Assembly: GCF_024502345.1 (NCBI RefSeq)
Contig: NZ_JALDNN010000001.1
Direction: 5' to 3' (one strand)
DNA from: Escherichia coli
GTDB lineage: Bacteria > Pseudomonadota > Gammaproteobacteria > Enterobacterales > Enterobacteriaceae
Length of the DNA: 64,000 nucleotides
The notes under the pieces: generated by a model
Told to the model about the DNA's origin: nothing
The model's input: only the letters and a program-made list of their open reading frames with translations
The model's database searches: none
Made by a program: the position numbers and the translations under genes
Shown: one piece after another, positions 1 through 64,000 of the stretch
Numbering within the stretch: position 1 is the first letter of the stretch
How the letters are laid out: each line of letters begins with the position of its first letter

Positions 1-644
1 TGACCGTGCATCGCAAGCTGAGCAATCAGCTTGGAGACGTGCTGAGGTGTGAAGAACTCCCCTCCAGACTTACCGGCATTTGCCGCATAGTTAGAAATCA
101 GGAACTCGTAGGCATCACCAAACAGGTCAATCTGGTGCTCGTTAAAATTCCCCAGGTTAAGCCCTTCAACGCCTTTCAGAACGGCGGCAAGACGGCTGTT
201 TTTGTCTTTAACTGTGTTACCCAGTCGATTGCTGGTCGTATCGAAATCGGCGAACAGGCCTTTGATGTCGGCCTCGGACGGATAGCCGTAGGCAGAGCTT
301 TCTATAGCGACGAAGATACTATTTAAATCAGCATTCAGCCTGTCGTTGGTGTTCGCTTTAGCGGCAACGTTGCAGAACAGCTGGCTCGGGTAGATGAAAT
401 AGCCTTTAGTCCTGATGGCATCGTCTTTGATGTCATCGGTAATGATGCTGTCATCAAGTGCTGCATAATGTATGCTCTCATCCCCTGCTTCCATGTAGCT
501 GGAAAAATTCTCACTGATGAAGCGGTAGAAAAGTGCACCGAGTACATACTGTTTAAAATCCCATCCATCTACTGAGCCCCTGACATCATTGGCAATGGCC
601 CAGATTTGACGGTGTAGCTCTGCACGCTGTTGAAGGCTTGTCAT
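1..644 (-). CDS. hsdM: Type I R-M DNA methyltransferase subunit HsdM, 5' portion only (gene runs off the window start)
   Basis: Minus-strand frame reads [15 protein letters not shown]...; near-identical at nucleotide level to 58480..59122 of the complete hsdM; start codon (cat on + strand) at 642..644. Confidence 0.85.
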
Positions 645-847
645 TTTGTATCCTGTTGTATGATTCTTAAGTACTGTTATTGGCCCGATTTTATCGCAAT
701 TTCATATGGATGACAGGCTTTGTATGTCATGCGTTGCACTGAGAGTTCGTTTGCCCGGTTGTGTAGCCAACACTCTTTCAGTCAGGCCAGTAGAAACGTT
801 GCGCTGACGATAAATACTGAAGCCCCAATACCATCGGGGCTGAACGT

Positions 848-2725
848 TCAGTCGGTGAGAATTTCTTCATCCGTATCCATTGTGGATGGTGATGAATCTA
901 TTTTTGTTGTAAGAAATACCCGATTCAGTAGTCTTTGCTTCAGGGCGTTTCTTCGCTCATTGTAGAATTCCGGGAAGTGACTGAACTCAATATTTTCATC
1001 TGAAACTAACAGCATTGATGGCGAATAGTTGTTTGATGGCTGAGATAGCCATTGTTTCAGGGAAGTATCCTGTTTACTTATATTCTGAGAGTGATTCAGT
1101 AAATGAAGATTCGGTATGGTGTCCCAGTATTCCGGATTTTCATAAAAGCTGAGCTTCTCAGGTGAATTCGCAATATAATCTAGTTTTTCAAGATATTTCT
1201 TTGAAAAATGATTTCTTGGGTGAAGGTGATCAATATGAAATACCTCGGTTGGATTCATTTCAGGGAACAGAAGATGCAATAGTGCGCGGCAACGACCTTC
1301 GCCATATCTGATATTGAGAAGGCTTTCGATGTATTCGTCGTCAAATCTGAGGTCTTTATTCGAGCCTTTATATCTGTCAATAATCTTTTCAAGAGGAAAG
1401 TGAATATCTGAAAGACTATTTTTCATTACCTCTCTGATACTCGTGAGTAGCGCATCTGCCTGGCTTCCAAAGATCCCTTTCAGAAGTACCATGTAAAACC
1501 ACTGGCTAATTACTGAGCGTTCATTGTGGTTTTTATTCAGGAGGTTAATCGTTGTATATAATGGATGTCCACTGGTTTGCTTTTTGTAAAGCCAGTAGAC
1601 CACAGGAATGACTGCATTTTTAGATATCAAAGACTGTGGATTGATGCCGAATCGCCTGATAAGAATAAAGGTCTCCTTGATACAGGATTTTATTTCAGAC
1701 CATTGTTGTTGTATCTTACCGACCTCCTCTGAAGTGAAGTTTTTTACTTTGAACCGGACGTCAGAGTCAATAAGCATCAGGCTGGTTTTTAAGAACCAGT
1801 CTCTTTCAATATAAAAACCCATTTCATTATTCTGATAAATGTTTTTTGTCAGTTCATCCAGTTCTCTTCTGAAATCCCCCTGCCAGTGCGCTACCGCTAT
1901 TGACATCAGTAAGTCTGAAAACTCAAGTTTTGTCCCCCCGCTGTTCGTGCGGATGAAAACATCCAGCACATGATCAATGTCCTGACTGCTCTCATTGAAG
2001 TAGTGGATAAGATTCTCAGTTCTTATCTTGGTATAAAGTTTAAGCAGAGTTTTTCTGGAAAATTCACTGGAAATGAGATCTCTTTTTTCAAGTTCTGGTA
2101 CGACAACGTTAAATAAAATATCATCAGGCGAATCATGTTGCTCGTATTTGAATATTTCGTGCAGGCAGAACCAGTGATGTTTGTTGTCTGTAAGTGAATC
2201 AGCGTATTGCTTGTCGGTCAGGAACCTGAAGTTATACTTCATCATGAGTTCGTCGTCTGACTTAAGTGGCGCGGTTAAATCGACGTAAAGCTTTCTGGGC
2301 GGCAGGATGCGATCATCCTGTGCCGAAGGCCACCACATCCGGGGCTGTTTATACGCATACGTTCCACACAATCCAATATATAATGATGTGAGACGCTGCT
2401 GACCATCAATCACCGCTTTGAAATCATGAAATCCAGCATTTGTTGCTACGCAGGGGTTTTCTTCATTAAATCGCTGACAGTATTCTTTCAGGAATTCATA
2501 GAATTTGTAATCATTTTTAATACTGGCACTACGGATATCCCACATCATGAAAGAGTTTATCGGGTAGTCTCGCATGATGGAATCAAACAGCAAACATATC
2601 TGACTGCTGCTCCAGACGAACTTCCTCTGAATTGCAGGCAGAAGATAGTGGCGTAAATTAATTGAATCTATCGCTTGTTTTATCGTTATTGCTTTTTCAT
2701 ACTGGCCAGCCATCATAAACCTCAT
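848..2725 (-). CDS. DUF262/DUF1524 two-domain nuclease, GmrSD-like (putative modification-dependent Type IV restriction enzyme)
   Basis: 625-aa ORF with N-terminal DGQQR motif (DUF262/ParB-like) and C-terminal HIDHLHP His-Me finger motif (DUF1524); sits between hsdM and the WYL-regulator module. Confidence 0.6.
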   Translation of the reverse strand: MRFMMAGQYEKAITIKQAIDSINLRHYLLPAIQRKFVWSSSQICLLFDSIMRDYPINSFMMWDIRSASIKNDYKFYEFLKEYCQRFNEENPCVATNAGFHDFKAVIDGQQRLTSLYIGLCGTYAYKQPRMWWPSAQDDRILPPRKLYVDLTAPLKSDDELMMKYNFRFLTDKQYADSLTDNKHHWFCLHEIFKYEQHDSPDDILFNVVVPELEKRDLISSEFSRKTLLKLYTKIRTENLIHYFNESSQDIDHVLDVFIRTNSGGTKLEFSDLLMSIAVAHWQGDFRRELDELTKNIYQNNEMGFYIERDWFLKTSLMLIDSDVRFKVKNFTSEEVGKIQQQWSEIKSCIKETFILIRRFGINPQSLISKNAVIPVVYWLYKKQTSGHPLYTTINLLNKNHNERSVISQWFYMVLLKGIFGSQADALLTSIREVMKNSLSDIHFPLEKIIDRYKGSNKDLRFDDEYIESLLNIRYGEGRCRALLHLLFPEMNPTEVFHIDHLHPRNHFSKKYLEKLDYIANSPEKLSFYENPEYWDTIPNLHLLNHSQNISKQDTSLKQWLSQPSNNYSPSMLLVSDENIEFSHFPEFYNERRNALKQRLLNRVFLTTKIDSSPSTMDTDEEILTD

Positions 2726-2786
2726 ATGTTATATTAGCTGGCCTATTTTAATTTATTGCGTGTCGGTAGTACAGTCTTTGCACAAA

Positions 2787-3116
2787 CTAATTTATGCAAT
2801 GGAAAAGCTGACGGCTCGGTTTGTGTTTTTCATTCGGGTAGACTCGCATTGCGGATGCACAAAGTGATGAAACCTGTCTTGCTATATTTTTACCGAAGTT
2901 AACAAGAAGGCCGTGCTTTATTTTTTCACCCTCTGCCCTGATGCTGATGATAAAGCTGAACTGATATACGATTACCTCAATGAGGTCATTGCCAAATGTT
3001 ATAATGGCGGCGTTGTTTATTTCATGTTCATAATCCCTCAGGTCAGTGTTAAGTCTTGCTGTTGCATCTACAAGTGCGTATTCTTTATCGATAATCATAA
3101 CTTTCTCACTTATCAT
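2787..3116 (-). CDS. hypothetical protein (109 aa), paralog of 60147..60482
   Basis: ORF co-directional with and 40 bp downstream of the WYL regulator gene; conservative substitutions versus its paralog; no strong SD, and an overlapping + strand ORF exists, so strand assignment is tentative. Confidence 0.45.
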   Translation of the reverse strand: MISEKVMIIDKEYALVDATARLNTDLRDYEHEINNAAIITFGNDLIEVIVYQFSFIISIRAEGEKIKHGLLVNFGKNIARQVSSLCASAMRVYPNEKHKPSRQLFHCIN

Positions 3117-3156
3117 GTTAATGTGATTTAATCATCACTAATAATATGTTGTGATT

Positions 3157-3870
3157 TTAATTACGATTATTCGTCTGTTTACTCCCGTAATGCATTATCT
3201 TATGAATAATGTTCATGTGGGGTAAGGCTTCCATAAAGTCAGACTGTTCAATCAGCGAAATGAGTGTGTTATCGATCTCAAACGTTGTATCCGGTAATAC
3301 CTCAACCAGCCTGATTCGGGACAGGGAAATAACGAACACGCCCGATGACGTACATCCGGCAAGAAACCACTCCGCATGGCTGCAAAGCAGACGGTAGGGA
3401 TGAACGGTATGGCTGACGTTTTCGTCGGTTCTGATACGCACCTGGGTCTGGTTAAGTATGGCGAGCGTCAGTCTGCTGAAATCACCGAAAAGGGTGGGTT
3501 TCTGGCGCGGCTCCGGTAGCATAATCCTGTATGGCGAGGGACGTTCCCCGTCAAGCATCAGGCTCAGTAGTTTGGCATCCATCGCGGGTAACAGACGGTC
3601 AAGATGCAGCAACCTCGCCAGTATCTTCATATCCCGTTCCGTGCGGCGACGAAAGTAATGTGAGGCAAGCTGATACACGCCGTTGCTCTGTTCAATATCA
3701 AGGTAGGTCAGACGGACGTTGAAATCCCGTCGCAGCGTTCGCGTCGTCACTCCAAATTCTTCTGCCAGCGTCCCGATATGCAGCTTTTCACCCTGAAACA
3801 AACGGCTCAGGATGATGGAAAGGCGGGTTGCCAGTCTGTCATGTTCGTTTTCTTGTGTTATCAGCGTCAT
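3157..3870 (-). CDS. HTH-WYL domain transcriptional regulator (YfjR/BrxR-like architecture)
   Basis: 237 aa; N-terminal HTH (LAEEFGVTTRTLRRDF) and central W-x-L-type motif (HAEWFLAG); differs from paralog 60523..61236 at about 3 residues. Confidence 0.6.
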   Translation of the reverse strand: MTLITQENEHDRLATRLSIILSRLFQGEKLHIGTLAEEFGVTTRTLRRDFNVRLTYLDIEQSNGVYQLASHYFRRRTERDMKILARLLHLDRLLPAMDAKLLSLMLDGERPSPYRIMLPEPRQKPTLFGDFSRLTLAILNQTQVRIRTDENVSHTVHPYRLLCSHAEWFLAGCTSSGVFVISLSRIRLVEVLPDTTFEIDNTLISLIEQSDFMEALPHMNIIHKIMHYGSKQTNNRN

Positions 3871-3972
3871 ACATCATTTCCGAATTTAGCCGGGAAATGA
3901 TGCCAGCAGTAGCGGACAGGATTTGTCCGCCCTCTGAAGTTTTTTAAAGTCTGAATACCTTAAATGTAAGTG

Positions 3973-4288
3973 CTAAACGTCAGTATTCTCAGGTGAATAA
4001 AGATGCTTCTGGCGCATGTAGGCAATAAAAATGCAGGATGGTAGCGTCACCCGGTATGCGGGACCGGCTAAATCAATCAGCAGCCAGAGAGAACTGAGCA
4101 CCCAGCCCACGGGACCGGCAAAAGCGCCCATGGTACGCGTCAGCATGGCATTTCCTGCAACGGTCAGCCCTCTGCCTAACAGGGCTTTCGCCACACCATT
4201 TGTGACAACAAGTGCCATCTGATAGGCCGCAAACCCGGATGTTTTAATCCCCGCCTGGATTGCCATGGTCAGCAGCTCCGGCGTGGGA
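3973..4288 (-). pseudogene. 3' fragment of the 249-aa module protein (paralog of 61339..62088), truncated at a recombination junction
   Basis: Nucleotide homology to 61339..61660 ends abruptly near 4288; only the C-terminal ~100 codons remain. Confidence 0.6.
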
Positions 4289-4289
4289 T

Positions 4290-4562
4290 TGCTGTATCGC
4301 AGACGATACCGAGCAGGAGATACCAGCCATCATCAAGTGCGGTGACGTATTCCGGGTTAGCCAGTGCCACTGCCAGCAGCGGGTCTTCGGGGAGTGTGTC
4401 ATCGTGGTTGAGATGCCAGAGCAGGGTTCCCGTTTCGTTCCAGAAGGCGGTAAACAGGTCGATATCATCGACAGGGCCAAGGATTTCATTGCTGAGGGCC
4501 ACCAGTGCGGAGGCGGGCAGGTTGAGAAGGGGAAGACTGGTGGGAGTCGTGAGTTTAAACAT
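4290..4562 (-). pseudogene. 5' fragment of an unidentified gene fused to the junction at ~4288
   Basis: Start ATG at 4562 (MFKLTTPTSLPLLNLPASALVALSNEILGPVDD...); reading frame runs into the junction and ends in non-homologous sequence. Confidence 0.3.
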
Positions 4563-5081
4563 GATTATCTCCATAAGTAATTGATTCATATTGATAATAT
4601 GTTTTCAAATGACTTTTAGTTACATTTTTTTTACGTTGTTTGCTTATTTTGGATTATGTCCTTAAATTTAGTAGTGGGCTGGCGTTAAATCCCGTTTTTT
4701 TTCCGATTTGCAGCATTTTGTAAGCAAATTAGCATGAGCTGTTTTAACTGAAAATGAGAGAAGGCTTGCGCACAATTGCTATTGATTTTCTTACTTATTT
4801 TCTCAATCACAAAACGCCTTAAATAGTTCAAAAAACAATCAACACCCCATAATCGATATTATTTATGGGGAGAAACGACGTTTAAGCCTGAAAGTGGGGG
4901 AGTGGCACTTTCAGGAGATTAAGGAGGCAAACAGGCCTCTTTAACGCGTGTTTTTCTCACCAAAATGTCAGAGTCGGTGATTTGCACTTCAGTATTTCTG
5001 CCAATACTATTCGCTCCATGTGCTGGCCAGCATCTAACTCAATACCCTTAATCTGTATTAATTGAGCGAGATGTATGCATT

Positions 5082-6404
5082 ATGAAACCCGATAGTTCTT
5101 TAAACCAAATAACGCAGACAATGAAACGGAATGATGTTGATTCTGTGGATAGTCGCTTTTTTGAGTCAGCGCAAAACATGAAAACCAGCGTTGACGTTGA
5201 AGATTGCTGCGTTGAAGTGATGGTTCGACATCACAGCCCAAAGAATCAAAGAGAGGCATTCACTAAAGCTTTTTTTGATGAGTGTAAAATCCGTGCAGTA
5301 CAAACTGGCCGGACTATCGAAGCCAGCGATACAAAATGTACCGGGCTTAAGGCTATATTCCACTCATCCGGACGCATTAAGTTTATTGTCCGCAAAAGTA
5401 TTCGCGGAAAGAATGTTTACGTTGCAGTAGGAAGTTACCCTGAATTTTCCATTAATAACGCAAGGGAACATGCCTTTAAAATAATTCAGGAGCTTAAGGC
5501 TTCCGTTGAGACTTATGGTGAGCGTTTTCTTACGCACAGCAAAATAACGTTTAATGAACTTGTGGAACAGTATGTGAAATGCGTACTTAACACGGGCGTT
5601 AAGCGTTCAGCTAACACCGACCTTTCTAAGATCCGTAAATACCTGCGCCCTCTTCTCGGTGACAAAAAGCTGGCAGGTATGACGGAGGCAGATGTTCTGA
5701 GCTATCTACACGATCTCGATCTTAAGCCTGCCACACGCAACCGCCACCTGGCGCTCATTAAAGCGGTCTTTACCTGGGCTATACGCATGGGATACACCAG
5801 CCGCTCTCCGGCGCTTTATATCAAAGCGCTGCCTGAAGTGACGTCAGATCGCCGCGCCATGGATGACTCCCAGCTTCAGCGCTGGATGGAAGTCTGTGAG
5901 TGCTGGCGTAATGGTAAACCCGATCATGAAGCCCTTGCTCTGCTCATGTTCCTTGCCCTGACGGGGCTGCGTCTGGGGGAAACCCGTCACCTTCGTCTTG
6001 AAGATGTGGACTGGAGCCGCAAGGTTATCACCCTTCGCCATACCAAAAACGGCAAACTCCGCCGTGTACCGGTATGTGATAAGGCTTTCGTTCTTCTGAC
6101 AGAACAGCGTCAGCATCTGGGTGATGAAGGCTGGGTATTTCCGGGCAAGGGGACCGACAATCCGGTTTCTGAGCCGCGTCGCCTGCAAAAACGGCTTTGT
6201 GAGGCTGCGGGTATTCCACCGTTCACCATCCATGAGATGCGCCATACCTTTGCGACAAAACTCATTGAGAGCGGGGCCGACATTCACACCGTCAAAGACT
6301 TACTGGGCCACAGCACTATCAAAGTGACGGAGCTTTACTTGCACGCTTCCCCGGCGCGTTACCACGAAGCTGTTAACCGGGCGATGAATGTTTTTCCGGC
6401 CTAA
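5082..6404 (+). CDS. tyrosine-type site-specific recombinase (phage/island integrase)
   Basis: 440 aa; catalytic-domain motifs GLRLGETRHLRLEDVD, HEMRHTFAT and LLGHSTIKVTELYLH (R-H-R-Y signature). Confidence 0.8.
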   Translation: MKPDSSLNQITQTMKRNDVDSVDSRFFESAQNMKTSVDVEDCCVEVMVRHHSPKNQREAFTKAFFDECKIRAVQTGRTIEASDTKCTGLKAIFHSSGRIKFIVRKSIRGKNVYVAVGSYPEFSINNAREHAFKIIQELKASVETYGERFLTHSKITFNELVEQYVKCVLNTGVKRSANTDLSKIRKYLRPLLGDKKLAGMTEADVLSYLHDLDLKPATRNRHLALIKAVFTWAIRMGYTSRSPALYIKALPEVTSDRRAMDDSQLQRWMEVCECWRNGKPDHEALALLMFLALTGLRLGETRHLRLEDVDWSRKVITLRHTKNGKLRRVPVCDKAFVLLTEQRQHLGDEGWVFPGKGTDNPVSEPRRLQKRLCEAAGIPPFTIHEMRHTFATKLIESGADIHTVKDLLGHSTIKVTELYLHASPARYHEAVNRAMNVFPA

Positions 6405-6476
6405 ACAGAATTCCCCCTCAGGCAAGTGAGTTCTGCGCTTTACTGCCTGTGGTTCACATTCAAAAGGAACCTGTAA

Positions 6477-7172
6477 ATGAATAATAAATCAACACCATCC
6501 CCCTTGACTACAACGACCCCCGCTCGTTTTGCCTGCAGGAAATTAAATGCATTTCTGGCTCGTCGTGCTCTTCATATGAAGGTGGTAAGAAAAAACCTGA
6601 ACAAGGCTGCTGCAATCGACATCGATCTCGATGACATTTCTAAGTGCGGATGCCGTGATGGTCTGCCTGAAGGCTTTGTCAATACTGCAAAAGGGCTTTT
6701 CTATTATGAAGGAAAAAAATGGTACCAGTTAAGCTCGACCCCCATTCTCCCTGTCTACAGGCATTATTCTGATTGTAAAACGCGCAATATGGGCGTCGAG
6801 TTGATGACTATCAACCATGCTGGAGAGTTCGCCTGTGCTGATGTCTCATTAAGTGATGCAATGGTAAAACCTGATCACGTCATGGCTTCTCTGGCGGGCA
6901 AAGGTTTTGGTATCTCCCTGACGATAAAGTCTAAAGAGCTTCTGGTGCAATTCTTACAGGTGTGTATGAAGAAATCGCTGGAATTGCCTACTTATCTTGT
7001 CGCAGATTCGATGGGTTTTGTGCCTGGCAACAAAGCATTTCTTCACGGCAGTATACCTATCGCGCAGCACCTTTTGGAATTTGACTATTTGATTCCGGCT
7101 TCCCGTGTTCCACGAGGGCTTGTCGAGTCGGGAACGCTGGATGACTGGAAAACGATGGTACCTGTGAAATGA
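6477..7172 (+). CDS. hypothetical protein, possibly 3'-truncated island gene
   Basis: 231-aa ORF directly downstream of the integrase; its 3' end overlaps an opposite-strand ORF, suggesting a deletion junction. Confidence 0.35.
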   Translation: MNNKSTPSPLTTTTPARFACRKLNAFLARRALHMKVVRKNLNKAAAIDIDLDDISKCGCRDGLPEGFVNTAKGLFYYEGKKWYQLSSTPILPVYRHYSDCKTRNMGVELMTINHAGEFACADVSLSDAMVKPDHVMASLAGKGFGISLTIKSKELLVQFLQVCMKKSLELPTYLVADSMGFVPGNKAFLHGSIPIAQHLLEFDYLIPASRVPRGLVESGTLDDWKTMVPVK

Positions 7173-7468
7173 ATCCATTCTGATTCACCGAAGTCACTGG
7201 TCTGGTGTGACAGCGAGTACAGCCAGGCGTTATCCTTTTCCGTGATATGTGCGGTACTGCAGCGTATGCCGGCAAGGGTTGCAAACGGTGGTAGTGTGCA
7301 GGTTGACTGTTGGTCGGATTCCTCCACCACGCGGAGTGAATAACCGTTTTCAGCGACCTTGTTAATCAGTTCAGTGAGATTAACACCATCGACATCAACG
7401 ACAATTCGCCCCATGTTCAGTGCCTGCACATTAATGCTGTCGGCTTCCAACGTCAGGGCCAGTTTCAT
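7085..7468 (-). CDS. hypothetical small protein downstream of the yfjR-like gene; real extent uncertain
   Basis: ORF starting MKLALTLEADSINVQALNMGRIVVDVDG...; distal part overlaps 6477..7172 on the other strand and is probably not genuine. Confidence 0.3.
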   Translation of the reverse strand: MKLALTLEADSINVQALNMGRIVVDVDGVNLTELINKVAENGYSLRVVEESDQQSTCTLPPFATLAGIRCSTAHITEKDNAWLYSLSHQTSDFGESEWIHFTGTIVFQSSSVPDSTSPRGTREAGIK

Positions 7469-7577
7469 TGTTTCGCCTCCGGATGCTTCCCCTGGGTAAT
7501 GTTATTTACCGTTCTGTAGTTATCGCGGGTCATCAGGCCGGTTGCCCTGCGAGCCCGGAGAATATCAATACTGTTTA

Positions 7578-8228
7578 TTAACTGAGAGCGGGTAAGGACT
7601 GAATAAATCCCGGGTCTTCAACAAGACGACACAGACTGTCGTTACGCCGGAAAGTCTCCTGCAGGGGCTGAACCAGATGGATTTCATCCAGGGAGAATAC
7701 GGCGATATGTCCGTCGTGCTCTGCCACCAGATACCAGGCCTGCTGGTGGATAAGTAACCGGCAGGGAGCCAGCCGCTCACAGCGCTGCCCCTCGGCAATC
7801 AGAGTCACCCGCCTGCGCCCGGTAATGGCCTGAATCAGTCGCCAGAAAGACAATGCGCCTGATGGCGAAGGAGCCGGACTGGCGGGTGCGATTACGCAGG
7901 GAGACTCATCGCACATCAGCAGTGCGTTTACCAGACGACGGTCAAAGCCAGGGAAAAGACCGGCCATCCCGCTGCGGTGGGCAAAGATAAGCACGTCGGG
8001 CACCATCTGCGTCTCACTGCCCGCAGTGCGTAAGCGGTAATATCCGGACTGATACTCCAGGTCCAGATACATCAGCCGCTCACGAAAATCACGCCGCAGC
8101 GTGCGCACCGACACACCAAACTCAGCGGCAAGCTTACGCACACTCAGCGTTTCCCCTGCCACCAGACGGCTGATTATCAGTGACAGCCTGACAGCCAGCC
8201 GGTCATGGCGGCGTTCTGCCTGTGTCAT
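7578..8228 (-). CDS. yfjR: HTH-WYL regulator, YfjR-like (CP4-57-type island)
   Basis: 216 aa; HTH ([16 protein letters not shown]) plus AWYLVA motif; lies downstream of yfjP/yfjQ-like genes in the order recalled for E. coli CP4-57. Confidence 0.7.
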
Positions 8229-8444
8229 GAGACGTTCTCCGTGAAAGTTAACTGACTGAAAATGATGTGATTACTTTAAAGAGGGGGTCGGACAGGGTAT
8301 GGACACCACAGAAACTATTTTTCATTTCTGCAAAAGCCAGAGGCAGCGGGGGTTACAGGCCTTCCCTCGGTGAGTGAGGACCGTCAGCACGGTGCGATGC
8401 GGACAGGTGGTGTCCGATATTAACAAAGCAGCAACATTAAACGG

Positions 8445-9266
8445 TCACTGCAGTTGCGTGAGCAGGGCTTCCGCCATCACCCACAGTGCCCGGTTAAGTT
8501 TCACGTCCCCGTCGATACCGCGAACGGCACGGGTATGTGACCGTCCTCCTTTGGCATTACGGCCACTGAGCCCGCCCTTAATCAGGTTCTCCTGAATACG
8601 CTGGTACGTGGTCCACAGGTCATTGCTCTCATCCTGCCAGCGGCGAGGGGAGAGGATCTGCGATTCAGTCACCGGCTGGTGGTCTTCACCAAAGCGGTAT
8701 GTGAGGGCGGCTTTTGCCAGTGCCTGCTGTGCCGGGGGTGGCAACAGCAACGACTGCATGGCATCCCGTTTCTCCTCCACCCGGTCAAAAATCCCCAGCA
8801 CCTCATACGCGCCTTCAATCACCTGACTCACCACGTCCCCCTTGTGTGGCACCCGCACCTCGCCAAACGACTCACCGCAGACGAGCCCGTTCTGACAAAC
8901 CGCACGAAATAGTCCCGGCAACATCTGATACGAACTAGTGCCATCGTGGGAGTTGAGCAGGATAATTTCTGGTACCTGTTTACCGGTAATCTGCCCCTCA
9001 CGCCGCAGACGCAGCATATGCTTTGTATGTTCACGACGACCGGGGTCACGCACGCGGGTCTGACAGGCAAAGAATGGCTGGAAGCCTTCTCGCTGTAGGC
9101 TGTCGAGCAGGGAGATGGTAGGTATATAGGTATAACGCTCACTGCGGGATTCATGTTTGTCCTCGCTGAATACACTGGGCACCACGCGAAACAGCTCCTC
9201 ACGGGTTAACGGGCGGTCGCGACGGATAAGGTTTGCTGCGCCAAAGCGCGAAGCCAGACGGGTCAT
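8445..9266 (-). CDS. yfjQ: DUF932-family protein, YfjQ-like
   Basis: Start moved to internal ATG (MTRLASRFGAANLIRRDRPL...) which has a GAGGAG SD; sequence closely matches recalled YfjQ. Confidence 0.75.
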   Translation of the reverse strand: MTRLASRFGAANLIRRDRPLTREELFRVVPSVFSEDKHESRSERYTYIPTISLLDSLQREGFQPFFACQTRVRDPGRREHTKHMLRLRREGQITGKQVPEIILLNSHDGTSSYQMLPGLFRAVCQNGLVCGESFGEVRVPHKGDVVSQVIEGAYEVLGIFDRVEEKRDAMQSLLLPPPAQQALAKAALTYRFGEDHQPVTESQILSPRRWQDESNDLWTTYQRIQENLIKGGLSGRNAKGGRSHTRAVRGIDGDVKLNRALWVMAEALLTQLQ

Positions 9267-9357
9267 AAGCAGACTCCTCATAATGGGAAAACAAATAAAA
9301 GAAATCCCCGTCGCATCGGCGACAGGGTTAGGGAAATAACAGGGATGGGTTAAATAC

Positions 9358-10221
9358 TCAGAAGAAGAAATCCCAGACGGCACGGGCCACTGACACCACG
9401 GTGGTGCGCACGGCCTGAATGACGGCCCGCACCGGGGCGGGGATCAGGGGAAAGGCACTGATGCTATCGAGTACAGCACCGACGGTTTCACCAAAATCGC
9501 TACGCGCCTGTTCCCGGACTACCGTCGTGCGAAAGGAAGGCTGGAGTTGCGACACCACCGGGCTGGTGGCCTCACGTGGCAGGCACTTAATCATTCGCTC
9601 GGCCATCACCCGCAGTCCCCACTGAAGACGGACCGACACGGCACACACTGGATGTACGGGCTGGAACAGCTCATGCAGCAGGCAGATTTTGCGGCTGATA
9701 TTCTGCTTCTGCGCCGTGGACAACTGTCCCCCACCGCTGGTAGGTTCGGCCTTATCCGACTGGCTGATAACAAACAGCACCTTATGCCGGTATACCTCTC
9801 CAATCACCTGATGATAAAAATGTTCATCCACCGTCAGCGCCCGGTCATCGGCCTTAATCAGCCACAGTACCAGGTCGAGGCGAGGAAGCTGTTCGCGGTA
9901 CAGCGCAGCATACTCGGTATCGCGAGCACCACTTTCGCCCACGCCGGGCAGATCCATCAGCGTTATATAGCGGTCGCCAACCTGCAGGCGAAAGCGCAGT
10001 GGCTCACGTGTACAGGCCGCCACATCGCTGACCGGTGATACCTCACTGGCAAACAGGGCATTGCAGAGTGAGGATTTACCGGCACCGCTCTTACCCATAA
10101 TGCCGATCACTGGCTCGTAGCGGGTTAACTGATTTATCTGCTGCAATATACGTTCAGACACCCACTGTGGCAGACCAGCGAGCGATTGCTGAAACGGCTT
10201 CAATCCTTCAGAATTGTTCAT
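9358..10221 (-). CDS. yfjP: island-associated GTPase, YfjP/YeeP/YkfA family
   Basis: Walker A GKSGAGKSSLCNALF; start placed at MNNSEGLKPFQQSL with GAGGAG SD. Confidence 0.8.
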   Translation of the reverse strand: MNNSEGLKPFQQSLAGLPQWVSERILQQINQLTRYEPVIGIMGKSGAGKSSLCNALFASEVSPVSDVAACTREPLRFRLQVGDRYITLMDLPGVGESGARDTEYAALYREQLPRLDLVLWLIKADDRALTVDEHFYHQVIGEVYRHKVLFVISQSDKAEPTSGGGQLSTAQKQNISRKICLLHELFQPVHPVCAVSVRLQWGLRVMAERMIKCLPREATSPVVSQLQPSFRTTVVREQARSDFGETVGAVLDSISAFPLIPAPVRAVIQAVRTTVVSVARAVWDFFF

Positions 10222-10327
10222 TACTACTCCTCTGAAAAATAATACAAAAACGGCAGAATCGTGAGATTCCACCGTTAATCTGGTATGTTCAAAGGGATGA
10301 TATATATCTGAAAATTATTAACTTGAT

Positions 10328-11254
10328 CTACTTTTTGTCTTTTTTACGTGATGAAACAGCCTGCAGCCAAGCATGCTTCATTTTCTGAATAAAGAAATAT
10401 TTTTCTTCAACTCCAGTGTCCCAACTATCCATGCATGCAATGATCATCTGTATTCTCATTGCAGTGTTATATGGTTTTAAATAAAAGGGGATCATATTTT
10501 TATTTCTCAGATACTCCCAGCAATAGATAGCTTGCTTTTCATCTTTTTTATCTAGCCAGTCATAATCAGTAAGAAATGTATTATATTGCTCTAGCCATTT
10601 ATCATGCAACTTACGAAAATAGGAAATTTTCTGACTTAAACTTACAGGAGCTAAATCAATAAACCTCATCAAAGTACAAATGCGTTCTTGTTCGGATGTT
10701 GTATTCGGGCTGTAGTTGTCGGGATCTGCGCCAGATGTTAAATAAAATCTACGCGAGTATTTTTCAGGTATATCTCTATTTTTTTCTTTATTGCTAGGGG
10801 AGGTTCCCACCTGCATTTCGGCTTGTACTTCATCAAGTGAGAAATTTTTAATTTCATCAATGTTTATAAATTCAAAAAAGGATGCAGGAGTTGAGTTCGG
10901 GTTGTAAATATTATCTTGTGCAAAGATATTCACGCTCGAGGAGGTTTCAGGACTGATTCTGTTGTTATATATATACATTAAGGCAAACCACGATCCTCTA
11001 TCAGAACCTTTGAAACAATCGAACTTCTCTTTGTCAATGATTTTGTAATGGAACTGTTTTTTCAAGTAAGTACGCGCACTTTGTATTGCTTCATTATTGA
11101 ATAGGAATTTAGTGTTCAATATATGATTAATGAGTTTTTGAAATTCCTCAGGCGTGTCGAAATTACTCGCCTGCTTAATGTAATCTTCGTTGTAATACAG
11201 ACTCAGAACGTAAAGGGAAAAGAACTCCTCTCTCACTTCGTCATACCTAAGCAT
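10328..11254 (-). CDS. hypothetical protein (308 aa), AT-rich orphan gene
   Basis: Long uninterrupted ORF in visibly AT-rich DNA immediately upstream of the yfjP-like GTPase; no motif recognised. Confidence 0.5.
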   Translation of the reverse strand: MLRYDEVREEFFSLYVLSLYYNEDYIKQASNFDTPEEFQKLINHILNTKFLFNNEAIQSARTYLKKQFHYKIIDKEKFDCFKGSDRGSWFALMYIYNNRISPETSSSVNIFAQDNIYNPNSTPASFFEFINIDEIKNFSLDEVQAEMQVGTSPSNKEKNRDIPEKYSRRFYLTSGADPDNYSPNTTSEQERICTLMRFIDLAPVSLSQKISYFRKLHDKWLEQYNTFLTDYDWLDKKDEKQAIYCWEYLRNKNMIPFYLKPYNTAMRIQMIIACMDSWDTGVEEKYFFIQKMKHAWLQAVSSRKKDKK

Positions 11255-11572
11255 GTACCCTCCAGTGTGATATCACATCTGTCCGATGCTTTCAAAAGTA
11301 TAAATGAACCATGATGATTTGGCATCTGCAAGGTGACTGTTGACTGGTTTTTTGCTGATTTTTTAATGATAAAGTAGTGATTACTAACTGATTAGTAAGT
11401 GATTAATGGCTGGTTGCCTCCTGTGATTTTTCTGCCTCTGGTAAATTGGGGGAGAGTACTGATCAACTCACCACTCTGAATAATTTTCATGATTGCACTC
11501 TACAAAGTTTCGACATCCGTCAAATTGTAACGGTCAGAGAACAGCGTTACACGAGGTTTTCCGTATCTATGC

Positions 11573-12629
11573 GGCTTTGTTGAATAAATCGAACTTTTGC
11601 TGAGTTGAAGGATCAGATCACGTATCTTCCCGACAACGCAGACCGTTCCGTGGCAAAGCAAAAGTTCAAAATCACCAACTGGCCCACCTACAATAAAGCC
11701 CTCATCAACCGTGGCTCCATAACTTTCTGGCTGGATGATGAAGCTATTCAGGCCTGGTATGAGTCAGCAACACCTTCTTCACGAGGCAGACCTCAGCGCT
11801 ATTCTGACCTTGCCATCACGACTGTGCTGGTCATTAAACGCGTATTCAGGCTGACCCTGCGCGCTGCGCAGGGCTTTATTGATTCCATTTTTTCTCTGAT
11901 GAACGTTCCGCTACGCTGCCCGGATTACAGCTGTGTCAGCAGGCGGGCAAAGTCGGTTAATGTCAGTTTCAAAACGCCCACCCGGGGTGAAATCGCACAC
12001 CTGGTAATTGATTCCACCGGGCTGAAGGTCTTCGGTGAAGGCGAGTGGAAAGTCAAAAAGCATGGCCAGGAACGCCGCCGTATCTGGCGTAAGCTGCATC
12101 TCGCCGTTGACAGTAAAACACATGAAATCATCTGCGCTGACCTGTCGCTGAACAACGTTACGGACTCAGAGGCCTTCCCCGGGTTAATCCGGCAAACCCA
12201 CCGGAAAATCAGGTCAGCCGCCGCCGATGGCGCTTACGATACCCGGCTATGTCACGATGAACTGCGGCGTAAGAAAATCAGCGCGCTTATCCCTCCCCGA
12301 AAAGGTGCGGGTTACTGGCCCGGTGAATATGCAGACCGTAACCGTGCAGTGGCTAATCAGCGAATGACCGGGAGTAATGCGCGGTGGAAATGGACAACAG
12401 ATTACAACCGTCGCTCGATAGCGGAAACGGCGATGTACCGGGTAAAACAGCTGTTCGGGGGTTCACTGACACTGCGTGACTACGATGGTCAGGTTGCAGA
12501 GGCTATGGCCCTGGTACGAGCGCTGAACAAAATGACGAAAGCAGGTATGCCTGAAAGCGTGCGTATTGCCTGAAAACACAACCCGCTACGGGGGAGACTT
12601 ACCCGAAATCTGATTTATTCAACAAAGCC
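11573..12629 (+). mobile_element. IS903-group insertion sequence (IS5 family), 1057 bp
   Basis: Terminal inverted repeats GGCTTTGTTGAATAAATCG at 11573 and its complement ending at 12629; internal sequence matches recalled IS903; flanking 9-mers differ (no target-site duplication). Confidence 0.9.
11605..12573 (+). CDS. IS903 transposase
   Basis: 322-codon ORF filling the element; DDE transposase of the IS903/IS102 type; ORF track start is a TTG codon. Confidence 0.9.
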   Translation: MKDQITYLPDNADRSVAKQKFKITNWPTYNKALINRGSITFWLDDEAIQAWYESATPSSRGRPQRYSDLAITTVLVIKRVFRLTLRAAQGFIDSIFSLMNVPLRCPDYSCVSRRAKSVNVSFKTPTRGEIAHLVIDSTGLKVFGEGEWKVKKHGQERRRIWRKLHLAVDSKTHEIICADLSLNNVTDSEAFPGLIRQTHRKIRSAAADGAYDTRLCHDELRRKKISALIPPRKGAGYWPGEYADRNRAVANQRMTGSNARWKWTTDYNRRSIAETAMYRVKQLFGGSLTLRDYDGQVAEAMALVRALNKMTKAGMPESVRIA

Positions 12630-13024
12630 ACTGTGTTTATCAAATTCCATGCCCTTTTTGCTGCTTAATTTTAAATGACACTCTGATCATGCACCGTGAT
12701 TGAAATAAGTTATAGCCACCCCTTAATCATTTTTTTCAGACGACATTAACTTCGGAGTAAATAATTTAACACAATGAAATATCAAACCGCATCTGGCCTG
12801 AATGTTGAGTATTAATACGTGACGGATTGTTAATATATATCAGTACATAAACCCCAATATTCCAGTAATACACACCTACACAATACACACCAAGCAATTT
12901 AGTCAGCATCACCCAACTAACATCCAACACAAACTCAATAAGCCAGATTTGATACCACCTAATTACCTCAACCATCGCGGGTAAGGTTCCGTCCTGCCCG
13001 ATATTCAGATCACAGGAATCTATT

Positions 13025-13636
13025 ATGCTTAATGATATTTATCTTGACCAACGTCATGCCCCATTCAATACAACGTATTTGCAACGGATGCTGGGTGTAA
13101 TTGATAACGCTATAGCACAACACCCAAGGACAATGGCTGTCCGTGTCGATCTACGTCTGCCTGATGACAACTGTAATAGGAATAGTGGTCTGATATCCCG
13201 TTTCATTGAATCGCTTAATGCAAAAATCGATGCTCGGTACCGAAATAAAATAAAGAATGGCATCAGGAGCTACCCATGCCAGTTGCGTTACGCCTGGGTT
13301 CGGGAAGTGGGAGAAATAAACGAGAAGTCCCATTACCACATGGTACTTTTCGTGAACAAAGACACATTCAATGGACTTGGGAGCTATGGAGAAGGGGGAA
13401 CGGGATTAGCCAGCCTGATACGTGAAGCCTGGCTGAGCGCTTTGCAACTAGGCCCTTACCCCGAATACCGAACGTTGGTCCACATCCCGGACAACCCATT
13501 GTATTACCTGGACGTCAATAATTTAGACTACAAAACGGTTTACGATAAACTCACTTTCAGGCTGAGTTATTTTGCGAAAGAGCGCACCAAGTCATACAGC
13601 CGAGATGAACGCTCGTTTGGCTGCAGTCAGTCCTGA
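13025..13636 (+). CDS. YagK/YfjJ-family (inovirus Gp2-like) island protein
   Basis: 203 aa starting MLNDIYLDQRHAPFNTTYLQRM...; family typical of CP4-type islands (recalled similarity). Confidence 0.6.
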   Translation: MLNDIYLDQRHAPFNTTYLQRMLGVIDNAIAQHPRTMAVRVDLRLPDDNCNRNSGLISRFIESLNAKIDARYRNKIKNGIRSYPCQLRYAWVREVGEINEKSHYHMVLFVNKDTFNGLGSYGEGGTGLASLIREAWLSALQLGPYPEYRTLVHIPDNPLYYLDVNNLDYKTVYDKLTFRLSYFAKERTKSYSRDERSFGCSQS

Positions 13637-13941
13637 GGCAAAACAAACTAAGTCTATAAAGATTTTTTCAGCCTGGCTCTAATCGACTGAATCTCAGCAT
13701 ACTCCGCTTTTGAAGCCTTGACACGTCAGTTGTTCTTTCACCTCTGAGTGGCTACTCGCGACTGCCTGCAGGAGACTGATTATGTTATTGACCGCAAAAT
13801 CCATTAACTGACTTTTCGACTTAATCTCCTTAAGTTATGTGAGAAATTTGCCGATATGAAAACATGATCCTCCAGTCGCTACTGACATGCCCTGTCAGTA
13901 GCGACTGGTAATCTCAAGGAAAAATTACAAGGAGAACGCGC

Positions 13942-14170
13942 ATGAGCGGGCATGAGGTAATGGTACAAAGAATAACCGCTATTATTGCAGAACTTTACCA
14001 GTACGGTTTTGTATCACGTAAGAAGATGATGGACGAATTCAACATCAGTGAGCGTACTTTGTATCGTGATCTTAATCGTCTGGGCGACAGAATCGTCCCC
14101 GATGGTGATGGTATTTACAGGCTGGCTCCCGCTTACGCTAAACCTCAGGCTCTAAAAGAACAACAAAATC
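13942..14170 (+). pseudogene. N-terminal HTH fragment of a YfjR-like regulator, truncated at the junction with appC
   Basis: Frame encodes ...MMDEFNISERTLYRDLNRL... then runs out of frame into appC sequence at ~14170. Confidence 0.4.
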
Positions 14171-15133
14171 TCGGCCATGTTTATTATGGCGATCAGCGCC
14201 TGGTATTTACTGCGCGGACGGGAGCGCGATGTCGCATTACGCTCGTTTGCCATCGGTTCCGTCTTCGGTACTCTGGCGATTATTGGCACGCTGCAACTCG
14301 GAGACAGTTCTGCGTATGAAGTCGCGCAAGTACAACCGGTAAAACTGGCGGCGATGGAAGGGGAGTGGCAAACGGAACCTGCACCTGCACCGTTCCATGT
14401 GGTTGCCTGGCCGGAACAGGATCAAGAGCGTAACGCCTTTGCCATCAAAATTCCCGCGCTGCTAGGGATCCTCGCCACTCACTCATTAGATAAACCCGTG
14501 CCGGGTCTGAAGAATTTGATGGCTGAAACCTACCCACGCTTGCAACGCGGACGTATGGCCTGGCTGTTAATGCAGGAAATATCGCAAGGCAATCGTGAGC
14601 CGCATGTGTTGCAGGCATTCCGGGAACTGGAAGGTGACCTGGGCTACGGCATGTTGCTCTCCCGCTATGCGCCGGATATGAATCATGTCACAGCCGCACA
14701 GTACCAGGCGGCGATGCGTGGTGCAATACCTCAGGTTGCGCCGGTATTCTGGAGTTTCCGCATCATGGTGGGCTGTGGTTCCCTGCTGCTACTGGTGATG
14801 CTGATTGCGCTTGTCCAGACGCTGCGTGGCAAAATCGACCAGCATCGCTGGGTGCTGAAAATGGCGCTCTGGAGTTTGCCGTTGCCGTGGATTGCGATTG
14901 AAGCCGGGTGGTTTATGACCGAGTTTGGTCGTCAGCCGTGGGCGATACAGGACATCTTACCGACATACTCCGCGCACTCCGCCTTAACCACAGGACAACT
15001 GGCTTTCTCACTGATCATGATCGTAGGGCTTTACACCCTGTTCTTAATCGCCGAAGTCTACCTGATGCAGAAATATGCCCGTCTGGGGCCGAGCGCGATG
15101 CAGAGTGAACAACCGACGCAGCAACAGGGGTAA
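14170..15133 (+). pseudogene. appC: cytochrome bd-II ubiquinol oxidase subunit I, 5'-truncated (C-terminal ~320 codons only)
   Basis: Protein from ...AMFIMAISAWYLLRGRER to ...SEQPTQQQG matches the C-terminal part of AppC; upstream sequence is island DNA. Confidence 0.85.
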
Positions 15134-15144
15134 AGGAGAAAATC

Positions 15145-16281
15145 ATGTTTGATTATGAAACATTGCGCTTCATCTGGTGGCTGCTGATTGGCGTGATCCT
15201 GGTGGTCTTTATGATCTCCGACGGATTTGACATGGGGATCGGCTGTTTGCTGCCGCTGGTGGCGCGTAATGATGATGAACGCCGGATAGTGATTAATAGC
15301 GTTGGTGCGCACTGGGAAGGCAATCAGGTCTGGTTGATCCTCGCAGGTGGGGCATTATTTGCCGCCTGGCCCAGAGTGTATGCAGCGGCGTTTTCCGGCT
15401 TTTATGTGGCGATGATCCTGGTGCTGTGCTCGCTGTTCTTCCGCCCGCTGGCCTTTGATTATCGCGGAAAAATCGCCGATGCACGCTGGCGTAAAATGTG
15501 GGATGCCGGTCTGGTCATCGGCAGTCTGGTGCCGCCGGTAGTCTTCGGTATCGCCTTCGGCAACTTGTTGCTCGGCGTGCCGTTTGCCTTCACACCGCAA
15601 TTACGCGTGGAGTATCTCGGCAGCTTCTGGCAACTGCTGACGCCATTCCCTTTATTGTGCGGATTGCTCAGCCTTGGGATGGTGATTTTGCAAGGTGGCG
15701 TCTGGTTACAACTGAAAACTGTTGGTGTGATTCATCTGCGTTCACAGCTGGCGACTAAACGCGCTGCACTGTTGGTGATGCTGTGCTTTTTGCTGGCGGG
15801 TTACTGGCTGTGGGTCGGTATTGATGGCTTTGTACTGCTCGCCCAGGATGCTAACGGTCCTTCCAATCCGTTAATGAAACTGGTGGCAGTGCTACCTGGT
15901 GCCTGGATGAATAATTTTGTCGAGTCGCCCGTTTTGTGGATCTTCCCGCTACTGGGGTTCTTCTGCCCATTGCTGACGGTGATGGCGATTTATCGTGGTC
16001 GCCCGGGTTGGGGATTTTTGATGGCATCATTGATGCAATTTGGCGTGATTTTCACGGCAGGCATCACGCTGTTCCCCTTTGTCATGCCGTCAAGCGTGAG
16101 TCCAATCTCCAGCCTGACGTTGTGGGACAGCACTTCCAGTCAGCTGACGCTGAGTATTATGTTGGTAATCGTGCTGATATTTTTGCCCATTGTGTTGCTC
16201 TACACTCTCTGGAGCTACTACAAAATGTGGGGGCGCATGACGACAGAAACTCTCCGCCGTAACGAAAACGAGCTGTACTAA
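15145..16281 (+). CDS. appB: cytochrome bd-II ubiquinol oxidase subunit II
   Basis: 378 aa, [21 protein letters not shown]...; SD AAGGAG upstream. Confidence 0.9.
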
Positions 16282-16293
16282 GGAGCAGGAACA

Positions 16294-16386
16294 ATGTGGT
16301 ATTTACTTTGGTTCGTCGGCATTTTGTTGATGTGTTCGCTCTCCACCCTTGTGTTGGTATGGCTGGACCCGCGATTGAAAAGTTAA
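16294..16386 (+). CDS. appX: cytochrome bd-II accessory small membrane protein
   Basis: 30-codon ORF MWYLLWFVGILLMCSLSTLVLVWLDPRLKS between appB and appA with SD AGGAGCAGGA. Confidence 0.7.
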   Translation: MWYLLWFVGILLMCSLSTLVLVWLDPRLKS

Positions 16387-16465
16387 CGAACGTAAGTCTG
16401 ATGCGGCGCATTAGCGTCGTATCAGGCAATCAATAATGTCGGATATGAAAAGCGGAAACATATCG

Positions 16466-17764
16466 ATGAAAGCGATCTTGATCCCATTTTTATCTCTTCT
16501 GATTCCGTTAACCCCGCAATCTGCATTCGCTCAGAGTGAGCCGGAGCTGAAGCTGGAAAGTGTGGTGATTGTCAGTCGTCATGGTGTGCGTGCCCCAACC
16601 AAGGCCACGCAACTGATGCAGGATGTCACCCCAGACGCATGGCCAACCTGGCCGGTAAAACTGGGTTGGCTGACACCGCGCGGTGGTGAGCTAATCGCTT
16701 ATCTCGGACATTACCAACGCCAGCGTCTGGTAGCCGACGGATTGCTGACGAAAAAGGGCTGCCCGCAGCCTGGTCAGGTCGCGATTATTGCTGATGTCGA
16801 CGAGCGTACCCGTAAAACAGGCGAAGCCTTCGCCGCCGGGCTGGCACCTGACTGTGCAATAACCGTACATACCCAGGCAGATACGTCCAGTCCCGATCCG
16901 TTATTTAATCCTCTAAAAACTGGCGTTTGCCAACTGGATAACGCGAACGTGACTGACGCGATCCTCAGCAGGGCTGGAGGGTCAATTGCTGACTTTACCG
17001 GGCATCGGCAAACGGCGTTTCGCGAACTGGAACGGGTGCTTAATTTTCCGCAATCAAACTTGTGCCTTAACCGTGAGAAACAGGACGAAAGCTGTTCATT
17101 AACGCAGGCATTACCATCGGAACTCAAGGTGAGCGCCGACAATGTCTCATTAACCGGTGCGGTAAGCCTCGCATCAATGCTGACGGAGATATTTCTCCTG
17201 CAACAGGCACAGGGAATGCCGGAGCCGGGGTGGGGAAGGATCACTGATTCACACCAGTGGAACACGTTGCTAAGTTTGCATAACGCGCAATTTTATTTAC
17301 TACAACGCACGCCGGAGGTTGCCCGCAGCCGCGCCACCCCGTTGTTGGATTTGATCATGACAGCGTTGACGCCCCATCCACCGCAAAAACAGGCGTATGG
17401 TGTGATATTACCCACTTCAGTGCTGTTTATCGCCGGACACGATACTAATCTGGCAAATCTCGGCGGCGCACTGGAGCTCAACTGGACGCTTCCAGGTCAG
17501 CCGGATAACACGCCGCCAGGTGGTGAACTGGTGTTTGAACGCTGGCGTCGGCTAAGCGATAACAGCCAGTGGATTCAGGTTTCGCTGGTCTTCCAGACTT
17601 TACAGCAGATGCGTGATAAAACGCCGCTGTCATTAAATACGCCGCCCGGAGAGGTGAAACTGACCCTGGCAGGATGTGAAGAGCGAAATGCGCAGGGCAT
17701 GTGTTCGTTGGCCGGTTTTACGCAAATCGTGAATGAAGCACGCATACCGGCGTGCAGTTTGTAA
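16466..17764 (+). CDS. appA: periplasmic acid phosphatase/phytase AppA
   Basis: Signal peptide MKAILIPFLSLLIPLTPQSAFA, histidine acid phosphatase motif RHGVRAP; start placed at ATG 16466 rather than ORF-track start. Confidence 0.9.
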   Translation: MKAILIPFLSLLIPLTPQSAFAQSEPELKLESVVIVSRHGVRAPTKATQLMQDVTPDAWPTWPVKLGWLTPRGGELIAYLGHYQRQRLVADGLLTKKGCPQPGQVAIIADVDERTRKTGEAFAAGLAPDCAITVHTQADTSSPDPLFNPLKTGVCQLDNANVTDAILSRAGGSIADFTGHRQTAFRELERVLNFPQSNLCLNREKQDESCSLTQALPSELKVSADNVSLTGAVSLASMLTEIFLLQQAQGMPEPGWGRITDSHQWNTLLSLHNAQFYLLQRTPEVARSRATPLLDLIMTALTPHPPQKQAYGVILPTSVLFIAGHDTNLANLGGALELNWTLPGQPDNTPPGGELVFERWRRLSDNSQWIQVSLVFQTLQQMRDKTPLSLNTPPGEVKLTLAGCEERNAQGMCSLAGFTQIVNEARIPACSL

Positions 17765-17774
17765 TGCATAAAAA

Positions 17775-17800
17775 AGAGCATTCAGCTACCTGAATGCTCT
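17775..17800. terminator. bidirectional stem-loop between convergent appA and etk
   Basis: Perfect 11-bp inverted repeat AGAGCATTCAG / CTGAATGCTCT with 4-nt loop, preceded by an A-run. Confidence 0.5.
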
Positions 17801-17883
17801 GAGGCTGATGACAAACGAAGAACTGTCTAATGCGTAGACCGGAAAAGGCGTTCACGCCGCATCCGGTCACTTTACCTTCAGTT

Positions 17884-18578
17884 TTACTCTTTCTCGGAGT
17901 AACTATAACCGTAATAGTTATAGCCGTAACTGTAAGCGGTGCTGGCGCGTTTAATCACACCATTGAGGATAGCGCCTTTAATATTGACGCCTGCCTGTTC
18001 CAGACGCTGCATTGACAAGCTCACCTCTTTGGCGGTGTTCAGGCCAAAACGCGCAACCAGCAGGCTGGTGCCGACAGAGCGCCCCACGACCGCAGCATCG
18101 CTCACCGCCAGCATCGGCGGCGTATCGACAATCACCAGATCGTAATGGTCGTTCGCCCATTCCAGTAATTGACGCATCCGATCGCGCATCAGCAGTTCAG
18201 ACGGGTTAGGTGGCATCTGACCGCGAGTAATCACATCAAAGCCTCCTTTGCCAAAATGCTGGATCACTTTGTTGAGCTCATCTTTACCTGCCAGATATTC
18301 CGACAAGCCATGTGCATTACTCACGGTAAACAGGTTATGCGAATAACCATGGCGTAAGTCGGCATCAATAAATAACACTTTTTGATCGGACTGGGCGATC
18401 ACCGCTGCCAGAGTTGAACTGACAAATGTTTTACCACTGTCTGGCGTCGCACCGGTGATCATCAGAATGTTATTCTCAGTCTCCATCATAGCGAAATGCA
18501 GACTGGTTCGTAGCGCACGTACGGCTTCCACAGCAGAATCCGCCGGGTTATCCACCGCCAGGAAGGGGATATTTTTAG
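17884..18578 (-). pseudogene. etk: tyrosine-protein kinase Etk, 3' fragment truncated by IS5
   Basis: Encodes the C-terminal BY-kinase domain with Walker A GKTFVSSTLAAV and Tyr-rich tail YSYGYNYYGYSYSEKE; coding sequence abuts the IS5 end at 18579. Confidence 0.8.
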
Positions 18579-19773
<1,195 letters not shown>

Positions 19774-20368
19774 CAAGAGAACGCAACAGCGCACTTGCTT
19801 TGCCACAGTTGAATTTTGTGCCGTAACGATGTGCAAGCATGTAAGCATAAGGAGTCAAGGTATAGCGTGTTACTTAGTTACTCGGATTAACAATCCCAAC
19901 GTACAGAGCGGCGGATTTACAGAGTCAGCGCAGTCCCTGCTCCGGCAGTCAGTGGCAGGCGGCGTACTGAAGCAAACCATTATCGATACCGGCATCGGCG
20001 ATACCATCGGCATGCTGATGTCACACGGCAATATTTCTCCCTACATCATGGCGTGGTTGATAACCGTGCTGATCCGTCTGGCAACGGGTCAGGGCGTGGT
20101 CTCAGCCATGACGGCGGCGGGGATTATTAGCGCAGCAATCCTCGACCCGGCAACCGGTCAACTGGTGGGCGTCGACCCGGCGTTGCTGGTGCTGGCAACA
20201 GCGGCTGGCTCCAACACGCTGACCCATATCAACGATGCTTCGTTCTGGCTGTTCAAAGGCTACTTTGATCTGTCGGTGAAGGATACGCTGAAAACCTGGG
20301 GTCTGCTGGAGCTGGTAAACTCCGTGGTTGGCCTGATAATCGTGTTGATCATCAGCATGATTGCATAA
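19774..20368 (+). pseudogene. GntP-family permease, 3' fragment truncated by IS5
   Basis: Frame immediately right of IS5 encodes the hydrophobic C-terminus ...[37 protein letters not shown]...; no N-terminal part present. Confidence 0.55.
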
Positions 20369-20417
20369 CGTTGATACCGCTCTGGCCCACAGCGCCAGAG
20401 CGGTTTTCCATCCTGCC

Positions 20418-21113
20418 TCAACAATCCTCAATAATCAGATATACCGCCTTCACCGGACCATGCACCCCAACCACCTTGATAAGCTCAATATCCGCCGTCG
20501 AGCTGGGTCCACTGATGATATTAATGCACGATGGCATACGCTCACCGGCCTGTGCTTTCTGATGCAGTTTTTCTGCCAGCTGCGCCACGCGCGGCAGGAT
20601 GGTGCTTTTACGCAGCACGAAAATAGAGGACTCCGGCAACAGGCTCAGGGAGCGCCCGCGCTCCGGTGCGGAAAACAGCACCACGCCGCCGGACTCGGTC
20701 AGGCCATATTCGGCATACACCACGCCGACTTTCGCCTGCTCGGCCTGGGTAATATTTTCGCTACCACGCGCCGGATCCCAGACCACGGCGTTGCATTCCT
20801 GCTGCAAGCGTTCGGTGATGCCCAGCTCCACCAGCCGGCTGTCGCCGCTCAGCACCACCGGCTGCTGACCCAATTCTTCGCACAGGCGCAGTGCCGCGTC
20901 TGCGGCCTGGTCCTCGCTGGTCAGTTCGCAGCGGGCCAGCATCACTTCGCTGGCAAACTGGATAAACGCAGAGCAGCGCTGCTCGGGGCTAAGCTCGGTC
21001 AGGCGCTCGTTGGCATAGTTGTTAACCGGTGCGGCATCCGCTTGCGGTTCGAAGCGCAGCGGGCGACCCAGCGCCTGGGCGATGGTGTTTAAAAACGCGG
21101 TACGGTTATCCAT
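20418..21113 (-). CDS. ykgG: lactate utilisation protein LutC-like (YkgG)
   Basis: Start placed at MDNRTAFLNTIAQALG; third gene of a ykgEFG-like operon. Confidence 0.8.
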   Translation of the reverse strand: MDNRTAFLNTIAQALGRPLRFEPQADAAPVNNYANERLTELSPEQRCSAFIQFASEVMLARCELTSEDQAADAALRLCEELGQQPVVLSGDSRLVELGITERLQQECNAVVWDPARGSENITQAEQAKVGVVYAEYGLTESGGVVLFSAPERGRSLSLLPESSIFVLRKSTILPRVAQLAEKLHQKAQAGERMPSCINIISGPSSTADIELIKVVGVHGPVKAVYLIIEDC

Positions 21114-22533
21114 TCTTTTTCTCCTGCGCCTGATGTTTCTTAAACCAGCTGCGGAAGCTCTCGCCGTCAGCATCAGGCAGATCGCGCGCCTCCATCCAGT
21201 CACCAATCGCGCCAACCTTGAGCGGGGTTTTGCCGCCATTGATAAACCAGCTCGCCGCATGCGCGCCCGCCATCATCCCGACTTTCCACAGCCCCGGATG
21301 GCTATTGGCATAGGCGAACATCTTGATCGCCCGTCGCTCGGCTTTCGGCGTAATGCCCTCCTCGGCCATCACCCGGCGATGACGCAGGATCAGTTTTGAC
21401 AACGGAATACGCACCGGGCAGACGCTGTCACAAGCCGTGCACAAAGAACAGGCGTACGGCAGGTCTTTAAAATCTTTATAGCCGCCGAGCAGCGGAGAAA
21501 TCACCGCGCCGATAGGGCCGGGATAGATAGAGCCATAGCCGTGCCCGCCGATGTGGCGGTACGCCGGACAGGTGTTCATACAGGCTCCGCAGCGGATGCA
21601 GCGCAGCACATCGCGAAACTCTGAGCCCAGCACCTGCGAGCGACCGTTATCGACAATCACCAGATGGAACTCTTCCGGTCCGTCAACGTTGTCCGCCTCA
21701 CGCGGGCCGGTCAGCCAGGTGTTGTAGCCCGTCAGACGTGCGCCCACGGCGCTGCGCGCCAGCATGGTAATCAGCACATCCACCTCGGCAAAGGTCGGCG
21801 CGATACGCTCCATGCCCATCACCGCAATGTGCGTTTTCGGTAGCGTGGTGCACATGCGCGCGTTGCCTTCGTTGGTCACCAGACACACCGAGCCGGTTTC
21901 CGCCACGGCAAAGTTACAGCCAGTAATACCGATTTCGGCACTGAGGAAATCCTCGCGGATCTTCTGACGAATGAACAAGGTCATAGCTTCCGGGGTTTCC
22001 GGGCCGTCGTACCCCAGACGTTCGTTCAGCACGCGGCGGATCTGGTAGCGATCTTTATGAATCGCCGGAACCACGACGTGCGAAGGCGGATCCTGATCCA
22101 ACTGCAGGATATATTCCCCGAGATCGGTTTCGATCACCTGGATTCCGGCATCCTGCAACACATGGTTGACGCTGATTTCTTCGGTCACCATCGACTTGGA
22201 CTTCACCACCTTCTGCGCATTTTTACTCTGCGCGACCTGCAAAATGTAGCGAGTGGCATCTTCTTTGGTTTTGGCGAAATAGACGTGTCCGCCGTTTTCC
22301 GTCACTTTCTCGGAGAGTTGGTACAGGTAAGCGTCGAGGTTGCTCAGAACGTGATCGCGGATCTGGCTGGCACGATCGCGCCATTCTTCCCAGTGGCCTA
22401 ACTCATCGACCATTTTTTGCCGATTCGCGCCGATACGCTCCTGCGCATTAGCCACGGCTTTGCGCATAATCGGATCTTCTATCTGCTGACGAATACGCAG
22501 TTTAAATTCTACATCGCTGGTTTTTATCGACAT
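21106..22533 (-). CDS. ykgF: iron-sulfur lactate utilisation protein LutB-like (YkgF)
   Basis: 475 aa with two 4Fe-4S ferredoxin-type Cys clusters (CIRCGACMNTCP, CSLCTACDSVCP). Confidence 0.85.
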   Translation of the reverse strand: MSIKTSDVEFKLRIRQQIEDPIMRKAVANAQERIGANRQKMVDELGHWEEWRDRASQIRDHVLSNLDAYLYQLSEKVTENGGHVYFAKTKEDATRYILQVAQSKNAQKVVKSKSMVTEEISVNHVLQDAGIQVIETDLGEYILQLDQDPPSHVVVPAIHKDRYQIRRVLNERLGYDGPETPEAMTLFIRQKIREDFLSAEIGITGCNFAVAETGSVCLVTNEGNARMCTTLPKTHIAVMGMERIAPTFAEVDVLITMLARSAVGARLTGYNTWLTGPREADNVDGPEEFHLVIVDNGRSQVLGSEFRDVLRCIRCGACMNTCPAYRHIGGHGYGSIYPGPIGAVISPLLGGYKDFKDLPYACSLCTACDSVCPVRIPLSKLILRHRRVMAEEGITPKAERRAIKMFAYANSHPGLWKVGMMAGAHAASWFINGGKTPLKVGAIGDWMEARDLPDADGESFRSWFKKHQAQEKKNG

Positions 22534-22543
22534 CTCTTTCCCC

Positions 22544-23263
22544 TCAGCGGCTCATCAGCACTTCAGCAATATGCATCACTTTGACCGGCTGGCCTTCCCG
22601 TTGCAGTCGACCGCCAATGTTCAGCAGGCAGCTAACGTCTGCGCCAATCAAAAATTCCGGCTTTGCGTCCATCAGATGTAATACTTTCTCTTTCACCATC
22701 TCACCGGATATCTCGGCCATCTTGACCGAGAACGTCCCGCCAAAGCCGCAACAGGTATCCTGATCGGCAAACGTCAACAGCTCCAGTCCGCGCACGTTTT
22801 TCAGCAGCGTAAGCGGCTCTTCCTTCACTCCCAGTTTGCGGGTCAGGCTACAGGAAGGATGATACACAGCGCGGCCCTGCAGGCTGGCACCAACGTCCAC
22901 CACACCCAGTTTGTTGACGATAAAGGAGGTGAGATCCTGCATACGCGCGGAAACTTTCTCAGCACGCAGCGCCCATTCCGGTTCATCGGCCAGATACGTC
23001 GGGTAGCTTTTAACCGCGTAGGTGCAGGAGCCCGCCGGGGAGATAATCGGATCGTCGTTGTCTTCCAGCGCGGCGATCAGGTTTTTCATCCCGGGGATCG
23101 CCTCTTTGATGTAACCGCTGTTGATGGCTGGCTGACCGCAACACCCTTGCTTCTCGGGGAAATTAACGCGACAACCCAGTTTTTCCAGCAGCAATACGGA
23201 GTCTCGTGCCATCCGTGATTTCAGTGCGTCACCAATACAGGTGACAAAGAAATTTACATTCAC
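22544..23263 (-). CDS. ykgE: Fe-S oxidoreductase LutA-like (YkgE)
   Basis: 239 aa, Cys-rich (CCG-domain type); first gene of the operon. Confidence 0.85.
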   Translation of the reverse strand: MNVNFFVTCIGDALKSRMARDSVLLLEKLGCRVNFPEKQGCCGQPAINSGYIKEAIPGMKNLIAALEDNDDPIISPAGSCTYAVKSYPTYLADEPEWALRAEKVSARMQDLTSFIVNKLGVVDVGASLQGRAVYHPSCSLTRKLGVKEEPLTLLKNVRGLELLTFADQDTCCGFGGTFSVKMAEISGEMVKEKVLHLMDAKPEFLIGADVSCLLNIGGRLQREGQPVKVMHIAEVLMSR

Positions 23264-23337
23264 AATAACTACTCCATTGCTTCATTTCTGTTTATTGCGC
23301 TTGATATCGCGATATCAAACAAATGTTCATTCGTATT

Positions 23338-25035
23338 TCATGCCCAGTTTTTATGTTTGCTGGTTTTACCAATACCTGGGTTCATAGTGTTGGTCGGATC
23401 ATTTTCCTGATAAAAACGTGCCAAATTTTCCGGCGCTTTATACAGATGGCCGACATTGTGTTCCGCCGGATATTGCGCTCCGCGTTGGCGCAGTAATTCC
23501 AGCATCTGTTCTTTTAACGCGTGGGCATCTACGCCTTTTTTAACGATATAATCCTGATGGAATACATGGCACATAAAATGGCCGTAATAGAGTTTATGCA
23601 CCAACTGACTGTCAATTTCCGCCGGTAAATGCTCATACCATTCGGTATCATTGCGGCGTAATGCAATATCCAGCGCGAGAATATCCTCAACCTCGTCAGA
23701 ATGAACGGCCTGATAACGAATGGCAGCACCCGCGGCGGCAAAACGATGCAGAAACGCCTTACTGCCCTCTTCCGCGGTACAGGTAAAGAACGCGCCCTCG
23801 GCCGATTTAAAATAGTCCGTTAACCATGCCTGGGCTTCGGCCACACCCTCACCGGACATTTTCAACATCAGATGGTGTTCATAGTTATCGCGCCAGGTCT
23901 TCATCCGCGCCGGGAGATGGCTCGGGAACAGATGGCTAAAAGCCTGCATCGCGCGGTCGGTAAAGTGCGGGCGAAAGATCTTCACCTTCTCAAGTATGGC
24001 CTCGGTACGCCCCTTCAGGTTGAAGAAGAACGGCATTTTGTCCGTGCCAAGTTTGTCGATCATCAGGAAGGTATCTTTGCTGTATTTCTCTGCAATATCA
24101 TAGATATCGCGGTGCATATACTCCCCAGCAACCGGCAGGTTTGTAAAATTCGCCAGGATGTGGCGGCGAATCTCAGTCAGGACATCAGTCTGATTGGTAC
24201 CGATATAAAAGACCTGCTGGTTCTTCTCGGCTTCAAAGGTATCCAGACGTACGGCAAACACCGCTAACTTGCCCGCACAGCCAGAGGATTCAAACAGGCG
24301 ATCCGGGTCAGCGTTGTAACGTGCTGGCGTGTCGGCATTGATGTCCCGCACGCGGCTAACATAGTCGTGATCGTGCGCGTGACGCCCGTCATGGTTGACG
24401 AGCACGGCTTCAATCGCATTGTTATCCAGCCGGGCAAGGATTTGCTCTGGCGTCTGACCTAGCTCAATGCCGAGGTGATTGACCAGCTGCAAGCGTCCCT
24501 GTTCATCAATACGGGCAAACAGCGACATCTCGGTATAAGCCGGGCCACGCTGGACCAGAGAACCGCCGGAGTTATTACAGATACCGCCGATAACCGACGC
24601 GCCGATGCACGAAGAGCCAATCACCGAATGCGGCTCACGGCCAAACGGCTTCAGCGCCTTTTCCAGCGAATACAGCGTGGTGCCCGGATAAGCCAGCACC
24701 TGCTTACCCTCATCCAGCACATGCAGACTGTCCAGCCGCAGCGTGCTGATAATGACGATCTCGCGGTCGTAATCATTACCATTGGGCGTCGAACCCTCAG
24801 TCAGGCCAGTGTTCGACGCCTGCATCAGGATTATTTTATCGGCCTCAACGCAGGCGCTAAGGACTTTCCAGAGTTCAAGCAAAGAGCCGGGGATAACCAC
24901 CGCCAGAGCATCACCCTGACCCGAGCGAAAACCCTTACGGTAACGCGCAGTTTTTGACGGTTCGGTGAGGATATGAGCAGGGCCAACCAATTGGGTAAGA
25001 GTTGTCAAAAAGGTCTTATTATCAGTATGTTTCAT
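23338..25035 (-). CDS. dld: FAD-dependent D-lactate dehydrogenase
   Basis: Start placed at MKHTDNKTFL...; long stretches match recalled E. coli Dld (ARYRKGFRSGQGDALAV, GGICNNSGGSLVQRGPAYTE). Confidence 0.85.
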   Translation of the reverse strand: MKHTDNKTFLTTLTQLVGPAHILTEPSKTARYRKGFRSGQGDALAVVIPGSLLELWKVLSACVEADKIILMQASNTGLTEGSTPNGNDYDREIVIISTLRLDSLHVLDEGKQVLAYPGTTLYSLEKALKPFGREPHSVIGSSCIGASVIGGICNNSGGSLVQRGPAYTEMSLFARIDEQGRLQLVNHLGIELGQTPEQILARLDNNAIEAVLVNHDGRHAHDHDYVSRVRDINADTPARYNADPDRLFESSGCAGKLAVFAVRLDTFEAEKNQQVFYIGTNQTDVLTEIRRHILANFTNLPVAGEYMHRDIYDIAEKYSKDTFLMIDKLGTDKMPFFFNLKGRTEAILEKVKIFRPHFTDRAMQAFSHLFPSHLPARMKTWRDNYEHHLMLKMSGEGVAEAQAWLTDYFKSAEGAFFTCTAEEGSKAFLHRFAAAGAAIRYQAVHSDEVEDILALDIALRRNDTEWYEHLPAEIDSQLVHKLYYGHFMCHVFHQDYIVKKGVDAHALKEQMLELLRQRGAQYPAEHNVGHLYKAPENLARFYQENDPTNTMNPGIGKTSKHKNWA

Positions 25036-25470
25036 GGAGGGCGGCTCTCCGCTCCTTATATCAGGGCCAGTGAAAATGGCCATAAGTTCATTTGTACGAC
25101 AAAACAGAATATTCCCTCAATCAATATCCACATGCAATACCCCATTTTATTTCTTTCGGCACCGCTCACATTTTTTAATGAAATTACCACTACCACATAA
25201 TTCATACTCCGTTCTTTTACTGGATGCCAAAACGCTTATTTCATTTATTGCAAAGACCATTTCATACCTATTAATGATTAACTCTAATGGGTATTATTAT
25301 ATTTAGTGGTTATTCATGTTTAATAAAAAAATAACATTATTTATACAATTATTAACCTTTGTAACTTTATTTCACTGAAGCGATTCAGTTTGCATTTTTT
25401 ATTTTATTATTAAGGTAGCCTCCTTCCCCCTAAATATAGTTAAGTCTAAAAAAGTAAATCGGGAATTGTA

Positions 25471-27024
25471 ATGCACGAATATTTAATGTTTGCTCTGGCA
25501 CTCTCTCCTTTGCTGCTGATGGTATTTTTAATACTGAAATTAAAAATGCCCATCCATTATTCCGTACTGATCTCTTTGGTATTCACTGCTGCACTATCGG
25601 CAATATTCTGGGAAATGCCCACACAGAATCTGAAAGCCGCGATAGGCTATGGTGCACTGAAGGGACTATGGCCGATCGTAATTGTTATCCTCGGCGCTAT
25701 CTTCAGTTATAACGTCATGCAGGCGACCAAAGCGCTGGATATTCTGCGCGATATTCTCGCCAGCATTAGCGAAGATAAGCGTATTCAGGTGCTGCTGATT
25801 TCATGGTGTTTTGGTGGATTTCTTGAAGCCGCTGCGGGCTATGGCACGGCGGTCGCTATTCCGATCGGTATTCTCATTGCGCTGGGATTCAACCCGTTGA
25901 AGGCGGCGATTGCTTCCCTCGTAGCAAATACCGTTCCGACCGCATTTGGCGCGGTTGGGATCCCGGTTTCTATTCTGGCAGAGCAGGTTAATCTGCCGGT
26001 TTATACCTTAGGCGGAACCATTATTTTGCAGCTCGCGCTGTTTAATATCCTGCTGCCGTTTGTGATTGTCTGCATTATTGGCGGTGGCCTGAAAGCCATT
26101 CGCGGCGTATTTCTGATCACGTTGATTTGCGGCATTTCCACGCTGGTTCCGCAATATTTTGTCGCCATCCATCTTGGCGCGGAATTACCCGCCTTTGCCG
26201 GTAGCCTGGTCAGCCTGTTTGCCGTGGCGATGGTCAGTCGCCTGCGCAAAGGGAAAACCGATCCCGAGTGGCGCATTGAGGTCAGCCATACCCGCGAAAC
26301 CACGCCGCGCTCGGCAAAAGTGTTGTTCCGGGTTGGCTCTATTTATCTGTTTATTTTTGTGTTTATCCTGCTGTGTTCGCCGCTGTTCCCGACAATAAAA
26401 GGCGCGGCATCCCAACTGGCTTCGGTGCTGCATTTCCCGTTGGCTGACGGCAAAACGATGGCGCTGAAAGTTGAATGGGCGACCACACCGGGGATGCTGA
26501 TCATCTTTGCGACCATTATCGGCGGTTTTATTCAGGGAGCGTCCGCACGTGGGATGCTGGAAGTATTTATCAAAACGATTTTCCAGCTTAAAAACTCTAT
26601 CGTCGCAATTATGGCGATCGTCGCGCTGGCCACGGTGATGGATCTCAGCGGGATTATCTCCACGCTGGCCCAGTCGATTGTCGATCTGACCGGCAGCTCG
26701 TACGTCTTCCTCGCCCCGGTGATTGGCGCGCTGGGCACGTTCGTGACCGGCAGCGATACCAACTCGAACATTCTGTTCGGCAAGCTGCAAACCATTGCCG
26801 CCAGCAAGTTACATATCGATCCTAACTGGCTGGCGGCGGCCAATACCTCTGGCGCTACGGGGGGGAAAATGATTTCGCCGCAAAGCATCGCCATCGCAGT
26901 TTCTGCCACCAAAATGGACGGTCAGGCCAACCAGATTATGTCTGGCACCATGAAATACTGCTGCGCCTACATTGTGATCCTCGGCCTGAAAGTCGGTCTG
27001 TTTTATTACTGGTTTATGGCGTAA
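25471..27024 (+). CDS. lactate permease (LctP family)
   Basis: 517 aa, highly hydrophobic, multi-TM; divergent from dld across an AT-rich promoter region. Confidence 0.8.
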   Translation: MHEYLMFALALSPLLLMVFLILKLKMPIHYSVLISLVFTAALSAIFWEMPTQNLKAAIGYGALKGLWPIVIVILGAIFSYNVMQATKALDILRDILASISEDKRIQVLLISWCFGGFLEAAAGYGTAVAIPIGILIALGFNPLKAAIASLVANTVPTAFGAVGIPVSILAEQVNLPVYTLGGTIILQLALFNILLPFVIVCIIGGGLKAIRGVFLITLICGISTLVPQYFVAIHLGAELPAFAGSLVSLFAVAMVSRLRKGKTDPEWRIEVSHTRETTPRSAKVLFRVGSIYLFIFVFILLCSPLFPTIKGAASQLASVLHFPLADGKTMALKVEWATTPGMLIIFATIIGGFIQGASARGMLEVFIKTIFQLKNSIVAIMAIVALATVMDLSGIISTLAQSIVDLTGSSYVFLAPVIGALGTFVTGSDTNSNILFGKLQTIAASKLHIDPNWLAAANTSGATGGKMISPQSIAIAVSATKMDGQANQIMSGTMKYCCAYIVILGLKVGLFYYWFMA

Positions 27025-27281
27025 ACCATTGTCAACCCCGTCAAATTCGCGGCAATCGAATTTGACGACATAGTGACCAAAAAGGTTTGCACCGCCCCGG
27101 GAACGGAACGAGGCAACAGACTTTACGATTTGTCGGCGCTGACTAAAATAGCGCCGATGTTTCAAATCGAGGATTGTTGTTATGTTGTTCTGGAAAAAGA
27201 TGGTGAAGAAGTTCGACGCCTTTTCCGGTGATGCTGCCAACTTACTGATTTAGTGTATGATGGTGTTTTTGAGGTGCTCCA

Positions 27282-27557
27282 GTGGCTTCTGTTTCTATCA
27301 GCTGTCCCTCCTGTTCAGCTACTGACGGGGTGGTGCGTAACGGCAAAAGCACCGCCGGACATCAGCGCTATCTCTGCTCTCACTGCCGTAAAACATGGCA
27401 ACTGCAGTTCACTTACACCGCTTCTCAACCCGGTACGCACCAGAAAATCATTGATATGGCCATGAATGGCGTTGGATGCCGGGCAACCGCCCGCATTATG
27501 GGCGTTGGCCTCAACACGATTTTCCGCCATTTAAAAAACTCAGGCCGCAGTCGGTAA
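27282..27557 (+). CDS. insA: IS1 InsA
   Basis: 91 aa, [39 protein letters not shown]... Confidence 0.9.
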
Positions 27558-27979
27558 CCTCGCGCATACAGCCGGGCAGTGACGTCATCGTCTGCGCGGA
27601 AATGGACGAACAGTGGGGATACGTCGGGGCTAAATCGCGCCAGCGCTGGCTGTTTTACGCGTATGACAGGCTCCGGAAGACGGTTGTTGCGCACGTATTC
27701 GGTGAACGCACTATGGCGACGCTGGGGCGTCTTATGAGCCTGCTGTCACCCTTTGACGTGGTGATATGGATGACGGATGGCTGGCCGCTGTATGAATCCC
27801 GCCTGAAGGGAAAGCTGCACGTAATCAGCAAGCGATATACGCAGCGAATTGAGCGGCATAACCTGAATCTGAGGCAGCACCTGGCACGGCTGGGACGGAA
27901 GTCGCTGTCGTTCTCAAAATCGGTGGAGCTGCATGACAAAGTCATCGGGCATTATCTGAACATAAAACACTATCAATAA
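27476..27979 (+). CDS. insB: IS1 InsB (expressed as InsAB' fusion by -1 frameshift)
   Basis: 167-aa ORF overlapping the insA 3' end in the -1 frame. Confidence 0.85.
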
Positions 27980-28253
27980 GTTGGAGTCATTACCGACCGG
28001 GTTAAACCGGAAATGCGACACCTCGGAAGTGTCTCCTGAAAACCTTTCATCAGTACGCTCATCATGCTGTTCATAGAGTAGTCCAAATACAGTACCGTAC
28101 AGTACGGTACGTTTTATATCTTGACTTCTGAGCGCCGTCAAATGAAAATGTACTCGTCAGTACGATTACGAACCCTACTATCTGACGTGATTCCGAAATC
28201 TGAGAACAAAAAGTGTTGGCCCCGGCCAGACACCTAAACTAACGAGGAAACAT

Positions 28254-28898
28254 ATGGATAAAAGAGCGCTTAAACGGCAACAGATCCTGGAGGTCGCATC
28301 CGGACTGTTTCGACAAAAGGGATTTGATGCCACGTCTATCTCAGAAATTAACGCGATTGTTGGTGGCTCAAAATCGACAATTTACAGTCACTTTTCTTCG
28401 AAAGAAGAGCTATTTGTAGAATGCATGTCTTCAGAAACTGAACAGTATATAAAAAGCATGACTATTGAAACTGCGGGGCAGGTGCGCCTTTTCAGAAAAT
28501 CACCACAGCTGGTCATCGAGCAATTTGCCGTTGCCTTTTTACGCTATATTTGCTCTCCGGATATTGTGGATTTGCAAAGATTAATGATTTCCGAGGCCGG
28601 AAGATCGGGTATCGGAGAATTATATTATGCGCGAATGCAAAAACTGCGTTCAAATGTTTCGGCGCTTTTTACCGATTTAATGAATCAAAATATTTTAAGA
28701 AAAGATGATCCTGTGTTGGCGGCTGAGTATTTTCGTTCTCTTCTCCAGGCCGACATACTGGAACCCTTGCTTTTAAAAGCAAGAAAGGATCAGCCTGACG
28801 AAAGTGAAATCGTCATGAAAGCGCAGGCCTCCGTTAATGCGTTTATGAAACTGTATGGTCCTGAAAAAATTGAGGATGTAGCAAAGACATCTTTCTAA
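28254..28898 (+). CDS. TetR/AcrR-family transcriptional regulator
   Basis: 214 aa; N-terminal TetR HTH (ILEVASGLFRQKGFDATSISEINAIVGGSKSTIYSHFSSKEELF). Confidence 0.75.
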   Translation: MDKRALKRQQILEVASGLFRQKGFDATSISEINAIVGGSKSTIYSHFSSKEELFVECMSSETEQYIKSMTIETAGQVRLFRKSPQLVIEQFAVAFLRYICSPDIVDLQRLMISEAGRSGIGELYYARMQKLRSNVSALFTDLMNQNILRKDDPVLAAEYFRSLLQADILEPLLLKARKDQPDESEIVMKAQASVNAFMKLYGPEKIEDVAKTSF

Positions 28899-28964
28899 AA
28901 TACAGTAAGCGTTCTTTCACCCTATTATTAGGGTGATTTTTCTTTTAGGAATATTTATTTTCAA

Positions 28965-29426
28965 TTGTCATTGGATGACTTTGCCAACGGCCTTCTTGTA
29001 AATAAAATTTCGTGGATACTTATGTGTATAAAGTTTACTCTCTTAAAAGATCGTGAAGCTGTAATTAAGTCTCTTACTCACTGGATTGACTCGAATTTAT
29101 ACCGGCCCATTACCGTTTTAGATGTGGCGCGGAAATCCGGTTATTCATTGGCTTACATTCAGCGTAACTTTCGCCAGGAGTGTGGCATAAGTATAGGTCT
29201 CTATATCCGAAGCCGGAAACTCGAAAAAGCCGCGCATATGCTCAGACATACGCAGCTCTCTGTTTCAGATATATTCACGATGTTAGGGTACGAGGAGCCG
29301 TCAACGTTCAGCAGAGCGTTCTCGAATCAATATGGGCTCTCCCCAACCAAATACCGCGAGCTGGCTAAAAAAAGTCACTACATGAATGGATTGTCGATGT
29401 TGATTACTGAGGTAACGCGCGAATAA
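28965..29426 (+). CDS. AraC-family (MarA/SoxS-like) small transcriptional regulator
   Basis: Two HTH units ending ...STFSRAFSNQYGLSPTKYRE; precise start uncertain. Confidence 0.6.
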   Translation: MSLDDFANGLLVNKISWILMCIKFTLLKDREAVIKSLTHWIDSNLYRPITVLDVARKSGYSLAYIQRNFRQECGISIGLYIRSRKLEKAAHMLRHTQLSVSDIFTMLGYEEPSTFSRAFSNQYGLSPTKYRELAKKSHYMNGLSMLITEVTRE

Positions 29427-29438
29427 AGCGATAATCCG

Positions 29439-31223
29439 CTAACCCGCCTCCAGCATCCCAAAGCTCACAATCCGCGCGCGGCCCAGCTCTTTCGCCCGGT
29501 ACAAGGCCACATCCGCGGCGCGCAGCAGGTTGTCAGTCTGGGCATGTTGCGGGTAGCTGGCAATGCCAATCGACACGTCCACCGGCCCAATCTCGGTCAG
29601 CCCGTAGCGAATCGACAGCTCATGTACGCCGGTGTAAATCGTCTGCACGCAGGCGTGCGCCTCTGGTTCATCGGCACCGGGAAGCAGCACCAGAAACTCC
29701 TCGCCCCCGTAGCGGAATGCGAGTCCGTTGTCATGGGCAGCCCGCTGGACAATTGACGCCACGCTTTTAATCACCTGATCGCCCGCTTCATGGCCGAATC
29801 GGTCGTTGATGCTCTTGAAGTGATCGATGTCGATCATCATGCAGCTTAACGGCTCGCCGGTGCGCAACGCCTGTGCCGTTTGGGTTTGCAGGGTATCTTC
29901 CAGATGATGACGATTACGCAGGCCGGTGAGCGGGTCGAACAAGGCTTTTTCCAGCAACGCGTCGCGCAGACGCTGGTTGGCCAGCGCCAGACCGAGCGCT
30001 TCGGCCATCAGTTCCAGATAGGCGCGGGATGGGGCGTTGTCCGCCGTAATATTCTGGAAGGAGAGCAGGCCAATGGCCTCGCCCTGGGCGATAAGCGGCA
30101 CGCACAGCGAACTATCCGCCTGGGGGGCCGGAAGATGATAGCAGGCGATATCCGGCTCACCGTTTACCGGCGGGTGGCTCTGCCCGCGACGCACGGCCCA
30201 GCACTCGTCAGGGTGGAAGCTCGTCTCTTCCCCAACCGGTGAAAGCCATTGCGCGACGCAGCGCATCTGCCACGGCTCCCGGTCAAGGACGTAAAGTCGG
30301 CCCGCGATCCCCGGTGCGATATTAGGCGCAAACAGCTCCGCCACGTTAATCACATCGTTAAAGTTCTCACACCCCTGCAGCCGCTGGGTCATGCGCGCCA
30401 GCAGTTCGCGGATGGCCCAGTCGGCATCGCGTTCTCTTTCCAGACGCTGTCGCGCCAGGCCGTTTTCGCGGAAGATGCGGATGGCCTGGGCCATATCGCC
30501 AATCTCATCAATCTGGTTGAAATTGGGCGTTTCAACCGCGTAATCCTGGGACGCCAGACGGTGCACCACGTCGCTCAGGCGCACCACGGGACGCAGCACG
30601 CGGCGCTTTAATATAAAGCCGAGAACAAACAGGAACAGCAGGGCGGTCAGGCCGACCATCAGCTCAGAGGCCGTACGCAGCGCTTTCGATTTTTTTGTCG
30701 CATCCTGAACGGAGGCGATGACGCGTTTGTCGAGTATCTGGCGGAAGTGATCGAGCTGGCTCTGCGCGCGCTCCAGCTCCTGCTCATAGGGCGCACCGTA
30801 GAGCAGCGCAACGGCCTGCGCGTCTTCTCCCTGCGTCGCGCTCGTTAGTGCCGTTTGCTGCTCGTCCTGTAGCTCATCGACGATCTTTATCCCTTCATGC
30901 AGCAGGGCCAGTTCTTCATCCGATGCGCCGTTATCCTGCAACTTTTCCAGCCGAAGCTCGATGCTCTTCAGGCTGTTTTCCGCCTGGTTATATTCCTTGA
31001 GAACCTGAGGATCTTTTTTAATGACGTACAGTCGTGCTAAATCAGACTGGGCCCAGATATCGGTTTCGATATCTTCCGTGAGCTGATCAAATTTCTGCCG
31101 TTGTTCAACGGCCTGACGCTCGAGGGTATCAGCACTGGACGCCATCAGCATGATGATGCCGGAGGCGATGGTCAGGCAGACCGTGGCCCCATAGGCCCAG
31201 TTTGTTATCGTTGCGATTCGCAC
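29439..31223 (-). CDS. membrane sensor diguanylate cyclase (GGDEF domain)
   Basis: 594 aa; N-terminal TM segment, HAMP and GAF-like regions, C-terminal GGDEF domain with RYGGEEF active-site motif. Confidence 0.8.
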   Translation of the reverse strand: MRIATITNWAYGATVCLTIASGIIMLMASSADTLERQAVEQRQKFDQLTEDIETDIWAQSDLARLYVIKKDPQVLKEYNQAENSLKSIELRLEKLQDNGASDEELALLHEGIKIVDELQDEQQTALTSATQGEDAQAVALLYGAPYEQELERAQSQLDHFRQILDKRVIASVQDATKKSKALRTASELMVGLTALLFLFVLGFILKRRVLRPVVRLSDVVHRLASQDYAVETPNFNQIDEIGDMAQAIRIFRENGLARQRLERERDADWAIRELLARMTQRLQGCENFNDVINVAELFAPNIAPGIAGRLYVLDREPWQMRCVAQWLSPVGEETSFHPDECWAVRRGQSHPPVNGEPDIACYHLPAPQADSSLCVPLIAQGEAIGLLSFQNITADNAPSRAYLELMAEALGLALANQRLRDALLEKALFDPLTGLRNRHHLEDTLQTQTAQALRTGEPLSCMMIDIDHFKSINDRFGHEAGDQVIKSVASIVQRAAHDNGLAFRYGGEEFLVLLPGADEPEAHACVQTIYTGVHELSIRYGLTEIGPVDVSIGIASYPQHAQTDNLLRAADVALYRAKELGRARIVSFGMLEAG

Positions 31224-31296
31224 CTGATGATCCTTTTACGACATGAGTAGGATGGCGTTCTTCAAATTATAGAAAACGTCTGATTTAAGGCGAAAA

Positions 31297-31322
31297 AAAA
31301 GGCGGCACATCGCCGCCTGGTG
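31297..31322 (-). terminator. putative rho-independent terminator downstream of the AI-2E transporter gene
   Basis: GC stem AGGCGGC...GCCGCCT followed by a T-run on the minus strand. Confidence 0.4.
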
Positions 31323-31342
31323 TGGTCTATATCGTCACATCC

Positions 31343-32452
31343 TCACAATTCTGGAGGATTTTTTCCTTCTTCGATGAAGTCGGGGTCCAGCTCTTCGGCG
31401 TTACCTTCGTGATCGCGCCCTGAGAAGAGGTTCCAGCAGGCGATAAACAGCGCGGCAATGAGCGGCCCAATCACAAAGCCGTTAATGCCGTACAGCTCCA
31501 TGCCGCCGAGGGTGGAGATCAGTATCAGGTAGTCCGGCATTTTGGTGTCTTTCCCGACCAGCAGCGGGCGCAGGATATTGTCCACCAGCCCGACGATAAT
31601 CACGAAGAAGCCGACAATAAACAGCCCTTGCCAAAGCTGATGGGTGGCGAACAGGAAGATGGCGGCGGGCACCCAGACAATCGCCGAGCCGATGGCGGGC
31701 ACCAGCGAGAGGAAGGCCATCAGCGCGCCCCAGAGCACGCTGCCGTCAATACCGGCAATCGCAAACGCAATCCCGCCGAGGATGCCCTGAACCACCGCCA
31801 CCGCCGCCGTACCTTTTACCGTGGCGCGCGACACGCCGACGAATTTGGCGAACAGGTGTTGCTTGGCGAAATCAGACAGCGGCAGGGAGTCGAGGATCTG
31901 GCGCACCAGATACGGGCCGTCTTTCAGCAGGAAGAACAGCAGATAAAGCATGATGCCGAAGCTTATCGCAAAGCCAAACGTGCCCTTGCCAATCAGAAAC
32001 GCGCTGCCGGCGAGATACTGCCCGCCCTGCAGGGCGACATCAGAGAGTTTTTTCTGGATCTGCGCGGCGTTGGTCAGGTTGTGATCCGCCAGGAAGCCGC
32101 TGGCCCAGTCAGGCAGATGGTTGAAGATGCTTGCCACCACTTCCGGGAACTGGGTGTTGTTCTCCTGAAGCTTCGTATAAACCACGTTCAGCTCAATGGC
32201 GAGCGAGGAGAGGATCACCATCAGCGGGATAAAGACGATCAGGCAGATAATACCGATGGTCAACAGCGAGGCAAGCCCGTTGCGATCCCCCAGCGCGGTG
32301 CGCAGCCTGTTTTTTACCGGGTTGAAGATGACGGTCAGAATGGCGGCCCACAGTATTGCGGAGAAGTAGGGCGACAGCACGTCGAAGAAGGCCCAGGTCA
32401 CAAGGGCAAGAATAAAGATAAAGAAACCTTTGGTCAGTCCGTTAAAGCGCAT
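31343..32452 (-). CDS. AI-2E family transporter (PerM/YdiK-like)
   Basis: 369 aa multi-TM protein with acidic C-terminal tail. Confidence 0.7.
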   Translation of the reverse strand: MRFNGLTKGFFIFILALVTWAFFDVLSPYFSAILWAAILTVIFNPVKNRLRTALGDRNGLASLLTIGIICLIVFIPLMVILSSLAIELNVVYTKLQENNTQFPEVVASIFNHLPDWASGFLADHNLTNAAQIQKKLSDVALQGGQYLAGSAFLIGKGTFGFAISFGIMLYLLFFLLKDGPYLVRQILDSLPLSDFAKQHLFAKFVGVSRATVKGTAAVAVVQGILGGIAFAIAGIDGSVLWGALMAFLSLVPAIGSAIVWVPAAIFLFATHQLWQGLFIVGFFVIIVGLVDNILRPLLVGKDTKMPDYLILISTLGGMELYGINGFVIGPLIAALFIACWNLFSGRDHEGNAEELDPDFIEEGKNPPEL

Positions 32453-32815
32453 CAGTCAGTCCTGGTTACTAAGAAACTGTGTCGACTATAGAACTGATTG
32501 TGAGAATTACCAACCTTGCGCCGGGTAGCGGCTGCGCCTTAACCGTCCTGCGGGCAGTGTTGCGGTATGAATCCGCTCTTCGCGGATACCACTTTCGACT
32601 GACCGAAGATCGCCTTTTCCCGCACCATGCTGTAAGTATCTGCTTGCGGAGGTGCTTATGGCCTGGCGTCCGATTCTCTATGTGATCCTCACGACCCACC
32701 CCAGACTCAGCGCGAGGCGTGCCCGTTTGCGTCTGGTCATCTAGCTTTTTATTAACAATCGCGGTATAACACACCTTCTTTGGATGTTTAGATGTCCATA
32801 CGTATAGAAGGTAAT

Positions 32816-34216
32816 ATGCAAACACAACAAGAAAATGGGCAGCTTAAGCGCACCATGAAAACACGCCACCTGATTATGCTCTCGCTGGGTGGCGTGATTG
32901 GGACAGGGTTATTCTTCAATACCGGATACATCATTTCAACCACCGGGGCGGCGGGCACGCTGCTGGCGTACCTGATAGGCGCGCTGGTGGTCTGGCTGGT
33001 GATGCAGTGTCTGGGCGAGCTTTCCGTGGCGATGCCGGAAACCGGCGCGTTCCACGTCTATGCCGCCCGCTATCTTGGCCCGGCGACGGGCTACACCGTG
33101 GCGTGGCTCTACTGGCTCACCTGGACGGTGGCGCTCGGCTCCAGCTTTACCGCCGCCGGGTTCTGCATGCAGTACTGGTTCCCCCAGGTGCCGGTCTGGG
33201 CCTGGTGCGTGGTCTTCTGCGTGGTGATTTTTGGCCTGAACGTCATCTCTACGCGCTTCTTTGCGGAAGGCGAATTCTGGTTCTCTCTGGTCAAAGTCAT
33301 CACCATTATCGCCTTTATTATTCTTGGCGGCGCGGCGGTCTTTGGCTTTATCCCTATGCAGGACGGTTCACCCGCGCCGGGCTTAAGCAACATCACCGCC
33401 GAGGGCTGGTTCCCGCACGGCGGCCTGCCGATCCTGATGACCATGGTGGCGGTGAACTTTGCCTTCTCCGGGACGGAGCTCATCGGCATCGCGGCGGGGG
33501 AAACGGAAAATCCGCACAAGGTGATTCCGGTTGCGATCCGCACCACCATTGCGCGCCTGATTATCTTCTTTATCGGCACCGTGTTTGTGCTGGCGGCGCT
33601 GATCCCGATGCAGCAGGCGGGCGTGGAAAAGAGCCCGTTCGTGCTGGTGTTTGAAAAGGTCGGTATTCCTTACGCGGCGGATATTTTTAACTTTGTGATC
33701 CTGACGGCGATCCTCTCGGCGGCGAACTCGGGCCTGTACGCTTCCGGGCGCATGCTGTGGTCGCTATCGAATGAGAAAACGCTGCCGCGCTGCTTTGCCC
33801 GCGTGAACAAAAACGGCGTGCCGCTGACGGCGCTCTCGGTCTCTATGCTCGGCGGCGTGCTGGCGCTGTTCTCAAGCGTCGTGGCCCCGGACACGGTGTT
33901 TGTCGCGCTCTCGGCGATTTCTGGCTTTGCGGTGGTGGCGGTGTGGATCAGCATCTGCGCGTCGCACTTCGTTTTCCGCCGCCGTCATCTGCAGTCCGGG
34001 CAGCCGCTCTCTGCGCTGCAGTACCGCGCGCCGTGGTATCCGCTGGTGCCGGTGCTTGGTTTTATCCTCTGCGTGGTGGCCTGTGTCGGCCTGTGGTTTG
34101 ACCCGAGCCAGCGCATTGCCCTTTATTGCGGGCTTCCGTTTGTCGCCCTGTGTTATGGTGCGTACTACCTGACCCGAAATATGACATCGCAGGAGCCTGA
34201 ACATGTCGCAGAATAA
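32816..34216 (+). CDS. mmuP: S-methylmethionine permease (APC family)
   Basis: Start placed at [34 protein letters not shown] with AGAAGG SD; followed by and overlapping mmuM. Confidence 0.8.
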
Positions 34217-46581: not shown

Positions 46582-47067
46582 CAGGATGAGGTGCACACTC
46601 TGGTATGGGTGTCACCTGCCAGAAAAAGCATTGACCTTCGAGCGTATTTCGCCGATAAACAGGGATCCGCCTCATGAGCGGGTCTGAATGCTAACGTTTC
46701 TCTACATCCTTCCCGGTGCCTTTGCCGGGTTTTTTACATCTGTAGTCTCGTTTTCTGGAAAATATTCGTTTCCCTGCCATAATCATAGCAGGCAGCCATT
46801 TGCCGGGCGGCATCGGGTATGCCGTCAGATACCTGAAATTCCTGATAGTGTAGTTTTACGGGCGGCTCCGCCCGTTTTTTTTGTCTTCCCGGAAGGGGGC
46901 ATTTAAAGTGGTGCTATGCATAATACGCAGGTTCGCTAACACCTGTGCAGGTGTTGTTATTAACCATAAGGCCTCTACGCGCACCGCTCAGAAGGCCTGA
47001 GAGCGTTTCAGCGGTACGCGTAGAGGCCTTATGGTAAATAGCCTATGCTAATGTCCGCTAAGAGCTG

Positions 47068-47336
47068 TGAGTTCAACTGATGGACGCAACACACTTATTG
47101 AACCGTTCTGCGGGTGATTCATAGTCTAGGCTTTTTCTCGGCCTTTCGTTGAGCTGTCTGGCAACACTGTTAAGTCTTTGCTGGCTGTGAACCGATAAGT
47201 CAGTTCCTTTTGAAAATACTGCCTGAGCAATCTGTTTGTATTTTCATTGGAGCCGCGTTGCCAGGGGGATTGAGGATGGCAGAAGTAAACCTGAATATCT
47301 GTGGCTACAGTAAACTGTTGTGGTCAACTAAAACTG
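47068..47336 (-). mobile_element. remnant of a diverged IS30-family element (terminal repeat plus transposase 3' part)
   Basis: About 70% nucleotide similarity to the 3' region and terminus of the intact IS30 at 47650..48871; interrupted at ~47337. Confidence 0.45.
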
Positions 47337-47649
47337 GCCACCTGAACAGAGGTGATATGCTCACCTCAGAACAACACAGGTGCCATAATGAAAAAAAGAA
47401 ATTTCAGCGCAGAGTTTAAACGCGAATCCGCTCAACTGGTCGTTGACCAGAATTACACCGTGGCAGATGCAGCCAGCGCTATGGATGTCGGCCTTTCCAC
47501 AATGACGCGATGGGTGAAACAATTACGTGATGAGCGGCAGGGAAAAACACCAAAAGCCTCCCCCATTACCCCGGAACAAATTGAAATCCGTGAGCTCAGG
47601 AAAAAGCTACAACGTATTGAAATGGAAAATGAAATATTAAAAAAGGCTA
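47337..47649 (+). mobile_element. IS911-like (IS3 family) 5' fragment with partial orfA
   Basis: Left-end-like sequence GGCCACCTGAACAGAGGTGATATGCTCACC and orfA N-terminus [43 protein letters not shown]; cut at 47649 by IS30. Confidence 0.65.
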
Positions 47650-49517
<1,868 letters not shown>

Positions 49518-49616
49518 TATTACTGTCGCCTGTAAATAACCGGCACAGTGCGAACACCATGCCGGGAGATTATGGCTGACAAAACGGGAACGACAGGATC
49601 CCGCTGTTGTCGGGGG

Positions 49617-50013
49617 TCAGAAGGTTTCCCAGTTCTCGCTGGCGTGTTGTTCCGTTTCACGAACGGACTTTACCGCTTTAACCTTACTCTGCGGGCTGGT
49701 GTTGCTGATTGTCGGTACTATGGTATTTTTTCGTTCAGCATCGCGTTTTTTATTATCACGGAGACGAAATACGCTCACCTTCTCCTGCAGAATCCGTGAC
49801 TGATTCTGCAACGAAGCGGCAGTGGCTGCAGACTGTTCCACCAGAGCTGCATTTTGTTGGGTGGTGCTGTCTATCTGGCCCACGGCGCTGTTAATCTGGG
49901 CAATACCATCTCCCTGCTCACGACTGGCCTTGGCTATTTCGTCAATCAGCCCTTCCATGCTCTGGACGTTACTGATGATATCCTCCATTCCCCTGTCTGC
50001 TTTTTCAACCAGG
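49617..50013 (-). pseudogene. methyl-accepting chemotaxis protein, 3' fragment truncated by IS1
   Basis: Encodes the MCP signalling-domain C-terminus ending in the CheR-docking pentapeptide NWETF; upstream part replaced by IS1. Confidence 0.7.
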
Positions 50014-50689
50014 GTACTGACGGGGTGGTGCGTAACGGCAAAAGCACTGCCGGACATCAGCGCTATCTCTGCTCTCACTGCCGTAAAACATGGCAACTGC
50101 AGTTCACTTACACCGCTTCTCAACCCGGTACGCACCAGAAAATCATTGATATGGCCATGAATGGCGTTGGATGCCGGGCAACCGCCCGCATTATGGGCGT
50201 TGGCCTCAACACGATTTTCCGCCATTTAAAAAACTCAGGCCGCAGTCGGTAACCTCGCGCATACAGCCGGGCAGTGACGTCATCGTCTGCGCGGAAATGG
50301 ACGAACAGTGGGGATACGTCGGGGCTAAATCGCGCCAGCGCTGGCTGTTTTACGCGTATGACAGGCTCCGGAAGACGGTTGTTGCGCACGTCTTCGGTGA
50401 ACGCACTCTGGCCACACTGGAGCGTCTTCTGAGCCTGCTGTCGGCCTTTGAGGTCGTGGTATGGATGACGGATGGCTGGCCGCTGTATGAATCACGCCTG
50501 AAGGGAAAGCTGCACGTTATCAGCAAGCGTTACACTCAGCGCATTGAGCGACATAATCTGAATCTGAGACAATATCTGGCAAGGCTGGGACGGAAGTCAC
50601 TGTCGTTCTCAAAATCGGTGGAGCTGCATGACAAGGTCATCGGGCATTATCTGAACATAAAACACTATCAGTAAGTTGGAGTCATTACC
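50014..50689 (+). mobile_element. IS1, 5'-truncated copy (lacks left inverted repeat and start of insA)
   Basis: Match to IS1 begins inside insA (TACTGACGGGGTGGTGCGTAACGG) and continues to the right end ...GAGTCATTACC at 50689. Confidence 0.85.
50171..50674 (+). CDS. insB: IS1 InsB
   Basis: 167 aa, a few substitutions relative to the 27476..27979 copy. Confidence 0.85.
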
Positions 50690-50781
50690 CGGAGTAACTT
50701 GTCAGAAACATCAATCTTCGTCATCATTTCAAAGAAAAATAATTAGTTAAAGCAGTCCGGGCTGATTGCCCGGACTGCTTA

Positions 50782-52044
50782 CTATTTTAATGGATTGTTA
50801 ATCTTTGCATATTCAAACGGACTGATACCCTTCTCCCGGTTCGCATCCAGAAAATCGGCCCACCATTGCAACATCAGTCGCCGTTCTTCCAGATGTTCTG
50901 CTTTATGGATATACGCAGCACGTACACCATTACGCTCCTGATGGCTCATCTGACGTTCCACAGCATCGCGGGACCACAAACCTGATTCAATCAATGCACT
51001 GCACGCCATCGCCCGGAATCCATGGCCACAGACTTCCTGGGTTGTGTCATACCCCATCACCCTCAGGGCTTTATTTACAGTATTTTCACTGATTGGTTTA
51101 CGCGGGTCATGTGCACCCGTAAATATCAGACCATTTTCACCTGCCCATGTCTGAAGTTCTGTCAGTATGGCTACAGCCTGTTTGCTGAGTGGCACAAGAT
51201 GTGGTGTTCGCATCTTGGAGCCCCGGTGTGAGAATTTTACGCCGGGCAGAGGTTCGCGTTCGGCTGGAATAGTCCACATGGCATTGTCAATATCAATTTC
51301 AGACCACCGGGCGTATCTGAGTTCACTGGAACGAATAAAAACCAGTAAATTCAGCGTAACGGCAAGCTGGGTGACAGGTTGCCCCTTGTAACTGCTAATA
51401 CGCGACAAAAGTTCAGGCAGGCGAGAAAGATCAAGAGCGGGGCGATGCTGGCGTTTTACAGTGGTCAATGCGCCAGCCATATCCAGAGCAGGATTATATC
51501 TGATGATGCCAGACTGTACGGCATAACGCATTACAGCAGATATTCTTTGCTGCAGACGACTGGCGATTTCATAAATTTGTTTAGCTTCTGCGGCACGAAC
51601 AGGGATAAGCAGGTCCGGGGTACGGAGTGTTGTGATATCCCGGTTGCCGATAAAGGGGAAAACGTGTGTCTCGAGGCTTTTGAGTACTTTATCGCTGTGT
51701 GATTGTGCCCATTGTTTATTACTGGCATGCCAGCGTCGTGCAATATGTTCAAAAGAGAGTTGTAAATCAGGGACTACTTTTTTAGCTCTTTTTTGTTCGC
51801 AAGGGTCAACCCCCTCCGAAATCAGTTTTCGGGCCTCATCCCGTTTTGTACGAGCTTCGGAGAGAGAAACTTCCGGATACACACCAAGTGCCAGGGTTTT
51901 CTCCTTACCCAGAATACGATAACGGAGACGCCAGTAACGGGAACCATTAGGATGAACCAGCAGGAACATGCCGGCCCCGTCAGTGAGTTTATAAGCCTTG
52001 TCAGTGGGCTTTGCAGCCCGGATTTTTGCGTCAGTCAGTGCCAT
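50782..52044 (-). CDS. P4-type tyrosine integrase (tRNA-associated genomic island integrase)
   Basis: 420 aa, MALTDAKIRAAKPTDKAYKLTDGAGMFLLV... N-terminal arm-binding domain and catalytic R..HGFR..Y core; adjacent to a tRNA-Phe 3' fragment. Confidence 0.85.
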   Translation of the reverse strand: MALTDAKIRAAKPTDKAYKLTDGAGMFLLVHPNGSRYWRLRYRILGKEKTLALGVYPEVSLSEARTKRDEARKLISEGVDPCEQKRAKKVVPDLQLSFEHIARRWHASNKQWAQSHSDKVLKSLETHVFPFIGNRDITTLRTPDLLIPVRAAEAKQIYEIASRLQQRISAVMRYAVQSGIIRYNPALDMAGALTTVKRQHRPALDLSRLPELLSRISSYKGQPVTQLAVTLNLLVFIRSSELRYARWSEIDIDNAMWTIPAEREPLPGVKFSHRGSKMRTPHLVPLSKQAVAILTELQTWAGENGLIFTGAHDPRKPISENTVNKALRVMGYDTTQEVCGHGFRAMACSALIESGLWSRDAVERQMSHQERNGVRAAYIHKAEHLEERRLMLQWWADFLDANREKGISPFEYAKINNPLK

Positions 52045-52241
52045 AGTTCAGCCTTCTGAATGCGTTAAAGAGGGTACAAATTCTGTCGAACTGGGGTATA
52101 CCCGCAATTATACCCACACAATGGGGTTGATGTGGGGGGAATCTGGTTGAGTTCGGTAGAATTGATTTGGAGGCAGAACGCTTAAATTGTGGCGTTCTGA
52201 AACGAAAAACGGACCTCCGTGGAGGTCCGTTGATATGAATT

Positions 52242-52290
52242 TGGTGCCCGGACTCGGAATCGAACCAAGGACACGGGGATTTTCAATCCC
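52242..52290 (-). repeat. 3'-terminal 49 nt of tRNA-Phe (island attachment-site repeat), not a complete tRNA gene
   Basis: Minus strand reads GGGATTGAAAATCCCCGTGTCCTTGGTTCGATTCCGAGTCCGGGCACCA, matching the anticodon-loop-to-CCA part of recalled E. coli tRNA-Phe; match stops abruptly at 52290. Confidence 0.75.
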
Positions 52291-52567
52291 TTTAAAAGAG
52301 CCCAAACGATCCATCAGCACTAACAGTTTTTTACTGGTTTACCTTGAGAAAAATGTTTAAGTTTGGTTCTTCATGACTTAAGTATTGCTTAAATACGGCG
52401 TTTCGAAGCTACCAGAATCCTACCATTATGAGCCTATGCCCATAGAAGAGAAATTATCTCCCGTTCTCGCGATTCAATGACTAAAAATCAGACGGTGCAG
52501 GCTTTTAGATACTGATATTATATCTTTTGGGTAAAGTATTAATCTCTGTTGAGATAGGCTCTTAGCC

Positions 52568-52906
52568 CTAAAATAGCCGAGCAGCAAACGCCAAAACAAC
52601 AATACTGACATTACCATTAACTGTCGCGATAGTTCTGAGTCGGTCGTCTTTCAGGGTTTTACCGTCAAATGTTGCGATGGTGCGGAGTCGATCGTCTTTC
52701 AGGGTCTTTCCATCAAAGGTAGCGATGGTGCGGAGTCGGTCGTCTTTCAGGGTTTTACCGTCAAAAGTTGCGATGGTTCTGAGCCGGTCGTCTTTCAGGG
52801 TTTTACCGTCAAACGTTGCGATGGTCCTGAGTCGATCATCTTTCAAGGTCTTGCCATCAAAGGTCGCGATAGTCCTGAGTCGATCGTCTTTTATAGTTAC
52901 GCTCAT
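52568..52906 (-). CDS. tandem-repeat protein: five identical 16-aa units (KDDRLRTIATFDGKTL) plus a degenerate sixth
   Basis: 48-bp DNA units differ from each other only at synonymous positions; AGGAGA SD before the second ATG; about 215 bp downstream of hsdR on the same strand. Confidence 0.6.
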   Translation of the reverse strand: MSVTIKDDRLRTIATFDGKTLKDDRLRTIATFDGKTLKDDRLRTIATFDGKTLKDDRLRTIATFDGKTLKDDRLRTIATFDGKTLKDDRLRTIATVNGNVSIVVLAFAARLF

Positions 52907-53127
52907 AAGCATTCTCCTGTGATACGTCCGTTCAGCACTTTACCATCCAAAATAAAGCACTGGTTTCTGTAAGTTCTGGGCGCTAATCATTTGAATATGC
53001 GTTTAAAATCCATCCAGTTAGCATTAACATTAACCAGCGCTTCATCGATCATAACAGGTCTGATGCAGGTTAAAAGATACAATCTTACCTATAAATTGCG
53101 GTAGCGCATTGCTCTGTTATCTGGCAT

Positions 53128-56100
53128 CTAGAGGTGCCCTCCAACCCCTTTAAATTTTTCGATAAACGCCCCAATTTTCTGGAATACGGTCTGCTTTTTC
53201 GTTTTGTACTGAGGATTCAGCGGACTGAGCTTTGGTAGCGTCTCATTTAGCTCAGTGCCATTTTCGGTAGCATACTCCCGTTTGAGTGATGTGCGGATAT
53301 AGCGCCTTGCAGCCTCTTCATTGAGGTTTTCTTCCTTAATCAACGCCTCTGCTTCCCGTTGCTGTTCACGCTGAGCATAGGTAAAGAATGCATCAATGAT
53401 ACTGGCCTTGTCCGGCATGTCATCAAGGTTAGTTTGCTGAATAAAGTCAACAATCAGACCTTCTTTGGCACGGTTGCCCAGACTTGAGCGGATTAAGCGT
53501 CTGACCTCTTCAGTCAGGGCTTCTTTACCTTTTTTCTCTCTGTTGTGGTCGAAAATCAGGCCAAGGATGTAATCCAGGTTAATTTCCTGCGACTTCAGCA
53601 GGTCAATTTCAAACACCACGTCATCCCAGTCTGTGGTTGATTTATCCCTGTCGTTTGATGCTTTTTCGCGTCGCTGCCAGTCCCGGATATCATTGTATGC
53701 TGAGCGATAGTCCTGAACTTTACGTTCTGCCGGGAGACGAATGGTTTGTAATTCAGCAAATTTTTCATCATCCACATAGTGCTCTGCTTTAAAGGTTTCT
53801 ACCGCTTCCGGGTCACTAATATCAACCTTCTGCAGGGCTTTCAGCGTGGCAAATTCATCATAGTTTTGCAGGATGTTTTCTGCCCGCAGATATTCACCAA
53901 ACAGTTTGACGAAGGCTTTTTTCTCTTTTTCACTGTCGATACTGGCAGGGTCAGGGAAGCGCTGCTCCAGCTCCGAAACAACAGCCATAAAACCTCGTTT
54001 AGCCTCACCGGTTGCCGCATCGGTAAAGCCCTGCATGTACTCTTCGTAGCTTTTTTCCAGCACCACATTCTTGGTGTTTTTGTCGCCAAAAAGTGTGATG
54101 GCATCAATGGTCGGACGCTCCAGGTCCCTGAAAGTCACGATATTGCCGAAGGTTTTGGTTGCATCATAGATACGGTTGGTGCGTGAGAATGCCTGCATCA
54201 GACCGTGATAACGCAGGTTTTTGTCAACGAACAGAGTATTGAGCGTCGGGGCATCAAAGCCGGTTAAGAACATTCCCACCACGATGAGAAGGTCGATATC
54301 CTGATTTTTCACTCGTTGAGCTAAATCGCGGTAGTAGTTCTGGAAGCCGTTACTGTCGGTACTGAAATTGGTTTTAAAGTGGTTGTTATAGTCATCAATG
54401 GCTGAATCCAGGAATTCCTTTGCGCTGCTGTTCATTGCGCTGGTATCAAAGCTTTCGTCAGTAATATCACCAATGGCGCTTTGCTCTTCATTAGCAGCAA
54501 AAGAGAAGATGGTTGCCACACGAAGACGTTTATAGCTGCCAGATTTCTTCTCAGCTTCTTCCTGTAGCATTTTAAATGTCGTGTAATAAGCTTTTGCCGC
54601 GTCCACGCTGCTCACTGCTAACATGGCATTGAAGCCTTTTGCTCCCGGGAAGGTACGATGCGTTTTCTGGCGGAAGTTATTGAGAATGTATTGCGTTATT
54701 TCCTGGATACGCAGTGGGTGCAGAAAGGCCTGCTGGTTTTCAGCCGCGCTGAGTTTTTTCTCGTCTGTTTCCGTTTCAAGGGACTTAAACTGTGGGCGGA
54801 CATCGTTATAGTCCACCTTAAACTTCAGCACTTTTTCATCACGAATCGCATCAGTAATTACGTAAGAATGTAATTCACGCCCGAAGACGCTGGCGGTGGT
54901 TTCTGCCCCCAGTGCATTTTCCGGGAAAATAGGCGTACCGGTAAAACCAAACTGATAAAAGCGTCTGAATTTCTTTTTGAGGTTTTTCTGGGCCTCACCA
55001 AACTGGCTGCGGTGACACTCATCAAAGATAAACACCACCTGCTGCTGATAGACGGGCAGGTCAGCTTCGGCTTTCATCAGGTTATTGAGTTTCTGAATGG
55101 TTGTGACGATAATTTTGTTATCGTCCTTATCCAGGTTTCTTCTGAGGCCAGCTGTATTATCCGAACCATTCACACTGTCCGGAGAGAAGCGCTGATACTC
55201 CTTCATGGTCTGGTAATCGAGGTCTTTCCTGTCGACCACGAAGAAGACTTTATCAATAAAGTCCAGCTCGGTTGCCAGTCGTGCGGCCTTAAAACTGGTC
55301 AGGGTTTTTCCTGACCCTGTGGTATGCCAGATAAACCCGCCGCTTTCGGGTTTTGACCAGTTCTTCGCTTTAAAAGAGCTGTTGATTTTCCAGAGAATGC
55401 GCTCAGTGGCCGCTATCTGATAGGGACGCATGACCAGCAGTGTCTGGCTGCTGTCAAACACGCTGTAATTAAACAGAACATTCAGCAGGGTATGCTTCTG
55501 GAAGAAAGTGGCGGTAAAGTCCTTCAGGTCCTTTATCAGGGTGTTATCCGATTTCGCCCAGTTCATGGTGAAATCAAAGCTGTTTTTATCCCGCTTAGTG
55601 GTACTGGCAAAGTACCGGGTATCAGTCCCGTTGGAAATCACGAAGAGTTGCAGGTATTTAAACAGGGAGTTATCGCTGTTAAAGCTTTCCTTGCTGTAAC
55701 GGTGTATCTGGTTAAAGGCTTCACGAATCGCCACGCCGCGCTTTTTGAGTTCGATTTGCACCAGTGGCAGGCCGTTGACCAGAATGGTGACGTCATAACG
55801 GTTAGCGTGTGAGCCGGTCTGCTCAAACTGCTGAATGACCTGCACCTTATTGCGCAGCAGGTTCTTTTTATCTATCAGATAGATGTTTTCCAGACGACCA
55901 TCATCAAACGTAAAATCACAGATATAGTCGATATGGATTTTACGGGTTTTGTCCAGGCTGCTGTCACTGGGGCTGTCCAGATACTGCTCTGCGAAGCGCC
56001 GCCATTCACTTTCGTTAAACTCCACACCATTAAGACGCTGAAGCTGGTCCCGCACATTCGCCAGCATCGCAGTCGGTGACTTAACGGAGATAAACTCATA

Positions 56101-56244
56101 CCCCTGATTAAGAAGGTCCTGAATCAGCTCCCGCTCAAGGTCCAATTCGCTCTGGTAGCTGTCACCGGTATCCATAACTTTTGTGTATTTATCAAGGACG
56201 ATAAAGTTATTGGATTCAGCAATGGTGTGTGTCTGTTGTGTCAT
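53128..56244 (-). CDS. hsdR: Type I restriction enzyme R subunit (Type IC, EcoR124-like)
   Basis: 1038 aa; Walker A GSGKT, DEAH-box [10 protein letters not shown]-terminus [20 protein letters not shown] resembles recalled EcoR124I HsdR. Confidence 0.9.
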
Positions 56245-56307
56245 GGAGCATCCTGTGCGTCATCTGGCAAAGTCCGGAAGGGTATCAGAAGCATCTTCCG
56301 GCATTCA

Positions 56308-56352
56308 TAAAACCTGATACCGGACGGGTGAGAACAAACCCTGCCGGTATCA
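56308..56352 (-). terminator. stem-loop in the hsdS-hsdR intergenic region (possible hsdMS terminator or regulatory structure)
   Basis: 8-bp inverted repeat GATACCGG...CCGGTATC followed by a T-rich run on the minus strand. Confidence 0.35.
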
Positions 56353-56360
56353 ATGGTCCG

Positions 56361-57569
56361 TCAGTTGCTAGTTGTTTCGTGCTTCGGGAAGCTGAACAAC
56401 AAGTCGCGATAGTACTCGTACTGCTTCTGGCGTAGTTCTATTTCACGGGGTAAGCCTTCGGTGATAGAGCTTGTTAATGTGTCGAATTTATCGAGTATGG
56501 TGACAATCCTAACTTGCTCTGACTTTGAAGGGATTGGTAGTAAAAGGTCCTCCATTTGTTTTTTGGATACGGCAGGAATACCTCCTTTCTGCTGAATACC
56601 CGTTAATTTGGTCTCGGATTGTTTCAGATAGTAATAGACATACATCCAATGCAACTGTTCAGTGCTTCTAACAGAGATGGAATAGCAACTATTGCCTGCC
56701 CAGTAAGGAGTGGAACTCTTATTTACAAATCCTGCATTTGCTCCACGCGCACTCACAATAATCTTATCGCCATCATTGTTGAAGTCTTCGTAGTAACCTG
56801 TAGGAGTCCGCCCTCCGTTGTAGACCGGATAATCTGCGTCAGGATTCTGCTTGTCCTTACGGACAAACGCACCAATTGTAATTATTGCTACTTCCCCCAG
56901 ACTCTTCCACTCAACACTCCCCCCCTCAAAACTCAGCAATTGGTTACGATAGTAATTGTACTGCTTTTTACGCATGGTAAGCTCAGCTGTAAGCTCAGCT
57001 GTAAGAGCAGTAAATTTATCCAGAATTCGGACGATTTCAGACTGGATGGTCAGAGACTTTTCAGGATTTTCCGGGCAAGGAATGGGGGCTTTATATGCTG
57101 AAATCATTTGAAGATTCAGCCCACCACGCCCGCTGTTCCCAGATGATATCTGACGTAGATTATCATACTGGGTTTCCAAAAAGTGGAAAATATAATCTGA
57201 ATTGATCTTCCGCTCATCAAATGTAATGGCTGCAAGTGATTGATTGGTGGTTAATTTAATGCGGGTTCTTGCTACTTTACCACGAGTTTTACCCTGACCT
57301 GCTAATGCCATAACAATGGAATTTTCAGGAACAAATTTAGCACTTGAGTTATTTAATCCATCCTCAGTAATGAATGTCTCAGTTTCTTTGATGGTTTTTA
57401 AATTTACTTCACCTGAACTCATCCAGGGGATAGTTCCATGCTCCCAATATTCTGTTTTTTTAGTATCAGGGGTGCCACCAGAATAAATTTTTTTTGCAAC
57501 CTTACCGAGAGGGAACCACTCAACCTCAATCCCCTCCAGCAGTTTTTCCAGATAATTTAGCTTACTCAT
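56361..57569 (-). CDS. hsdS: Type I R-M specificity subunit (Type IC), two TAEL repeats in the central conserved region
   Basis: 402 aa; conserved central ...[27 protein letters not shown]... and C-terminal ...[37 protein letters not shown]; 4-bp overlap with hsdM. Confidence 0.85.
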
Positions 57570-59122
57570 GCCTGCGCCTCGTAGCCTTCAATTTCTGCCA
57601 CAATCGCATCAATGTCTTTGCGTAACTGGTCGATTTTGCTGACCGTGGTTTTAAGCTCAACATTCAGTTCGGTGATATCGACGATTTCACGGGTATCTTT
57701 TGCTTCGACGTAGCTACTGACAGACAGATTGTAGTCATTACCAGCAACAGTCTCTAATGGCACCGTTTTCGCCAGATGGTCAGTATCTGCCTTACTGTTG
57801 AACACATCCATAATCTGCTTAATATGACCATCAGTCAGGATATTGTTATTGGTTTCTTTCTTAAACAACCCGCTGGCGTCAATAAACTGAACGCGGGTAT
57901 CTGTTTTGTGCTTGGACAACACTAGTATGTTAACGGCAATGGTGGTGCCGAAGAACAGATTTGGTGCCAGAGAAATCACCGTTTCAACATAGTTGTTGTC
58001 GACCAGGTACTGGCGGATTTTCTGCTCTGCTCCGCCACGGTAGAAAATACCGGGGAAGCAAACTATTGCTGCACGCCCTTTAGCTGACAGGTAGTTTAGT
58101 GCATGTAGCACAAACGCAAAGTCAGCTTTTGATTTCGGGGCCAGTACGCCAGCAGGAGCAAAGCGCTCATCGTTAATCAGGGTCGGATCATCACTACCAA
58201 TCCACTTAACCGAGTACGGTGGGTTAGAAACAATCGCATCGAACGGTTTTTCATCGCCAAAGTGAGGCTCAGTCAGGGTATTCCCCAACCTGATATCAAA
58301 CTTATCGTAGTTGATGTTGTGCAGGAACATATTCATACGCGCCAGGTTAAACGTCGTATGATTTATCTCTTGTCCGAAAAAACCTTCTTCAATGATATGA
58401 TTATCAAAGTGCTTCTTCGCCTGAAGCAGCAGTGAGCCAGAGCCTGCGGCAGGGTCATAGATTTTGTTGACGTGAGTCTGACCATGCATCGCAAGCTGAG
58501 CAATCAGCTTAGAGACGTGCTGTGGTGTGAAGAACTCCCCGCCAGACTTACCGGCATTCGCCGCATAGTTTGAAATCAGGAACTCGTAGGCATCACCGAA
58601 AAGGTCAATCTGGTGCTCATTAAAATCCCCGAGCTTTAGCCCCTCAACGCCTTTCAGAACGGCAGCGAGGCGGCTGTTTTTGTCTTTGACGGTGTTACCC
58701 AGTCGATTGCTGGTCGTATCGAAATCGGCAAACAGACCTTTGATGTCGGCCTCAGACGGATAGCCGTAGGCAGAGCTTTCAATAGCGACGAAGATACTGT
58801 TTAAATCAGCATTCAGCCTGTCGTTGGTGTTCGCTTTAGCGGCAACGTTGCAGAACAGCTGGCTCGGATAGATGAAATAGCCTTTAGTCCTGATGGCATC
58901 ATCTTTGATGTCATCGGTAATGATGCTGTCATCAAGTGCTGCATAATGTATGCTCTCATCCCCTGCTTCCATGTAGCTGGAAAAATTCTCACTGATGAAG
59001 CGGTAGAAAAGGGCACCGAGTACATACTGTTTAAAATCCCATCCATCTACTGAGCCCCTGACATCATTGGCAATGGCCCAGATTTGACGGTGTAGTTCTG
59101 CACGTTGTTGAAGACTGGTCAT
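57566..59122 (-). CDS. hsdM: Type I R-M N6-adenine DNA methyltransferase subunit
   Basis: 518 aa; catalytic NPPY motif (SNPPYS) and AdoMet-binding region [10 protein letters not shown]. Confidence 0.9.
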
Positions 59123-59710
59123 TTTTATCCTGTTATCGATTCTTGGTTTCGGCTATTGCTGCGATTTTATCGCAATTTTACTTCTTTGACAGGTTTGAGT
59201 GATGCCTGATAGCCTCCCCAATGAAGGTTAAAATGGTTAATGAAATGTACAGAGAATCAATCGGATATGCTGTTTCGATTTCTGGAGCATCATTAGCGGT
59301 GTTTAGGGGCAGTTCATTACATTTCTGACCTTGTATAGATATGCCGTGATGAAATAAACGTTCACAGCCATCATCTGATCGGTGTGCAACAAAGGCGTCA
59401 TTCATTAAATACGCAGAGAGCCTGACTTATTGCGTCAACGGGTGAGTTACAATGTTGAATCTGGTAACGCCAAAACTGTGTAATTATCTACGCTAAATCA
59501 TTTCTGGTTAGCGTGACCGACGCCGGCGGTCTTAAGATGTACAATTCTTACTGTCTCCGAATGAATTTTATTTATTCAAACAGACTTGGGTGATATTATT
59601 ATCAAGTGAAAATGCCTGTTACCTACCTTGATGATATATACAGTGTTTTTACAGATGAATTTATATGTTTGTAATCAATGCGTGAGTTTGATGTTTTTAA
59701 GGTTAGTTAA

Positions 59711-60031
59711 ATGAAACAGCTATTGGATTTTATAATTGGAAGTTGTGTGGATAACAGAACCAAATTTCAGTTGCTTGCAGTTTGTTATCCAAAATGTAAG
59801 GATGATGAAGTGATGTTGATTTTGCGCTGGAGGGTAGCTGATTTGTATGCGCATGAACTGGAAGTTCAGAATTATCTTTTTAGAGAGCTGGAAGGTATCA
59901 TAGAGAAAATCACGGGCCTGCCTGAAACCTATTTTGTATCAAGCTATAAATCACTATTGACCGATGATTTTAGAGAACTCACAGCAGCGGGGGTTGATGT
60001 TTGTAAGTTTATTATGGAAAACAAAGGTTAG
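59711..60031 (+). CDS. hypothetical small protein (106 aa) in the variable slot between hsdM and the WYL module
   Basis: AT-rich ORF with AAGG SD 8 nt upstream; divergent from hsdM; occupies the position held by the GmrSD-like gene in the left-hand locus. Confidence 0.4.
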   Translation: MKQLLDFIIGSCVDNRTKFQLLAVCYPKCKDDEVMLILRWRVADLYAHELEVQNYLFRELEGIIEKITGLPETYFVSSYKSLLTDDFRELTAAGVDVCKFIMENKG

Positions 60032-60146
60032 TTGGATAAGAACCAACACATTTTCAGGTTCTGTTCTGGCTGAGGAACCTGAATATTCAATCAATGTGTT
60101 AGTTCTATTTTTGATGGTTAGATTTAAATGTGATTCTTTTGCGGTG

Positions 60147-60482
60147 TTATACTGCTGTTATGCATCTAAAAAGCTGACGGCTTTGTTTATGTTTTATGTT
60201 CGGATAGATTCTCATCGCAGCTGCACAGAGAGGTGAAACCTGCCTTGCTATATTTTTACCAAAGTTAACAAGAAGACCATGCTTGATCTTTTCACTATTC
60301 GTTCTGACTTTGATGACAAAGCTGAACTGATATACGATTACCTCAATGAGGTCATTGCCAAATGTTATACTGGCAGCGTTGTTTATTTCATGTTCATAAT
60401 TCCTCAGGTCAGTGTTAAGTCTTGCTGTTGCATCTACAAGTGCGTATTCTTTATCGATAATCATAACTTTCTCACTTATCAT
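60147..60482 (-). CDS. hypothetical protein (111 aa), paralog of 2787..3116
   Basis: Last gene of the module operon; conservative substitutions versus its paralog. Confidence 0.45.
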   Translation of the reverse strand: MISEKVMIIDKEYALVDATARLNTDLRNYEHEINNAASITFGNDLIEVIVYQFSFVIKVRTNSEKIKHGLLVNFGKNIARQVSPLCAAAMRIYPNIKHKQSRQLFRCITAV

Positions 60483-60522
60483 GTTAATGTGATTTAATCA
60501 TCACTAATAATATGTTGTGATT

Positions 60523-61236
60523 TTAATTGCGATTATTCGGTTGTTTTGCCCCGTAATGCATTATCTGATGAATAATGTTCATGTGGGGTAAGGCTTCCAT
60601 AAAGTCAGACTGTTCAATCAGCGAAATGAGTGTGTTATCGATCTCAAACGTTGTATCCGGTAATACCTCAACCAGCCTGATTCGGGACAGGGAAATAACG
60701 AACACGCCCGATGACGTACATCCGGCAAGAAACCACTCCGCATGGCTGCAAAGCAGACGGTAGGGATGAACGGTATGGCTGACGTTTTCGTCGGTTCTGA
60801 TACGCACCTGGGTCTGGTTAAGTATGGCGAGCGTCAGTCTGCTGAAATCACCGAAAAGGGTGGGTTTCTGGCGCGGCTCCGGTAGCATAATCCTGTATGG
60901 CGAGGGACGTTCCCCGTCAAGCATCAGGCTCAGTAGTTTGGCATCCATCGCGGGTAACAGACGGTCAAGATGCAGCAACCTCGCCAGTATCTTCATATCC
61001 CGTTCCGTGCGGCGACGAAAGTAATGTGAGGCAAGCTGATACACGCCGTTGCTCTGTTCAATATCAAGGTAGGTCAGACGGACGTTGAAATCCCGTCGCA
61101 GCGTTCGCGTCGTCACTCCAAATTCTTCTGCCAGCGTCCCGATATGCAGCTTTTCACCCTGAAACAAACGGCTCAGGATGATGGAAAGGCGGGTTGCCAG
61201 TCTGTCATGTTCGTTTTCTTGTGTTATCAGCGTCAT
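60523..61236 (-). CDS. HTH-WYL domain transcriptional regulator (paralog of 3157..3870)
   Basis: 237 aa; same motifs as the left-hand copy. Confidence 0.6.
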   Translation of the reverse strand: MTLITQENEHDRLATRLSIILSRLFQGEKLHIGTLAEEFGVTTRTLRRDFNVRLTYLDIEQSNGVYQLASHYFRRRTERDMKILARLLHLDRLLPAMDAKLLSLMLDGERPSPYRIMLPEPRQKPTLFGDFSRLTLAILNQTQVRIRTDENVSHTVHPYRLLCSHAEWFLAGCTSSGVFVISLSRIRLVEVLPDTTFEIDNTLISLIEQSDFMEALPHMNIIHQIMHYGAKQPNNRN

Positions 61237-61338
61237 ACATCATTTCCGAATTTAGCCGGGAAATGATGCCAGCAGTAGCGGACAGGATTTGTCCGCCCTC
61301 TGAAGTTTTTTAAAGTCTGAATACCTTAAATGTAAGTG

Positions 61339-62088
61339 CTAAACGTCAGTATTCTCAGGTGAATAAAGATGCTTCTGGCGCATGTAGGCAATAAAAATGC
61401 AGGATGGTAGCGTCACCCGGTATGCGGGACCGGCTAAATCAATCAGCAGCCAGAGAGAACTGAGCACCCAGCCCACGGGACCGGCAAAAGCGCCCATGGT
61501 ACGCGTCAGCATGGCATTTCCTGCAACGGTCAGCCCTCTGCCTAACAGGGCTTTCGCCACACCATTTGTGACAACAAGTGCCATCTGATAGGCCGCAAAC
61601 CCGGATGTTTTAATCCCCGCCTGGATTGCCATGGTCAGCAGCTCCGGCGTGGGATTGCTGTAGCCTGTCTGCAATTCTTCCGCCACGGTCTTTAGCTGAG
61701 CGGGTGTCATCTTCTCAAGGCTTTTCTCCAGGATCTTCATCAGCAGATTCATTTCAATGGTTTCAACACTGGATTTGCTGTTGTAGTTCACCTTCATTTT
61801 ATCGCAGGCATCGGTAAGAATTTCCCGGTACAGCACCCCTTTACCCCAGCGGAGCAGCGTGGCAAAGCTGTTCGCCCCAAACGTCTGAACTTCGGCGGCA
61901 ATGGCATCCCAGTAGCGCGGGTGGTTGGGCTTGTGTTTTTTATACTGAGGATCATAGGTCAGCGTTTCCGTGATGCGTGCCAGTCCGTCTTTCGGATCGC
62001 AGATAAGCACAGAAACCAGTAAATCCAGATCGTCACGATGACAGTGGCGCAGAAACTCAAGGTCGGGGTCGTGTCGGTAGGTAGCCAT
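61339..62088 (-). CDS. hypothetical protein (249 aa) with Gly/Ala-rich hydrophobic C-terminal segment
   Basis: GAGGTGA SD; C-terminus ...GVAKALLGRGLTVAGNAMLTRTMGAFAGPVGWVLSSLWLLIDLAGPAY looks membrane-associated; first gene of the module. Confidence 0.55.
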   Translation of the reverse strand: MATYRHDPDLEFLRHCHRDDLDLLVSVLICDPKDGLARITETLTYDPQYKKHKPNHPRYWDAIAAEVQTFGANSFATLLRWGKGVLYREILTDACDKMKVNYNSKSSVETIEMNLLMKILEKSLEKMTPAQLKTVAEELQTGYSNPTPELLTMAIQAGIKTSGFAAYQMALVVTNGVAKALLGRGLTVAGNAMLTRTMGAFAGPVGWVLSSLWLLIDLAGPAYRVTLPSCIFIAYMRQKHLYSPENTDV

Positions 62089-62231
62089 ATTTCACCTCAT
62101 TGCAGATATTGGACCTGACAGTTTAAGGAAGCACCCGGACAGGGTTTGTCCGCCTGAAAAACAAAAAAGTAAAAAAAAACCTACCCGAAAGCAGGTTTCT
62201 GTTCACCGGATGGAGGTATAACGCGTCGGGA

Positions 62232-62618
62232 TTACTTTCCGCGCCATTCCTTTTCCACTTTATCCGCAAAGGCATCGCACTGCCGGGCATATTCCGGGTT
62301 ATACAGAAGCTCCGACTGCGAAAGCTGCATGGCGGTCATGCTGCCGTTACGGGCGTTCGATTCGAGCCAGGTTCTGCCATAGGTTTGGTTCATCACCTGA
62401 AGTACCCTGTTGAATACCGGTCCGTTGAAGCGGGCATTGAGATTAACGCCTTTTACCTGAAGGCCGCTGTCACTGGTCTGGGTCAGGCGGGTGGAGTACA
62501 TCGCGCAGAAGGTCGAATTGGTAATCATCTGAGCGTCAGCCTGCTCGTCGGCGAACGCGCTGTGGCTGAAGGCGGAAAGCAGAATTGCGGCGGTTAACAG
62601 TTTTAAAGTTTTCATCAT
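62232..62618 (-). CDS. secreted small protein (128 aa) with cleavable signal peptide
   Basis: MMKTLKLLTAAILLSAFSHSAFA then ADEQ...: typical Sec signal peptide with AxA cleavage site. Confidence 0.55.
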   Translation of the reverse strand: MMKTLKLLTAAILLSAFSHSAFADEQADAQMITNSTFCAMYSTRLTQTSDSGLQVKGVNLNARFNGPVFNRVLQVMNQTYGRTWLESNARNGSMTAMQLSQSELLYNPEYARQCDAFADKVEKEWRGK

Positions 62619-62692
62619 GTTCCCTTATGGATTGAAAAGCGGAGACAGCCTGCCATACGGGGTGGTCAGGAGATGTCCGGCAGAGAAAAAAG

Positions 62693-62932
62693 TCAGGGTT
62701 TCAGCGAGGGAGCCAGTCGCCAGCGGTGAGGGCCAGCGGATTCCAGCACAAAGGCCAGTTGAGCGAGGTCCCGTCTTGCTGTGCGGGGAGAGACGTCAAA
62801 CTGCCGGATGATGTAGCGAACAGATATTGTCTGACCGTAAAACAGGGCCATGGTCAGCCGGATAAGCCGTTCTCCCTGTCCGGTGACACGTTGCCTGCAA
62901 CGGCTGGCTTTCATCGTTGCCATACGCGCCAT
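62693..62932 (-). CDS. short HTH protein (79 aa) resembling the N-terminal domain of the YfjR-like regulators
   Basis: GERLIRLTMALFYGQTISVRYIIRQFDVSPRTARRDLAQL parallels the HTH of 7578..8228; no WYL-like segment follows. Confidence 0.35.
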   Translation of the reverse strand: MARMATMKASRCRQRVTGQGERLIRLTMALFYGQTISVRYIIRQFDVSPRTARRDLAQLAFVLESAGPHRWRLAPSLKP

Positions 62933-63375
62933 CGGTCCCCTTTCTGAAAAGAATCGAGGTGTCTGGCAAGCCAGATATCAGGGCACGAATCGCCGGTAAC
63001 GCAGCGGGCAGTAAACCGGTGGCAGTTAAAGTCGAGCAGGCTATAAGGATAGCGCTGACCCACTGCCGCCTTTGCCCGTTCAGCGGCCTGTGCACAACCC
63101 TGAGGCGTCAAATCCATACAGTCGGTATACACCGAGATAGCGGAGTTCCAGCCATCGAGCCGGTCAAGAAACCCTTTGGCCTTACTTTTGATAACGGTTC
63201 CATCGCCATCAAGATGAACAATATCGCCGTTACCCACATAGATACCGCTGTGTGCGGCAAGGCCAAAAAGCAGTTCGCACTGCACGATACCACCGTAAGC
63301 CGGTTCATCGACGCAGGAGAGAATGCAGTTATCGATAAATGAATCCACGAAGTTCAGCAGCAGAAGCCGGTACAT
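62911..63375 (-). CDS. LRAT-like (permuted NlpC/P60 papain-fold) protein
   Basis: Start placed at MYRLLLLNF (AAGGAA SD); His motif AHSGIYVGNGDIVHL precedes Cys motif FNCHRF, the LRAT-type order. Confidence 0.5.
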   Translation of the reverse strand: MYRLLLLNFVDSFIDNCILSCVDEPAYGGIVQCELLFGLAAHSGIYVGNGDIVHLDGDGTVIKSKAKGFLDRLDGWNSAISVYTDCMDLTPQGCAQAAERAKAAVGQRYPYSLLDFNCHRFTARCVTGDSCPDIWLARHLDSFQKGDRWRVWQR

Positions 63376-63433
63376 AACATTCAGTTCCTTACTACGGGGG
63401 AGAGGGGGGATGCGGGGGAAACGTTGTGAACAC

Positions 63434-63862
63434 TCAGCTTTGCCACAACGTACGGACCGTGAAAACCCCCATATCGTGGTAAGCCATAAAGTTACTTTCC
63501 CACAGCGACCAGAACTCACGGGCGTCGACATGAGAGATATCGCCACAACGGGAAAGCCACGTGTATTGTTGCGTCCAGCTCACATCGACATCTTTTTCAA
63601 GCTCAGGCCATGGATGCCCTGCATAGTGAAAATCGGTGACGTAATCGAGCTGCCAGTCTTCTCCGGCAGGGATGAGGCGTATTTCGACCGGATGCCAGCC
63701 GCCCTTTTCCGGTGAGTATTCAGGGTCACGAAAGTTAATGGTTAATCCGGTGATGGGGTGACGATGAGGCGGTTTTTGCGCGAGGATATCCAGAAGCAGT
63801 TGGGTGAACGACCGGGAGAGCGGCAGCACATAGCCGCCCTGCAATATTACGGGTGATGACAT
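63434..63862 (-). CDS. hypothetical protein (142 aa) immediately upstream of the LRAT-like gene
   Basis: ORF MSSPVILQGGYVLPLSRSFTQLLLDILAQKPPHRHPITGL...; Trp-rich; no motif recognised. Confidence 0.45.
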   Translation of the reverse strand: MSSPVILQGGYVLPLSRSFTQLLLDILAQKPPHRHPITGLTINFRDPEYSPEKGGWHPVEIRLIPAGEDWQLDYVTDFHYAGHPWPELEKDVDVSWTQQYTWLSRCGDISHVDAREFWSLWESNFMAYHDMGVFTVRTLWQS

Positions 63863-64000
63863 AGTGAATTTCCTGATTTTTGGTTAACAGAACACAGAAA
63901 AAGCGGGGTTAGTCCTGGCTGAGCGTAGCAAGCTGCGTCATACGATGCTGCCAGTCGGCATAGCAGCGGTGCATAAAGAGTCTGCTGCTGTCCGCTTCGA

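What the first reader, a model, noticed from the sequence alone, without database searches (positions are those of the whole stretch)
46590..46882. Second strong terminator about 300 bp after the autotransporter terminator
ACGGGCGGCTCCGCCCGT followed by a T-run at 46858..46882 has no convincing ORF upstream (the ORF-track call 46688..46906 lacks an SD and has no protein-like composition). It could mark a small RNA or a short peptide gene.
Basis: inference. Interest (0 to 1): 0.25.

Follow-up and report, generated by a model that had tools for sequence, protein, structure and literature searches.

The report
Orphan terminators after an adhesin gene
A textbook transcription stop signal really does sit about 350 bases after an E. 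coli adhesin gene with no protein gene in front of it, and it most likely ends a short untested regulatory RNA or is a leftover stop signal, which makes it an ordinary, low-priority candidate.

Summary
ACGGGCGGCTCCGCCCGT plus T8 at 46858-46882 (+) is a canonical intrinsic terminator. It is one of only three of its grade in the 64-kb window, and none arose in 12 shuffles.

So three same-strand terminators lie within 330 nt (P about 0.009).

The 72-aa ORF 46688..46906 runs through both T2 and T3. It has no homologue and loses its frame in an Enterobacter copy, so it is not a gene. No ORF with a ribosome-binding site lies between T1 and T3. Rfam finds nothing.

The best sigma-70-like site of the tail (TGGAAA-16-TGC-CATAAT, 46756-46783) lies between T2 and T3. 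It predicts a 93-nt RNA (46790-46882) with Hfq-type 3' features.

The 529-bp tail always travels with the AIDA-type autotransporter gene. It is present in 15 of 5,426 E. coli genomes, one E. roggenkampii tRNA-Phe island and 17 gut metagenome contigs, all at least 99% identical. Conservation and covariation therefore cannot be tested.

The best reading is an unverified island-borne sRNA candidate (about 0.4). The main rival is relic or fail-safe terminators (about 0.35). Interest is low.

The parts
43486..46536 (+). AIDA-I-type autotransporter gene (1016 aa in this window). It is the upstream same-strand neighbour with which the tail is always inherited.
   Evidence: ORF. NCBIfam finds an autotransporter barrel and partial AIDA-I, MisL and ECSE_1600 matches, all below the equivalog cut-offs. 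RefSeq annotates it as an autotransporter outer membrane beta-barrel domain-containing protein.
46559..46581 (+). T1, the autotransporter's own intrinsic terminator (GGAGGGC-TTCG-GCCCTCC plus T5). It starts 23 nt after the stop codon.
   Evidence: dG -14 to -16. The C46571G variant in E. roggenkampii and contigs L009 and L013 weakens it to -11.9.
46631..46659 (+). Weak sigma-70-like site, TTGACC-17-GATAAA. It would start an RNA of about 70 nt ending at T2.
   Evidence: PWM score 7.5, rank about 400 of 640,000 combinations in the window. It lacks the conserved final T of the -10 hexamer, so the tool's scan does not list it.
46664..46735 (+). Possible short RNA 1: a 5' hairpin (46664-46684), a single-stranded CU-rich stretch, then T2.
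   Evidence: Fold -22.5 kcal/mol, z -2.5. This is inference only.
46712..46735 (+). T2, a second and weaker intrinsic terminator (CCCGGT-GCCTTT-GCCGGG plus T6).
   Evidence: dG -9.7 to -10.4.
46756..46783 (+). Best promoter-like site of the tail: -35 TGGAAA, 16-nt spacer, extended -10 TGC-CATAAT. The predicted start is A46790.
   Evidence: It is the only + strand site in the tool's scan of 45500-48000. PWM score 9.6, rank 86 of 640,000 combinations in the window. The only variant in it, C46777T, hits the free n of TGn.
46790..46882 (+). Predicted 93-nt noncoding transcript (candidate sRNA): a 5' stem-loop, an unpaired stretch CCUGAAAUUCCUGAUAGUGUAGUUUUA, then the T3 hairpin and U8.
   Evidence: Fold -32.1 kcal/mol, z -1.7. 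No SD-bearing ORF lies inside it. Expression is not tested.
46858..46882 (+). T3, the terminator of the finding (ACGGGCG-GCTC-CGCCCGT plus T8).
46688..46906 (+). Chance 72-aa ORF that runs across T2 and T3. It is not a gene.
46908..47000 (+). 30-codon ORF (MVLCIIRRFANTCAGVVINHKASTRTAQKA) just after T3. It has the only strong SD of the tail (GGAAGGGGG).
   Evidence: SD pairing -10.8 kcal/mol. No family match. The only database hit is the same locus, split by an IS5-family insertion at CTAA 46935-46938 in E. roggenkampii. It is probably not a gene.
46958..47040 (.). Palindrome with 31-nt arms. The tail ends at 47065, where an IS30-family end abuts.
   Evidence: 94% complementary arms. (z -5.2). 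Searches show the right arm plus 25 nt shared with Qin-like prophages.

Best explanation
T3 is the intrinsic terminator of a short, independently transcribed noncoding RNA of about 93 nt (46790-46882, + strand).

Proposed mechanism, all inferred:
- RNA polymerase starts at the extended -10 promoter TGGAAA-16-TGC-CATAAT (46756-46783).
- It transcribes a 5' stem-loop and an unpaired stretch of about 25 nt.
- It stops at the 7-bp GC hairpin plus U8.

The U-rich stretch before the hairpin and the long 3' U-tail are the features that let Hfq hold such RNAs. The likely action is therefore base-pairing with mRNAs in trans.

T2 either ends a second, similar RNA (about 46664-46735) or backs up the autotransporter terminator T1.

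The whole 529-bp tail is non-coding cargo of a tRNA-Phe-type genomic island. It moves together with the AIDA-type autotransporter gene between Enterobacter and E. coli.

What is shown: the terminators, the absence of a gene, and the linkage to the autotransporter gene. What is inferred: the promoter, the transcript and its mode of action.
For: - T3 is canonical and beyond chance.
- T1 and T2 lie upstream on the same strand. A transcript that ends at T3 therefore needs its own start between 46736 and 46857, and the best promoter-like site of the tail lies exactly there. The chance of a site that good in that 120-nt slot is about 0.06, estimated from 86 combinations in 128 kb of strand.
- No coding potential was found: no SD-bearing ORF, no protein homologue, no Pfam or NCBIfam match, and the frame is not kept in L005.
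- The sequence UAGUGUAGUUUUA precedes the hairpin and U8 follows it. This matches the Hfq-binding module described by Otaka 2011 and Ishikawa 2012 (cited from my own knowledge).
- There is a useful prior. In Salmonella islands, 14 of 19 candidates predicted from orphan terminators alone gave a detectable sRNA, 19 of 28 overall. That screen included terminators more than 250 nt downstream of a same-strand gene (PMC2330248). T3 ends 346 nt after the autotransporter stop codon.
- The IS5-family insertion in E. roggenkampii lies after T3 and leaves both units intact.
Against: - There is no expression evidence of any kind.
- No Rfam family reaches even half of its gathering score.
- All 34 known copies are at least 99% identical. 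The tail diverges 0.6-0.75% against about 1% for the autotransporter gene, so there is no sign of constraint. The three or four substitutions include none that is compensatory, and T46666A weakens a predicted hairpin.
- The -35 hexamer matches only 4 of 6 positions, and the fold z-score is only -1.7.
- No target stood out among the translation start regions of the window, although the method was crude.
- The element is rare: 15 of 5,426 E. coli genomes. Its exact terminator words are absent from 100,044 species genomes and from IMG/VR.
Confidence: 0.4

Rival explanations
1. T2 and T3 are relic or fail-safe terminators. They are either left over from island genes lost to deletion and IS traffic, or they act only as back-ups that stop read-through from the autotransporter gene into downstream DNA. 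No dedicated transcript is made.
For: - The locus is an IS junkyard. Every known context has an IS upstream of the autotransporter gene and an IS within 0.4-0.7 kb downstream.
- A natural variant (C46571G) weakens T1 from -16.3 to -11.9 kcal/mol. In those copies T2 would take over.
- There is no conservation signal, no Rfam hit and no expression evidence.
- Promoter-like sites as good as the best one here occur about once per 1.5-2 kb of strand.
Against: - Back-up terminators usually follow within tens of nt, not at 150-nt steps.
- No gene carrying these terminators was found anywhere.
- No pseudogene trace appears in any frame.
- The two units are not duplicates of one another.
- Orphan terminators in islands usually do mark transcripts (PMC2330248).
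Confidence: 0.35
2. T3, perhaps with T2, is a leader or attenuator terminator. It controls transcription into what follows: the 30-codon ORF 46908-47000 with its strong SD, the 83-nt palindrome, and whatever gene once lay beyond 47065.
For: - The only strong SD of the tail (GGAAGGGGG, -10.8 kcal/mol) lies 10-20 nt after T3.
- A - strand promoter-like site (46949 to 46920) would give an RNA antisense to that SD.
- The stretch 46590-46735 folds well (z -2.5).
Against: - The peptide has no homologue and no family match.
- It has no hydrophobic span of the kind type I toxins have.
- It is split by an IS in E. roggenkampii.
- No riboswitch or leader family matches.
- I saw no obvious antiterminator alternative for T3 in the minimum-free-energy folds.
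Confidence: 0.1
3. T3 terminates a short protein-coding gene between T1 and T3.
For: Small ORFs exist, for example 33 codons at 46586-46687. In that frame the two variants give D to E and TGA to TAA.
Against: - None has a usable SD (at best -6.9 kcal/mol, for a 9-codon ORF).
- The 33-codon ORF ends before T2, not T3.
- Between T2 and T3 the longest + strand ORF is 17 codons with a TTG start and no SD.
- The 72-aa ORF is refuted.
Confidence: 0.03

Closest known systems
Island-encoded sRNAs of Salmonella (IsrA-IsrQ), found by searching genetic islands for orphan rho-independent terminators (Padalon-Brauch et al. 2008, PMC2330248)
   Same: It lies in a horizontally acquired island. It has an orphan terminator more than 250 nt downstream of a same-strand gene, which is that paper's third type. 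The predicted size is about 90 nt. There is no ORF, and the taxonomic range is narrow.
   Different: No transcript has been shown here. There is no sequence or structure similarity to any Rfam family, Isr families included. The promoter is only predicted.
Hfq-dependent trans-acting sRNAs of Enterobacteriaceae in general (the Hfq-binding 3' module: a U-rich stretch, a terminator hairpin and a U-tail of at least 7)
   Same: A U-rich stretch precedes a GC hairpin that is followed by U8. An unpaired region of about 25 nt could act as a seed.
   Different: Hfq binding, targets and seed conservation are all untested. No target was found in the window.
Tandem (fail-safe) intrinsic terminators, as in rrnB T1-T2
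   Same: Several same-strand terminators follow one gene.
   Different: Here they are 150 nt apart. They are separated by structured sequence and by promoter-like sites. They are unrelated to each other in sequence.
Type I toxin-antitoxin loci (hok/sok, ldr/rdl, zor/orz)
   Same: A small ORF with a strong SD lies next to stable RNA structures, and a promoter-like site sits on the opposite strand.
   Different: The peptide is not hydrophobic and has no family match. It is disrupted in one host without loss of the locus. It lies after T3, not before it.

Membership tests
Intrinsic (rho-independent) terminator | Short G+C-rich hairpin | tested here: met
   7-bp stem with 6 G-C pairs and a 4-nt loop, dG -12.4 to -12.9 kcal/mol.
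Intrinsic (rho-independent) terminator | A run of T directly after the stem, on one strand only | tested here: met
   T8 at 46875-46882. On the - strand the stem is followed by TAAAAC.
Intrinsic (rho-independent) terminator | More than chance | tested here: met
   There were 0 sites of this grade in 12 dinucleotide shuffles of 64 kb, against 3 in the real window.
Intrinsic (rho-independent) terminator | RNA 3' ends form there in vivo | not testable with these tools
   This needs Term-seq or a Northern blot.
Hfq-type trans-acting sRNA gene | Own promoter | tested here: inconclusive
   TGGAAA-16-TGC-CATAAT ranks 86 of 640,000 combinations in the window. The chance of such a site in that slot is about 0.06.
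Hfq-type trans-acting sRNA gene | No protein-coding potential | tested here: met
   The frame is not kept in L005.
Hfq-type trans-acting sRNA gene | 3' module: a U-rich stretch, a hairpin and a long U-tail | tested here: met
   The sequence GUAGUUUUA-hairpin-U8.
Hfq-type trans-acting sRNA gene | Conserved seed, or covariation in the stems, among relatives | tested here: inconclusive
   All copies are at least 99% identical. There is no substitution in 46778-46874.
Hfq-type trans-acting sRNA gene | Detectable transcript, Hfq binding and targets | not testable with these tools
   No transcriptome is available. A crude duplex scan of the window gave nothing above shuffles.
Any described RNA family (Rfam 15) | A match at the gathering score | tested here: not met
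   The best matches are 15-22 bits against gathering scores of 45-80, and they are driven by the terminator.
Small protein gene | A start codon with an SD, an ORF ending before the terminator, and a frame conserved among copies | tested here: not met
Type I toxin-antitoxin | A small hydrophobic membrane peptide plus an overlapping antisense RNA | tested here: not met
   The 30-aa peptide has no hydrophobic span of about 18 residues or more (sequence). It has no family match. The antisense promoter is only a 9-of-12 consensus match.

The most novel reading that the evidence does not exclude
The 0.5-kb tail is a cassette of two tandem sRNA genes, each with its own promoter and terminator (about 46664-46735 and 46790-46882). 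It hitch-hikes with an AIDA-type adhesin gene on a tRNA-Phe island and has moved between Enterobacter and E. coli. Once acquired, the RNAs regulate either the adhesin or core-genome mRNAs.
Probability: 0.2. Interest if true: 0.35.

Novelty: new member of a known kind. Interest (0 to 1): 0.15.

Why it matters
If the RNA exists, it would be one more strain-specific regulator carried on a genomic island. It would be physically coupled to an adhesin gene and shared between Enterobacter and a few commensal or extraintestinal E. coli lineages, including the probiotic component strain G3/10. That would interest people who map sRNA networks of accessory genomes, but it would not change any general concept. 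If it does not exist, the site is a leftover or back-up terminator in an IS-ridden island. In either case RefSeq leaves these 536 bases unannotated.

Tried and rejected
- Rfam, at a permissive threshold on 3 kb and again on 424 nt, gave only sub-threshold noise.
- BLAST of the tail found the following.
  - In 5,426 E. coli genomes, only 15 identical copies, all at the hemB locus.
  - In plasmids, nothing.
  - In phages, only the palindrome arm.
- Exact words from T3 and T2 gave 0 hits in 100,044 species-representative genomes and in IMG/VR.
- The metagenome scan returned 17 gut contigs, all the same autotransporter gene plus tail, in two haplotypes that differ at 3-4 tail positions. That is too little for covariation or constraint tests.
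- The nearest autotransporter relatives have only 61-68% amino-acid identity (Yersinia, Kluyvera). Their downstream regions are unrelated. P0006 could not be located.
- Protein searches with the 72-aa ORF and with the ORF after T3 found only the same locus.
- The idea that T1-T2 and T2-T3 are diverged tandem duplicates was rejected. The alignment score is no better than shuffles.
- The idea of a tRNA or att relic was rejected. There is no tRNA in the window, and the tRNA-Phe lies at the far side of the Enterobacter island.
- A target search against the 111 translation start regions of the window gave nothing above the shuffled controls. The method was crude.
- My first terminator scan used a faulty pairing constraint. 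replace it.
- A literature search for transcriptomes of carrier strains failed on term syntax, and I did not pursue it.

Full report
**Setting**

The window is E. coli chromosome at the hemB locus. The order of features is as follows.
- hemB, 41141-42316 (-).
- An IS5-family element (ISKpn26), 42298-43278 (-).
- An AIDA-I-type autotransporter gene, 43486-46536 (+).
- A stretch of 536 bases that RefSeq leaves unannotated.
- An IS30-family remnant, an IS3-family fragment and an intact IS30.

The finding lies in the unannotated stretch.

**The observation**

ACGGGCG-GCTC-CGCCCGT at 46858-46875 forms a 7-bp stem with six G-C pairs and a tetraloop. It runs into eight T (46875-46882). The tool's scan lists it.

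In my own scan its hairpin is worth -12.4 kcal/mol. It is the only + strand site, and one of three sites on both strands of the 64-kb window, with dG <= -12 and at least seven T in the tail. Twelve dinucleotide-preserving shuffles of the whole window produced none. It works on one strand only.

The autotransporter's own terminator T1 (46559-46581), T2 and T3 are therefore three same-strand terminators within 330 nt. They are three of only ten such sites on that strand in 64 kb. The chance of that under random placement is about 0.009.

**Is there a gene in front of T3?**

No.
- The 72-aa ORF 46688-46906 runs straight through T2 and T3.
- Among 5.8 billion proteins it has no homologue but itself, and it has no Pfam match.
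- In an Enterobacter roggenkampii copy the T-run has seven T. The frame then shifts, giving a different 119-aa product that reads into an IS.
- A scan of all ORFs of at least eight codons on both strands found no usable Shine-Dalgarno pairing anywhere between T1 and T3.
- The only strong SD (GGAAGGGGG, -10.8 kcal/mol) lies after T3, before a 30-codon ORF at 46908-47000. That ORF has no family match. Its only database hit is the same locus in E. roggenkampii, where an IS5-family element inserted at CTAA 46935-46938 splits it.

**Known RNA families**

Rfam 15 gives nothing near a gathering score, either on 3 kb or on the 424-nt core with lax filters.

**Where else does the tail occur?**

- The 338-nt core occurs in 15 of 5,426 complete E. 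coli genomes. All copies are 100% identical. In the three genomes I inspected they sit in the same hemB-ISKpn26-autotransporter context and are unannotated.
- It is absent from the plasmid and phage collections.
- Exact 21-23-mers of T3 and T2 are absent from 100,044 species-representative genomes and from IMG/VR.
- A metagenome scan found 17 human-gut contigs, all with the autotransporter gene directly upstream.
- The E. roggenkampii contig shows the probable native setting: tRNA-Phe, a P4-type integrase, IS1, the autotransporter gene, then the tail.

Two haplotypes exist. Within the tail they differ only at these positions.
- 46571 (C>G). This weakens T1 from -16.3 to -11.9 kcal/mol.
- 46666 (T>A). 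This weakens a predicted hairpin.
- 46686 (G>A).
- 46777 (C>T).
- The length of the T-run.

The autotransporter gene differs by about 1% and the tail by 0.6-0.75%. Neither purifying selection nor covariation can therefore be assessed.

The next-closest autotransporter proteins are only 61-68% identical (Yersinia, Kluyvera), and their downstream DNA is unrelated.

The tail is thus a recent, narrowly distributed passenger of this one adhesin gene. Its right limit is 47065. There an IS30-family end abuts in the window, while the second haplotype continues for about 190 nt before an IS3-family element.

**Anatomy bearing on mechanism**

T1 and T2 lie upstream on the same strand. An RNA that ends at T3 should therefore start between 46736 and 46857.
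- The only + strand promoter-like site that the tool finds in 45500-48000 lies there: TGGAAA, 16 nt, TGC-CATAAT at 46756-46783.
- A position-weight scoring, with consensus frequencies approximated from memory, ranks it 86th of about 640,000 position-spacer combinations in the window. By my estimate that gives a chance of roughly 0.06 of finding one that good in the slot.
- The single variant inside it changes the free base of the TGn motif.
- A start at A46790 gives a 93-nt RNA. It has a 5' stem-loop and an unpaired CCUGAAAUUCCUGAUAGUGUAGUUUUA, followed by the hairpin and U8. The fold is -32.1 kcal/mol with z -1.7.
- The U-rich stretch before the hairpin and the long U-tail are the Hfq-binding module of enterobacterial sRNAs (my own knowledge: Otaka 2011, Ishikawa 2012).
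- A weaker site, TTGACC-17-GATAAA (46631-46659), could start a 70-nt RNA ending at T2 (fold z -2.5).
- The two units are not related in sequence.

**Prior from the literature**

In Salmonella genetic islands, a screen for orphan terminators confirmed 19 of 28 candidates as expressed sRNAs. Of the 19 candidates predicted from terminators alone, 14 were confirmed. The screen included terminators lying more than 250 nt downstream of a same-strand gene (PMC2330248). T3 ends 346 nt after the autotransporter stop codon and belongs to that class. T2, at 199 nt, does not.

**Verdict**

- Best reading, at about 0.4: T3 ends a dedicated noncoding RNA of about 93 nt, an unverified island-borne sRNA candidate. 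T2 is either a second such unit or a back-up for T1.
- Main rival, at about 0.35: both are relic or fail-safe terminators in an IS-ridden island, and no transcript of their own is made. The lack of any conservation signal and the natural weakening of T1 fit this rival.
- A leader or attenuator role for the SD-bearing ORF after T3 is possible but weak (about 0.1).
- The short-peptide reading is not supported (about 0.03).
- Nothing here lies outside known kinds of feature. Without a transcriptome the question cannot be closed, and the interest is low.

Noticed in passing
window 46958-47065: A palindrome with 31-nt arms (z -5.2). Its right arm plus 25 nt (47004-47065, ending ...CCGCTAAGAGC) is about 92% identical to a segment about 240 nt downstream of flxA in a Qin-like phage. 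The piece occurs, mostly once per genome, in about 1,200 of 5,426 E. coli genomes. In four unrelated contexts the similarity stops at the same base, so this is a shared junction of unknown nature.
   Followed up: partly
window 43486-46536; L005 6730-9849; L009 334-3390: The autotransporter gene varies in length between copies: 1016 aa in the window, 1018 and 1039 aa in the two loci, and 1043-1073 aa in RefSeq genomes. The indels lie near 45400-45600, apparently in a Pro/Thr-rich repeat. In every context an IS sits just upstream (ISKpn26 in E. coli, IS1 in E. roggenkampii), so the native promoter may have been displaced.
   Followed up: partly
window 46935-46938; L005 about 10252-10357; L029 1-105: In E. 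roggenkampii an IS5-family element is inserted at CTAA, with target duplication, between T3 and the palindrome. This is why that assembly breaks there.
   Followed up: yes
window 50751-50782: A very stable perfect 11-bp hairpin (GCAGTCCGGGC-TGATT-GCCCGGACTGC, about -24 to -25 kcal/mol) with no proper T-run. Its nature was not examined.
   Followed up: no
window 47352-50225: Downstream of the tail lie an IS3-family N-terminal fragment (47352-47738, +), an intact 383-aa IS30 transposase ORF (47658-48809, -) and a C-terminal fragment of a methyl-accepting chemotaxis protein (49617-50225, -). This differs from strain G3/10, where the IS30 is truncated, so the window comes from another carrier strain.
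   Followed up: partly
window 31300-31318 (-) and 17776-17799 (-): These are the only other terminators of the same strict grade as T3 in the window (dG <= -12, at least 7 T). I did not check which genes they serve.
   Followed up: no

Follow-up and report, generated by a model that had tools for sequence, protein, structure and literature searches.

[quoted passage not shown] It lies within a 64-kb stretch of DNA (64,000 nucleotides) that was analysed over its full length and will be referred to as the window. According to the mechanism we propose, an IS1 copy would have been resident beside the integrase gene of the island, with the MCP module further inside and next to IS30. A single RecA-independent illegitimate-recombination event using a 3-bp microhomology would then have joined MCP codon 428/429 to IS1 position 94, thereby removing 428 MCP codons (the 5' 1284 nt), the first 93 bp of IS1 and the cargo between them. 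The features on which this reading is based are compiled in Table 1.

Table 1. Features at and around the junction between the MCP gene and IS1 (window coordinates).
Feature	Position	Strand	Basis or remark
IS30	47651..48871	minus	99.8% identical to K-12 IS30A
5' orfA fragment of IS3-family element	48872..49216	minus	NCBIfam transpos_IS3; also in loci L001 and L005-L007
Intact 105-aa hypothetical gene	49200..49517	minus	Next to the MCP gene in 10/10 loci examined
Terminator-like hairpin, 11 pairs and T-rich tail	49540..49565	minus	Consensus scan
Accessory MCP gene remnant	49617..50017	minus	tblastn, DNA match, alignments to Tsr/Tar/Tap and PDB 6s1k
Chimeric 146-aa ORF	49620..50057	minus	14 antisense IS1 codons and 132 MCP codons
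Microhomology TAC, common to both parents	50015..50017		Three-way alignment of window, L021 and L018
IS1 remnant, IS1 positions 94-768	50015..50689	plus	Pfam, alignment to complete IS1 copies
P4-type tyrosine integrase of the island	50782..52044	minus	NCBIfam NF007246; DNA 100% identical to L018
3' 49 nt of tRNA-Phe, attachment-site copy	52242..52290	minus	Sequence read

The MCP remnant and its parent gene

Searching the window by tblastn with a full-length MCP (WP_082261904.1, locus L002) yielded one sole match at 50015-49620, which corresponds to residues 429-560 of the query with 131 of 132 residues identical (99.2% identity, E = 1e-79). The remnant comprises codons 429-560 of a 560-aa MCP followed by the stop codon (49617-49619), and translation of the minus strand from 49617 to 50015 gives 132 residues ending in ...HASENWETF and then the stop. 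On the DNA level the match to the parent extends to 50017, with 400 of 401 nt identical to three parental copies; the sole difference is a C in place of T at 49883, which changes Met to Val. A 693-bp ENA contig carrying the same Val allele ends short of the junction. An earlier note on this DNA had described an MCP gene cut down to about 130 codons with an NWETF end, and this description was confirmed by both the protein and the DNA match; the end coordinate given there, 50013, lies within 4 nt of the true junction (50015-50017). The absence of the remaining gene from the adjacent upstream DNA, which the note had also claimed, was verified: the sequence upstream of codon 429 is IS1, and tblastn with the full-length protein detected no other piece of the MCP gene in the whole 64-kb window.

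In Pfam searches the remnant covered the last 53 MCPsignal positions (profile 119-171 of 172), and its score of 30 bits stays below the cutoff of 34.6 because only a fragment is present. It aligns to Tsr residues 433-551 in solved structures (PDB 6s1k, E = 8e-18). Retained are the C-terminal signalling helix, starting below the tip of the hairpin at the equivalent of Tsr 433 and amounting to one hairpin arm, methylation helix 2, a tail or linker of 46 residues following the helix and, at the C-terminal end, the NWETF pentapeptide, which is the CheR/CheB binding site and tether of Tsr and Tar (PMC7390727). At the positions equivalent to the Tsr methylation sites E493 and E502, the retained methylation helix 2 has Gln residues. 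The first residue of the remnant is equivalent to Tsr 433 and is located past the kinase-control tip (Tsr E391); the signalling hairpin is therefore incomplete in that both the tip and methylation helix 1 are missing, and of the N-terminal module both transmembrane segments, the sensor and the HAMP domain are gone. Derivation from an MCP, in the sense of Pfam PF00015 and the enteric 36-heptad type, is nevertheless clearly demonstrated by the near-identity to intact MCPs with 4HB_MCP_1, HAMP and MCPsignal domains.

Identification of the parent by BLAST, as the earlier note had proposed, led to a rare accessory MCP of 560 aa, which combines 4HB_MCP_1, HAMP and MCPsignal with a C-terminal NWETF and shows 36-37% identity to K-12 Tsr, Tar and Tap over the whole protein. 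When the parent was tested against the NCBIfam equivalogs of Tsr/Tar/Tcp/Tap (NF011615, NF011622, NF047851, NF007309), it reached 327 bits for NF011615 (cutoff 947), 326 bits for NF011622 (cutoff 900), 319 bits for NF047851 (cutoff 900) and 296 bits for NF007309 (cutoff 903). As these scores are far under the equivalog cutoffs, the parent is none of Tsr, Tar, Trg and Tap. Within the retained helix 40-44 of 86 residues are identical to Tsr/Tar. The tail had previously been called unlike that of Tsr and Tar; this holds, as identity is restricted to 8-12 of 33 aligned tail positions, mostly those of the pentapeptide.

A megablast search with the remnant located the parent gene in 15 of 5426 complete E. 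coli genomes, in 11 of these on plasmids; all matches were at least 99% identical, and all of them ended at window position 50017. Among the 72,556 plasmids of PLSDB, 34 carry the gene at 90% identity or more, the remaining plasmid matches all being below 60%, and the carriers belong chiefly to Citrobacter but also to Klebsiella, Enterobacter, Serratia and E. coli. Besides the pheV island of E. coli 2273-PO3, plasmids and other genera carry intact copies as well, and the copies are always found amid IS26, IS66, IS30, IS110 and IS1 on plasmids and islands. The parent is thus an accessory, mobile-element-borne receptor and not a core chemoreceptor of E. coli, and the former description of the event as loss of a chemoreceptor does not suit a gene found in 15 genomes and 34 plasmids. 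The near-perfect identity to intact copies would show that either the event or the acquisition is recent.

The terminator-like hairpin located 52 nt downstream of the MCP stop codon also occurs in the parental loci and is the native 3' end of the parent gene. For the 105-aa protein encoded next to it, no match was obtained in Pfam, NCBIfam or PHROGs. In one further locus (L013, 6001-6318) the 105-aa gene lies downstream of a different MCP, which is 38% identical and has a TarH-type sensor and an NWETF end; the 105-aa protein may be a conserved partner of pentapeptide-bearing receptors. The IS3-family element beyond this gene is interrupted by IS30 and belongs to the module that accompanies the MCP, and the left end of IS30 (~47650) marks the left limit of homology to other MCP-module loci. 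IS30 itself is flanked (window 47320-49216) by orfA fragments in head-to-head orientation, which derive from two distinct IS3-family elements, one IS911A-like and located on the plus strand, the other located on the minus strand, and which both break off after ...ILKKAT. The same arrangement of IS30 within orfA is present in many E. coli plasmids and chromosomes, and it suggests either a hot spot for IS30 or the product of an old IS30 x IS30 inversion.

The junction and the IS1 remnant

To define the junction, the window was aligned jointly with an intact MCP gene (L021) and an intact IS1 (L018). With the break marked by a slash, the MCP side reads ...CAGGGTAC/GGCCGG and the IS1 side ...CAGCTAC/TGACGG, and the window sequence across the join is CAGGGTACTGACGG. 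The break is located at position 94 within IS1 and at codon 428/429 of the MCP, and the alignment revealed neither an IS1 inverted repeat nor a target duplication at the join. Insertion of IS1, or an adjacent deletion promoted by its transposase, would leave an IS1 terminus at the join. The break was inspected for such a terminus and does not coincide with one; since it is found at position 94, neither IS1 insertion nor transposase-mediated adjacent deletion can account for it. The 3-bp overlap is weakly non-random, as by our own estimate approximately 5% of random joins would reach 3 bp or more.

The exact 29-nt junction string had no match in the GTDB species-representative genomes, a junction-spanning query was not covered to 80% or more at any place in PLSDB (72,556 plasmids), and the junction was absent from 5426 complete E. 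coli genomes. As it was not found in these three datasets, and as the chimeric ORF occurs on a single contig, the allele looks private and recent.

The stump had been reported to adjoin a 5'-truncated IS1, and indeed the element at 50015-50689 lacks its first 93 bp and with them the left inverted repeat and the beginning of insA, which starts at IS1 position 56 in complete copies and has lost about 13 codons here. The C-terminal part of InsA, an intact InsB of 167 aa and the A6C frameshift motif (50226) are kept, and the right inverted repeat is intact at 50667-50689. Pfam matches were obtained for DDE_Tnp_IS1 (248.6 bits), HTH_Tnp_IS1 (104 bits) and Zn_ribbon_InsA. By its coding regions, the A6C motif and the right inverted repeat the element is clearly an IS1, whereas the left inverted repeat and the complete insA gene of a mobile copy are missing.

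Compared with other copies, the remnant is 95.7% identical to IS1B and, over positions 94-768, 100% identical to the IS1 of L018. It is a mosaic, which matches IS1B perfectly from position 94 to ~468 and the divergent IS1 of E. coli G3/10 from ~469 to 768; the copies at window 50015-50689, window 27227-27994 and L004 8908-9675 are likewise mosaics of each other. This mosaicism indicates recombination or gene conversion between variants in the past, and it is older than the truncation. The possibility that the MCP/IS1 junction was formed elsewhere and imported by IS1 x IS1 recombination was dropped despite the mosaic remnant, because many genomes contain the same mosaic sequence at this site as a full-length IS1.

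The island and the origin of the truncation

At least 14 complete E. coli genomes contain, at 100% identity, the stretch of 1286 nt that consists of the IS1 remnant and its flank into the integrase gene. In the pheU island of E. coli 2273-PO3 (L018), IS1 is full length at 11908-12675, with the same integrase (WP_001218854.1) on one side and part of a second integrase gene on the other; the former adjoins the complete pheU tRNA-Phe and dicD/dsbD. Window 46647-48411 and window 50015-52290 are 100% identical to L018 1-1765 and 12001-14276, respectively, and window 27227-47752, which also holds an IS5-family element, is collinear with the 2273-PO3 island at 99.8-99.97%. Between the two identical blocks the window contains 1.6 kb, namely the rest of IS30, the IS3-family orfA fragment, the 105-aa gene and the MCP stump, whereas L018 contains 10.2 kb with an IS66 remnant, an HNH gene, IS3, a group II intron, IS110, a capsid-like gene cluster, the integrase fragment and IS1 positions 1-93. 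In L018 an IS66 terminus abuts the inside of IS30 with unrelated flanks and without a target duplication, and this sister island appears to have lost the MCP module by a different, IS66-associated rearrangement.

In the window, IS1 lies 92 bp beyond the integrase stop codon, and the tRNA-Phe fragment forms the integrase-proximal end of the island holding the remnant. The match with the complete pheU tRNA of 2273-PO3 breaks off within the tRNA, and no complete tRNA was detected in the window using ARAGORN. The fragment has the integrase-bearing island to its left and an island for type I restriction (hsdRSM) to its right, and it looks like the shared attachment site of two tandem islands. The cargo at 32792-46536 includes mmuPM, tauABCD, an olsF-like ornithine-lipid synthase gene, hemB and an AIDA-type autotransporter gene. 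It is 99.97% identical to the pheU island of 2273-PO3, with 82% identity to K-12 in the mmuP region, and it represents second, foreign copies of housekeeping-like genes and not a decayed core region.

Several further observations were made along the window. At 45483-45555, a small indel associated with a repeat distinguishes the autotransporter gene from that of 2273-PO3. A 48-bp tandem repeat with 5.9 copies and 84% matches is present at 52611-52891 within a gene annotated elsewhere as '5-fold beta-flower protein', and it encodes repeated KDDRLRTIATFDGKTL units. Window 1-702 and 2803-4296 are 94-97% identical to 58479-59178 and 60169-61662; the segments at both window ends have their counterpart in the hsd-island region of E. 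coli G3/10 (hsdM end, HTH regulator) and are a partial duplication of island DNA approximately 57 kb apart.

The earlier note had attributed the reduction of the MCP gene to IS1. In favour of this view, the stump directly adjoins IS1 sequence, and IS elements interrupt the same gene elsewhere, as with IS66 in ABWA45, where an 8-bp target duplication is present, while IS26 or IS66 are located beside other truncated copies. Nevertheless, transposition of IS1 into the MCP gene followed by a deletion of the 5' part of the gene together with the left end of IS1 is very unlikely. From the right end of IS1 to the integrase the sequence is 100% identical to that of genomes with a complete IS1, and in those genomes the left flank of IS1 is the integrase-gene fragment and not the MCP; hence IS1 occupied this position beforehand, some 10 kb away from the MCP module. 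A join at an internal IS1 position, with the terminal repeat and target duplication both lacking, also argues against such an order of events. Since IS1 is full length at the same site in at least 14 genomes, it would have been a resident element clipped by the same event as the MCP gene, and its transposition does not appear to have been the cutter. With the adjacency correct and the agent mistaken, the earlier interpretation as a whole is partly supported. That the ancestral MCP gene had already been interrupted by IS66 as in ABWA45 was also considered and found no support, because the IS66 of L018 has unrelated flanks and no target duplication.

Relatives carry two islands that have modules of IS30, an IS3-family element, a group II intron and IS66 in common, and in 2273-PO3 an intact MCP is located in the pheV island. 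Moreover, the stump segment is bounded on its left by IS30, and the perfect match to L018 ends inside this element. This might be explained by recombination with a second MCP locus on a pheV island or plasmid, involving one homologous crossover within IS30 in addition to the illegitimate MCP/IS1 join; alternatively, an inversion or translocation would have placed the reciprocal fusion of MCP codons 1-428 with IS1 positions 93-1 at another chromosomal site. We regard an origin of this kind as rather unlikely, as the second-locus version needs two exchanges in comparison to one, neither a reciprocal junction nor a second MCP piece is present in the window, and the junction is missing from the 72,556 plasmids, the 5426 complete E. 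coli genomes and the GTDB species representatives alike. Inversion of an order as found in L005 (MCP-hyp-IS30-...-IS1-int) was rejected; the integrase region of L005 is only 73% identical and belongs to a different island. Finally, IS1 is a multicopy element with a median of 11 places per genome, and only one contig is known to carry the exact chimeric ORF, as might be expected if the junction were an assembly artefact caused by a chimeric join at a repeated element. However, misjoins normally fall at repeat boundaries or switch copies and do not fall at internal position 94, and both sides of the join are otherwise perfect matches to real loci, which makes an artefact highly improbable.

Returning to the single illegitimate-recombination event between the MCP gene and the resident IS1, this was probably a deletion of roughly 10 kb or more, a size which assumes that the cargo of the ancestor resembled that of 2273-PO3, L018 itself being rearranged.

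The chimeric reading frame and comparison with known chemoreceptor genes

The 146-aa ORF running across the join has been called by NCBI's pipeline as a 'hypothetical protein' of Escherichia coli (WP_256632868.1 / MCQ7033487.1), and an exact-sequence look-up found it on one 4.74-Mb E. coli contig only. The native start of the gene is lost, and the sole start candidate for the stump is an ATG at 50057 inside antisense IS1, which is accompanied by a weak GAGA-type Shine-Dalgarno-like motif. A consensus scan detected no promoter-like site within 500 nt on the strand of the stump, and promoter-like sites in the region were not in excess over shuffled controls. Taking start codon, ribosome-binding site and promoter together, the sequence features do not amount to an expressible gene, and the stump is presumably a non-functional pseudogene remnant without expression. 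Transcription of the ORF from antisense IS1, resulting in a soluble methylation-helix-2/NWETF peptide that titrates CheR and phospho-CheB away from Tsr/Tar arrays, is conceivable in principle and deserves next to no credence; if true, the titration by the 146-aa peptide would shift adaptation and motility behaviour. We suggest that the annotation WP_256632868.1 should be treated as a pseudogene artefact in which an MCP tail is fused to antisense IS1. Regarding the core chemotaxis genes of the strain, the window is uninformative.

The stump represents ordinary gene decay of an already known kind, a textbook outcome in IS-dense islands. It provides a small and clean example of how illegitimate recombination whittles down the cargo genes of IS-rich islands, and demonstrates that a neighbouring IS is not automatically to blame for a truncation.

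The closest known counterpart is the intact 560-aa accessory MCP (WP_082261904.1 / WP_103216115.1 / WP_061351512.1 type), of which the remnant represents residues 429-560 and whose loci share the terminator, the 105-aa gene and the IS30-interrupted IS3-family element with the window. In contrast to this protein, the window copy is devoid of codons 1-428, encoding TM1, the 4HB sensor, TM2, HAMP, methylation helix 1 and the tip, and has one Met-to-Val change. The C-terminal NWETF is common to the remnant and E. coli Tsr/Tar, from which the parent differs by its 4HB_MCP_1 sensor, a longer, unrelated tail (46 residues after the helix) and its accessory status. Chemoreceptor-like cargo of mobile DNA in Enterobacteriaceae has been described before with the mcp gene of Tn1721/Tn1722, which is MCP-like and forms part of a Tn3-family transposon (PMC7096625). 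As points of difference, all plasmid matches apart from the 34 near-identical copies are below 60% identity, and no Tn3-family tnpA, tnpR or res was found beside the parent gene in the loci examined. Other truncated copies of the parent gene (ABWA45; the 394-436-aa proteins WP_158661220.1 and CAH3948991.1) have likewise lost their 5' side in IS-rich surroundings and kept NWETF. In those copies the break is at an IS terminus or close to the 5' end, so that most of the signalling domain survives, whereas the window copy, the shortest truncated copy seen here, has its break away from any IS terminus.

Follow-up and report, generated by a model that had tools for sequence, protein, structure and literature searches.

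Integration of mobile islands into tRNA genes follows a scheme described in the Islander study (PMC4383910), in which the tDNA is split on integration and made whole again by the island's attP, with the displaced fragment left to mark where the island ends. Crossovers fall into two classes, anticodon-centred and T-stem/acceptor. Several elements can occupy one tRNA with displaced 3' fragments between them, and among 2,168 genomes 125 tandems of two or more elements and 4 of three or more were recorded (PMC4383910). The same principle operates in tandem accretion, as in ICESt1, SXT/R391 and the combination of ICEPm3 and ICEPm1 at pheU (PMC11278526). At the tRNA-Phe genes in particular, ICEPm1-type elements carry 52-bp direct repeats (PMC11278526), and the intP4 islands GI-pheV and GI-pheU carry short ones, with 23- and 19-bp repeats at pheV (PMC11537424). 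Defence islands with an integrase only are known from E. coli tRNA hotspots (PMC10121019), and a Type I restriction-modification (R-M) system has been reported on GI-pheU in ST101 (bioRxiv 10.1101/2020.06.07.138552).

The locus analysed here is a stretch of 64,000 nucleotides of E. coli DNA, referred to as the window, in which a P4-type integrase lies next to a partial tRNA-Phe. The integrase belongs to an island that we call B; the other two islands, A1 and A2, are of one kind, which we call type A. Displaced fragments, tandem arrays and stacking at tRNA-Phe are already documented, and the window is an ordinary, well-known structure in this respect; the specific triple stack A1-B-A2 that it probably holds is a new instance of a known arrangement. 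The likeness to Islander tandems (several elements at one tRNA with displaced 3' fragments between them) and to tandem accretion (the same stacking principle) is close, but here two of the three members are of the same family and one seam appears to have been erased by a deletion. The members of the array would use two sublocations of one tRNA, so that the fragment lengths differ, 49 as against 22-23 nt.

Like the GI-pheV and GI-pheU intP4 islands (PMC11537424), island B has a P4-type integrase that belongs immediately 3' of tRNA-Phe, a 22-23-nt distal repeat including the common variant TTCGATTCCGAGTCCGG-CACCA, and a mosaic, IS-rich cargo with a CP4-like module at the far end. In the window, however, the distal repeat of B is lost and its integrase abuts a fragment and not an intact tRNA, presumably because another island was inserted between the two. 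Phage P4, with its att in leuX, has the same integrase domain architecture and an annotated core of 20 bp, comparable to the repeat of B at the tRNA 3' end, but island B targets a different tRNA. Type A islands resemble ICEPm1/SPI-7-type elements (PMC11278526) in having a long repeat from the tRNA-Phe anticodon stem and in using both pheV and pheU; they differ in their size of ~20-25 kb and in a repeat of 49-50 nt, not 52, and neither relaxase nor type IV secretion genes turned up in the annotations of the type A islands examined. By gene content (Type I R-M, WYL, JukA-like, HEC-05-like and integrases, without recognisable transfer genes) they are like the islands of PMC10121019 and the ST101 GI-pheU.

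The tRNA-Phe fragment and the P4-type island beside it

Positions 52242..52290 on the minus strand read GGGATTGAAAATCCCCGTGTCCTTGGTTCGATTCCGAGTCCGGGCACCA and match positions 28-76 of E. coli tRNA-Phe(GAA) exactly, the numbering being taken from an alignment with intact E. coli tRNA-Phe genes of other strains. The fragment begins at base two of the anticodon stem, takes in the anticodon loop, the variable loop, the T arm and the 3' strand of the acceptor, and closes with the CCA. Including the A at 52241 extends its block of identity with the regenerated end of the tRNA from 49 to 50 nt. The tRNA 5' half does not match the bases preceding the fragment (CTCTTTTAAA; also given as GGGCTCTTTTAAA). 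Across the whole 64-kb window ARAGORN detected no tRNA gene and Rfam at the gathering threshold reported isrC only. The original prediction had placed a 49-nt tRNA-Phe 3' fragment here instead of an intact tRNA, and its coordinates proved exact; re-inspection with both programs likewise gave no complete tRNA-Phe overlapping the site. The 49-mer occurs once in the window when up to three mismatches are allowed (0 expected in shuffles), and no further copy of its 3'-terminal 23-mer was found in the window at the same tolerance, leaving one occurrence in total; for this shorter sequence, too, chance would predict none.

By the Islander definition the sequence is an end fragment: it is an end of the tDNA and not an internal piece, it reaches the CCA, and its start in the anticodon stem corresponds to an anticodon-centred site. 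A 3' fragment downstream of and co-oriented with an intact tDNA, with an integrase between the two, is seen in strains G3/10, AW1.7, ET846 and ET220; in the window's genome the intact tRNA and the A1 integrase would lie beyond the window edge. Directly 3' of the fragment comes the native pheU terminator, within pheU-type downstream sequence (52198..52241, minus strand) that contains an intrinsic terminator hairpin (52231-52208) and a T run and forms the start of the integrase-proximal arm of island B. The outermost displaced fragments in other strains have one G missing (CCGG-CACCA), a 1-nt loss that agrees with the 'damage' reported by Islander (PMC4383910). Fragments with a P4-type island next to them, the window's included, retain GGG.

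The integrase of island B (50782..52044, minus strand) is an apparently intact protein of 420 aa, identical to WP_001218854.1. It contains the Pfam domains PF13356 Arm-DNA-bind_3 (DUF4102; 2e-29), PF22022 Phage_int_M (3.7e-27) and PF00589 Phage_integrase (2.7e-16), and it aligns over its full length with phage P4 Int at 55% identity (225/410; E 1e-174), with the SSELR, HGFR and AAYIH motifs conserved between the two. On the strength of both its domains and this full-length similarity, the open reading frame is predicted to encode a P4-type (DUF4102-containing) tyrosine integrase. Its score of 246 bits against NCBIfam PRK09692 is under the cutoff of 434, which puts it outside that exact subfamily. 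The gap between the fragment and the integrase start is 197 nt and equals the gap between intact pheU and integrase in other strains, in keeping with the earlier description of a P4-type integrase abutting the fragment.

In C 236-04A, ECONIH4 and the CX/0H strains, where the order is dsbD-dicD-pheU-int, an intact pheU immediately precedes a segment that carries this integrase and matches the window at 100% nucleotide identity; the match breaks off precisely at 52290, where the fragment has its upstream end. In relatives that have the identical integrase, 197 nt separate pheU from int, and the island of ~58 kb closes with a 22-nt repeat. This exact point of divergence beside intact pheU, together with the recurrence of the other junction in further genomes described below, upholds the proposal that the fragment is an att repeat.

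The body of island B (7161..50781, minus strand) shows 99.7-100% identity to the island found at pheU in C 236-04A and related strains, with some IS-related differences close to the integrase. Its cargo includes IS1, IS30, isrC, an autotransporter, tau, mmu, dld, ykgEFG and app genes and a CP4-like module; among the island B open reading frames scanned in the window part, none matched P4 replication or capsid-redirecting gene families. Copies of IS1 and IS30 are situated within 3 kb of the fragment. In C 236-04A the island measures ~58 kb; its last element is the 22-nt repeat TTCGATTCCGAGTCCGG-CACCA, beyond which come first the integrase remnant yjdQ and then cadC. The bases upstream of this distal repeat (GATAAAAGAAATT) do not match the tRNA. 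Every strain that carries an intact version of the island at 99.7-100% identity has it at pheU, and K-12 represents the site without islands A and B (dicD-pheU-yjdQ remnant-cadC). The window copy is broken inside a DUF5983 gene, and its own distal 22-nt repeat is absent from the window because of a deletion at ~7160.

Type A islands and the length of the repeat

The hsd side of the fragment is the distal part of A1, a type A defence island (52291..64000, minus strand) that continues past the right end of the window. Nearest the fragment is a 5-fold beta-flower gene (52568-52912), followed by hsdR (53128-56244; 1038 aa; TIGR00348, 733 bits, above cutoff), hsdS (56361-57569; 402 aa; PADLOC Specificity_I, 9e-123) and hsdM (57566-59122; 518 aa; TIGR00497, 640 bits, above cutoff). 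With hsdR, hsdM and hsdS intact and in one cluster, A1 encodes a complete Type I R-M system. Further on are genes for a WYL/YafY regulator (60523-61236), a DUF3944/JukA-like protein (61339-62088) and a DUF2787 protein (63434-63862).

Comparison with other genomes substantiated the suggestion that the hsd locus is a separate island at the same tRNA, since AW1.7 has a solitary type A island at pheU, with yjdQ-cadC coming after the fragment, and ET846 has a solitary one at pheV. The window's arrangement recurs in G3/10, with a 301-nt junction that is 99.7% identical. There the intact pheU adjoins dicD 23 kb from the fragment, and the interval is one type A island of ~23 kb with hsdRSM and its own integrase. 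Its order is variable cargo, a 394-aa integrase, a DUF4102 fragment, DUF927, a second tyrosine recombinase, small genes, DUF2787, LRAT, DUF3944, the WYL/YafY regulator, DUF262, hsdM, hsdS, hsdR and the 5-fold beta-flower gene, then the 49-nt fragment and the P4-type integrase. In ET220 a type A island at pheV is in tandem with a different P4-type integrase allele, and this A-then-P4-type pair constitutes a tandem array, the far end of the P4-type island aside. YZ22MPE6 was considered as a further tandem example and discarded, as it is IS1-rearranged, with the fragment and integrase relocated beside a tRNA-Ser island; in both G3/10 and YZ22MPE6, IS1 has moved pieces of islands.

Whether at pheU or at pheV, type A islands are always bounded by an intact tRNA and the same 49-nt fragment. 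In every case the sequence after the intact tRNA is ATATTCATA(A/G)GGCCTCGCTG... and includes a terminator of its own. At the other end, the right junction ...TTT(T/G)AAA|GGGATTG... with the 49-type fragment is common to all type A islands compared, and the junction CTCTTTTAAA|GGGATTG is found base for base in G3/10, AW1.7, ET846, YZ22MPE6 and ET220. Our search of 5,426 complete E. coli genomes located the 301-nt junction in 45, and the junction together with a full P4-type integrase in about a dozen.

A1 itself has no near-identical counterpart among these, as no complete E. coli genome matched the A1/hsd part above ~97%. The exact A1 HsdS protein was found only on three contigs, each of 9 kb or less. 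The exact DUF2787 protein occurs at ten related loci, at pheU or pheV and with the type A gene order. All ten carry the DUF262 gene, whereas A1 is without it; since A1 thus differs from the reference type A islands in DUF262 and also has a different hsdS, its unseen part could differ or be degraded as well. In the contigs long enough to judge (8/8), an intact tRNA-Phe lies 7.4-7.9 kb beyond the DUF2787 gene. From such sequence comparisons, the intact pheU of the window's genome would be expected ~7-10.5 kb past position 64000, at the A1 integrase end and next to dicD/yjdC. That the intact tRNA should be sought elsewhere was also part of the original prediction; with the window's own copy out of view, it is confirmed in relatives, by the pheU 23 kb on in G3/10 and by all eight of these contigs.

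The two kinds of island share different lengths of sequence with the tRNA. Island B has an identity block of 22-23 nt that begins at the T loop, island A one of 49-50 nt that begins in the anticodon stem. Because type A islands always come with a 49-nt fragment and the repeat of B is only 22-23 nt, the length of 49 nt would be set by the A integrase and not by the abutting P4-type enzyme. The island A integrase is only 24% identical to that of island B and 27% identical to P4 Int, from which we infer that the type A enzyme recombines at the anticodon loop and the P4-type enzyme in the T-loop/acceptor region, the crossover positions being derived solely from the extents of the identity blocks.

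A degraded third island and the probable history of the array

The first part of the window (1..7160, minus strand) is A2, a degraded second type A island in the orientation of A1. The original two-island picture was right in its tandem hsd island and overlooked this third one. A2 consists of an N-terminal part of hsdM (1-~646), a DUF262/HEC-05 gene (848-2725), a WYL regulator (3157-3870), a truncated DUF3944 gene (3973-4266), a XerC/D-like tyrosine recombinase (5082-6404, plus strand) and the first 228 codons of DUF927 (N-terminal part; 6477-7160, plus strand), with an internal deletion of 2.76 kb at 4295/4296. One small open reading frame is also present between the DUF262/HEC-05 gene and the WYL regulator. 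Positions 1-702 are a direct repeat of 58479-59178 in A1 (93.7% identity), as are positions 2803-4296 of 60169-61662 (97.3%). Relative to type A islands, with ET846 as example, window positions 1-7164 are 97.5% identical over 1-4296 and 98.8% identical over 4295-7164. The tRNA-proximal part of A2, with its integrase, has been lost. At 7159..7164 the truncated DUF5983 gene of B meets the truncated DUF927 gene of A2 at a deletion junction with a few bases of microhomology and without an IS, and this junction was absent from all 5,426 complete E. coli genomes. A2 is joined to what is left of the far end of B, so the window as a whole would read A1, fragment, B, A2; this triple array with a deletion is one that we infer, since its left continuation lies beyond the window.

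We consider it very probable that the 49 nt derive from pheU, as its 3' part displaced when the type A hsd island A1 integrated at the anticodon-loop region of tRNA-Phe. An A1 of ~20-25 kb would have entered this region of pheU site-specifically. Its attP would carry a copy of tRNA positions 28-76, so that integration would regenerate an intact pheU at the A1 integrase end, and the old 3' part of the tRNA with whatever followed it, here island B, would be pushed to the far end of A1. For the B integrase the core would be shorter, consisting of the tRNA's final 22-23 nt from the T loop onwards, and the fragment would serve simultaneously as attR of A1 and, with its last 23 nt as core, as attL of B. 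The original array may have been pheU-A1-49 nt-B-[short repeat]-A2-[49 nt]-flank, with A2 as a second, older type A island, from which an illegitimate deletion would then have removed the end of B, the seam and the integrase end of A2. What the window retains of such an array is the B integrase with its proximal fragment and the fragment of A1; the A1 integrase would lie beyond the right edge and the distal fragment of A2 to the left of the window.

The proposed array would also have consequences for mobility. Having lost its distal repeat (B) or its integrase (A2) to the deletion, each of these two islands is probably fixed in position. A1, provided that its integrase is intact and active, could still excise, restoring pheU-intB, and the circle junction at its attP would then read ...GGGCTCTTTTAAA + 49/50 nt + ATATTCATAAGG.... 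The repeats of 0.7-1.5 kb shared by A1 and A2 could furthermore delete B by homologous recombination.

The same parts could have come together in the opposite order, with A1 first and B inserting later into the displaced 49-nt fragment of A1, which holds a full 23-nt P4-type core. We give this a substantial chance, somewhat short of even. The final sequence would be identical either way; ICEPm1 provides a precedent in P. mirabilis AR379, where it entered the attR of a resident ICEPm3 at tRNA-Phe (PMC11278526); and strains with a type A island only do exist (AW1.7), but strains with B only and a 100% identical integrase segment are common too. The sequence itself favours neither order over the other.

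It is unlikely that the array is real but parted from its tRNA by a rearrangement, or situated at pheV, so that A1 has no intact pheU next to it. A1 extends past the window on the right, type A islands also use pheV, and IS1 has relocated parts of such arrays in G3/10 and YZ22MPE6, so a rearrangement just past the window is conceivable. Against this, intact B at 99.7-100% identity is always at pheU, and the long contigs with the same DUF2787 protein keep their tRNA without exception (8/8).

A still smaller probability attaches to the idea that the 49-nt sequence is an att repeat belonging to the P4-type integrase itself, that is, that island B carries a 49-nt copy of the tRNA. The integrase does abut the fragment, but the distal repeat in C 236-04A is 22 nt long and preceded by bases (GATAAAAGAAATT) unlike the tRNA, published intP4 islands have repeats of 19-23 bp, and the 49-type fragment is present at type A ends even where no P4-type integrase adjoins (AW1.7, ET846). 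The 22-nt distal repeat and the published 19-23 bp led us to discard it. Least credible of all is a tRNA gene without any att role, cut short by some unconnected deletion or IS insertion or by an assembly error, which the IS1 and IS30 copies within 3 kb and the IS1-mediated rearrangements in relatives might suggest, but which we reject because the junction recurs, in 45 complete genomes and with its left breakpoint falling on tRNA position 28 in five other genomes that represent two different tRNA-Phe loci, and no IS end abuts the fragment.

Implications for annotation and the type A family

The reading of the fragment as the far end of A1 leaves current understanding unchanged, and its value is mainly for annotation. 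It provides base-exact boundaries for three islands in the window and assigns the hsd locus to the cargo of a mobile defence island and not to the island of the adjacent P4-type integrase. From the length of a displaced fragment one can tell which integrase was involved, 49-50 nt pointing to the anticodon-type enzyme of the hsd island and 22-23 nt to the P4-type. Stacking followed by deletion can immobilise islands, as with B lacking its distal repeat and A2 its integrase. One chromosome can in this way gain two related Type I R-M systems side by side, and the present strain has one complete system and at least the start of a second (A2 hsdM).

A literature search by domain names returned nothing specific on the type A island and no paper naming it. 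We regard as doubtful, and offer only as speculation, the notion that type A is an undescribed family of mobile defence islands of ~20-25 kb that targets the anticodon loop of both tRNA-Phe genes, stacks repeatedly around P4-type islands and possibly repairs the tRNA. Repair is suggested by the regeneration of the tRNA 3' half by type A elements, which could restore a pheU or pheV damaged by the 1-nt loss from P4-type islands. The gene set of such a family would comprise the 394-aa integrase, DUF927, the XerC/D-like recombinase, WYL, JukA-like and HEC-05-like proteins and Type I R-M, with a variable cargo slot between attL and int.

Junctions and rearrangements around island B

The hsd-type island is present a second time, in degraded form, at the left end of the window (1-7160); this copy, A2, is joined to a truncated island B at about 7160 through an illegitimate deletion. 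This A2/B junction was absent from 5,426 complete genomes. Island B is also flanked by two direct repeats shared between A1 and A2, one of 0.7 kb (58479-59178 and 1-702, 93.7% identity) and one of 1.5 kb (60169-61662 and 2803-4296, 97.3% identity); homologous recombination between their copies could delete about 57 kb.

The stretch immediately following the P4-type integrase (window 47658-50689) contains an IS1 at about 50015-50689, whose second copy, at 27320-27994, shares 96% identity with it. The isrC sRNA (49025-49147, minus strand, 140 bits) lies there too, as does an IS30 transposase at 47658-48809. In this respect the window differs from strain C 236-04A, where the equivalent stretch carries a capsid gene, an IS110 and a group II intron.

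Strain G3/10 was compared at L001 1-20000 and at 0.84-0.89 Mb of its genome. There, pheU, island A, the tRNA fragment, the integrase and IS1 are followed by a BREX-1 system, and the island B body (99.8-100% identical to that of the window) is found 3.6 Mb from this arrangement. Because of this separation, the G3/10 layout suggests an IS1-mediated rearrangement.

Displaced tRNA-Phe fragments and the tRNA-proximal arm

The displaced fragment in the window (52242-52290) was compared with those at three loci outside it, L005 13952-14000, L010 3292-3340 and L009 48729-48750. At both pheU and pheV, displaced fragments adjoining the chromosomal flank read CCGG-CACCA, with one G fewer, whereas GGG is kept where a P4-type island comes after the fragment. 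The same one-G loss appears in the common attR listed for GI-pheV islands (PMC11537424), and is listed as 'damage' by Islander (PMC4383910).

In type A islands, three or four CTACGGT repeats are conserved in the tRNA-proximal arm, which lies outside the window; they are placed 47 and 170-192 nt past the tRNA end (L003 29449-29650, with equivalents in L005, L014 and L016). The heptamer occurs once in the whole window, counting both strands. These repeats are candidate binding sites of the arm type for the integrase.

Gene content of the type A islands

The A1 copy (52291-64000) is without the DUF262 gene present in A2, which scores as PADLOC HEC-05. Where other type A islands have a 2.1-kb DUF262 region, A1 has an unrelated sequence of about 1 kb that holds short ORFs only (59179-60168), a replacement also found on a 9-kb Logan contig (L006). 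The Type I R-M system is neighboured at 60523-62088 (minus strand) by a regulator of the WYL/YafY type and by a DUF3944 protein, the latter scoring as PADLOC JukA (1.5e-72); its neighbour, a 128-aa ORF at 62232-62618, had no match. At the very end of the island, a '5-fold beta-flower' gene (52568-52912, minus strand), with no match in NCBIfam or PADLOC, consists of about six tandem repeats of 48 nt, each coding for roughly DDRLRTIATFDGKTLK.

Type A islands have a slot for variable cargo between attL and the integrase, as compared at L003 30042-33230, L005 33542-36381 and L014-L021 (about 2771-3358). Its minimal form is a single 195-aa ORF; G3/10 carries a restriction endonuclease, an ADH and a LysR regulator in the slot, and AW1.7 an anti-phage dCTP deaminase.

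Follow-up and report, generated by a model that had tools for sequence, protein, structure and literature searches.

What is encoded by the tandem array on the minus strand at 52568–52906 of the window, the 64,000-nucleotide stretch of Escherichia coli DNA analyzed here, and why are repeat units that are identical in amino acids so different in DNA? A sequence-only reading of the locus described five perfect 16-aa repeats with purely synonymous differences, ascribed them to purifying selection, left the repeat family unrecognized and suggested an accessory or decoy protein of the adjacent Type I restriction-modification (R-M) operon. The comparisons presented below establish, at the level of sequence, that 52568–52906 (−) is a functional protein-coding gene of the β-flower family; its identical peptides written in different codons point to strong purifying selection combined with turnover of the units. 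We estimate a probability of about 0.75 for this identity and evolutionary mechanism taken jointly, a figure that covers the gene and its mode of evolution and leaves function aside.

The ORF list of the window contains a minus-strand frame at 52568–52912, ending in a stop codon at 52570–52568. The true start is almost certainly the second ATG, at 52906, giving 112 aa, neither 113 nor 114, because an AGGAGA Shine-Dalgarno motif (52913–52918) lies 6 nt upstream, most orthologues have ATA in place of the first ATG, and the RefSeq annotation spans 339 bp. The upstream in-frame ATG (52910–52912) abuts AGGAGA, and the Shine-Dalgarno motif is conserved in the orthologue comparison. The 113-aa length given earlier is thus corrected, and the distance of 215 bp past hsdR holds from the ATG at 52912 but becomes 221 nt from the likelier one at 52906. 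The product reads MSVTI, five copies of KDDRLRTIATFDGKTL, one copy of KDDRLRTIATVNGNVS and IVVLAFAARLF. Tandem Repeats Finder reports a period of 48 bp and 5.9 copies at 52611–52891. Specifically, five full units with identical amino acids occupy 52652–52891 (−) (52891–52844, 52843–52796, 52795–52748, 52747–52700, and 52699–52652), followed by a sixth, degenerate unit (52604–52651), whose first ten codons match the repeat before an NGN turn leads into the C-terminal helix, and by the hydrophobic C-terminus IVVLAFAARLF (52571–52603). In structural register, the same sequence comprises six hairpins of the form T[IL]KDDRLRTIAT[FV], joined by FDGK turns (six sequence copies); the earlier 'five plus partial sixth' and the six hairpins differ only in phase. 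An 81-aa plus-strand ORF (52677–52922) was considered as the coding frame and ruled out, as its units differ in amino acids, and a 144-bp super-repeat finds no support in the unit-to-unit distances.

The five full units differ pairwise by 4–10 nt, with a mean of 7.1. Twelve of the 48 alignment columns vary, and all twelve are synonymous in the ORF frame, ten at third positions and two at first positions (Arg CGN/AGR and Leu CTG/TTG). The Nei-Gojobori method gives pS 0.54, dS ~0.96 and dN ~0 in this frame, with the 0.6 'non-synonymous' differences that it counts arising only via two-step CGC↔AGA paths. In each of the other five frames, the five units yield five different peptides, so only the ORF frame keeps all unit differences synonymous. 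Scored as codon variants, the window array has 16 synonymous versus 0 non-synonymous changes (P ~3.6e-10, against a chance expectation of 25.7% synonymous among random single-base changes), and pooling 10 alleles gives 25 versus 3 (P 2.5e-12). The earlier claims of amino acid identity with synonymous divergence, and of purifying selection on this strand and frame, are upheld by these counts; across homologous loci, the purely synonymous pattern is relaxed by the three non-synonymous variants set against 25 synonymous ones. The minus-strand frame is a real coding frame under strong purifying selection, and the window allele is neither a non-coding array nor a fresh product of slippage. This last point stands for the window allele but has to be softened for its relatives: slippage or unequal recombination does contribute, because unit number varies among related loci and some arrays have DNA-identical units.

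The protein matches a known family. A search with hmmscan identified Pfam PF21785 (Bflower_2) with an i-Evalue of 5.2e-11 and 42.8 bits (residues 6–104 on model 3–101 of 112), where the usual inclusion level of the authors who defined β-flowers starts from 27 bits (PMC10584680). RefSeq WP_023293487.1 (in locus L001) is amino-acid identical to the window protein and already named '5-fold beta-flower protein', so the repeat family that had gone unrecognized is one with a model and a name. The RefSeq name probably derives from Pfam, since a scan of the protein against the NCBIfam library returned only noise (sex-lethal and DpdF, E>0.03). PF21785 belongs to clan CL0395, together with Tubby C-terminal domains. 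The β-flower fold was introduced by Durairaj et al. (Nature 2023) with families PF21784, PF21785, and PF21786, as a shallow barrel in which short hairpins are arranged symmetrically, with loops rich in Arg/Lys and tips bearing Phe, and which in many cases encloses a hydrophobic C-terminal helix; the description assigns neither a function nor a genomic context to the fold (PMC10584680). Our literature search found no later paper mentioning the β-flower Pfam families.

Structure prediction agrees with this assignment. AlphaFold2 (AF2) supplied with a 21-sequence family alignment returned a model with pLDDT 84.1 and pTM 0.67 that contains 12 strands of 3–5 residues and a helix at residues 102–111, compared with a poor model from the single sequence (pLDDT 48.7). 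Foldseek found 207 matches in AFDB50 at E<=1e-3, with TM 0.85–0.91, to small uncharacterized, 'MORN variant' and 'cell wall-binding' proteins, which are labels reported for β-flowers. The predicted form of the window protein is a small, closed barrel made up of 12 short strands and accompanied by a hydrophobic C-terminal helix; in these predictions (AF2, Foldseek), short antiparallel hairpins build the shallow, symmetric barrel that characterizes the family. Five-fold symmetry, with ten strands, is replaced in the model by six hairpins. This touches the sub-label and leaves fold membership unaffected, because four-, five- and six-fold variants are described in the same paper (PMC10584680). The [DNEQ]xxG tip motif, only semi-conserved in the family (PMC10584680), is altered to TFDG in the five full units and TVNG in the last, keeping DG and placing Thr at position −3. 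The hydrophobic tail noted earlier is present, but as the predicted helix 102–111 it is probably not a membrane anchor, because in many β-flowers the C-terminal helix is enclosed by the barrel (PMC10584680). Neither a signal peptide nor a lipobox was found in the window protein or its clade, and the protein is probably cytoplasmic on this ground.

Other searches returned little. The only PDB match below 1e-3, the designed repeat protein SAKe6AE, was judged to be repeat-periodicity noise without a single significant stretch, and matches in PHROGs, which had weak whole-protein E-values and likewise no significant single stretch, were taken as a repeat artefact. No relatives were detected by tblastn in phage genomes, in IMG/VR viral contigs or among BFVD structures, and the gene is therefore not phage-borne. 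The exact protein is absent from a word-indexed homologue collection, where matches were mostly mis-called or frameshifted ORFs. Giant repeat proteins from a representative-library search, of doubtful relevance, were left out.

The conservation and repeat-number variation anticipated from the sequence are both found in orthologues. Among 5,426 complete E. coli genomes, 50 contain an 801-bp region with the gene, in every case together with hsdR. The gene lies ~220 bp past a Type IC hsdR in E. coli, three Enterobacter species, Pseudocitrobacter and metagenomes, in islands whose hsdR is 98–99% identical in protein and 96–98% in DNA to that of the window. A more distant island with 83% hsdR DNA identity keeps the same gene arrangement, and altogether a β-flower gene follows a Type IC hsdR in eight independent records, one of them with the 83% hsdR. 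A scan of one genome per species across 100,044 species recovered only 10 loci; the clade is therefore rare. The alleles include 2+1 units (full plus terminal; 64 aa; L006, L030), 4+1 units (96 aa; L010), 5+1 units (112 aa; the window and most others) and 6+1 units (about 128 aa; Mixta), and natural alleles as a whole have 2, 3, 5, 6 or 7 hairpins. Orthologous alleles of 2+1, 4+1, 5+1 and 6+1 units sit behind hsdR genes that are 96–98% identical in DNA. Across genera, the first, second and last units each keep their own synonymous signature, with interior units lost, duplicated or recombined. Perfect amino acid identity is confined to the window allele and its nearest relatives; other alleles carry GKAL, GKSL, GKIL, KNDR or KDER in single units. 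Compared with the window, the β-flower gene is 93–96% identical, hsdR 96–98% and the spacer between them 90–93%, so the gene is not a mutational hot spot. An in-frame deletion of a unit leaves the ORF open automatically, and the mere existence of short alleles is weak evidence of function. A lone three-hairpin protein cannot close a 10- or 12-stranded barrel.

More distant lineages reveal how the arrays evolve. In L012, a gene from a Klebsiella plasmid, four units read KDDRLRTLATFDGKTL perfectly, and all six DNA columns that vary are synonymous; a metagenomic gene (L002) has units KDDHLRTIATFDGKTL, three of them identical in DNA; L028 has two full units, which are 1 nt apart; and two 64-aa genes carry KDRDLR... 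and KDRHSS... units. The amino acid changes and codon preferences that separate lineages are common to all units of an array, the terminal one included. Between lineages, scaffold codons (1 and 7–16) have a pN of 0–0.02 at a pS of 0.4–0.86, except that an Ile-to-Leu scaffold change in L012 lifts scaffold pN to ~0.09 in pairs involving that gene. Loop codons 2–6 (DDRLR) reach a pN of 0.5–0.6, with variants DDHLR, DRDLR and DRHSS that are alike in all hairpins of one protein. Three-hairpin alleles compared with each other have a dN/dS of 0.06–0.19, so the short forms, too, are under selection.

These patterns are consistent with a two-part mechanism. Every hairpin is under very strong purifying selection, with scaffold codons unchanged even where synonymous sites are saturated, and slippage or unequal recombination adds and removes whole 48-bp units in frame. 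Arrays would now and then be rebuilt from one unit, after which only synonymous changes would survive. The arrays at hand may then represent young (L002 and L028, with DNA-identical units), intermediate (L012) and old (the window, dS ~1) stages of this process. Because the loop changes between lineages, and in all hairpins together, we infer that the ring of six identical loops is a functional, specificity-bearing face; it would form a lineage-specific surface that is required to match in all petals.

In the window, a mobile R-M island terminates with this gene. Upstream on the same strand, beyond a 221-nt spacer (52907–53127), lies an intact hsdR (53128–56244), which encodes a Type IC (EcoR124-family) restriction subunit of 1038 aa with a PF12008 EcoR124_C domain. 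It is preceded by hsdS (56361–57569) and hsdM (57566–59122) of the same Type I system, with HsdM 94–97% identical in amino acids to other islands and HsdS only 36–47%. A scan of the spacer on this strand found neither terminator-like nor promoter-like sites. Just beyond the β-flower gene, a 49-nt fragment at 52242–52290 (−), which we take to be the 3′ end of E. coli tRNA-Phe, marks the island junction; its 5′ half is absent, ARAGORN finds no tRNA gene in the window, and the fragment is probably an attachment-site remnant. Orthologous islands adjoin yghD (pheV site) or cadC (pheU site). The block conserved in E. coli stops 1 bp after the β-flower stop codon, where other cargo (HrgA and a 5′-nucleotidase) can follow.

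Close relatives also occur in other genomic company. ColE1-like plasmids of 4.0–4.1 kb from E. coli and Salmonella carry a paralogue with 54% identity (66–112 aa), flanked by mobA and retron Se72 and placed ~570 bp ahead of the reverse transcriptase (RT). Plasmids of 4,261 bp from Klebsiella and Serratia have, at the equivalent position, a 48-aa remnant that is unannotated and shares 84% identity with the window protein; the retron downstream of it is related to Se72 and has a cold-shock-domain effector. The β-flower gene is thus directly upstream of a type V retron on two different plasmid backbones. The two retron modules are 80–88% identical in DNA, with homology beginning 45–57 bp past the β-flower stop codon, and the β-flower genes beside them belong to different lineages. 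In 4,773-bp Klebsiella plasmids (L012), the gene is convergent with a radical-SAM gene 535 bp away that matches PADLOC pVip models at E 1e-25. The metagenomic L002 gene lies ~1.2 kb after the Bunzi pair BnzA/BnzB (E 1e-203 and 1e-201), and L028 is a perfect 1,540-bp circle in which the β-flower gene is the only recognizable content. Several of these contexts may be related by descent: all hsdR-linked loci represent a single spreading island, and the retron plasmids have a retron and ori module in common. In the readable papers on Se72 and type V retrons, Se72 is described as an RT, a ncRNA and a cold-shock effector, with no mention of the upstream repeat ORF. Rychlik and colleagues reportedly found in 2001 that production of the retron DNA requires an ORF of unassigned function on the 4,053-bp plasmid, and that resistance to phage does not depend on this DNA.

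What such a protein might do can be approached from its predicted surface. One rim of the barrel would expose six F-D-G-K turns, rich in Phe and Lys, and the other six D-D-R-L-R loops with twelve Arg; such a ring could bind a phosphate-rich ligand or the lipid surface of a membrane multivalently. The protein would act on its own as a multivalent binder and as a companion of anti-phage cargo on enterobacterial islands and small plasmids. We advance this as a tentative proposal with the odds clearly against it: a stand-alone multivalent binding or exclusion protein that travels with defense cargo and may contribute to exclusion or defense. A broader version is more doubtful still, namely, that the enterobacterial β-flower clade could constitute a previously unrecognized stand-alone exclusion or defense factor, or a general helper of defense cargo, whose petal set is 're-programmed' at once and whose petal number can change via oligomerization of three-petal forms. 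If true, it would provide the first function for the β-flower fold.

The most durable competing explanation is that this is a normal β-flower protein, a passenger in variable cargo with a role in, for example, envelope, lipid or stress physiology, whose proximity to defense genes is incidental; we consider it plausible, if short of probable, with the evolutionary pattern accounted for by the two-part mechanism above. Distant family members reside among housekeeping-type rather than defense genes (the Succinatimonas loci L020/L021 and the P0047 loci of another metagenomic lineage), with neighbors such as tadA, an RhtB-type exporter, dehydrogenases or an RND pump, and many members of the family carry signal peptides (see also PMC10584680). 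PADLOC-DB 2.0 has no model for the window protein (best match E 0.038, 12 bits), and a weak REase_II match (E 7e-4, 17 bits) is found for the plasmid paralogue only. The recent spread of all hsdR-linked loci as one island also fits a passenger. The incidental reading is, however, strained by four kinds of known or candidate defense neighbors on different backbones (Type IC R-M, type V retron, Bunzi and the pVip-like radical-SAM gene), and by the persistence of retron adjacency though the β-flower genes come from different lineages.

That the protein serves the adjacent Type I R-M enzyme as a dedicated accessory, regulator or decoy, along the lines of the sequence-only reading, is improbable. 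Such a role would suit a gene that invariably follows hsdR at ~220 bp, in the same orientation and uninterrupted by any predicted terminator, even behind the 83% hsdR. Yet relatives 84–88% identical reside on plasmids without hsd genes, and close relatives lie beside retrons, Bunzi or the radical-SAM gene, or alone on the 1.5-kb circle, all with no R-M nearby, so the gene is not specific to restriction-modification. In L008, it is intact next to an hsdR reduced to a 225-bp remnant. The protein is not acidic in sequence, hence unlike a DNA mimic, and the conserved block ends 1 bp past its stop codon with other cargo inserted there.

Processing of the protein into many 16-aa peptides, in the manner of a RiPP or pheromone polyprotein, is very improbable. 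Identical units with synonymous divergence are a feature of multi-copy peptide precursors, and the best NCBIfam matches of the radical-SAM protein near L012 include peptide maturases. All of these NCBIfam matches, however, are far below curated cut-offs, and the radical-SAM gene is convergent with the ORF at a distance of 535 bp. The window, retron and Bunzi loci lack a maturase, protease or exporter, the repeat units follow one another with neither spacers nor cleavage motifs, and a globular-fold HMM match with a confident barrel model favors a single folded domain. Non-coding DNA (in the form of binding sites, iterons or an RNA element), or neutral slippage in frame that happens to leave the array open, is a practically negligible alternative: a tandem 48-bp repeat of strain-variable copy number in a mobile region would invite this view, but its variable columns are all synonymous in one frame only, diverged orthologues differ with the low dN/dS given above, the Shine-Dalgarno motif is conserved, an Rfam search returned nothing under the array at E<=1, and the array RNA is no more structured than shuffled sequence (fold z = +1.48).

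The β-flower assignment therefore concerns an already named member of a known family, and no new family is defined; for genome annotation, this is an ordinary gene with an existing name. As far as the searched literature shows, four features are undescribed: the six-fold, sequence-perfect architecture with old synonymous divergence, the petal-number polymorphism, the frozen scaffold with a concerted loop, and the recurrent defense company. The clade offers a handle on the fold in E. coli and its relatives, on 1.5–5 kb plasmids and a Type IC restriction island, with natural alleles of two to seven petals, an unchanging scaffold and a loop that varies in concert across the petals. To the study of protein evolution, it contributes a closed barrel whose near-perfect sequence symmetry, rare in nature, goes with an array that is old in its DNA (dS ~1) and not recently amplified. 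For phage defense, it would supply a candidate companion gene next to four kinds of system.

The window protein shares with described β-flowers the HMM match, short antiparallel hairpins with a DG-type tight turn, Arg/Lys-rich loops, Phe tips and a hydrophobic C-terminal helix (PMC10584680). It differs in having six hairpins rather than five and in their sequence identity, whereas the units of typical members have diverged; its clade is further distinguished by a strain-polymorphic petal number, a TFDG tip and the lack of a signal peptide or lipobox (PMC10584680). Relative to the Tubby C-terminal, LURP-one-related (At5g01750) and phospholipid-scramblase-like barrels of CL0395, the β-flower topology is circularly permuted (PMC10584680), no sequence similarity is detectable, and the window protein is about half the size, with much shorter strands and loops.

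With amplified β-propellers and designed symmetric proteins, the window protein shares a closed, repeat-built β architecture of near-perfect sequence symmetry. In closed proteins built from repeats, natural or engineered variants in repeat number can still assemble. Amplified β-propeller blades are usually near-identical in DNA as well, their amplification being recent; in the window array, dS between units is ~1, the fold is another one, and the units are far smaller (16 aa). In its mode of evolution, the β-flower array resembles polyubiquitin genes, by analogy. These encode identical or nearly identical units head to tail, with synonymous divergence in DNA and a unit number that varies among lineages, maintained by purifying selection together with birth and death of units. 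Both arrays thus combine (near-)identical amino acid sequences with strongly different synonymous sites and variable unit number. The two part ways in the fate of the product, since ubiquitin units are cleaved to monomers and those of the window protein are hairpins of one folded domain, and in the loop of the β-flower clade, which changes between lineages in concert.

Eleven of the 13 arginine codons in the window's beta-flower gene (52568-52906, minus strand) are rare in E. coli, namely CGA (five), AGG (two), AGA (two) and CGG (two). Codon 4 of the repeat unit is CGA in 21 of 23 distinct units, despite free variation at other synonymous sites. The rare arginine codons and the retained CGA may reflect selection at the codon level, for example for pausing once per hairpin, or just a foreign origin. 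In a related gene at locus L002, three units are identical in DNA, which points to a recent expansion of that array; there, the ORF as called (168 aa, L002 8001-8507) was fused by the gene caller to IS256-like transposase debris upstream, and a BnzA/BnzB pair (Bunzi) lies 1.2 kb upstream of the beta-flower gene. The 801-bp query spanning the beta-flower region matched 1-8 'places' per genome in megablast searches. These multiple places are probably tandem units self-aligning in a shifted register rather than additional paralogues, because the two single-place genomes among those listed comprise an allele with four full units plus one terminal unit and one hit covered only partly.

Beta-flower genes also reside on small replicons. 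In type V (Se72-like) retron plasmids, the gene sits immediately upstream of the retron ncRNA region (L011 3237-3575 and L013 3993-4142); in those of 4,261 bp from Klebsiella and Serratia it is reduced to an unannotated 48-aa remnant. The type V retron modules are 80-88% identical, but their beta-flower genes come from different lineages. A 2681-bp contig (L028, JGI 3300007505) has a perfect 1,540-bp period and is therefore a tiny circle or tandem; its sole recognizable gene is a beta-flower gene of 64 aa, and a search of this contig for RNAI gave no match.

Downstream of the beta-flower gene, a 49-nt segment (52242-52290, minus strand) copies the 3' end of tRNA-Phe but lacks the 5' half. ARAGORN detected no tRNA genes in the whole window. 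The fragment adjoins a P4-type integrase gene (50782-52044, minus strand) and looks like an attachment-site remnant separating two tandem islands; orthologues of the island adjoin yghD, on the pheV side, or cadC, on the pheU side. Further left (49617-50674), an IS1 element carrying an insB-like ORF (50171-50674) cuts off the C-terminal part, with NWETF at its end, of a Tsr-like chemoreceptor. IS elements connect the window's left part to a hemB/autotransporter region, suggesting an IS-rich, heavily rearranged genome.

The block common to the E. coli islands stops 1 bp beyond the beta-flower stop codon, which marks this junction as a cargo insertion point; in E. coli WCHEC025943, a HrgA and 5'-nucleotidase gene pair is inserted directly behind that stop codon (L036 2808-4819). 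The island of E. coli 2017.17.01CC is orthologous to that of the window except that hsdS and hsdR are separated by an added gene, annotated 'AAA family ATPase' (L001 11905-13224), which is absent from the window and occupies the slot of PrrC in EcoprrI.

Follow-up and report, generated by a model that had tools for sequence, protein, structure and literature searches.

The closest described systems are EcoR124I and EcoR124II, the Type IC restriction-modification prototype carried by plasmid R124 (PDB 2w00, 7bst). Type IC genes reportedly follow the order hsdM-hsdS-hsdR, with hsdR set apart. Type I families are defined by three criteria, sequence among them, and within Type IC the number of TAEL repeats in HsdS determines the spacer length, two copies corresponding to the 6-bp gap of EcoR124I (PMC3874165). 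EcoprrI, a chromosomal Type IC system of E. coli, has three TAEL repeats (PMC3874165) and is accompanied by the anticodon nuclease PrrC, whose gene is embedded in the prr operon according to published work.

Here we describe a Type IC locus in a stretch of E. coli DNA of 64,000 nucleotides, referred to below as the window (Table 1). The locus is similar to EcoR124I and EcoR124II in its M-S-R order and to EcoR124I in having two TAEL repeats in HsdS. However, it is located on a chromosomal tRNA-Phe island and not on a plasmid, and its HsdS differs from those of EcoR124I and EcoR124II in both recognition domains, so that its target cannot be GAA N6 RTCG. Unlike EcoprrI, it has no prrC, and its HsdS carries two TAEL repeats rather than three. 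Type IC systems on islands of the same family are found in the E. coli genomes AREA_C483, ET846 and G3/10, whose hsdR genes are 95-97% identical to that of the window and whose islands carry the same 49-bp att repeat. Their hsdM genes, in contrast, are only 86-96% identical and the recognition domains of their hsdS cannot be aligned with those of the window; G3/10 and ET846 also have a DUF262 gene beside hsdM, which is absent beside the complete hsdM of the window. The sequence-only reading called the family best known from plasmids, which is right historically, but among the matches in E. coli 925 are chromosomal and 646 are on plasmids.

We conclude with high confidence that hsdMSR encodes a complete and apparently functional Type IC enzyme of the EcoR124I family, carried as cargo of a tRNA-Phe island. 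It is an intact but ordinary set, and its sole individual feature is the rare pairing of two common recognition modules. No description of the island turned up in a literature search for Type I systems on tRNA-Phe islands, and a search by protein accessions found nothing.

Table 1. Features of the restriction locus and its surroundings, in window positions.
Feature	Position	Strand	Remarks
Second Type IC hsdM, 5' part	1..644	-	214 codons; ATG at 644, runs off at base 1
Neighbouring island	7159-52241		~45 kb; carries P4-type integrase
P4-type integrase of neighbouring island	50782..52044	-	outside the restriction island
49-bp direct repeat, 3' end of tRNA-Phe	52242..52290	-	distal att boundary of the restriction island
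Island B, in-window part of tRNA-Phe island	52291..64000		continues past the right edge
hsdR	53128..56244	-	1038 aa; restriction/translocase subunit
hsdS-hsdR intergenic region, 116 bp	56245..56360	-	hairpin after hsdS stop; presumed hsdR promoter
hsdS	56361..57569	-	402 aa; specificity subunit
Perfect 12-bp tandem duplication, unit ACAGCTGAGCTT	56979..57002	-	encodes TAEL-TAEL, HsdS residues 190-197
hsdM	57566..59122	-	518 aa; N6-adenine methyltransferase subunit
Candidate hsdM promoter CTGTCA-17-TAAAAT	59164..59192	-	42 nt upstream of hsdM ATG

Gene set and family assignment

The three genes lie in the order M, S, R on the minus strand. In agreement with the sequence-only reading, the ORF coordinates give a 4-bp overlap of hsdM and hsdS (shared bases 57566-57569) and place hsdR 116 bp downstream of hsdS. 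All three reading frames are of full length in comparison with EcoR124 (HsdR 1038 versus 1038, HsdM 518 versus 520 and HsdS 402 versus 404 aa). The three proteins match Type I subunit models (NCBIfam, PADLOC) far above chance, with 733 bits for HsdR against the hsdR model TIGR00348, 640 bits for HsdM against the hsdM model TIGR00497 and the PADLOC calls REase_I, Specificity_I and MTase_I. The gene set is complete, as had been proposed. The existing annotation already names the genes HsdR, HsdS and HsdM, and the accessions MCQ7033491-MCQ7033493 (WP_256632717-19) belong to the E. coli assembly with this locus.

HsdR aligns end-to-end with EcoR124I HsdR (2w00_A; 2125 bits over residues 1-1037) with an identity of 91.0% (970 residues scored), which, together with the equal length, bears out the resemblance noticed earlier. 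The nuclease residues D151/E165/K167 (EcoR124I numbering) are present, as are the motor motifs GSGKT at residue 310 and the DEAD-box DECH at residue 408. HsdM and the M subunit of EcoR124II (7bst_D) share 93.6% identity (1089 bits), and both the SAM-binding DPAAGSG motif (residue 223) and NPPY (residue 300) are intact in HsdM. At identities above 90%, the subunits would be expected to exchange with, or complement, those of other Type IC enzymes and to cross-react with antibodies against them. Both proteins belong to large groups, the clusters at 90% identity having 12,681 members for HsdR and 4,629 for HsdM.

The word operon, used in the sequence-only reading, is a loose term, because hsdR is probably transcribed as a separate unit. 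The 116-bp gap between hsdS and hsdR is conserved in G3/10 and ET846, and an AGGA precedes the hsdR ATG by 8 nt. Within the gap, the fold of the hairpin is not significant (z = -1.45) and the scan found no consensus promoter, so we only suggest a regulatory role for it. Upstream of hsdM, both hexamers of CTGTCA-17-TAAAAT are also conserved before the left-edge hsdM copy. In the promoter/terminator scan of the region promoter-like sites were no commoner than in shuffled sequence, and this site is therefore only a candidate.

Specificity subunit

The recognition domains of HsdS, approximately residues 21-160 and 223-352, are set between the conserved regions typical of Type IC. In all three conserved regions, N-terminal, central (TAELTAEL) and C-terminal, HsdS can be aligned with the S subunit of EcoR124II (7bst_A), which agrees with the likeness seen earlier, whereas the recognition domains differ. 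The first domain gives a distant alignment (56 bits) with the second domain of EcoR124, and the PDB structures found share too little with either domain to infer the recognition sequence. From the two TAEL repeats, and by analogy with EcoR124I, the methylated half-sites are predicted to be separated by 6 bp of non-specific sequence.

Residues 1-166 are identical to those of the proteins P0015, an HsdS of Citrobacter portucalensis, and P0021, while residues ~188-402 match P0010, an HsdS of Salmonella Havana, with one mismatch. In P0015 and P0010 the respective partner domain is unrelated (24-26% identity). Hence the protein alignments show HsdS to be chimeric: it joins two widespread recognition domains, and the crossover falls within the central conserved region. 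The first domain occurs at 99-100% identity in proteins of Klebsiella, Citrobacter, Salmonella, Enterobacter and Serratia with unrelated second domains, and, conversely, near-identical copies of the second domain are paired with unrelated first domains. Among the 120 closest matches, both domains reach 99-100% identity only in the window's own protein (P0001); P0002 and P0003 share the second domain, with the first only 81-85% identical. One E. coli genome and three short metagenome contigs are known to carry this exact pairing.

Island boundaries and proposed tandem array

The sequence-only reading placed the locus beyond a tRNA-Phe att repeat and proposed horizontal acquisition, and several lines of evidence agree with this. 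The 49-bp repeat is exact, with zero such matches expected by chance. In L001 the same 49-mer lies inside an ARAGORN-called tRNA-Phe and again at the far end of the L001 island, and in AREA_C483 it flanks a 23.5-kb island that ends in the pheV tRNA. The island of ET846 adjoins pheV and that of G3/10 is located at pheU; the backbone of the window island is 96-98% identical to all three, and in AREA_C483 and G3/10 the 49-bp repeat marks one end of it and a full tRNA-Phe the other. The region has a patchy distribution, with 80% or more of it present in only 62 of the 5426 complete E. coli genomes. The GC content across the region is 0.41-0.47, while that of the E. coli chromosome is roughly 0.51. 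The in-window genes of the island are a beta-flower gene, hsdRSM, an HTH regulator and DUF3944, LRAT-like and DUF2787 genes.

No intact tRNA was found anywhere in the window by ARAGORN or by Rfam at the gathering threshold, nor was a second tRNA-Phe fragment found in it even with 3 mismatches allowed. In the relatives with the 96-98% identical backbone, the tRNA-Phe and an integrase are located 11-12 kb past the point that matches the window end. As the island lies between the repeat and the full tRNA in other E. coli, we infer by analogy that the full tRNA-Phe would be found ~11-12 kb past the window's right end, with the island's own integrase likewise outside it.

The hsd genes are carried by a ~23-kb integrative island of a kind that inserts into tRNA-Phe genes (pheV or pheU), and we propose that here several islands stand in tandem, with the restriction island closest to the tRNA. 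Counted from the tRNA, the array would comprise the ~23-kb restriction island, the 49-bp att repeat, the ~45-kb second island and a truncated third island, the last presumably carrying another Type IC system. In the finished genome G3/10 integrase, repeat, beta-flower gene and hsdR follow one another in the same way, with 97.1% identity over window positions 50015-56498. At ~7160 a junction joins two truncated genes; with a single 49-bp fragment in the window, this junction is not an att site. An antirestriction gene in the middle island, suspected from G3/10, was dropped, the corresponding segment being deleted in the window.

The second copy of hsdM reported at the window edge is real, and the edge is the left one. 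It belongs to another, truncated member of the island family, which occupies positions 1-7164, and lies about 58 kb from the complete gene on the same strand. Over the 214 codons in the window, 212 of 214 amino acids are identical, whereas the DNA is only 93.7% identical. Such nearly exclusively synonymous differences point to purifying selection on the gene family in the genome of this strain. The two copies have different neighbours, the left one being followed by a DUF262/HEC-05 gene and the right one by a distinct 1-kb segment.

Alternative explanations

That the locus is a member of a different Type I family (IA, IB, ID or IE) and is only superficially similar to EcoR124I is hardly conceivable, and nothing was found in favour of this view. 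The full-length identity to the subunits of the Type IC prototype is 91-94%, while the M subunit of the Type IA enzyme EcoKI scores only 68 bits against the window HsdM, compared with 1089 for EcoR124 M, and both the TAEL repeats and the gene order M-S-R are characteristic of Type IC. The ID and IE families are set aside on the identity of more than 90% to the IC prototype, which leaves no room for them. An EcoprrI-type locus, in which the Type IC enzyme masks PrrC and serves abortive infection, would have its precedent in the chromosomal system of the same species, and we give this reading next to no weight. The prrC gene sits between hsdM and hsdS, and here the overlap of these genes leaves no space for it; the only other gap, of 116 bp, contains no ORF. 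A PrrC-type arrangement is thus ruled out.

The genes might also be a decayed or methylation-only remnant, with an inactive HsdR or a non-assembling HsdS, and act at most as an epigenetic methyltransferase. Indeed, hsd genes are often disrupted in genomes (PMC3874165), and the relative ET846 has a frameshifted hsdS. We nevertheless regard decay as unlikely here: all three frames are of full length with the nuclease, helicase and methyltransferase motifs intact, and the synonymous character of the divergence between the hsdM copies speaks against it as well. Nor do we favour the view that the two hsdM copies and their odd surroundings reflect an assembly artefact or a recent duplication instead of two independent islands, which is very improbable even though the N-termini of the proteins are near-identical at such a distance on one strand and two truncated genes are fused at ~7160. 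The copies are only 93.7% identical in DNA, their flanking genes differ, they match separate sets of E. coli relatives, and the finished genome G3/10 has a tandem array in which integrase, repeat and restriction island are arranged in the same succession.

Proposed action of the enzyme and its meaning

By analogy with EcoR124I, HsdS and two HsdM would form the methyltransferase. Its two-part target would be methylated at one adenine per half, and the half-sites would be determined by the two recognition domains, which are unrelated to their EcoR124I counterparts. The addition of two HsdR would give an ATP-driven translocating endonuclease, which would cut unmethylated DNA far from the target. 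In practice, the predicted enzyme would hinder transformation of the strain, and its methylation motif would appear in methylome data.

As one more specificity allele in a very large family, the locus has little import beyond the strain. It provides, however, a clean natural example of recognition-domain exchange in the central conserved region of a Type IC HsdS, and it illustrates that tRNA-Phe sites gather defence-carrying islands in tandem.

We also consider, as a speculative and rather doubtful possibility, that the two Type IC systems, in direct orientation ~58 kb apart, work as one pooled system. Subunits are interchangeable within the family, so the HsdM and HsdR pools could serve two HsdS proteins. 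If so, recombination between the two hsdS genes, with exchange of recognition domains, might yield up to four specificities, and the chimeric HsdS could have arisen by such an exchange. The hsd repeats, which are ~94% identical, could also recombine with each other and so delete or mobilise the intervening 58 kb.

The hsd locus belongs to the Type IC family

The hsdM and hsdS frames overlap by 4 bp (57566-57569), and 116 bp separate the hsdS stop from the hsdR start, exactly as the sequence-only reading had described the locus. All three open reading frames match Type I subunit models far over threshold. HsdR scores 733 bits against TIGR00348 (cut-off 285) and HsdM 640 bits against TIGR00497 (cut-off 243), and the three proteins match the PADLOC models REase_I, Specificity_I and MTase_I. 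The arrangement is not due to chance.

Features of the restriction locus and its surroundings (window positions)
Feature	Position	Strand	Size	Remarks
Second hsdM, 5' part	ATG at 644, left window edge	-	214 codons within window	
DUF262 protein gene	848-2725	-	625 aa	adjoins second hsdM; PADLOC candidate defence family HEC-05, 765 bits
Autotransporter gene, AIDA-I/MisL type	43486-46536	+	1016 aa	middle island
isrC, Hfq-binding sRNA	49025-49147	-		full-length Rfam match, 140 bits
P4-type integrase gene	50782-52044	-		immediately left of the 49-bp repeat
tRNA-Phe 3'-end repeat	52242-52290	-	49 bp	exact copy
Repeat ORF	52568-52912	-	114 aa	between att repeat and hsdR
hsdR	53128-56244	-	1038 aa	from ORF list
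hsdS	56361-57569	-	402 aa	from ORF list
hsdM	57566-59122	-	518 aa	from ORF list
Candidate hsdM promoter	59164-59192			CTGTCA-17-TAAAAT; hexamers conserved before both hsdM copies

In Type IC loci the genes run M-S-R and hsdR stands apart. The ORF list gives the same order here, hsdR again being separate, and no prrC-like gene is seen interrupting the locus. Among solved structures the best matches are EcoR124 proteins by an overwhelming margin: HsdR residues 1-1037 align with EcoR124I HsdR (2w00_A, 2125 bits) and HsdM residues 1-517 with the EcoR124II M subunit (7bst_D, 1089 bits), while the M subunit of Type IA EcoKI scores just 68 bits against HsdM. Identity, counted ungapped on the printed alignments, is 91.0% over 970 residues of HsdR and 93.6% in HsdM. 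At EcoR124I numbering, HsdR retains the nuclease residues D151, E165 and K167 and the motor motifs GSGKT (310) and DECH (408), and HsdM retains DPAAGSG (223) and NPPY (300). The match of HsdS to the EcoR124II S subunit is confined to the N-terminal, central and C-terminal conserved regions, and the central one holds two TAEL repeats, specified by ACAGCTGAGCTT duplicated perfectly in tandem (56979-57002).

Membership of a Type I family is judged on complementation, antibody cross-reaction and sequence (PMC3874165). Given the subunit identities, the motifs, the HsdS conserved regions with their TAEL repeats and the M-S-R order, every feature that can be assessed in silico agrees with Type IC. 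The proposed EcoR124I likeness of HsdR and of the HsdS conserved regions is thereby borne out; observation and interpretation of the sequence-only reading both stand. The system is a commonplace example of a restriction family that ranks among the best studied, and its HsdR/S/M annotation is already in public records.

Judged by its 91-94% identity to EcoR124I, the enzyme would modify both half-sites as an M2S methyltransferase; as an R2M2S complex it would act as a DNA translocase that cuts at a distance. A promoter upstream of hsdM probably drives transcription, and a second putative promoter in the 116-bp gap may serve hsdR; both promoters are candidates suggested solely by conservation.

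HsdS is a chimera with a rare pairing of domains

One feature that distinguishes the system is the rare pairing of recognition domains in HsdS. Exactly this protein is on record from a single E. coli genome (WP_256632718, on a 4.74-Mb contig) and from three short metagenome contigs, and it is a singleton in 90% clustering. When identity is scored per region over the 120 best homologues, the pattern is strictly modular. Many proteins from Klebsiella, Citrobacter, Salmonella, Enterobacter and Serratia carry domain 1 (about residues 21-160) at 99-100% identity together with an unrelated second domain (22-28% identity); domain 2 (223-352) recurs at 99-100% in many proteins from E. coli, Klebsiella, Salmonella and Mixta that have an unrelated first domain (16-24%). 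In the alignment, residues 1-166 match a Citrobacter portucalensis homologue (P0015) at every position, and residues ~188-402 match a Salmonella Havana homologue (P0010) at all but one. These matches place the crossover in the central conserved region, just ahead of the TAEL repeats. Such domain exchange is a textbook route to new Type IC specificities, and the repeats set the gap in the target, two giving 6 bp (EcoR124I) and three 7 bp (EcoR124II) (PMC3874165). The HsdS target is predicted to be bipartite, with halves 6 bp apart.

The locus lies on a horizontally acquired tRNA-Phe island

At least 80% of the region is held by only 62 of the 5426 complete E. coli genomes, and its GC content is 0.41-0.47. 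The hsd locus is thus not ancestral, and the horizontal acquisition proposed earlier is supported over ancestry shared in synteny by all relatives. The family, described earlier as best known from plasmids, is not confined to them: in E. coli it matches 925 places on chromosomes and 646 on plasmids, and in PLSDB it matches 962 plasmids, chiefly of Escherichia and Klebsiella.

The tRNA-Phe att repeat noted earlier is present as the exact 49-bp copy, with the restriction genes to its right on an island backbone (its genes carry the annotations beta-flower, HTH regulator, DUF3944, LRAT-like and DUF2787 in relatives). The P4-type integrase heads a different island, stretching leftwards. The backbone is 96-98% identical to islands of the E. 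coli strains AREA_C483, ET846 and G3/10. Within the island the restriction module has diverged more than the backbone, hsdM sharing 86-96% identity with the relatives and the hsdS recognition domains being unalignable with theirs. In AREA_C483 the 49-mer occurs twice, at the island's far end and inside the ARAGORN-called pheV tRNA, bounding a 23.5-kb island; in ET846 the island likewise adjoins pheV. In G3/10 the island sits at pheU, and after it come the repeat, the same integrase and a BREX island, ordered as in the window (97.1% identity over window 50015-56498). No intact tRNA is found within the 64-kb window; by comparison with the three strains, the complete tRNA-Phe and the integrases that belong to this island are expected about 11-12 kb past the window's right edge.

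Between the att repeat and hsdR, the 114-aa ORF consists of about seven tandem 48-nt (16-aa) repeats; it is annotated as '5-fold beta-flower protein' in G3/10 and ET846 and has no match in NCBIfam or PADLOC.

A second Type IC system in a tandem island array

The second individual feature of the system is that it sits in a tandem array of tRNA-Phe islands together with a second Type IC system. A second hsdM at the window edge, as had been noted, does exist, but at the left edge and not the right. The gene is part of another copy of the island family (window 1-7164). The two hsdM copies share 212 of 214 amino acids, but their DNA is only 93.7% identical, and their neighbours differ, a different ~1-kb segment standing in the right-hand copy at the position of the DUF262 gene; divergence and neighbours together argue against an assembly artefact or a recent duplication.

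The left copy carries a 2.76-kb internal deletion (ET846 has the segment) and ends inside a DUF927 gene at ~7164. At ~7159-7172 this truncated gene runs straight into a truncated DUF5983-like gene belonging to the middle island, and neither an att repeat nor an insertion sequence is found at the junction. The window is E. coli DNA, and the middle island is 99.7-100% identical to strains G3/10 and C 236-04A over 7159-47000; it lacks a 3.5-kb toxin-antitoxin/antirestriction segment present in G3/10. From right to left, the array thus comprises the restriction island, the 49-bp repeat, a ~45-kb island, an illegitimate junction at ~7160 and a truncated sibling with the second Type IC system.

The island family seems to be a general carrier of defence genes. 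Sibling islands of G3/10 (L004, 826000-838000; L002, 1157-14534) have the same LRAT/DUF2787 backbone with other defence cargo at tRNA-Phe sites. Near pheV the cargo is several TIR-domain proteins and an ABC-three-component system, and in the pheU array it is a BREX-1 system. In the middle island, the isrC match lies close to the integrase end with copies of IS30 and IS1 around it, and high-GC segments (0.57-0.63) occur between 29 and 42 kb.

Follow-up and report, generated by a model that had tools for sequence, protein, structure and literature searches.

EcoR124I, which is encoded on plasmid R124, is the prototype of the Type IC family of restriction–modification (R-M) systems; assignment of an R-M system to a family relies on sequence similarity, on complementation and on the cross-reaction of antibodies (PMC3874165). 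Conserved domain D1 contains a 12-bp sequence that is present twice in EcoR124I and three times in EcoR124II, as summarized in a 2014 review (PMC3874165). EcoR124I (two units) recognizes GAAN6RTCG with a methylation interval of 7, whereas EcoR124II (three units) recognizes GAAN7RTCG with an interval of 8; EcoDXXI and EcoprrI likewise combine three units with an N7 gap and an interval of 8 (PMC3874165). In hybrids of EcoR124I and EcoDXXI an altered unit number shifted the gap exactly as predicted (PMC3874165), and in a 2023 study the deletion of one unit turned EcoR124II into EcoR124I (PMC10644984). Reassortment of target-recognition domains (TRDs) is also known for the Type IC family (PMC3874165). 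Changes in repeat number that alter methylation have been described as well for phase-variable Type I hsdS genes (Atack et al., 2020; PMC7383803) and for hsdS of Mycoplasma pneumoniae (PMC8836594); the tracts in these genes are long and are often out of frame (ON/OFF) or present in many copies.

Here, an hsdS gene with this type of repeat is described from a stretch of 64 kb of Escherichia coli DNA, referred to below as the window. The locus resembles EcoR124I in its gene order, in its two TAEL units and in the N-terminal, central and C-terminal conserved regions of HsdS. It differs from EcoR124I in both TRDs, in the residue following the repeat (T in TAELTM, as opposed to N in TAELNM) and in being chromosomal and island-borne rather than carried on R124. 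Membership of the Type IC family and the repeat unit itself are shared with EcoR124II (EcoR124/3), EcoDXXI and EcoprrI, but these carry three units, the state after the gain of one, where the window gene carries two. Since this allele is recorded in the two-unit form only and the tract comprises 2.4 copies, the repeat is very probably the commoner, static two-unit state of a rarely changing ruler in an intact EcoR124-family operon.

Operon organization and family membership

The three hsd genes lie on the minus strand in the order hsdM, hsdS, hsdR, as in Type IC systems (Table 1). HsdM matched EcoR124 HsdM (PDB entry 7bst_D) with 1089 bits and ∼33 differences in 517 residues (∼94% identity), and the next-best HsdM in the PDB scored 320 bits. 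HsdR matched EcoR124 HsdR (PDB entry 2w00_A) over residues 1–1037 with 2125 bits, which is close to the score of a self-match. TIGR00497 (HsdM) and TIGR00348 both scored above their cut-offs. All three genes are full length, and no frameshifts or IS insertions were found in the region 53128–59122. The stop codon of hsdM and the start codon of hsdS overlap in the sequence ATGA, which suggests that the two genes are translationally coupled. The spacer between hsdS and hsdR measures 116 bp and contains no ORF, in contrast to EcoprrI, in which prrC is located at this position. No consensus match for a separate hsdR promoter was found in the spacer; the promoter/terminator consensus scan was uninformative (four promoter-like sites compared with 6.1 expected).

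No HsdS model in NCBIfam reached its cut-off for the 402-aa protein, and the assignment of HsdS was therefore made through alignments with PDB entries and homologues. PF01420 is present, and the protein aligned with the EcoR124 specificity subunit (PDB entry 7bst_A) with E = 6.8e-88. Residues 1–25, ∼150–227 and ∼350–402 are almost identical to those of 7bst_A and the two domains between them are not; the N-terminal TRD of the window protein aligned only weakly with EcoR124, its best match being to TRD2 (56 bits). As the TRDs differ from those of EcoR124, the half-sites of the window enzyme are not expected to be GAA and RTCG. The central region could be aligned almost residue for residue, both TAEL units included. 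A failure of this region to align with Type IC HsdS had been named in the initial annotation as the observation that would speak against a Type IC assignment; the good alignment, together with the HsdM identity and the near-self score of HsdR, instead bears the assignment out. The similarity of HsdM and HsdR, the operon order and the D1/D2 layout of HsdS with its TAEL repeats all agree with Type IC at the sequence level, and as judged from these features the locus is an intact EcoR124-family (Type IC) R-M operon.

PDB entry 7bst_A is labelled 'EcoR124II specificity protein' yet contains two TAEL units, as expected for EcoR124I. The names given in databases to the EcoR124I and EcoR124II variants are not a reliable guide to unit number.

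Table 1. Coordinates of the hsd genes, the parts of hsdS and the related second locus in the window.
Feature	Position	Strand	Remarks
Second Type IC hsdM, 5′ part	3–644	−	99% amino-acid and 93.7% nucleotide identity to the first; runs off the window start
GmrSD/DUF262 ORF, 625 aa	848–2725	−	Follows second hsdM
Copy of 1.5-kb regulatory module	2803–4296		97% identical to 60169–61662
hsdR, 1038 aa	53128–56244	−	Full-length match to EcoR124 HsdR
hsdS, 402-aa Type IC specificity subunit	56361–57569	−	Identical to WP_256632718.1 (E. coli)
C-terminal conserved region D2 (second coiled-coil helix)	56361–56519	−	Nearly identical to EcoR124 HsdS
C-terminal target-recognition domain TRD2, ∼residues 227–350	56520–56891	−	Approximate boundaries
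Central conserved region D1 (first coiled-coil helix)	56892–57085	−	Holds the repeat
12-bp tandem repeat tract	56977–57005	−	2.4 copies; CTTACAGCTGAG ×2 + CTTAC on the coding strand
N-terminal target-recognition domain TRD1, ∼residues 21–160	57090–57509	−	Approximate boundaries
hsdM, 518 aa	57566–59122	−	∼94% identical to EcoR124 HsdM

The repeat tract

The window contains exactly two copies of GTAAGCTCAGCT, which abut on the plus strand at 56977–56988 and 56989–57000. The 12-bp periodicity continues beyond the exact duplication to 57005, and the resulting array (period 12, 2.4 copies, 100% matches) was the sole one reported at this position by Tandem Repeats Finder. On the coding strand the tract consists of two copies of CTTACAGCTGAG followed by CTTAC and is in frame with the 402-aa ORF; the eight codons of TAELTAEL occupy 56979–57002 and specify HsdS residues 190–197. 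[quoted passage not shown] In the initial annotation the duplication had been located at 56978–57001 and translated as TAELTAEL between the two TRDs of hsdS; the duplication is real and the translation is correct in the frame of this ORF, whereas the coordinates were one base off, the DNA register being 56977–57000. No other period-12 tract of 29 bp or more was present in the 64-kb window. When the window was simulated 300 times under a first-order Markov model, no comparable tract arose, and duplication by chance was ruled out on this basis.

Other repeats were noted in the window. A 48-bp tandem repeat at 52611–52891 (5.9 copies, 84% match) lies in an ORF on the minus strand (52568–52912) between the integrase gene and hsdR and encodes KDDRLRTIATFDGKTL about five times; the homologue of this 114-aa ORF in E. 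coli G3/10 is annotated as a '5-fold beta-flower protein'. A perfect tandem repeat of seven 9-bp units (ACACCTACA) at 45493–45555 specifies a (TPT)n linker in a plus-strand ORF of 1016 aa (43486–46536) that is autotransporter-like by sequence, and an in-frame change in its copy number could alter the length of the linker. Two internal repeat pairs of 95.9% identity were also found: one of 1.2 kb (18576–19777 and 42148–43350) and one of 675 bp (27320–27994 and 50015–50689), the latter overlapping IS1-like ORFs near 50.0–50.7 kb.

Modular composition of hsdS

Each TRD of the window HsdS is found in other alleles, in other company. TRD1 is 99–100% identical at the protein level to the TRD1 of dozens of alleles whose TRD2s are unrelated, and TRD2 is 99–100% identical to that of alleles from E. 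coli, Klebsiella and Salmonella with unrelated TRD1s. The same pattern was seen in the DNA: nt 485–1209 of the gene are common to E. coli chromosomes such as that of MRY15-117 (98.6% identity) and nt 1–678 are matched by a Shigella dysenteriae plasmid (95.1% identity). As the two matches overlap solely in the central conserved region (nt 485–678), this region is probably where TRDs are reassorted. The window hsdS appears to be one more product of such reassortment, with its repeat situated in a conserved segment that would be prone to recombination.

The complete pair of TRD1 and TRD2 was found only in the WP_256632718.1 allele. The exact protein is encoded on three contigs in the databases searched, and the whole hsdS gene is absent from the complete E. 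coli genomes and plasmids of the collections searched. No recognition motif for TRD1 or TRD2 was found in the literature; the paper on the ST131 methylome deals with different Type I families. The allele is a new, previously uncharacterised TRD combination within a textbook family, with a well known two-unit spacer.

Island context and a second Type IC locus

The operon is located in an island that is flanked by a P4-type integrase gene (50782–52044) and IS1, with a layout like that of an island in E. coli G3/10. A second, related defence island lies in direct orientation at a distance of ∼58.5 kb. The initial annotation anticipated a paralogue beyond the start of the window, and such a locus was indeed detected, in the form of a second Type IC hsdM that starts at 644 and continues past position 1; it is reasonable to expect a paralogous hsdS just beyond this position. 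The N-terminal parts of the two HsdM proteins are 99% identical over 214 aa. Beside the focal hsdM, ∼1 kb of unrelated sequence (59179–60168) replaces the DUF262 gene. The contigs that were reached via neighbouring genes belong to short-read assemblies and break inside the duplicated hsdM. Two Type IC systems in one genome would have interchangeable HsdM and HsdR in common, and TRDs or repeat units could pass between them; this is the one way in which the locus might depart from the ordinary.

Unit number among relatives

Two units were present in 113 of the best 120 homologues. Among 68 loci, 39 had two units, 28 had three and one had four; this set was drawn from 67 species-level Type IC loci of many phyla (HsdM identity of at least 80%) together with the E. 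coli G3/10 locus and that of the window. A Type IC-like central region was found in 1288 of 5426 complete E. coli genomes, or about a quarter. Of 58 E. coli matches sampled at even spacing, 30 had the length of the window gene, 21 were longer by 12 bp, and one each was longer by 24 and 36 bp. The last two were verified to carry four and five units, respectively, and both are situated in IS-damaged loci, which hints that longer TAEL tracts accumulate once selection on the enzyme relaxes. The four-unit allele is from E. coli 1000C-3 (NZ_CP091427.1), where an IS4-like element covers the 3′ end of hsdS at the expected position of hsdR; the five-unit allele is from E. coli ETEC1717 (NZ_CP122876.1), where hsdS is truncated at its 5′ end beside IS3.

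Pairs of alleles that are exactly one unit apart were found in several hosts. A Klebsiella pneumoniae HsdS of 394 aa (P0066) is identical to a protein of 398 aa (P0037) apart from the loss of one TAEL and represents a one-unit allele; it is present on eight contigs from several samples. P0024, a second one-unit allele, likewise equals its two-unit partner P0014 (Salmonella) minus four residues, one TAEL. Three of the K. pneumoniae contigs were inspected for their surroundings (L082–L084): two of them have an intact hsdR, in the third this gene is interrupted by an IS, and a Pfam AIDA/Autotransporter gene is located nearby. An hsdS that is widespread on E. coli plasmids was found in two forms, one of 1284 bp (100% matches) and one of 1272 bp ('99.1%' matches), both of which are common. 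The genes of pEC542_1 and of the JS316 plasmid differ over 1284 nt solely by one CTTACCGCTGAG unit, and the encoded proteins are WP_001617890.1 (427 aa, three TAEL) and WP_023142242.1 (423 aa, two TAEL). Around 300 records contain this plasmid allele at an identity of at least 99%, and both forms recur in the evenly spaced sample. The 427-aa and 423-aa proteins may be regarded as a natural EcoR124I/II-type pair; they provide a present-day analogue of EcoR124I and EcoR124II and of the change proposed for the window gene, but are plasmid-borne, have TRDs unlike those of the window protein and form a pair for which no counterpart was found with the window allele.

The units within a gene are more alike than units taken from different genes. 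TAEL units of the same gene differed by a mean of 0.30 nt, compared with 1.73 nt when the units were permuted among genes, and none of 5000 permutations gave a value as low as 0.30 nt. From each gene's own codon usage a difference of 2.9 nt was expected; 46 of 47 genes fell below this expectation, and shared codon bias was ruled out as the origin of identical units within a gene. Twenty DNA spellings of TAEL occur among the genes, and variants such as TTEL and EAEL are repeated within a gene. The near-identity of units within genes is best read as the footprint of recurrent unit duplication and loss.

Discussion

The gene anatomy, the family membership and the copy-number changes in relatives were established in the present analysis, and the mapping of unit number onto the recognition gap is taken from the literature; the statement in the initial annotation that two and three units correspond to N6 and N7 and are interconverted by unequal crossing-over agrees with the review of the family (PMC3874165). 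The repeat is known in this family as a molecular ruler: the antiparallel coiled coil of HsdS holds the two TRDs apart, and with each 12-bp unit its first helix is longer by four residues (TAEL), or roughly a single turn. Since EcoR124I also carries two units, a 7-nt interval between the methylated adenines is predicted here too. The site would be bipartite and of the EcoR124I spacing class, typically written half-site–N6–half-site, although the N6 notation depends on the half-site lengths; the half-sites themselves would be fixed by the TRD1 and TRD2 pair of WP_256632718.1. Given the exact duplication in the DNA and the preserved reading frame, a unit could be gained or lost without inactivation of the gene. 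Replication slippage or unequal crossing-over would add or remove one unit, leave the gene functional and shift the gap by 1 bp. We infer the activity of the WP_256632718.1 enzyme, its half-sites, its 7-nt interval and its ability to change from the sequence and from its described relatives. The second Type IC locus of the genome could supply HsdM and HsdR or compete for them, which makes a view of the operon as a lone system too simple.

If the repeat were a contingency locus, its unit number would flip often between two and three (or one) within a culture, so that methylation specificities would be mixed and the restriction barrier would vary. The exact, in-frame DNA copies, the family-wide homogenisation of units within genes and the abundance in E. 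coli of both two-unit and three-unit versions of one plasmid allele would suit this reading, as would the alternate expression of EcoR124 and EcoR124/3, the original observation in the family as cited in PMC3874165. A long hypermutable tract with length heterogeneity, by which phase-variable R-M genes are recognized, was nevertheless not found: the tract is 29 bp long, far below the length of simple-sequence tracts in R-M genes known to be phase-variable (PMC7383803), and no length variants of the allele were detected. All three contigs that encode WP_256632718.1 have two units, a thin sample (n = 3), and no version with one or three units was seen among the top matches of a search of 5.8 billion proteins (where a near-identical variant of 398 or 406 aa was looked for), in cluster look-ups or on the encoding contigs. 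A new specificity would also leave the chromosome unmodified and exposed, so that such switches are probably counterselected or infrequent. In contrast to the long tracts of the genes described in PMC7383803 and PMC8836594, a tract of 2.4 copies in frame would change the spacing and not the expression of the enzyme. Phase variation at this locus is therefore considered to be very improbable. The suggested capacity of the locus to switch specificity is supported only indirectly: the comparison of unit numbers proposed in the initial annotation did reveal pairs of otherwise identical alleles one unit apart, on E. coli plasmids as well as in K. pneumoniae and Salmonella; the window allele itself occurred in the two-unit form only, and frequent switching was not observed.

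A second rival reading, in which the repeat is a fixed feature of the coiled coil and its unit number is of no functional consequence in a silent or decaying system, was judged to be distinctly improbable. The operon does lie in an island flanked by an integrase gene and IS1, IS elements often hit related loci, and the DUF262/GmrSD gene that partners hsdM in related islands is missing beside the window copy; however, hsdM, hsdS and hsdR are all intact, which disfavours decay, they are near-identical to the biochemically active EcoR124 proteins, and the whole of the operon region is free of frameshifts and IS insertions. A more dynamic model, which we regard as rather unlikely, starts from the near-perfect DNA identity of the units within each gene, which holds across phyla although different genes spell the unit differently: the tract would be a hair-trigger ruler, maintained through ongoing gain and loss of units or through selected evolvability, and the two co-resident loci could swap units and TRDs by gene conversion and draw on a common pool of HsdM and HsdR. 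Were it true, gene conversion and the shared HsdM/HsdR pool would amount to a specificity-shuffling system that works without an invertase. According to the static-ruler reading preferred here, a change in unit number would be a real but rare evolutionary route in the Type IC family and not a fast phase switch.

The strain is predicted from these genes to restrict incoming DNA at a bipartite site with the EcoR124I spacing, the half-sites of which would depend on an uncharacterised pair of TRDs. The predicted spacing would matter for transforming the strain or for interpreting its methylome, and its practical value is modest. For the family, the survey leaves the existing understanding unchanged and adds evidence from present-day populations for the classical EcoR124I/II mechanism, in the form of alleles with one to five units, pairs of alleles one unit apart and homogenised units.

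Follow-up and report, generated by a model that had tools for sequence, protein, structure and literature searches.

A jukA homologue with candidate operators and promoters of a short YfjR-type WYL regulator in an Escherichia coli tRNA-Phe island

We analysed a 64,000-nucleotide window of Escherichia coli DNA (contig NZ_JALDNN010000001.1) that holds a homologue of the defence gene jukA next to a short WYL regulator of the YfjR family, with palindromic boxes ahead of the genes. Our preferred reading, to which we give a probability of roughly 0.45, is that the locus is a JukA-family defence gene under a short YfjR-type regulator, which would activate it in a ligand-gated manner from boxes with the core GAC-N7-GTC. 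Minus-strand open reading frames encode proteins of 249 aa (61339-62088), 237 aa (60523-61236) and 111 aa (60147-60482), and every gene, box, hexamer and hairpin given coordinates below lies on that strand. The module is part of the backbone of a tRNA-Phe integrative island, with integrase and DUF927 genes alongside, and it borders variable restriction cargo.

By sequence, the 249-aa protein (61339..62088) is a full-length member of the JukA/YaaW family. Residues 3-241 matched positions 4-239 of the 245 in the JukA profile PDLC04113 (PADLOC, E=1.5e-72), and Pfam placed PF13099 (DUF3944) at residues 4-38 and PF03981 (Ubiq_cyt_C_chap) at 58-228. The protein is also 99% identical to WP_000257250, a JukA homologue in Table S3 of Li et al. 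(bioRxiv 10.1101/2022.09.17.508391), where JukA has the same architecture of an N-terminal DUF3944 and a Cbp3-like chaperone domain. The initial annotation had left the effector function of the module unknown and suggested a profile search; that search now supplies a family. Li et al. (2022, bioRxiv 10.1101/2022.09.17.508391) describe JukA as a sensor of the ejected proteins of nucleus-forming jumbo phages that acts within minutes and arrests early infection. They further report that JukB is not obligatory for Juk immunity, that only two of nine tested jukA operons without JukB conferred immunity, and that WYL and restriction-modification (R-M) genes are the commonest jukA neighbours; the jukA-WYL association is thus already published. 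The profile match, the architecture and the near-identical listed homologue all liken the present module to the Juk system, from which it differs in two respects. JukB is absent: PADLOC gave no JukB match for any neighbour, including the 111-aa, 109-aa, 106-aa and 128-aa proteins, even at E<=10. Additionally, the partner is a WYL regulator, in contrast to the XRE regulator of the Escherichia operon that Li et al. tested. Their paper does not describe the boxes or the genes for the 128-aa and 105-aa proteins.

The 237-aa protein (60523..61236) is a YfjR-family wHTH-WYL regulator in which WCX is reduced to two helices. Its Pfam matches, HTH_DeoR and WYL, were both weak, and in the AF2 model (pLDDT 81) just two helices, at 201-228, follow the WYL barrel. 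The best Foldseek matches were BrxR, PafBC, CapW and DriD; BrxR ranked first at E=4e-7 with a TM of only about 0.3, the comparison covering wHTH and WYL with most of WCX missing. The analogy to BrxR and CapW drawn in the initial annotation found no counterpart at the sequence level, where phmmer and a family profile at E<=1 recovered neither protein from PDB sequences (including 7QFZ and 7T8K). DriD was likewise not recovered from the PDB by sequence. The family profile did match the PafBC WYL domain. Membership of the BrxR family was defined by Picton et al. (2022) at BLASTP E<1e-5. NCBIfam gave no informative match to either the regulator or the small proteins, and PHROGs matched only families of unknown function. 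In the recognition helix R44 and R48 are nearly invariant (at least 90% of sequences) and stand four residues apart, as do DriD R37/R41 and PafB R46/R50, which read G bases. Related loci were sought with a narrow alignment of regulators, a broader one being too heterogeneous for this purpose.

Box 1 (61280..61294; GGACAaatccTGTCC on the sense strand) lies 5' of the WYL gene within a 19-bp palindrome at 61278-61296, and box 2 (GGACAaacccTGTCC, 62137..62151) lies 5' of jukA. The positions given earlier for these palindromes were confirmed by exact matches to GGACAGGATTTGTCC at 3914-3928 and 61280-61294 and to GGACAGGGTTTGTCC at 62137-62151, with gaps of 41 nt to the WYL ATG at 61236 and 47 nt to the 249-aa ATG at 62088. 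The shared motif, GGACA-N5-TGTCC, has the same GAC-N7-GTC core as the DriD box. Allowing up to two mismatches, it gave six matches versus 0.40 expected from shuffles, a count that no shuffle reached. In orthologous loci the boxes are kept down to 59% regulator identity (59-65%) while the 5-nt spacer varies, and the outer arms change symmetrically, from GCGGACA/TGTCCGC to GGTGGACA/TGTCCACC. The same core recurs 5' of K-12 yfjR and, in other islands, of homologues at 34-43% identity. The original proposal holds insofar as the module is linked to defence and has a WYL regulator. In view of their conservation among orthologues, the variable spacers, the symmetric arm changes and the recurrence at distant homologues, the palindromes are very probably the binding sites of the regulator; we infer that the WYL protein is what binds them, and autoregulation is likely. 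Motif matches at 13128-13142, within a YagK/YfjJ-like CDS, and at 9724-9746 were taken as chance, and a two-mismatch match at 55297 is not palindromic.

A third box, overlooked in the initial annotation, precedes the 128-aa gene (box 3, 62664..62678; GGTCAGGAGATGTCC, listed as GGACAtctccTGACC with one arm mismatch). It is kept in nine related loci (L004, L005, L010-L012, L014, L016, L018, L020).

The three genes had also been described as occurring in the same order at two loci. Palindromes and WYL copies are present at both; the loci, however, are not independent, and the left 249-aa gene is truncated. Positions 2792-4296 and 60158-61662 form a single ungapped 1505-bp duplication with 97% identity, and thus the identical palindrome 5' of both WYL genes was inherited and did not arise by convergence. 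The left locus holds a second WYL regulator gene (3157..3870, 99.0% nucleotide identity), a diverged copy of the small gene (2787..3098, 88%), a copy of box 1 (3914..3928) with its CATCAT hexamer at 3897-3902, and a jukA remnant comprising the last 97 codons only (3973..4296). Homology ends at a deletion junction at 4296, where the residual codons are joined to an unrelated ORF; E. coli genomes with an intact island have about 2.8 kb extra at this junction.

Each box stands at the same distance from a -10-like hexamer. CATCAT (61263..61268), TAAACT (62120..62125) and CAGGCT (62647..62652, kept in diverged orthologues) lie 11 nt 3' of boxes 1, 2 and 3, respectively. Exactly 11 nt separate the proximal half-site from YAnnnT in 16 of 17 distinct promoters, with no other offset seen over the scanned range of 7-19; the equivalent register, GTC-N12-YAnnnT, likewise describes 16 of the 17. 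Within the window CTGTCC-N11-YAnnnT occurs five times versus 0.77 expected, and four of these five are predicted promoters. The box promoters have no -35 element, as hexamers at that position match TTGACA at 2 of 6 bases or fewer, and a generic sigma-70 scan placed zero promoters at the boxes. The hexamers, assigned purely from this pattern, are presumed to be true -10 elements. An intrinsic-terminator-like hairpin with a T-run (62175..62200) ends the 128-aa gene, and jukA therefore needs its own promoter. The one strong sigma-70 match, at 60487-60460, was dismissed, since its start would fall inside the small gene.

The initial annotation also overlooked a third WYL paralogue, which together with its boxes occupies 7578-8415. 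The gene itself (216 aa, 7578..8228) is orthologous to E. coli K-12 yfjR (b2634), to which it has 89% nucleotide identity. Its promoter region (8273..8415) contains a distal perfect box, GGACAccaccTGTCC, at 8401-8415 and, at 8273-8305, a proximal TGTCCataccCTGTCC separated from TAAAGT by 11 nt; the K-12 promoter likewise reads TGTCCataccCTGTCC-N11-TAAAGT plus a distal GGACAccaccTGTCC. The 237-aa regulator aligns with the orthologue in the window over its full length (36% identity, E=1e-35). It resembles K-12 YfjR, of the CP4-57 cryptic prophage, in full-length identity (36%), in size class (about 233 aa), and in a promoter with a CCTGTCC-N11-TAnnnT signature and a perfect GGACA-N5-TGTCC box upstream. 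The K-12 gene differs in belonging to another element, with yfjQ upstream, ypjK-yfjS-yfjT downstream and no jukA.

The description of the locus as a three-gene module needs revision, since the small gene is missing from diverged jukA-WYL pairs and the same box precedes a fourth gene. The fourth gene (62232..62618) encodes a 128-aa secreted protein with an N-terminal signal peptide and is a probable fourth member of the regulon. It has no relationship to YfjS or YfjT of K-12. For the 111-aa ORF the most likely start is the seventh codon, where homologues and the RefSeq annotation begin, and the product is then an orphan 105-aa protein (60147..60464). Profile and structure searches, both proposed earlier for the small protein, differed in outcome: Pfam, including Y1_Tnp, gave zero matches for 20 members of the family, and the fold is like that of the IS200/IS605 TnpA, a HUH Y1 transposase. 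The likeness to TnpA is at the fold level only (about 7% identity); the HUH metal-binding motif is missing, a single His (H68) is invariant, and the 105-aa protein is probably non-catalytic. As it is missing from the jukA-WYL loci of Buttiauxella and Providencia, it was rejected as an obligatory partner. On one metagenomic contig its gene lies directly 3' of an LRAT gene. A stand-alone 79-aa HTH protein ('DeoR', 62693..62932), with recognition helix PRTARRD, is a paralogue of the N-terminal part of the WYL regulator: it matched the PADLOC WYL model at positions 4-42 (E=1.8e-6), and tblastn gave cross-matches to WYL N-termini.

Two WYL regulators that have been characterised show a comparable promoter arrangement. 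For PafBC the motif reads tGTCgg(N10)tA(N3)T on promoters without a -35, and the DriD box, ATACGAC(N7)GTCGTAT, overlaps the -35 position and keeps a constant distance to the -10, the distance being our reading of a published oligonucleotide and not a stated value. The present promoters share with PafBC a GTC followed by 12 nt and a TAnnnT-type hexamer where the -35 is missing. Common to all three are the Arg-x3-Arg recognition helix (R44 and R48 here, with box binding presumed), a box in the regulator's own promoter, and a fixed distance from box to -10-like element without a -35, the start sites here being predicted. A box locked 11 nt 5' of the -10-like hexamer with no -35 corresponds to the PafBC/DriD register, and for this reason we provisionally favour activation over repression. 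In contrast to DriD and PafBC, which have about 320-330 aa and a three-helix bundle plus a WCX dimerisation domain, the present regulator has 237 aa and a truncated C-terminus in which WCX is largely missing. Furthermore, DriD in Caulobacter and PafBC in mycobacteria are activated by ssDNA and serve a chromosomal DNA-damage regulon, whereas the present regulator belongs to an enterobacterial mobile-element or defence locus.

In the mechanism we propose, a regulator dimer would bind the GAC-N7-GTC boxes (GGACA-N5-TGTCC) over roughly -38 to -24 in three promoters, those of the 128-aa secreted-protein gene, of jukA, and of the regulator gene, which the small gene follows. All three would combine a missing -35 and weak -10 hexamers with a box in the PafBC/DriD activator register. 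A ligand of the WYL domain, most likely ssDNA from phage attack or DNA damage, would switch the regulator on, raising JukA and the regulator's own level, and JukA, acting here without JukB, would then sense ejected proteins of nucleus-forming jumbo phages and stop early infection. We infer the direction of regulation as well as the ligand and the range of phages concerned. Several considerations weigh against activation. The regulator, as modelled, appears to be without the WCX dimerisation domain found in DriD and PafBC, and DNA binding of K-12 YfjR was not detected by ChIP-exo, which by analogy may argue against it. Since JukA acts within minutes, constitutive expression fits better than induction. 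A broader and improbable extension would make the whole YfjR family, K-12 YfjR included, WCX-less WYL activators in the PafBC/DriD register, through which ssDNA would turn on mobile-element genes including jukA, with the TnpA-fold 105-aa protein making, holding or mimicking the ssDNA signal.

The initial annotation favoured a repressor like BrxR or CapW, which would sit on the boxes until a ligand frees jukA, the 128-aa gene and its own gene. We consider this possible but doubtful. BrxR and CapW, WYL-class repressors of BREX, defence islands and CBASS, are the closest defence-associated WYL regulators, which by analogy would count against activation, and BrxR is the top structural match to the shared wHTH-WYL fold. 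Like BrxR homologues, the regulator is also encoded 5' of defence cargo (HEC-05, type I R-M) and in the same orientation, and the inverted repeat has the 5-bp spacer of the BrxR R-box. In addition, a box over -38 to -24 would occlude RNA polymerase, and a protein bound there could equally well be a block. However, no sequence homology to either repressor was detected at E<=1, even with the family profile, and the regulator here is shorter. The position of the boxes likewise departs from the repressor model: CapW sites overlap the -10 of the CBASS operon and BrxR repeats lie 3' of the -10, between it and the regulator gene (Picton et al. 2022), whereas the boxes here are fixed 11 nt 5' of the presumed -10 and do not overlap it. 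With the -35 missing and a poor -10 (e.g. CAGGCT), there would be little intrinsic activity left to repress. PADLOC matched no CBASS gene among seven ORFs tested, and none is annotated in the related loci.

It is unlikely that YfjR-family regulators simply run small envelope or accessory island genes, with jukA as one cargo that may not serve defence. The same regulator family and box do occur in CP4-57-like elements without jukA, 5' of yfjR-ypjK-yfjS-yfjT-type genes; the module sits in the island backbone beside integrase and DUF927 genes, and the low rate of immunity among the jukA operons without JukB agrees with such a role. Yet jukA and the WYL gene stay adjacent in elements of two unrelated types, even where regulator identity falls to 39-43%, WYL is the commonest defence-associated neighbour in the Juk paper, and restriction systems flank the module. 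A very unlikely alternative is that the palindromes serve the 79-aa HTH protein, or act as RNA hairpins or attenuators. The recognition helices of the two proteins are closely similar (RTARRD vs RTLRRD), the palindrome 5' of the WYL gene folds as RNA (-15.5 kcal/mol, z = -3.8), and in L005 the palindrome begins only 9 nt past the jukA stop codon. Against this, boxes lie 5' of YfjR-type genes in loci without the 79-aa gene, arm mismatches fall mid-stem (GGTCA, TGACC), and a constant distance from a -10-like hexamer is a feature of promoters. Moreover, Rfam gave no match, and the jukA and 128-aa boxes fold no better than shuffles. As only one of the three boxes is stable as RNA, what they share is sequence and not structure, and an RNA element was rejected.

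These results put a named defence gene, JukA, in the place of an unknown effector, in a variant carried along in the backbone of a tRNA-Phe island that is widespread in enterobacteria and swaps its restriction cargo. For the short WYL regulators of the YfjR family they also provide a concrete prediction of operators and promoters, the first for any member, K-12 YfjR included. If the activator reading is true, the WYL regulators of defence islands are not all repressors, and the promoter logic of PafBC and DriD would reach enterobacterial mobile elements.

ORF calling in the window placed ORFs of 249, 237 and 111 aa head to tail on the minus strand: a jukA homologue (61339..62088), a WYL regulator gene (60523..61236) and a small gene (60147..60482 as a 111-aa ORF; most probably 105 aa from its seventh codon, 60147..60464). 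The initial annotation described the effector function of this module as unknown, a description superseded by the identity of the 249-aa protein as a JukA homologue. This protein matches the PADLOC JukA profiles over its full length (E=1.5e-72), has a DUF3944 plus Cbp3-like architecture, and is 99% identical to WP_000257250, which appears in the homologue table of Li et al. (2022, bioRxiv 10.1101/2022.09.17.508391). According to that study, the 'jumbo phage killer' system has as its sensor JukA (earlier called YaaW), which moves to the phiKZ infection site; certain JukA homologues, from Escherichia, Janthinobacterium and Vibrio, give protection in the absence of JukB; and the commonest defence-associated jukA neighbours are WYL-domain and restriction-modification genes. 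PADLOC profiles gave no JukB match among the module neighbours.

The same three-gene order had been proposed for a second locus. The order is indeed present there, but window self-comparison showed that the two loci are one event, a single ungapped 1505-bp duplication (2792-4296 and 60158-61662, 97% identity) in which the left 249-aa gene is cut to its last 97 codons. Thus, the shared palindrome before both WYL genes is inherited. Homology of the left copy stops within the 249-aa gene, the remaining codons are joined to an unrelated ORF, and intact-island E. coli genomes carry ~2.8 kb extra at this junction. The resulting chimeric 106-aa ORF (4269-4589, minus strand) reflects a deletion that brought a gene of the island backbone into fusion with the 3' third of jukA; the missing segment holds the 128-aa, 79-aa HTH, LRAT, DUF2787 and hypothetical genes. 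Identity along the duplication is uneven, with 100% for the jukA remnant and both intergenic regions, 99.0% for the regulator and 88.3% for the small gene. The two window copies of the small gene gave a dN/dS of ~0.2, indicating a real, faster-evolving gene beside a recombination boundary.

A motif search of the window recovered the three palindromes (GGACA-N5-TGTCC) exactly where they had been placed, at 61278..61296 and 3912..3930 before the WYL genes and at 62136..62152 before jukA. With up to two mismatches there were 6 matches against 0.40 expected, a count reached in no shuffle. Both palindromes are kept in orthologous loci at 59-65% regulator identity, where the 5-nt spacer is variable and the outer arms vary symmetrically (GCGGACA/TGTCCGC to GGTGGACA/TGTCCACC). 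When the search was relaxed, a third conserved box, GGACAtctccTGACC, emerged at 62664-62678, in the gap separating the 79-aa HTH gene from the 128-aa gene. In distant homologues, K-12 yfjR among them, the regulator gene is preceded by GGTCA- or GTCCA-N5-TGTCC, and a perfect box often lies distal to it. In the window, the yfjR orthologue region (7578-8460, minus strand) lies downstream of a DUF932 (yfjQ-like) gene and has two boxes, a perfect one in the distal position and a proximal one resembling a direct repeat (TGTCCataccCTGTCC), the same arrangement as in E. coli K-12 (L029, 3640-3855). An RNA element was considered and rejected: a stable RNA fold was obtained for the WYL-upstream box alone (-15.5 kcal/mol), those of jukA and the 128-aa gene did not exceed shuffled sequences, and Rfam gave no match. 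The shared motif most probably acts as DNA rather than as RNA.

The best conserved part of the box is its promoter-proximal half-site, CCTGTCC. In 16 of the 17 distinct promoters this half-site is followed after exactly 11 nt by a YAnnnT hexamer (TAAACT, CATCAT, CAGGCT, TAAAGT, CATAAT and others), which is -10-like by pattern, and no YAnnnT occurs at other offsets of 7-19 from the half-site in this set. The window contains 5 instances of the composite pattern where 0.77 would be expected; four of them are predicted box promoters. Since the 11-nt spacers are wholly different between paralogous promoters, the register is no by-product of sequence identity. Hexamers at the -35 position match TTGACA in at most two of six bases. 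The jukA box follows directly on a terminator-like hairpin, which leaves jukA dependent on a separate promoter located within 87 nt.

The 237-aa regulator belongs to a family of 230-240-aa proteins and has weak Pfam matches to HTH_DeoR and WYL. Only two helices follow the WYL barrel in its AF2 model (pLDDT 81), leaving the WCX domain largely missing. R44 and R48, four residues apart, are nearly invariant in the family (at least 90% of sequences). A third WYL paralogue (7578-8228), 36% identical to the module regulator, is the orthologue of E. coli K-12 yfjR (89% nt); for K-12 YfjR, ChIP-exo gave no binding and gSELEX lists only the 'yfjR operon' as target. The 79-aa HTH protein has a recognition helix near-identical to that of the WYL regulator and may compete with it for the same boxes. 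Additionally, a seemingly truncated 125-aa ORF (13942-14319, plus strand) has an N-terminus resembling an HTH_11/WYL-type regulator head (ISERTLYRDLNRL) and overlaps a membrane-protein gene start. In Mixta tenebrionis (508-1602 of its locus), the WYL gene appears as three overlapping tblastn pieces, indicating internal duplication or frameshifts; this gene is probably inactivated.

Gene order is kept in E. coli, Enterobacter, Citrobacter, Edwardsiella, Morganella and others, running from integrase and DUF927 through to DUF2787, LRAT, 79-aa HTH, 128-aa secreted protein, jukA, WYL and small gene, followed by variable cargo (type I R-M, a DUF262/HEC-05 enzyme, DUF6708 or IS elements). This makes the module part of the island backbone, at its edge with defence cargo; in one genome tRNA-Phe adjoins the island. 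CP4-57-like elements of Buttiauxella (WYL 43%, JukA 58%) and Providencia carry the jukA-WYL pair without the small gene, the latter as a fused ORF, and jukA is absent beside more distant regulator homologues (34-38%). In Providencia heimbachae (L022, 4344-5669) a 441-aa ORF joins JukA residues 1-165 in frame to a complete WYL regulator; this is either a pseudogene created by deletion or a fusion of sensor and regulator that arose naturally. On a metagenomic contig (L032, 216-1089) the small gene directly follows the LRAT gene with no jukA or WYL between, and is thus not tied to jukA. Its 105-aa product has an IS200/IS605 TnpA-like fold without the HUH motif; AFDB matches show this fold in uncharacterised Cupriavidus and Pseudomonas proteins of 105-120 aa and as a domain of larger proteins (430-520 aa), one of which carries a metallo-beta-lactamase-domain annotation.

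Within the window, a 625-aa DUF262/GmrSD-like protein (848-2725, minus strand) matches the PADLOC candidate defence family HEC-05 (E=1.8e-230); its gene lies directly downstream of the left small-gene copy and upstream of a type I hsdM. The two related hsdM genes (1-720 and 57566-59122, minus strand) share 93% nt identity over 720 bp, indicating that two related copies of the island, oriented alike and ~58 kb apart, fall within the window; hsdS and hsdR follow the right hsdM (53128-57569, minus strand). Between the islands lie IS5 and IS30 transposases and an AIDA-like autotransporter (43486-46536). Two further direct repeats (18576-19777/42148-43350 and 27320-27994/50015-50689, 96% identity) are probably IS copies. 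A 114-aa ORF (52568-52912, minus strand) consists of six 16-residue repeats (KDDRLRTIATFDGKTL), encoded by a 48-bp tandem repeat (5.9 copies, 84% matches); one E. coli genome has an ORF at the corresponding place beside hsdR, and its annotation there reads '5-fold beta-flower protein'.

We conclude with high confidence that the palindromes are operators of the YfjR-family WYL regulator and mark out a small predicted regulon, made up of the 128-aa gene, jukA, and the regulator gene together with the small gene. The initial annotation had looked to BrxR and CapW, and repression of that kind is the rival explanation. The closest folds to the regulator model are indeed BrxR, PafBC, CapW and DriD. 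However, searches of PDB sequences, including with a family profile, gave no match to BrxR, CapW or DriD; the PafBC WYL domains were the only sequence-level WYL-regulator matches. The position of the boxes, 11 nt upstream of the -10-like hexamer, also argues against the analogy, since the sites of CapW overlap the -10 and the BrxR repeats are found downstream of it.

In box core and promoter register, DriD and PafBC offer a closer parallel. The DriD box, ATACGAC(N7)GTCGTAT, shares its GAC-N7-GTC core with the box described here, and DriD boxes lie over the position of the missing -35 element at constant distance from the -10. The PafBC motif, tGTCgg(N10)tA(N3)T, occurs in promoters without a -35 and places 12 nt between GTC and the -10, the same register as here (GTC, C and 11 nt) with our -10 assigned by pattern. 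In the published DriD didA oligonucleotide, which has an engineered -35, the 12 nt from GTC to CAATCT is our own reading and not a stated value. DriD R37/R41 and PafB R46/R50, which read G bases, form arginine pairs four apart, like R44/R48. Three features favour ligand-gated activation, in which the WYL regulator would act positively at the boxes: the absence of a -35, the weakness of the -10 hexamers, and the register shared with PafBC and DriD. By comparison with DriD, PafBC and CapW, the ligand would be ssDNA.

JukA and its link to WYL genes are already published (Li et al. 2022), and the box, its promoter architecture and the YfjR link were not found in the literature searched. If correct, what is new here would be activation, rather than repression, by a jukA-linked WYL regulator.
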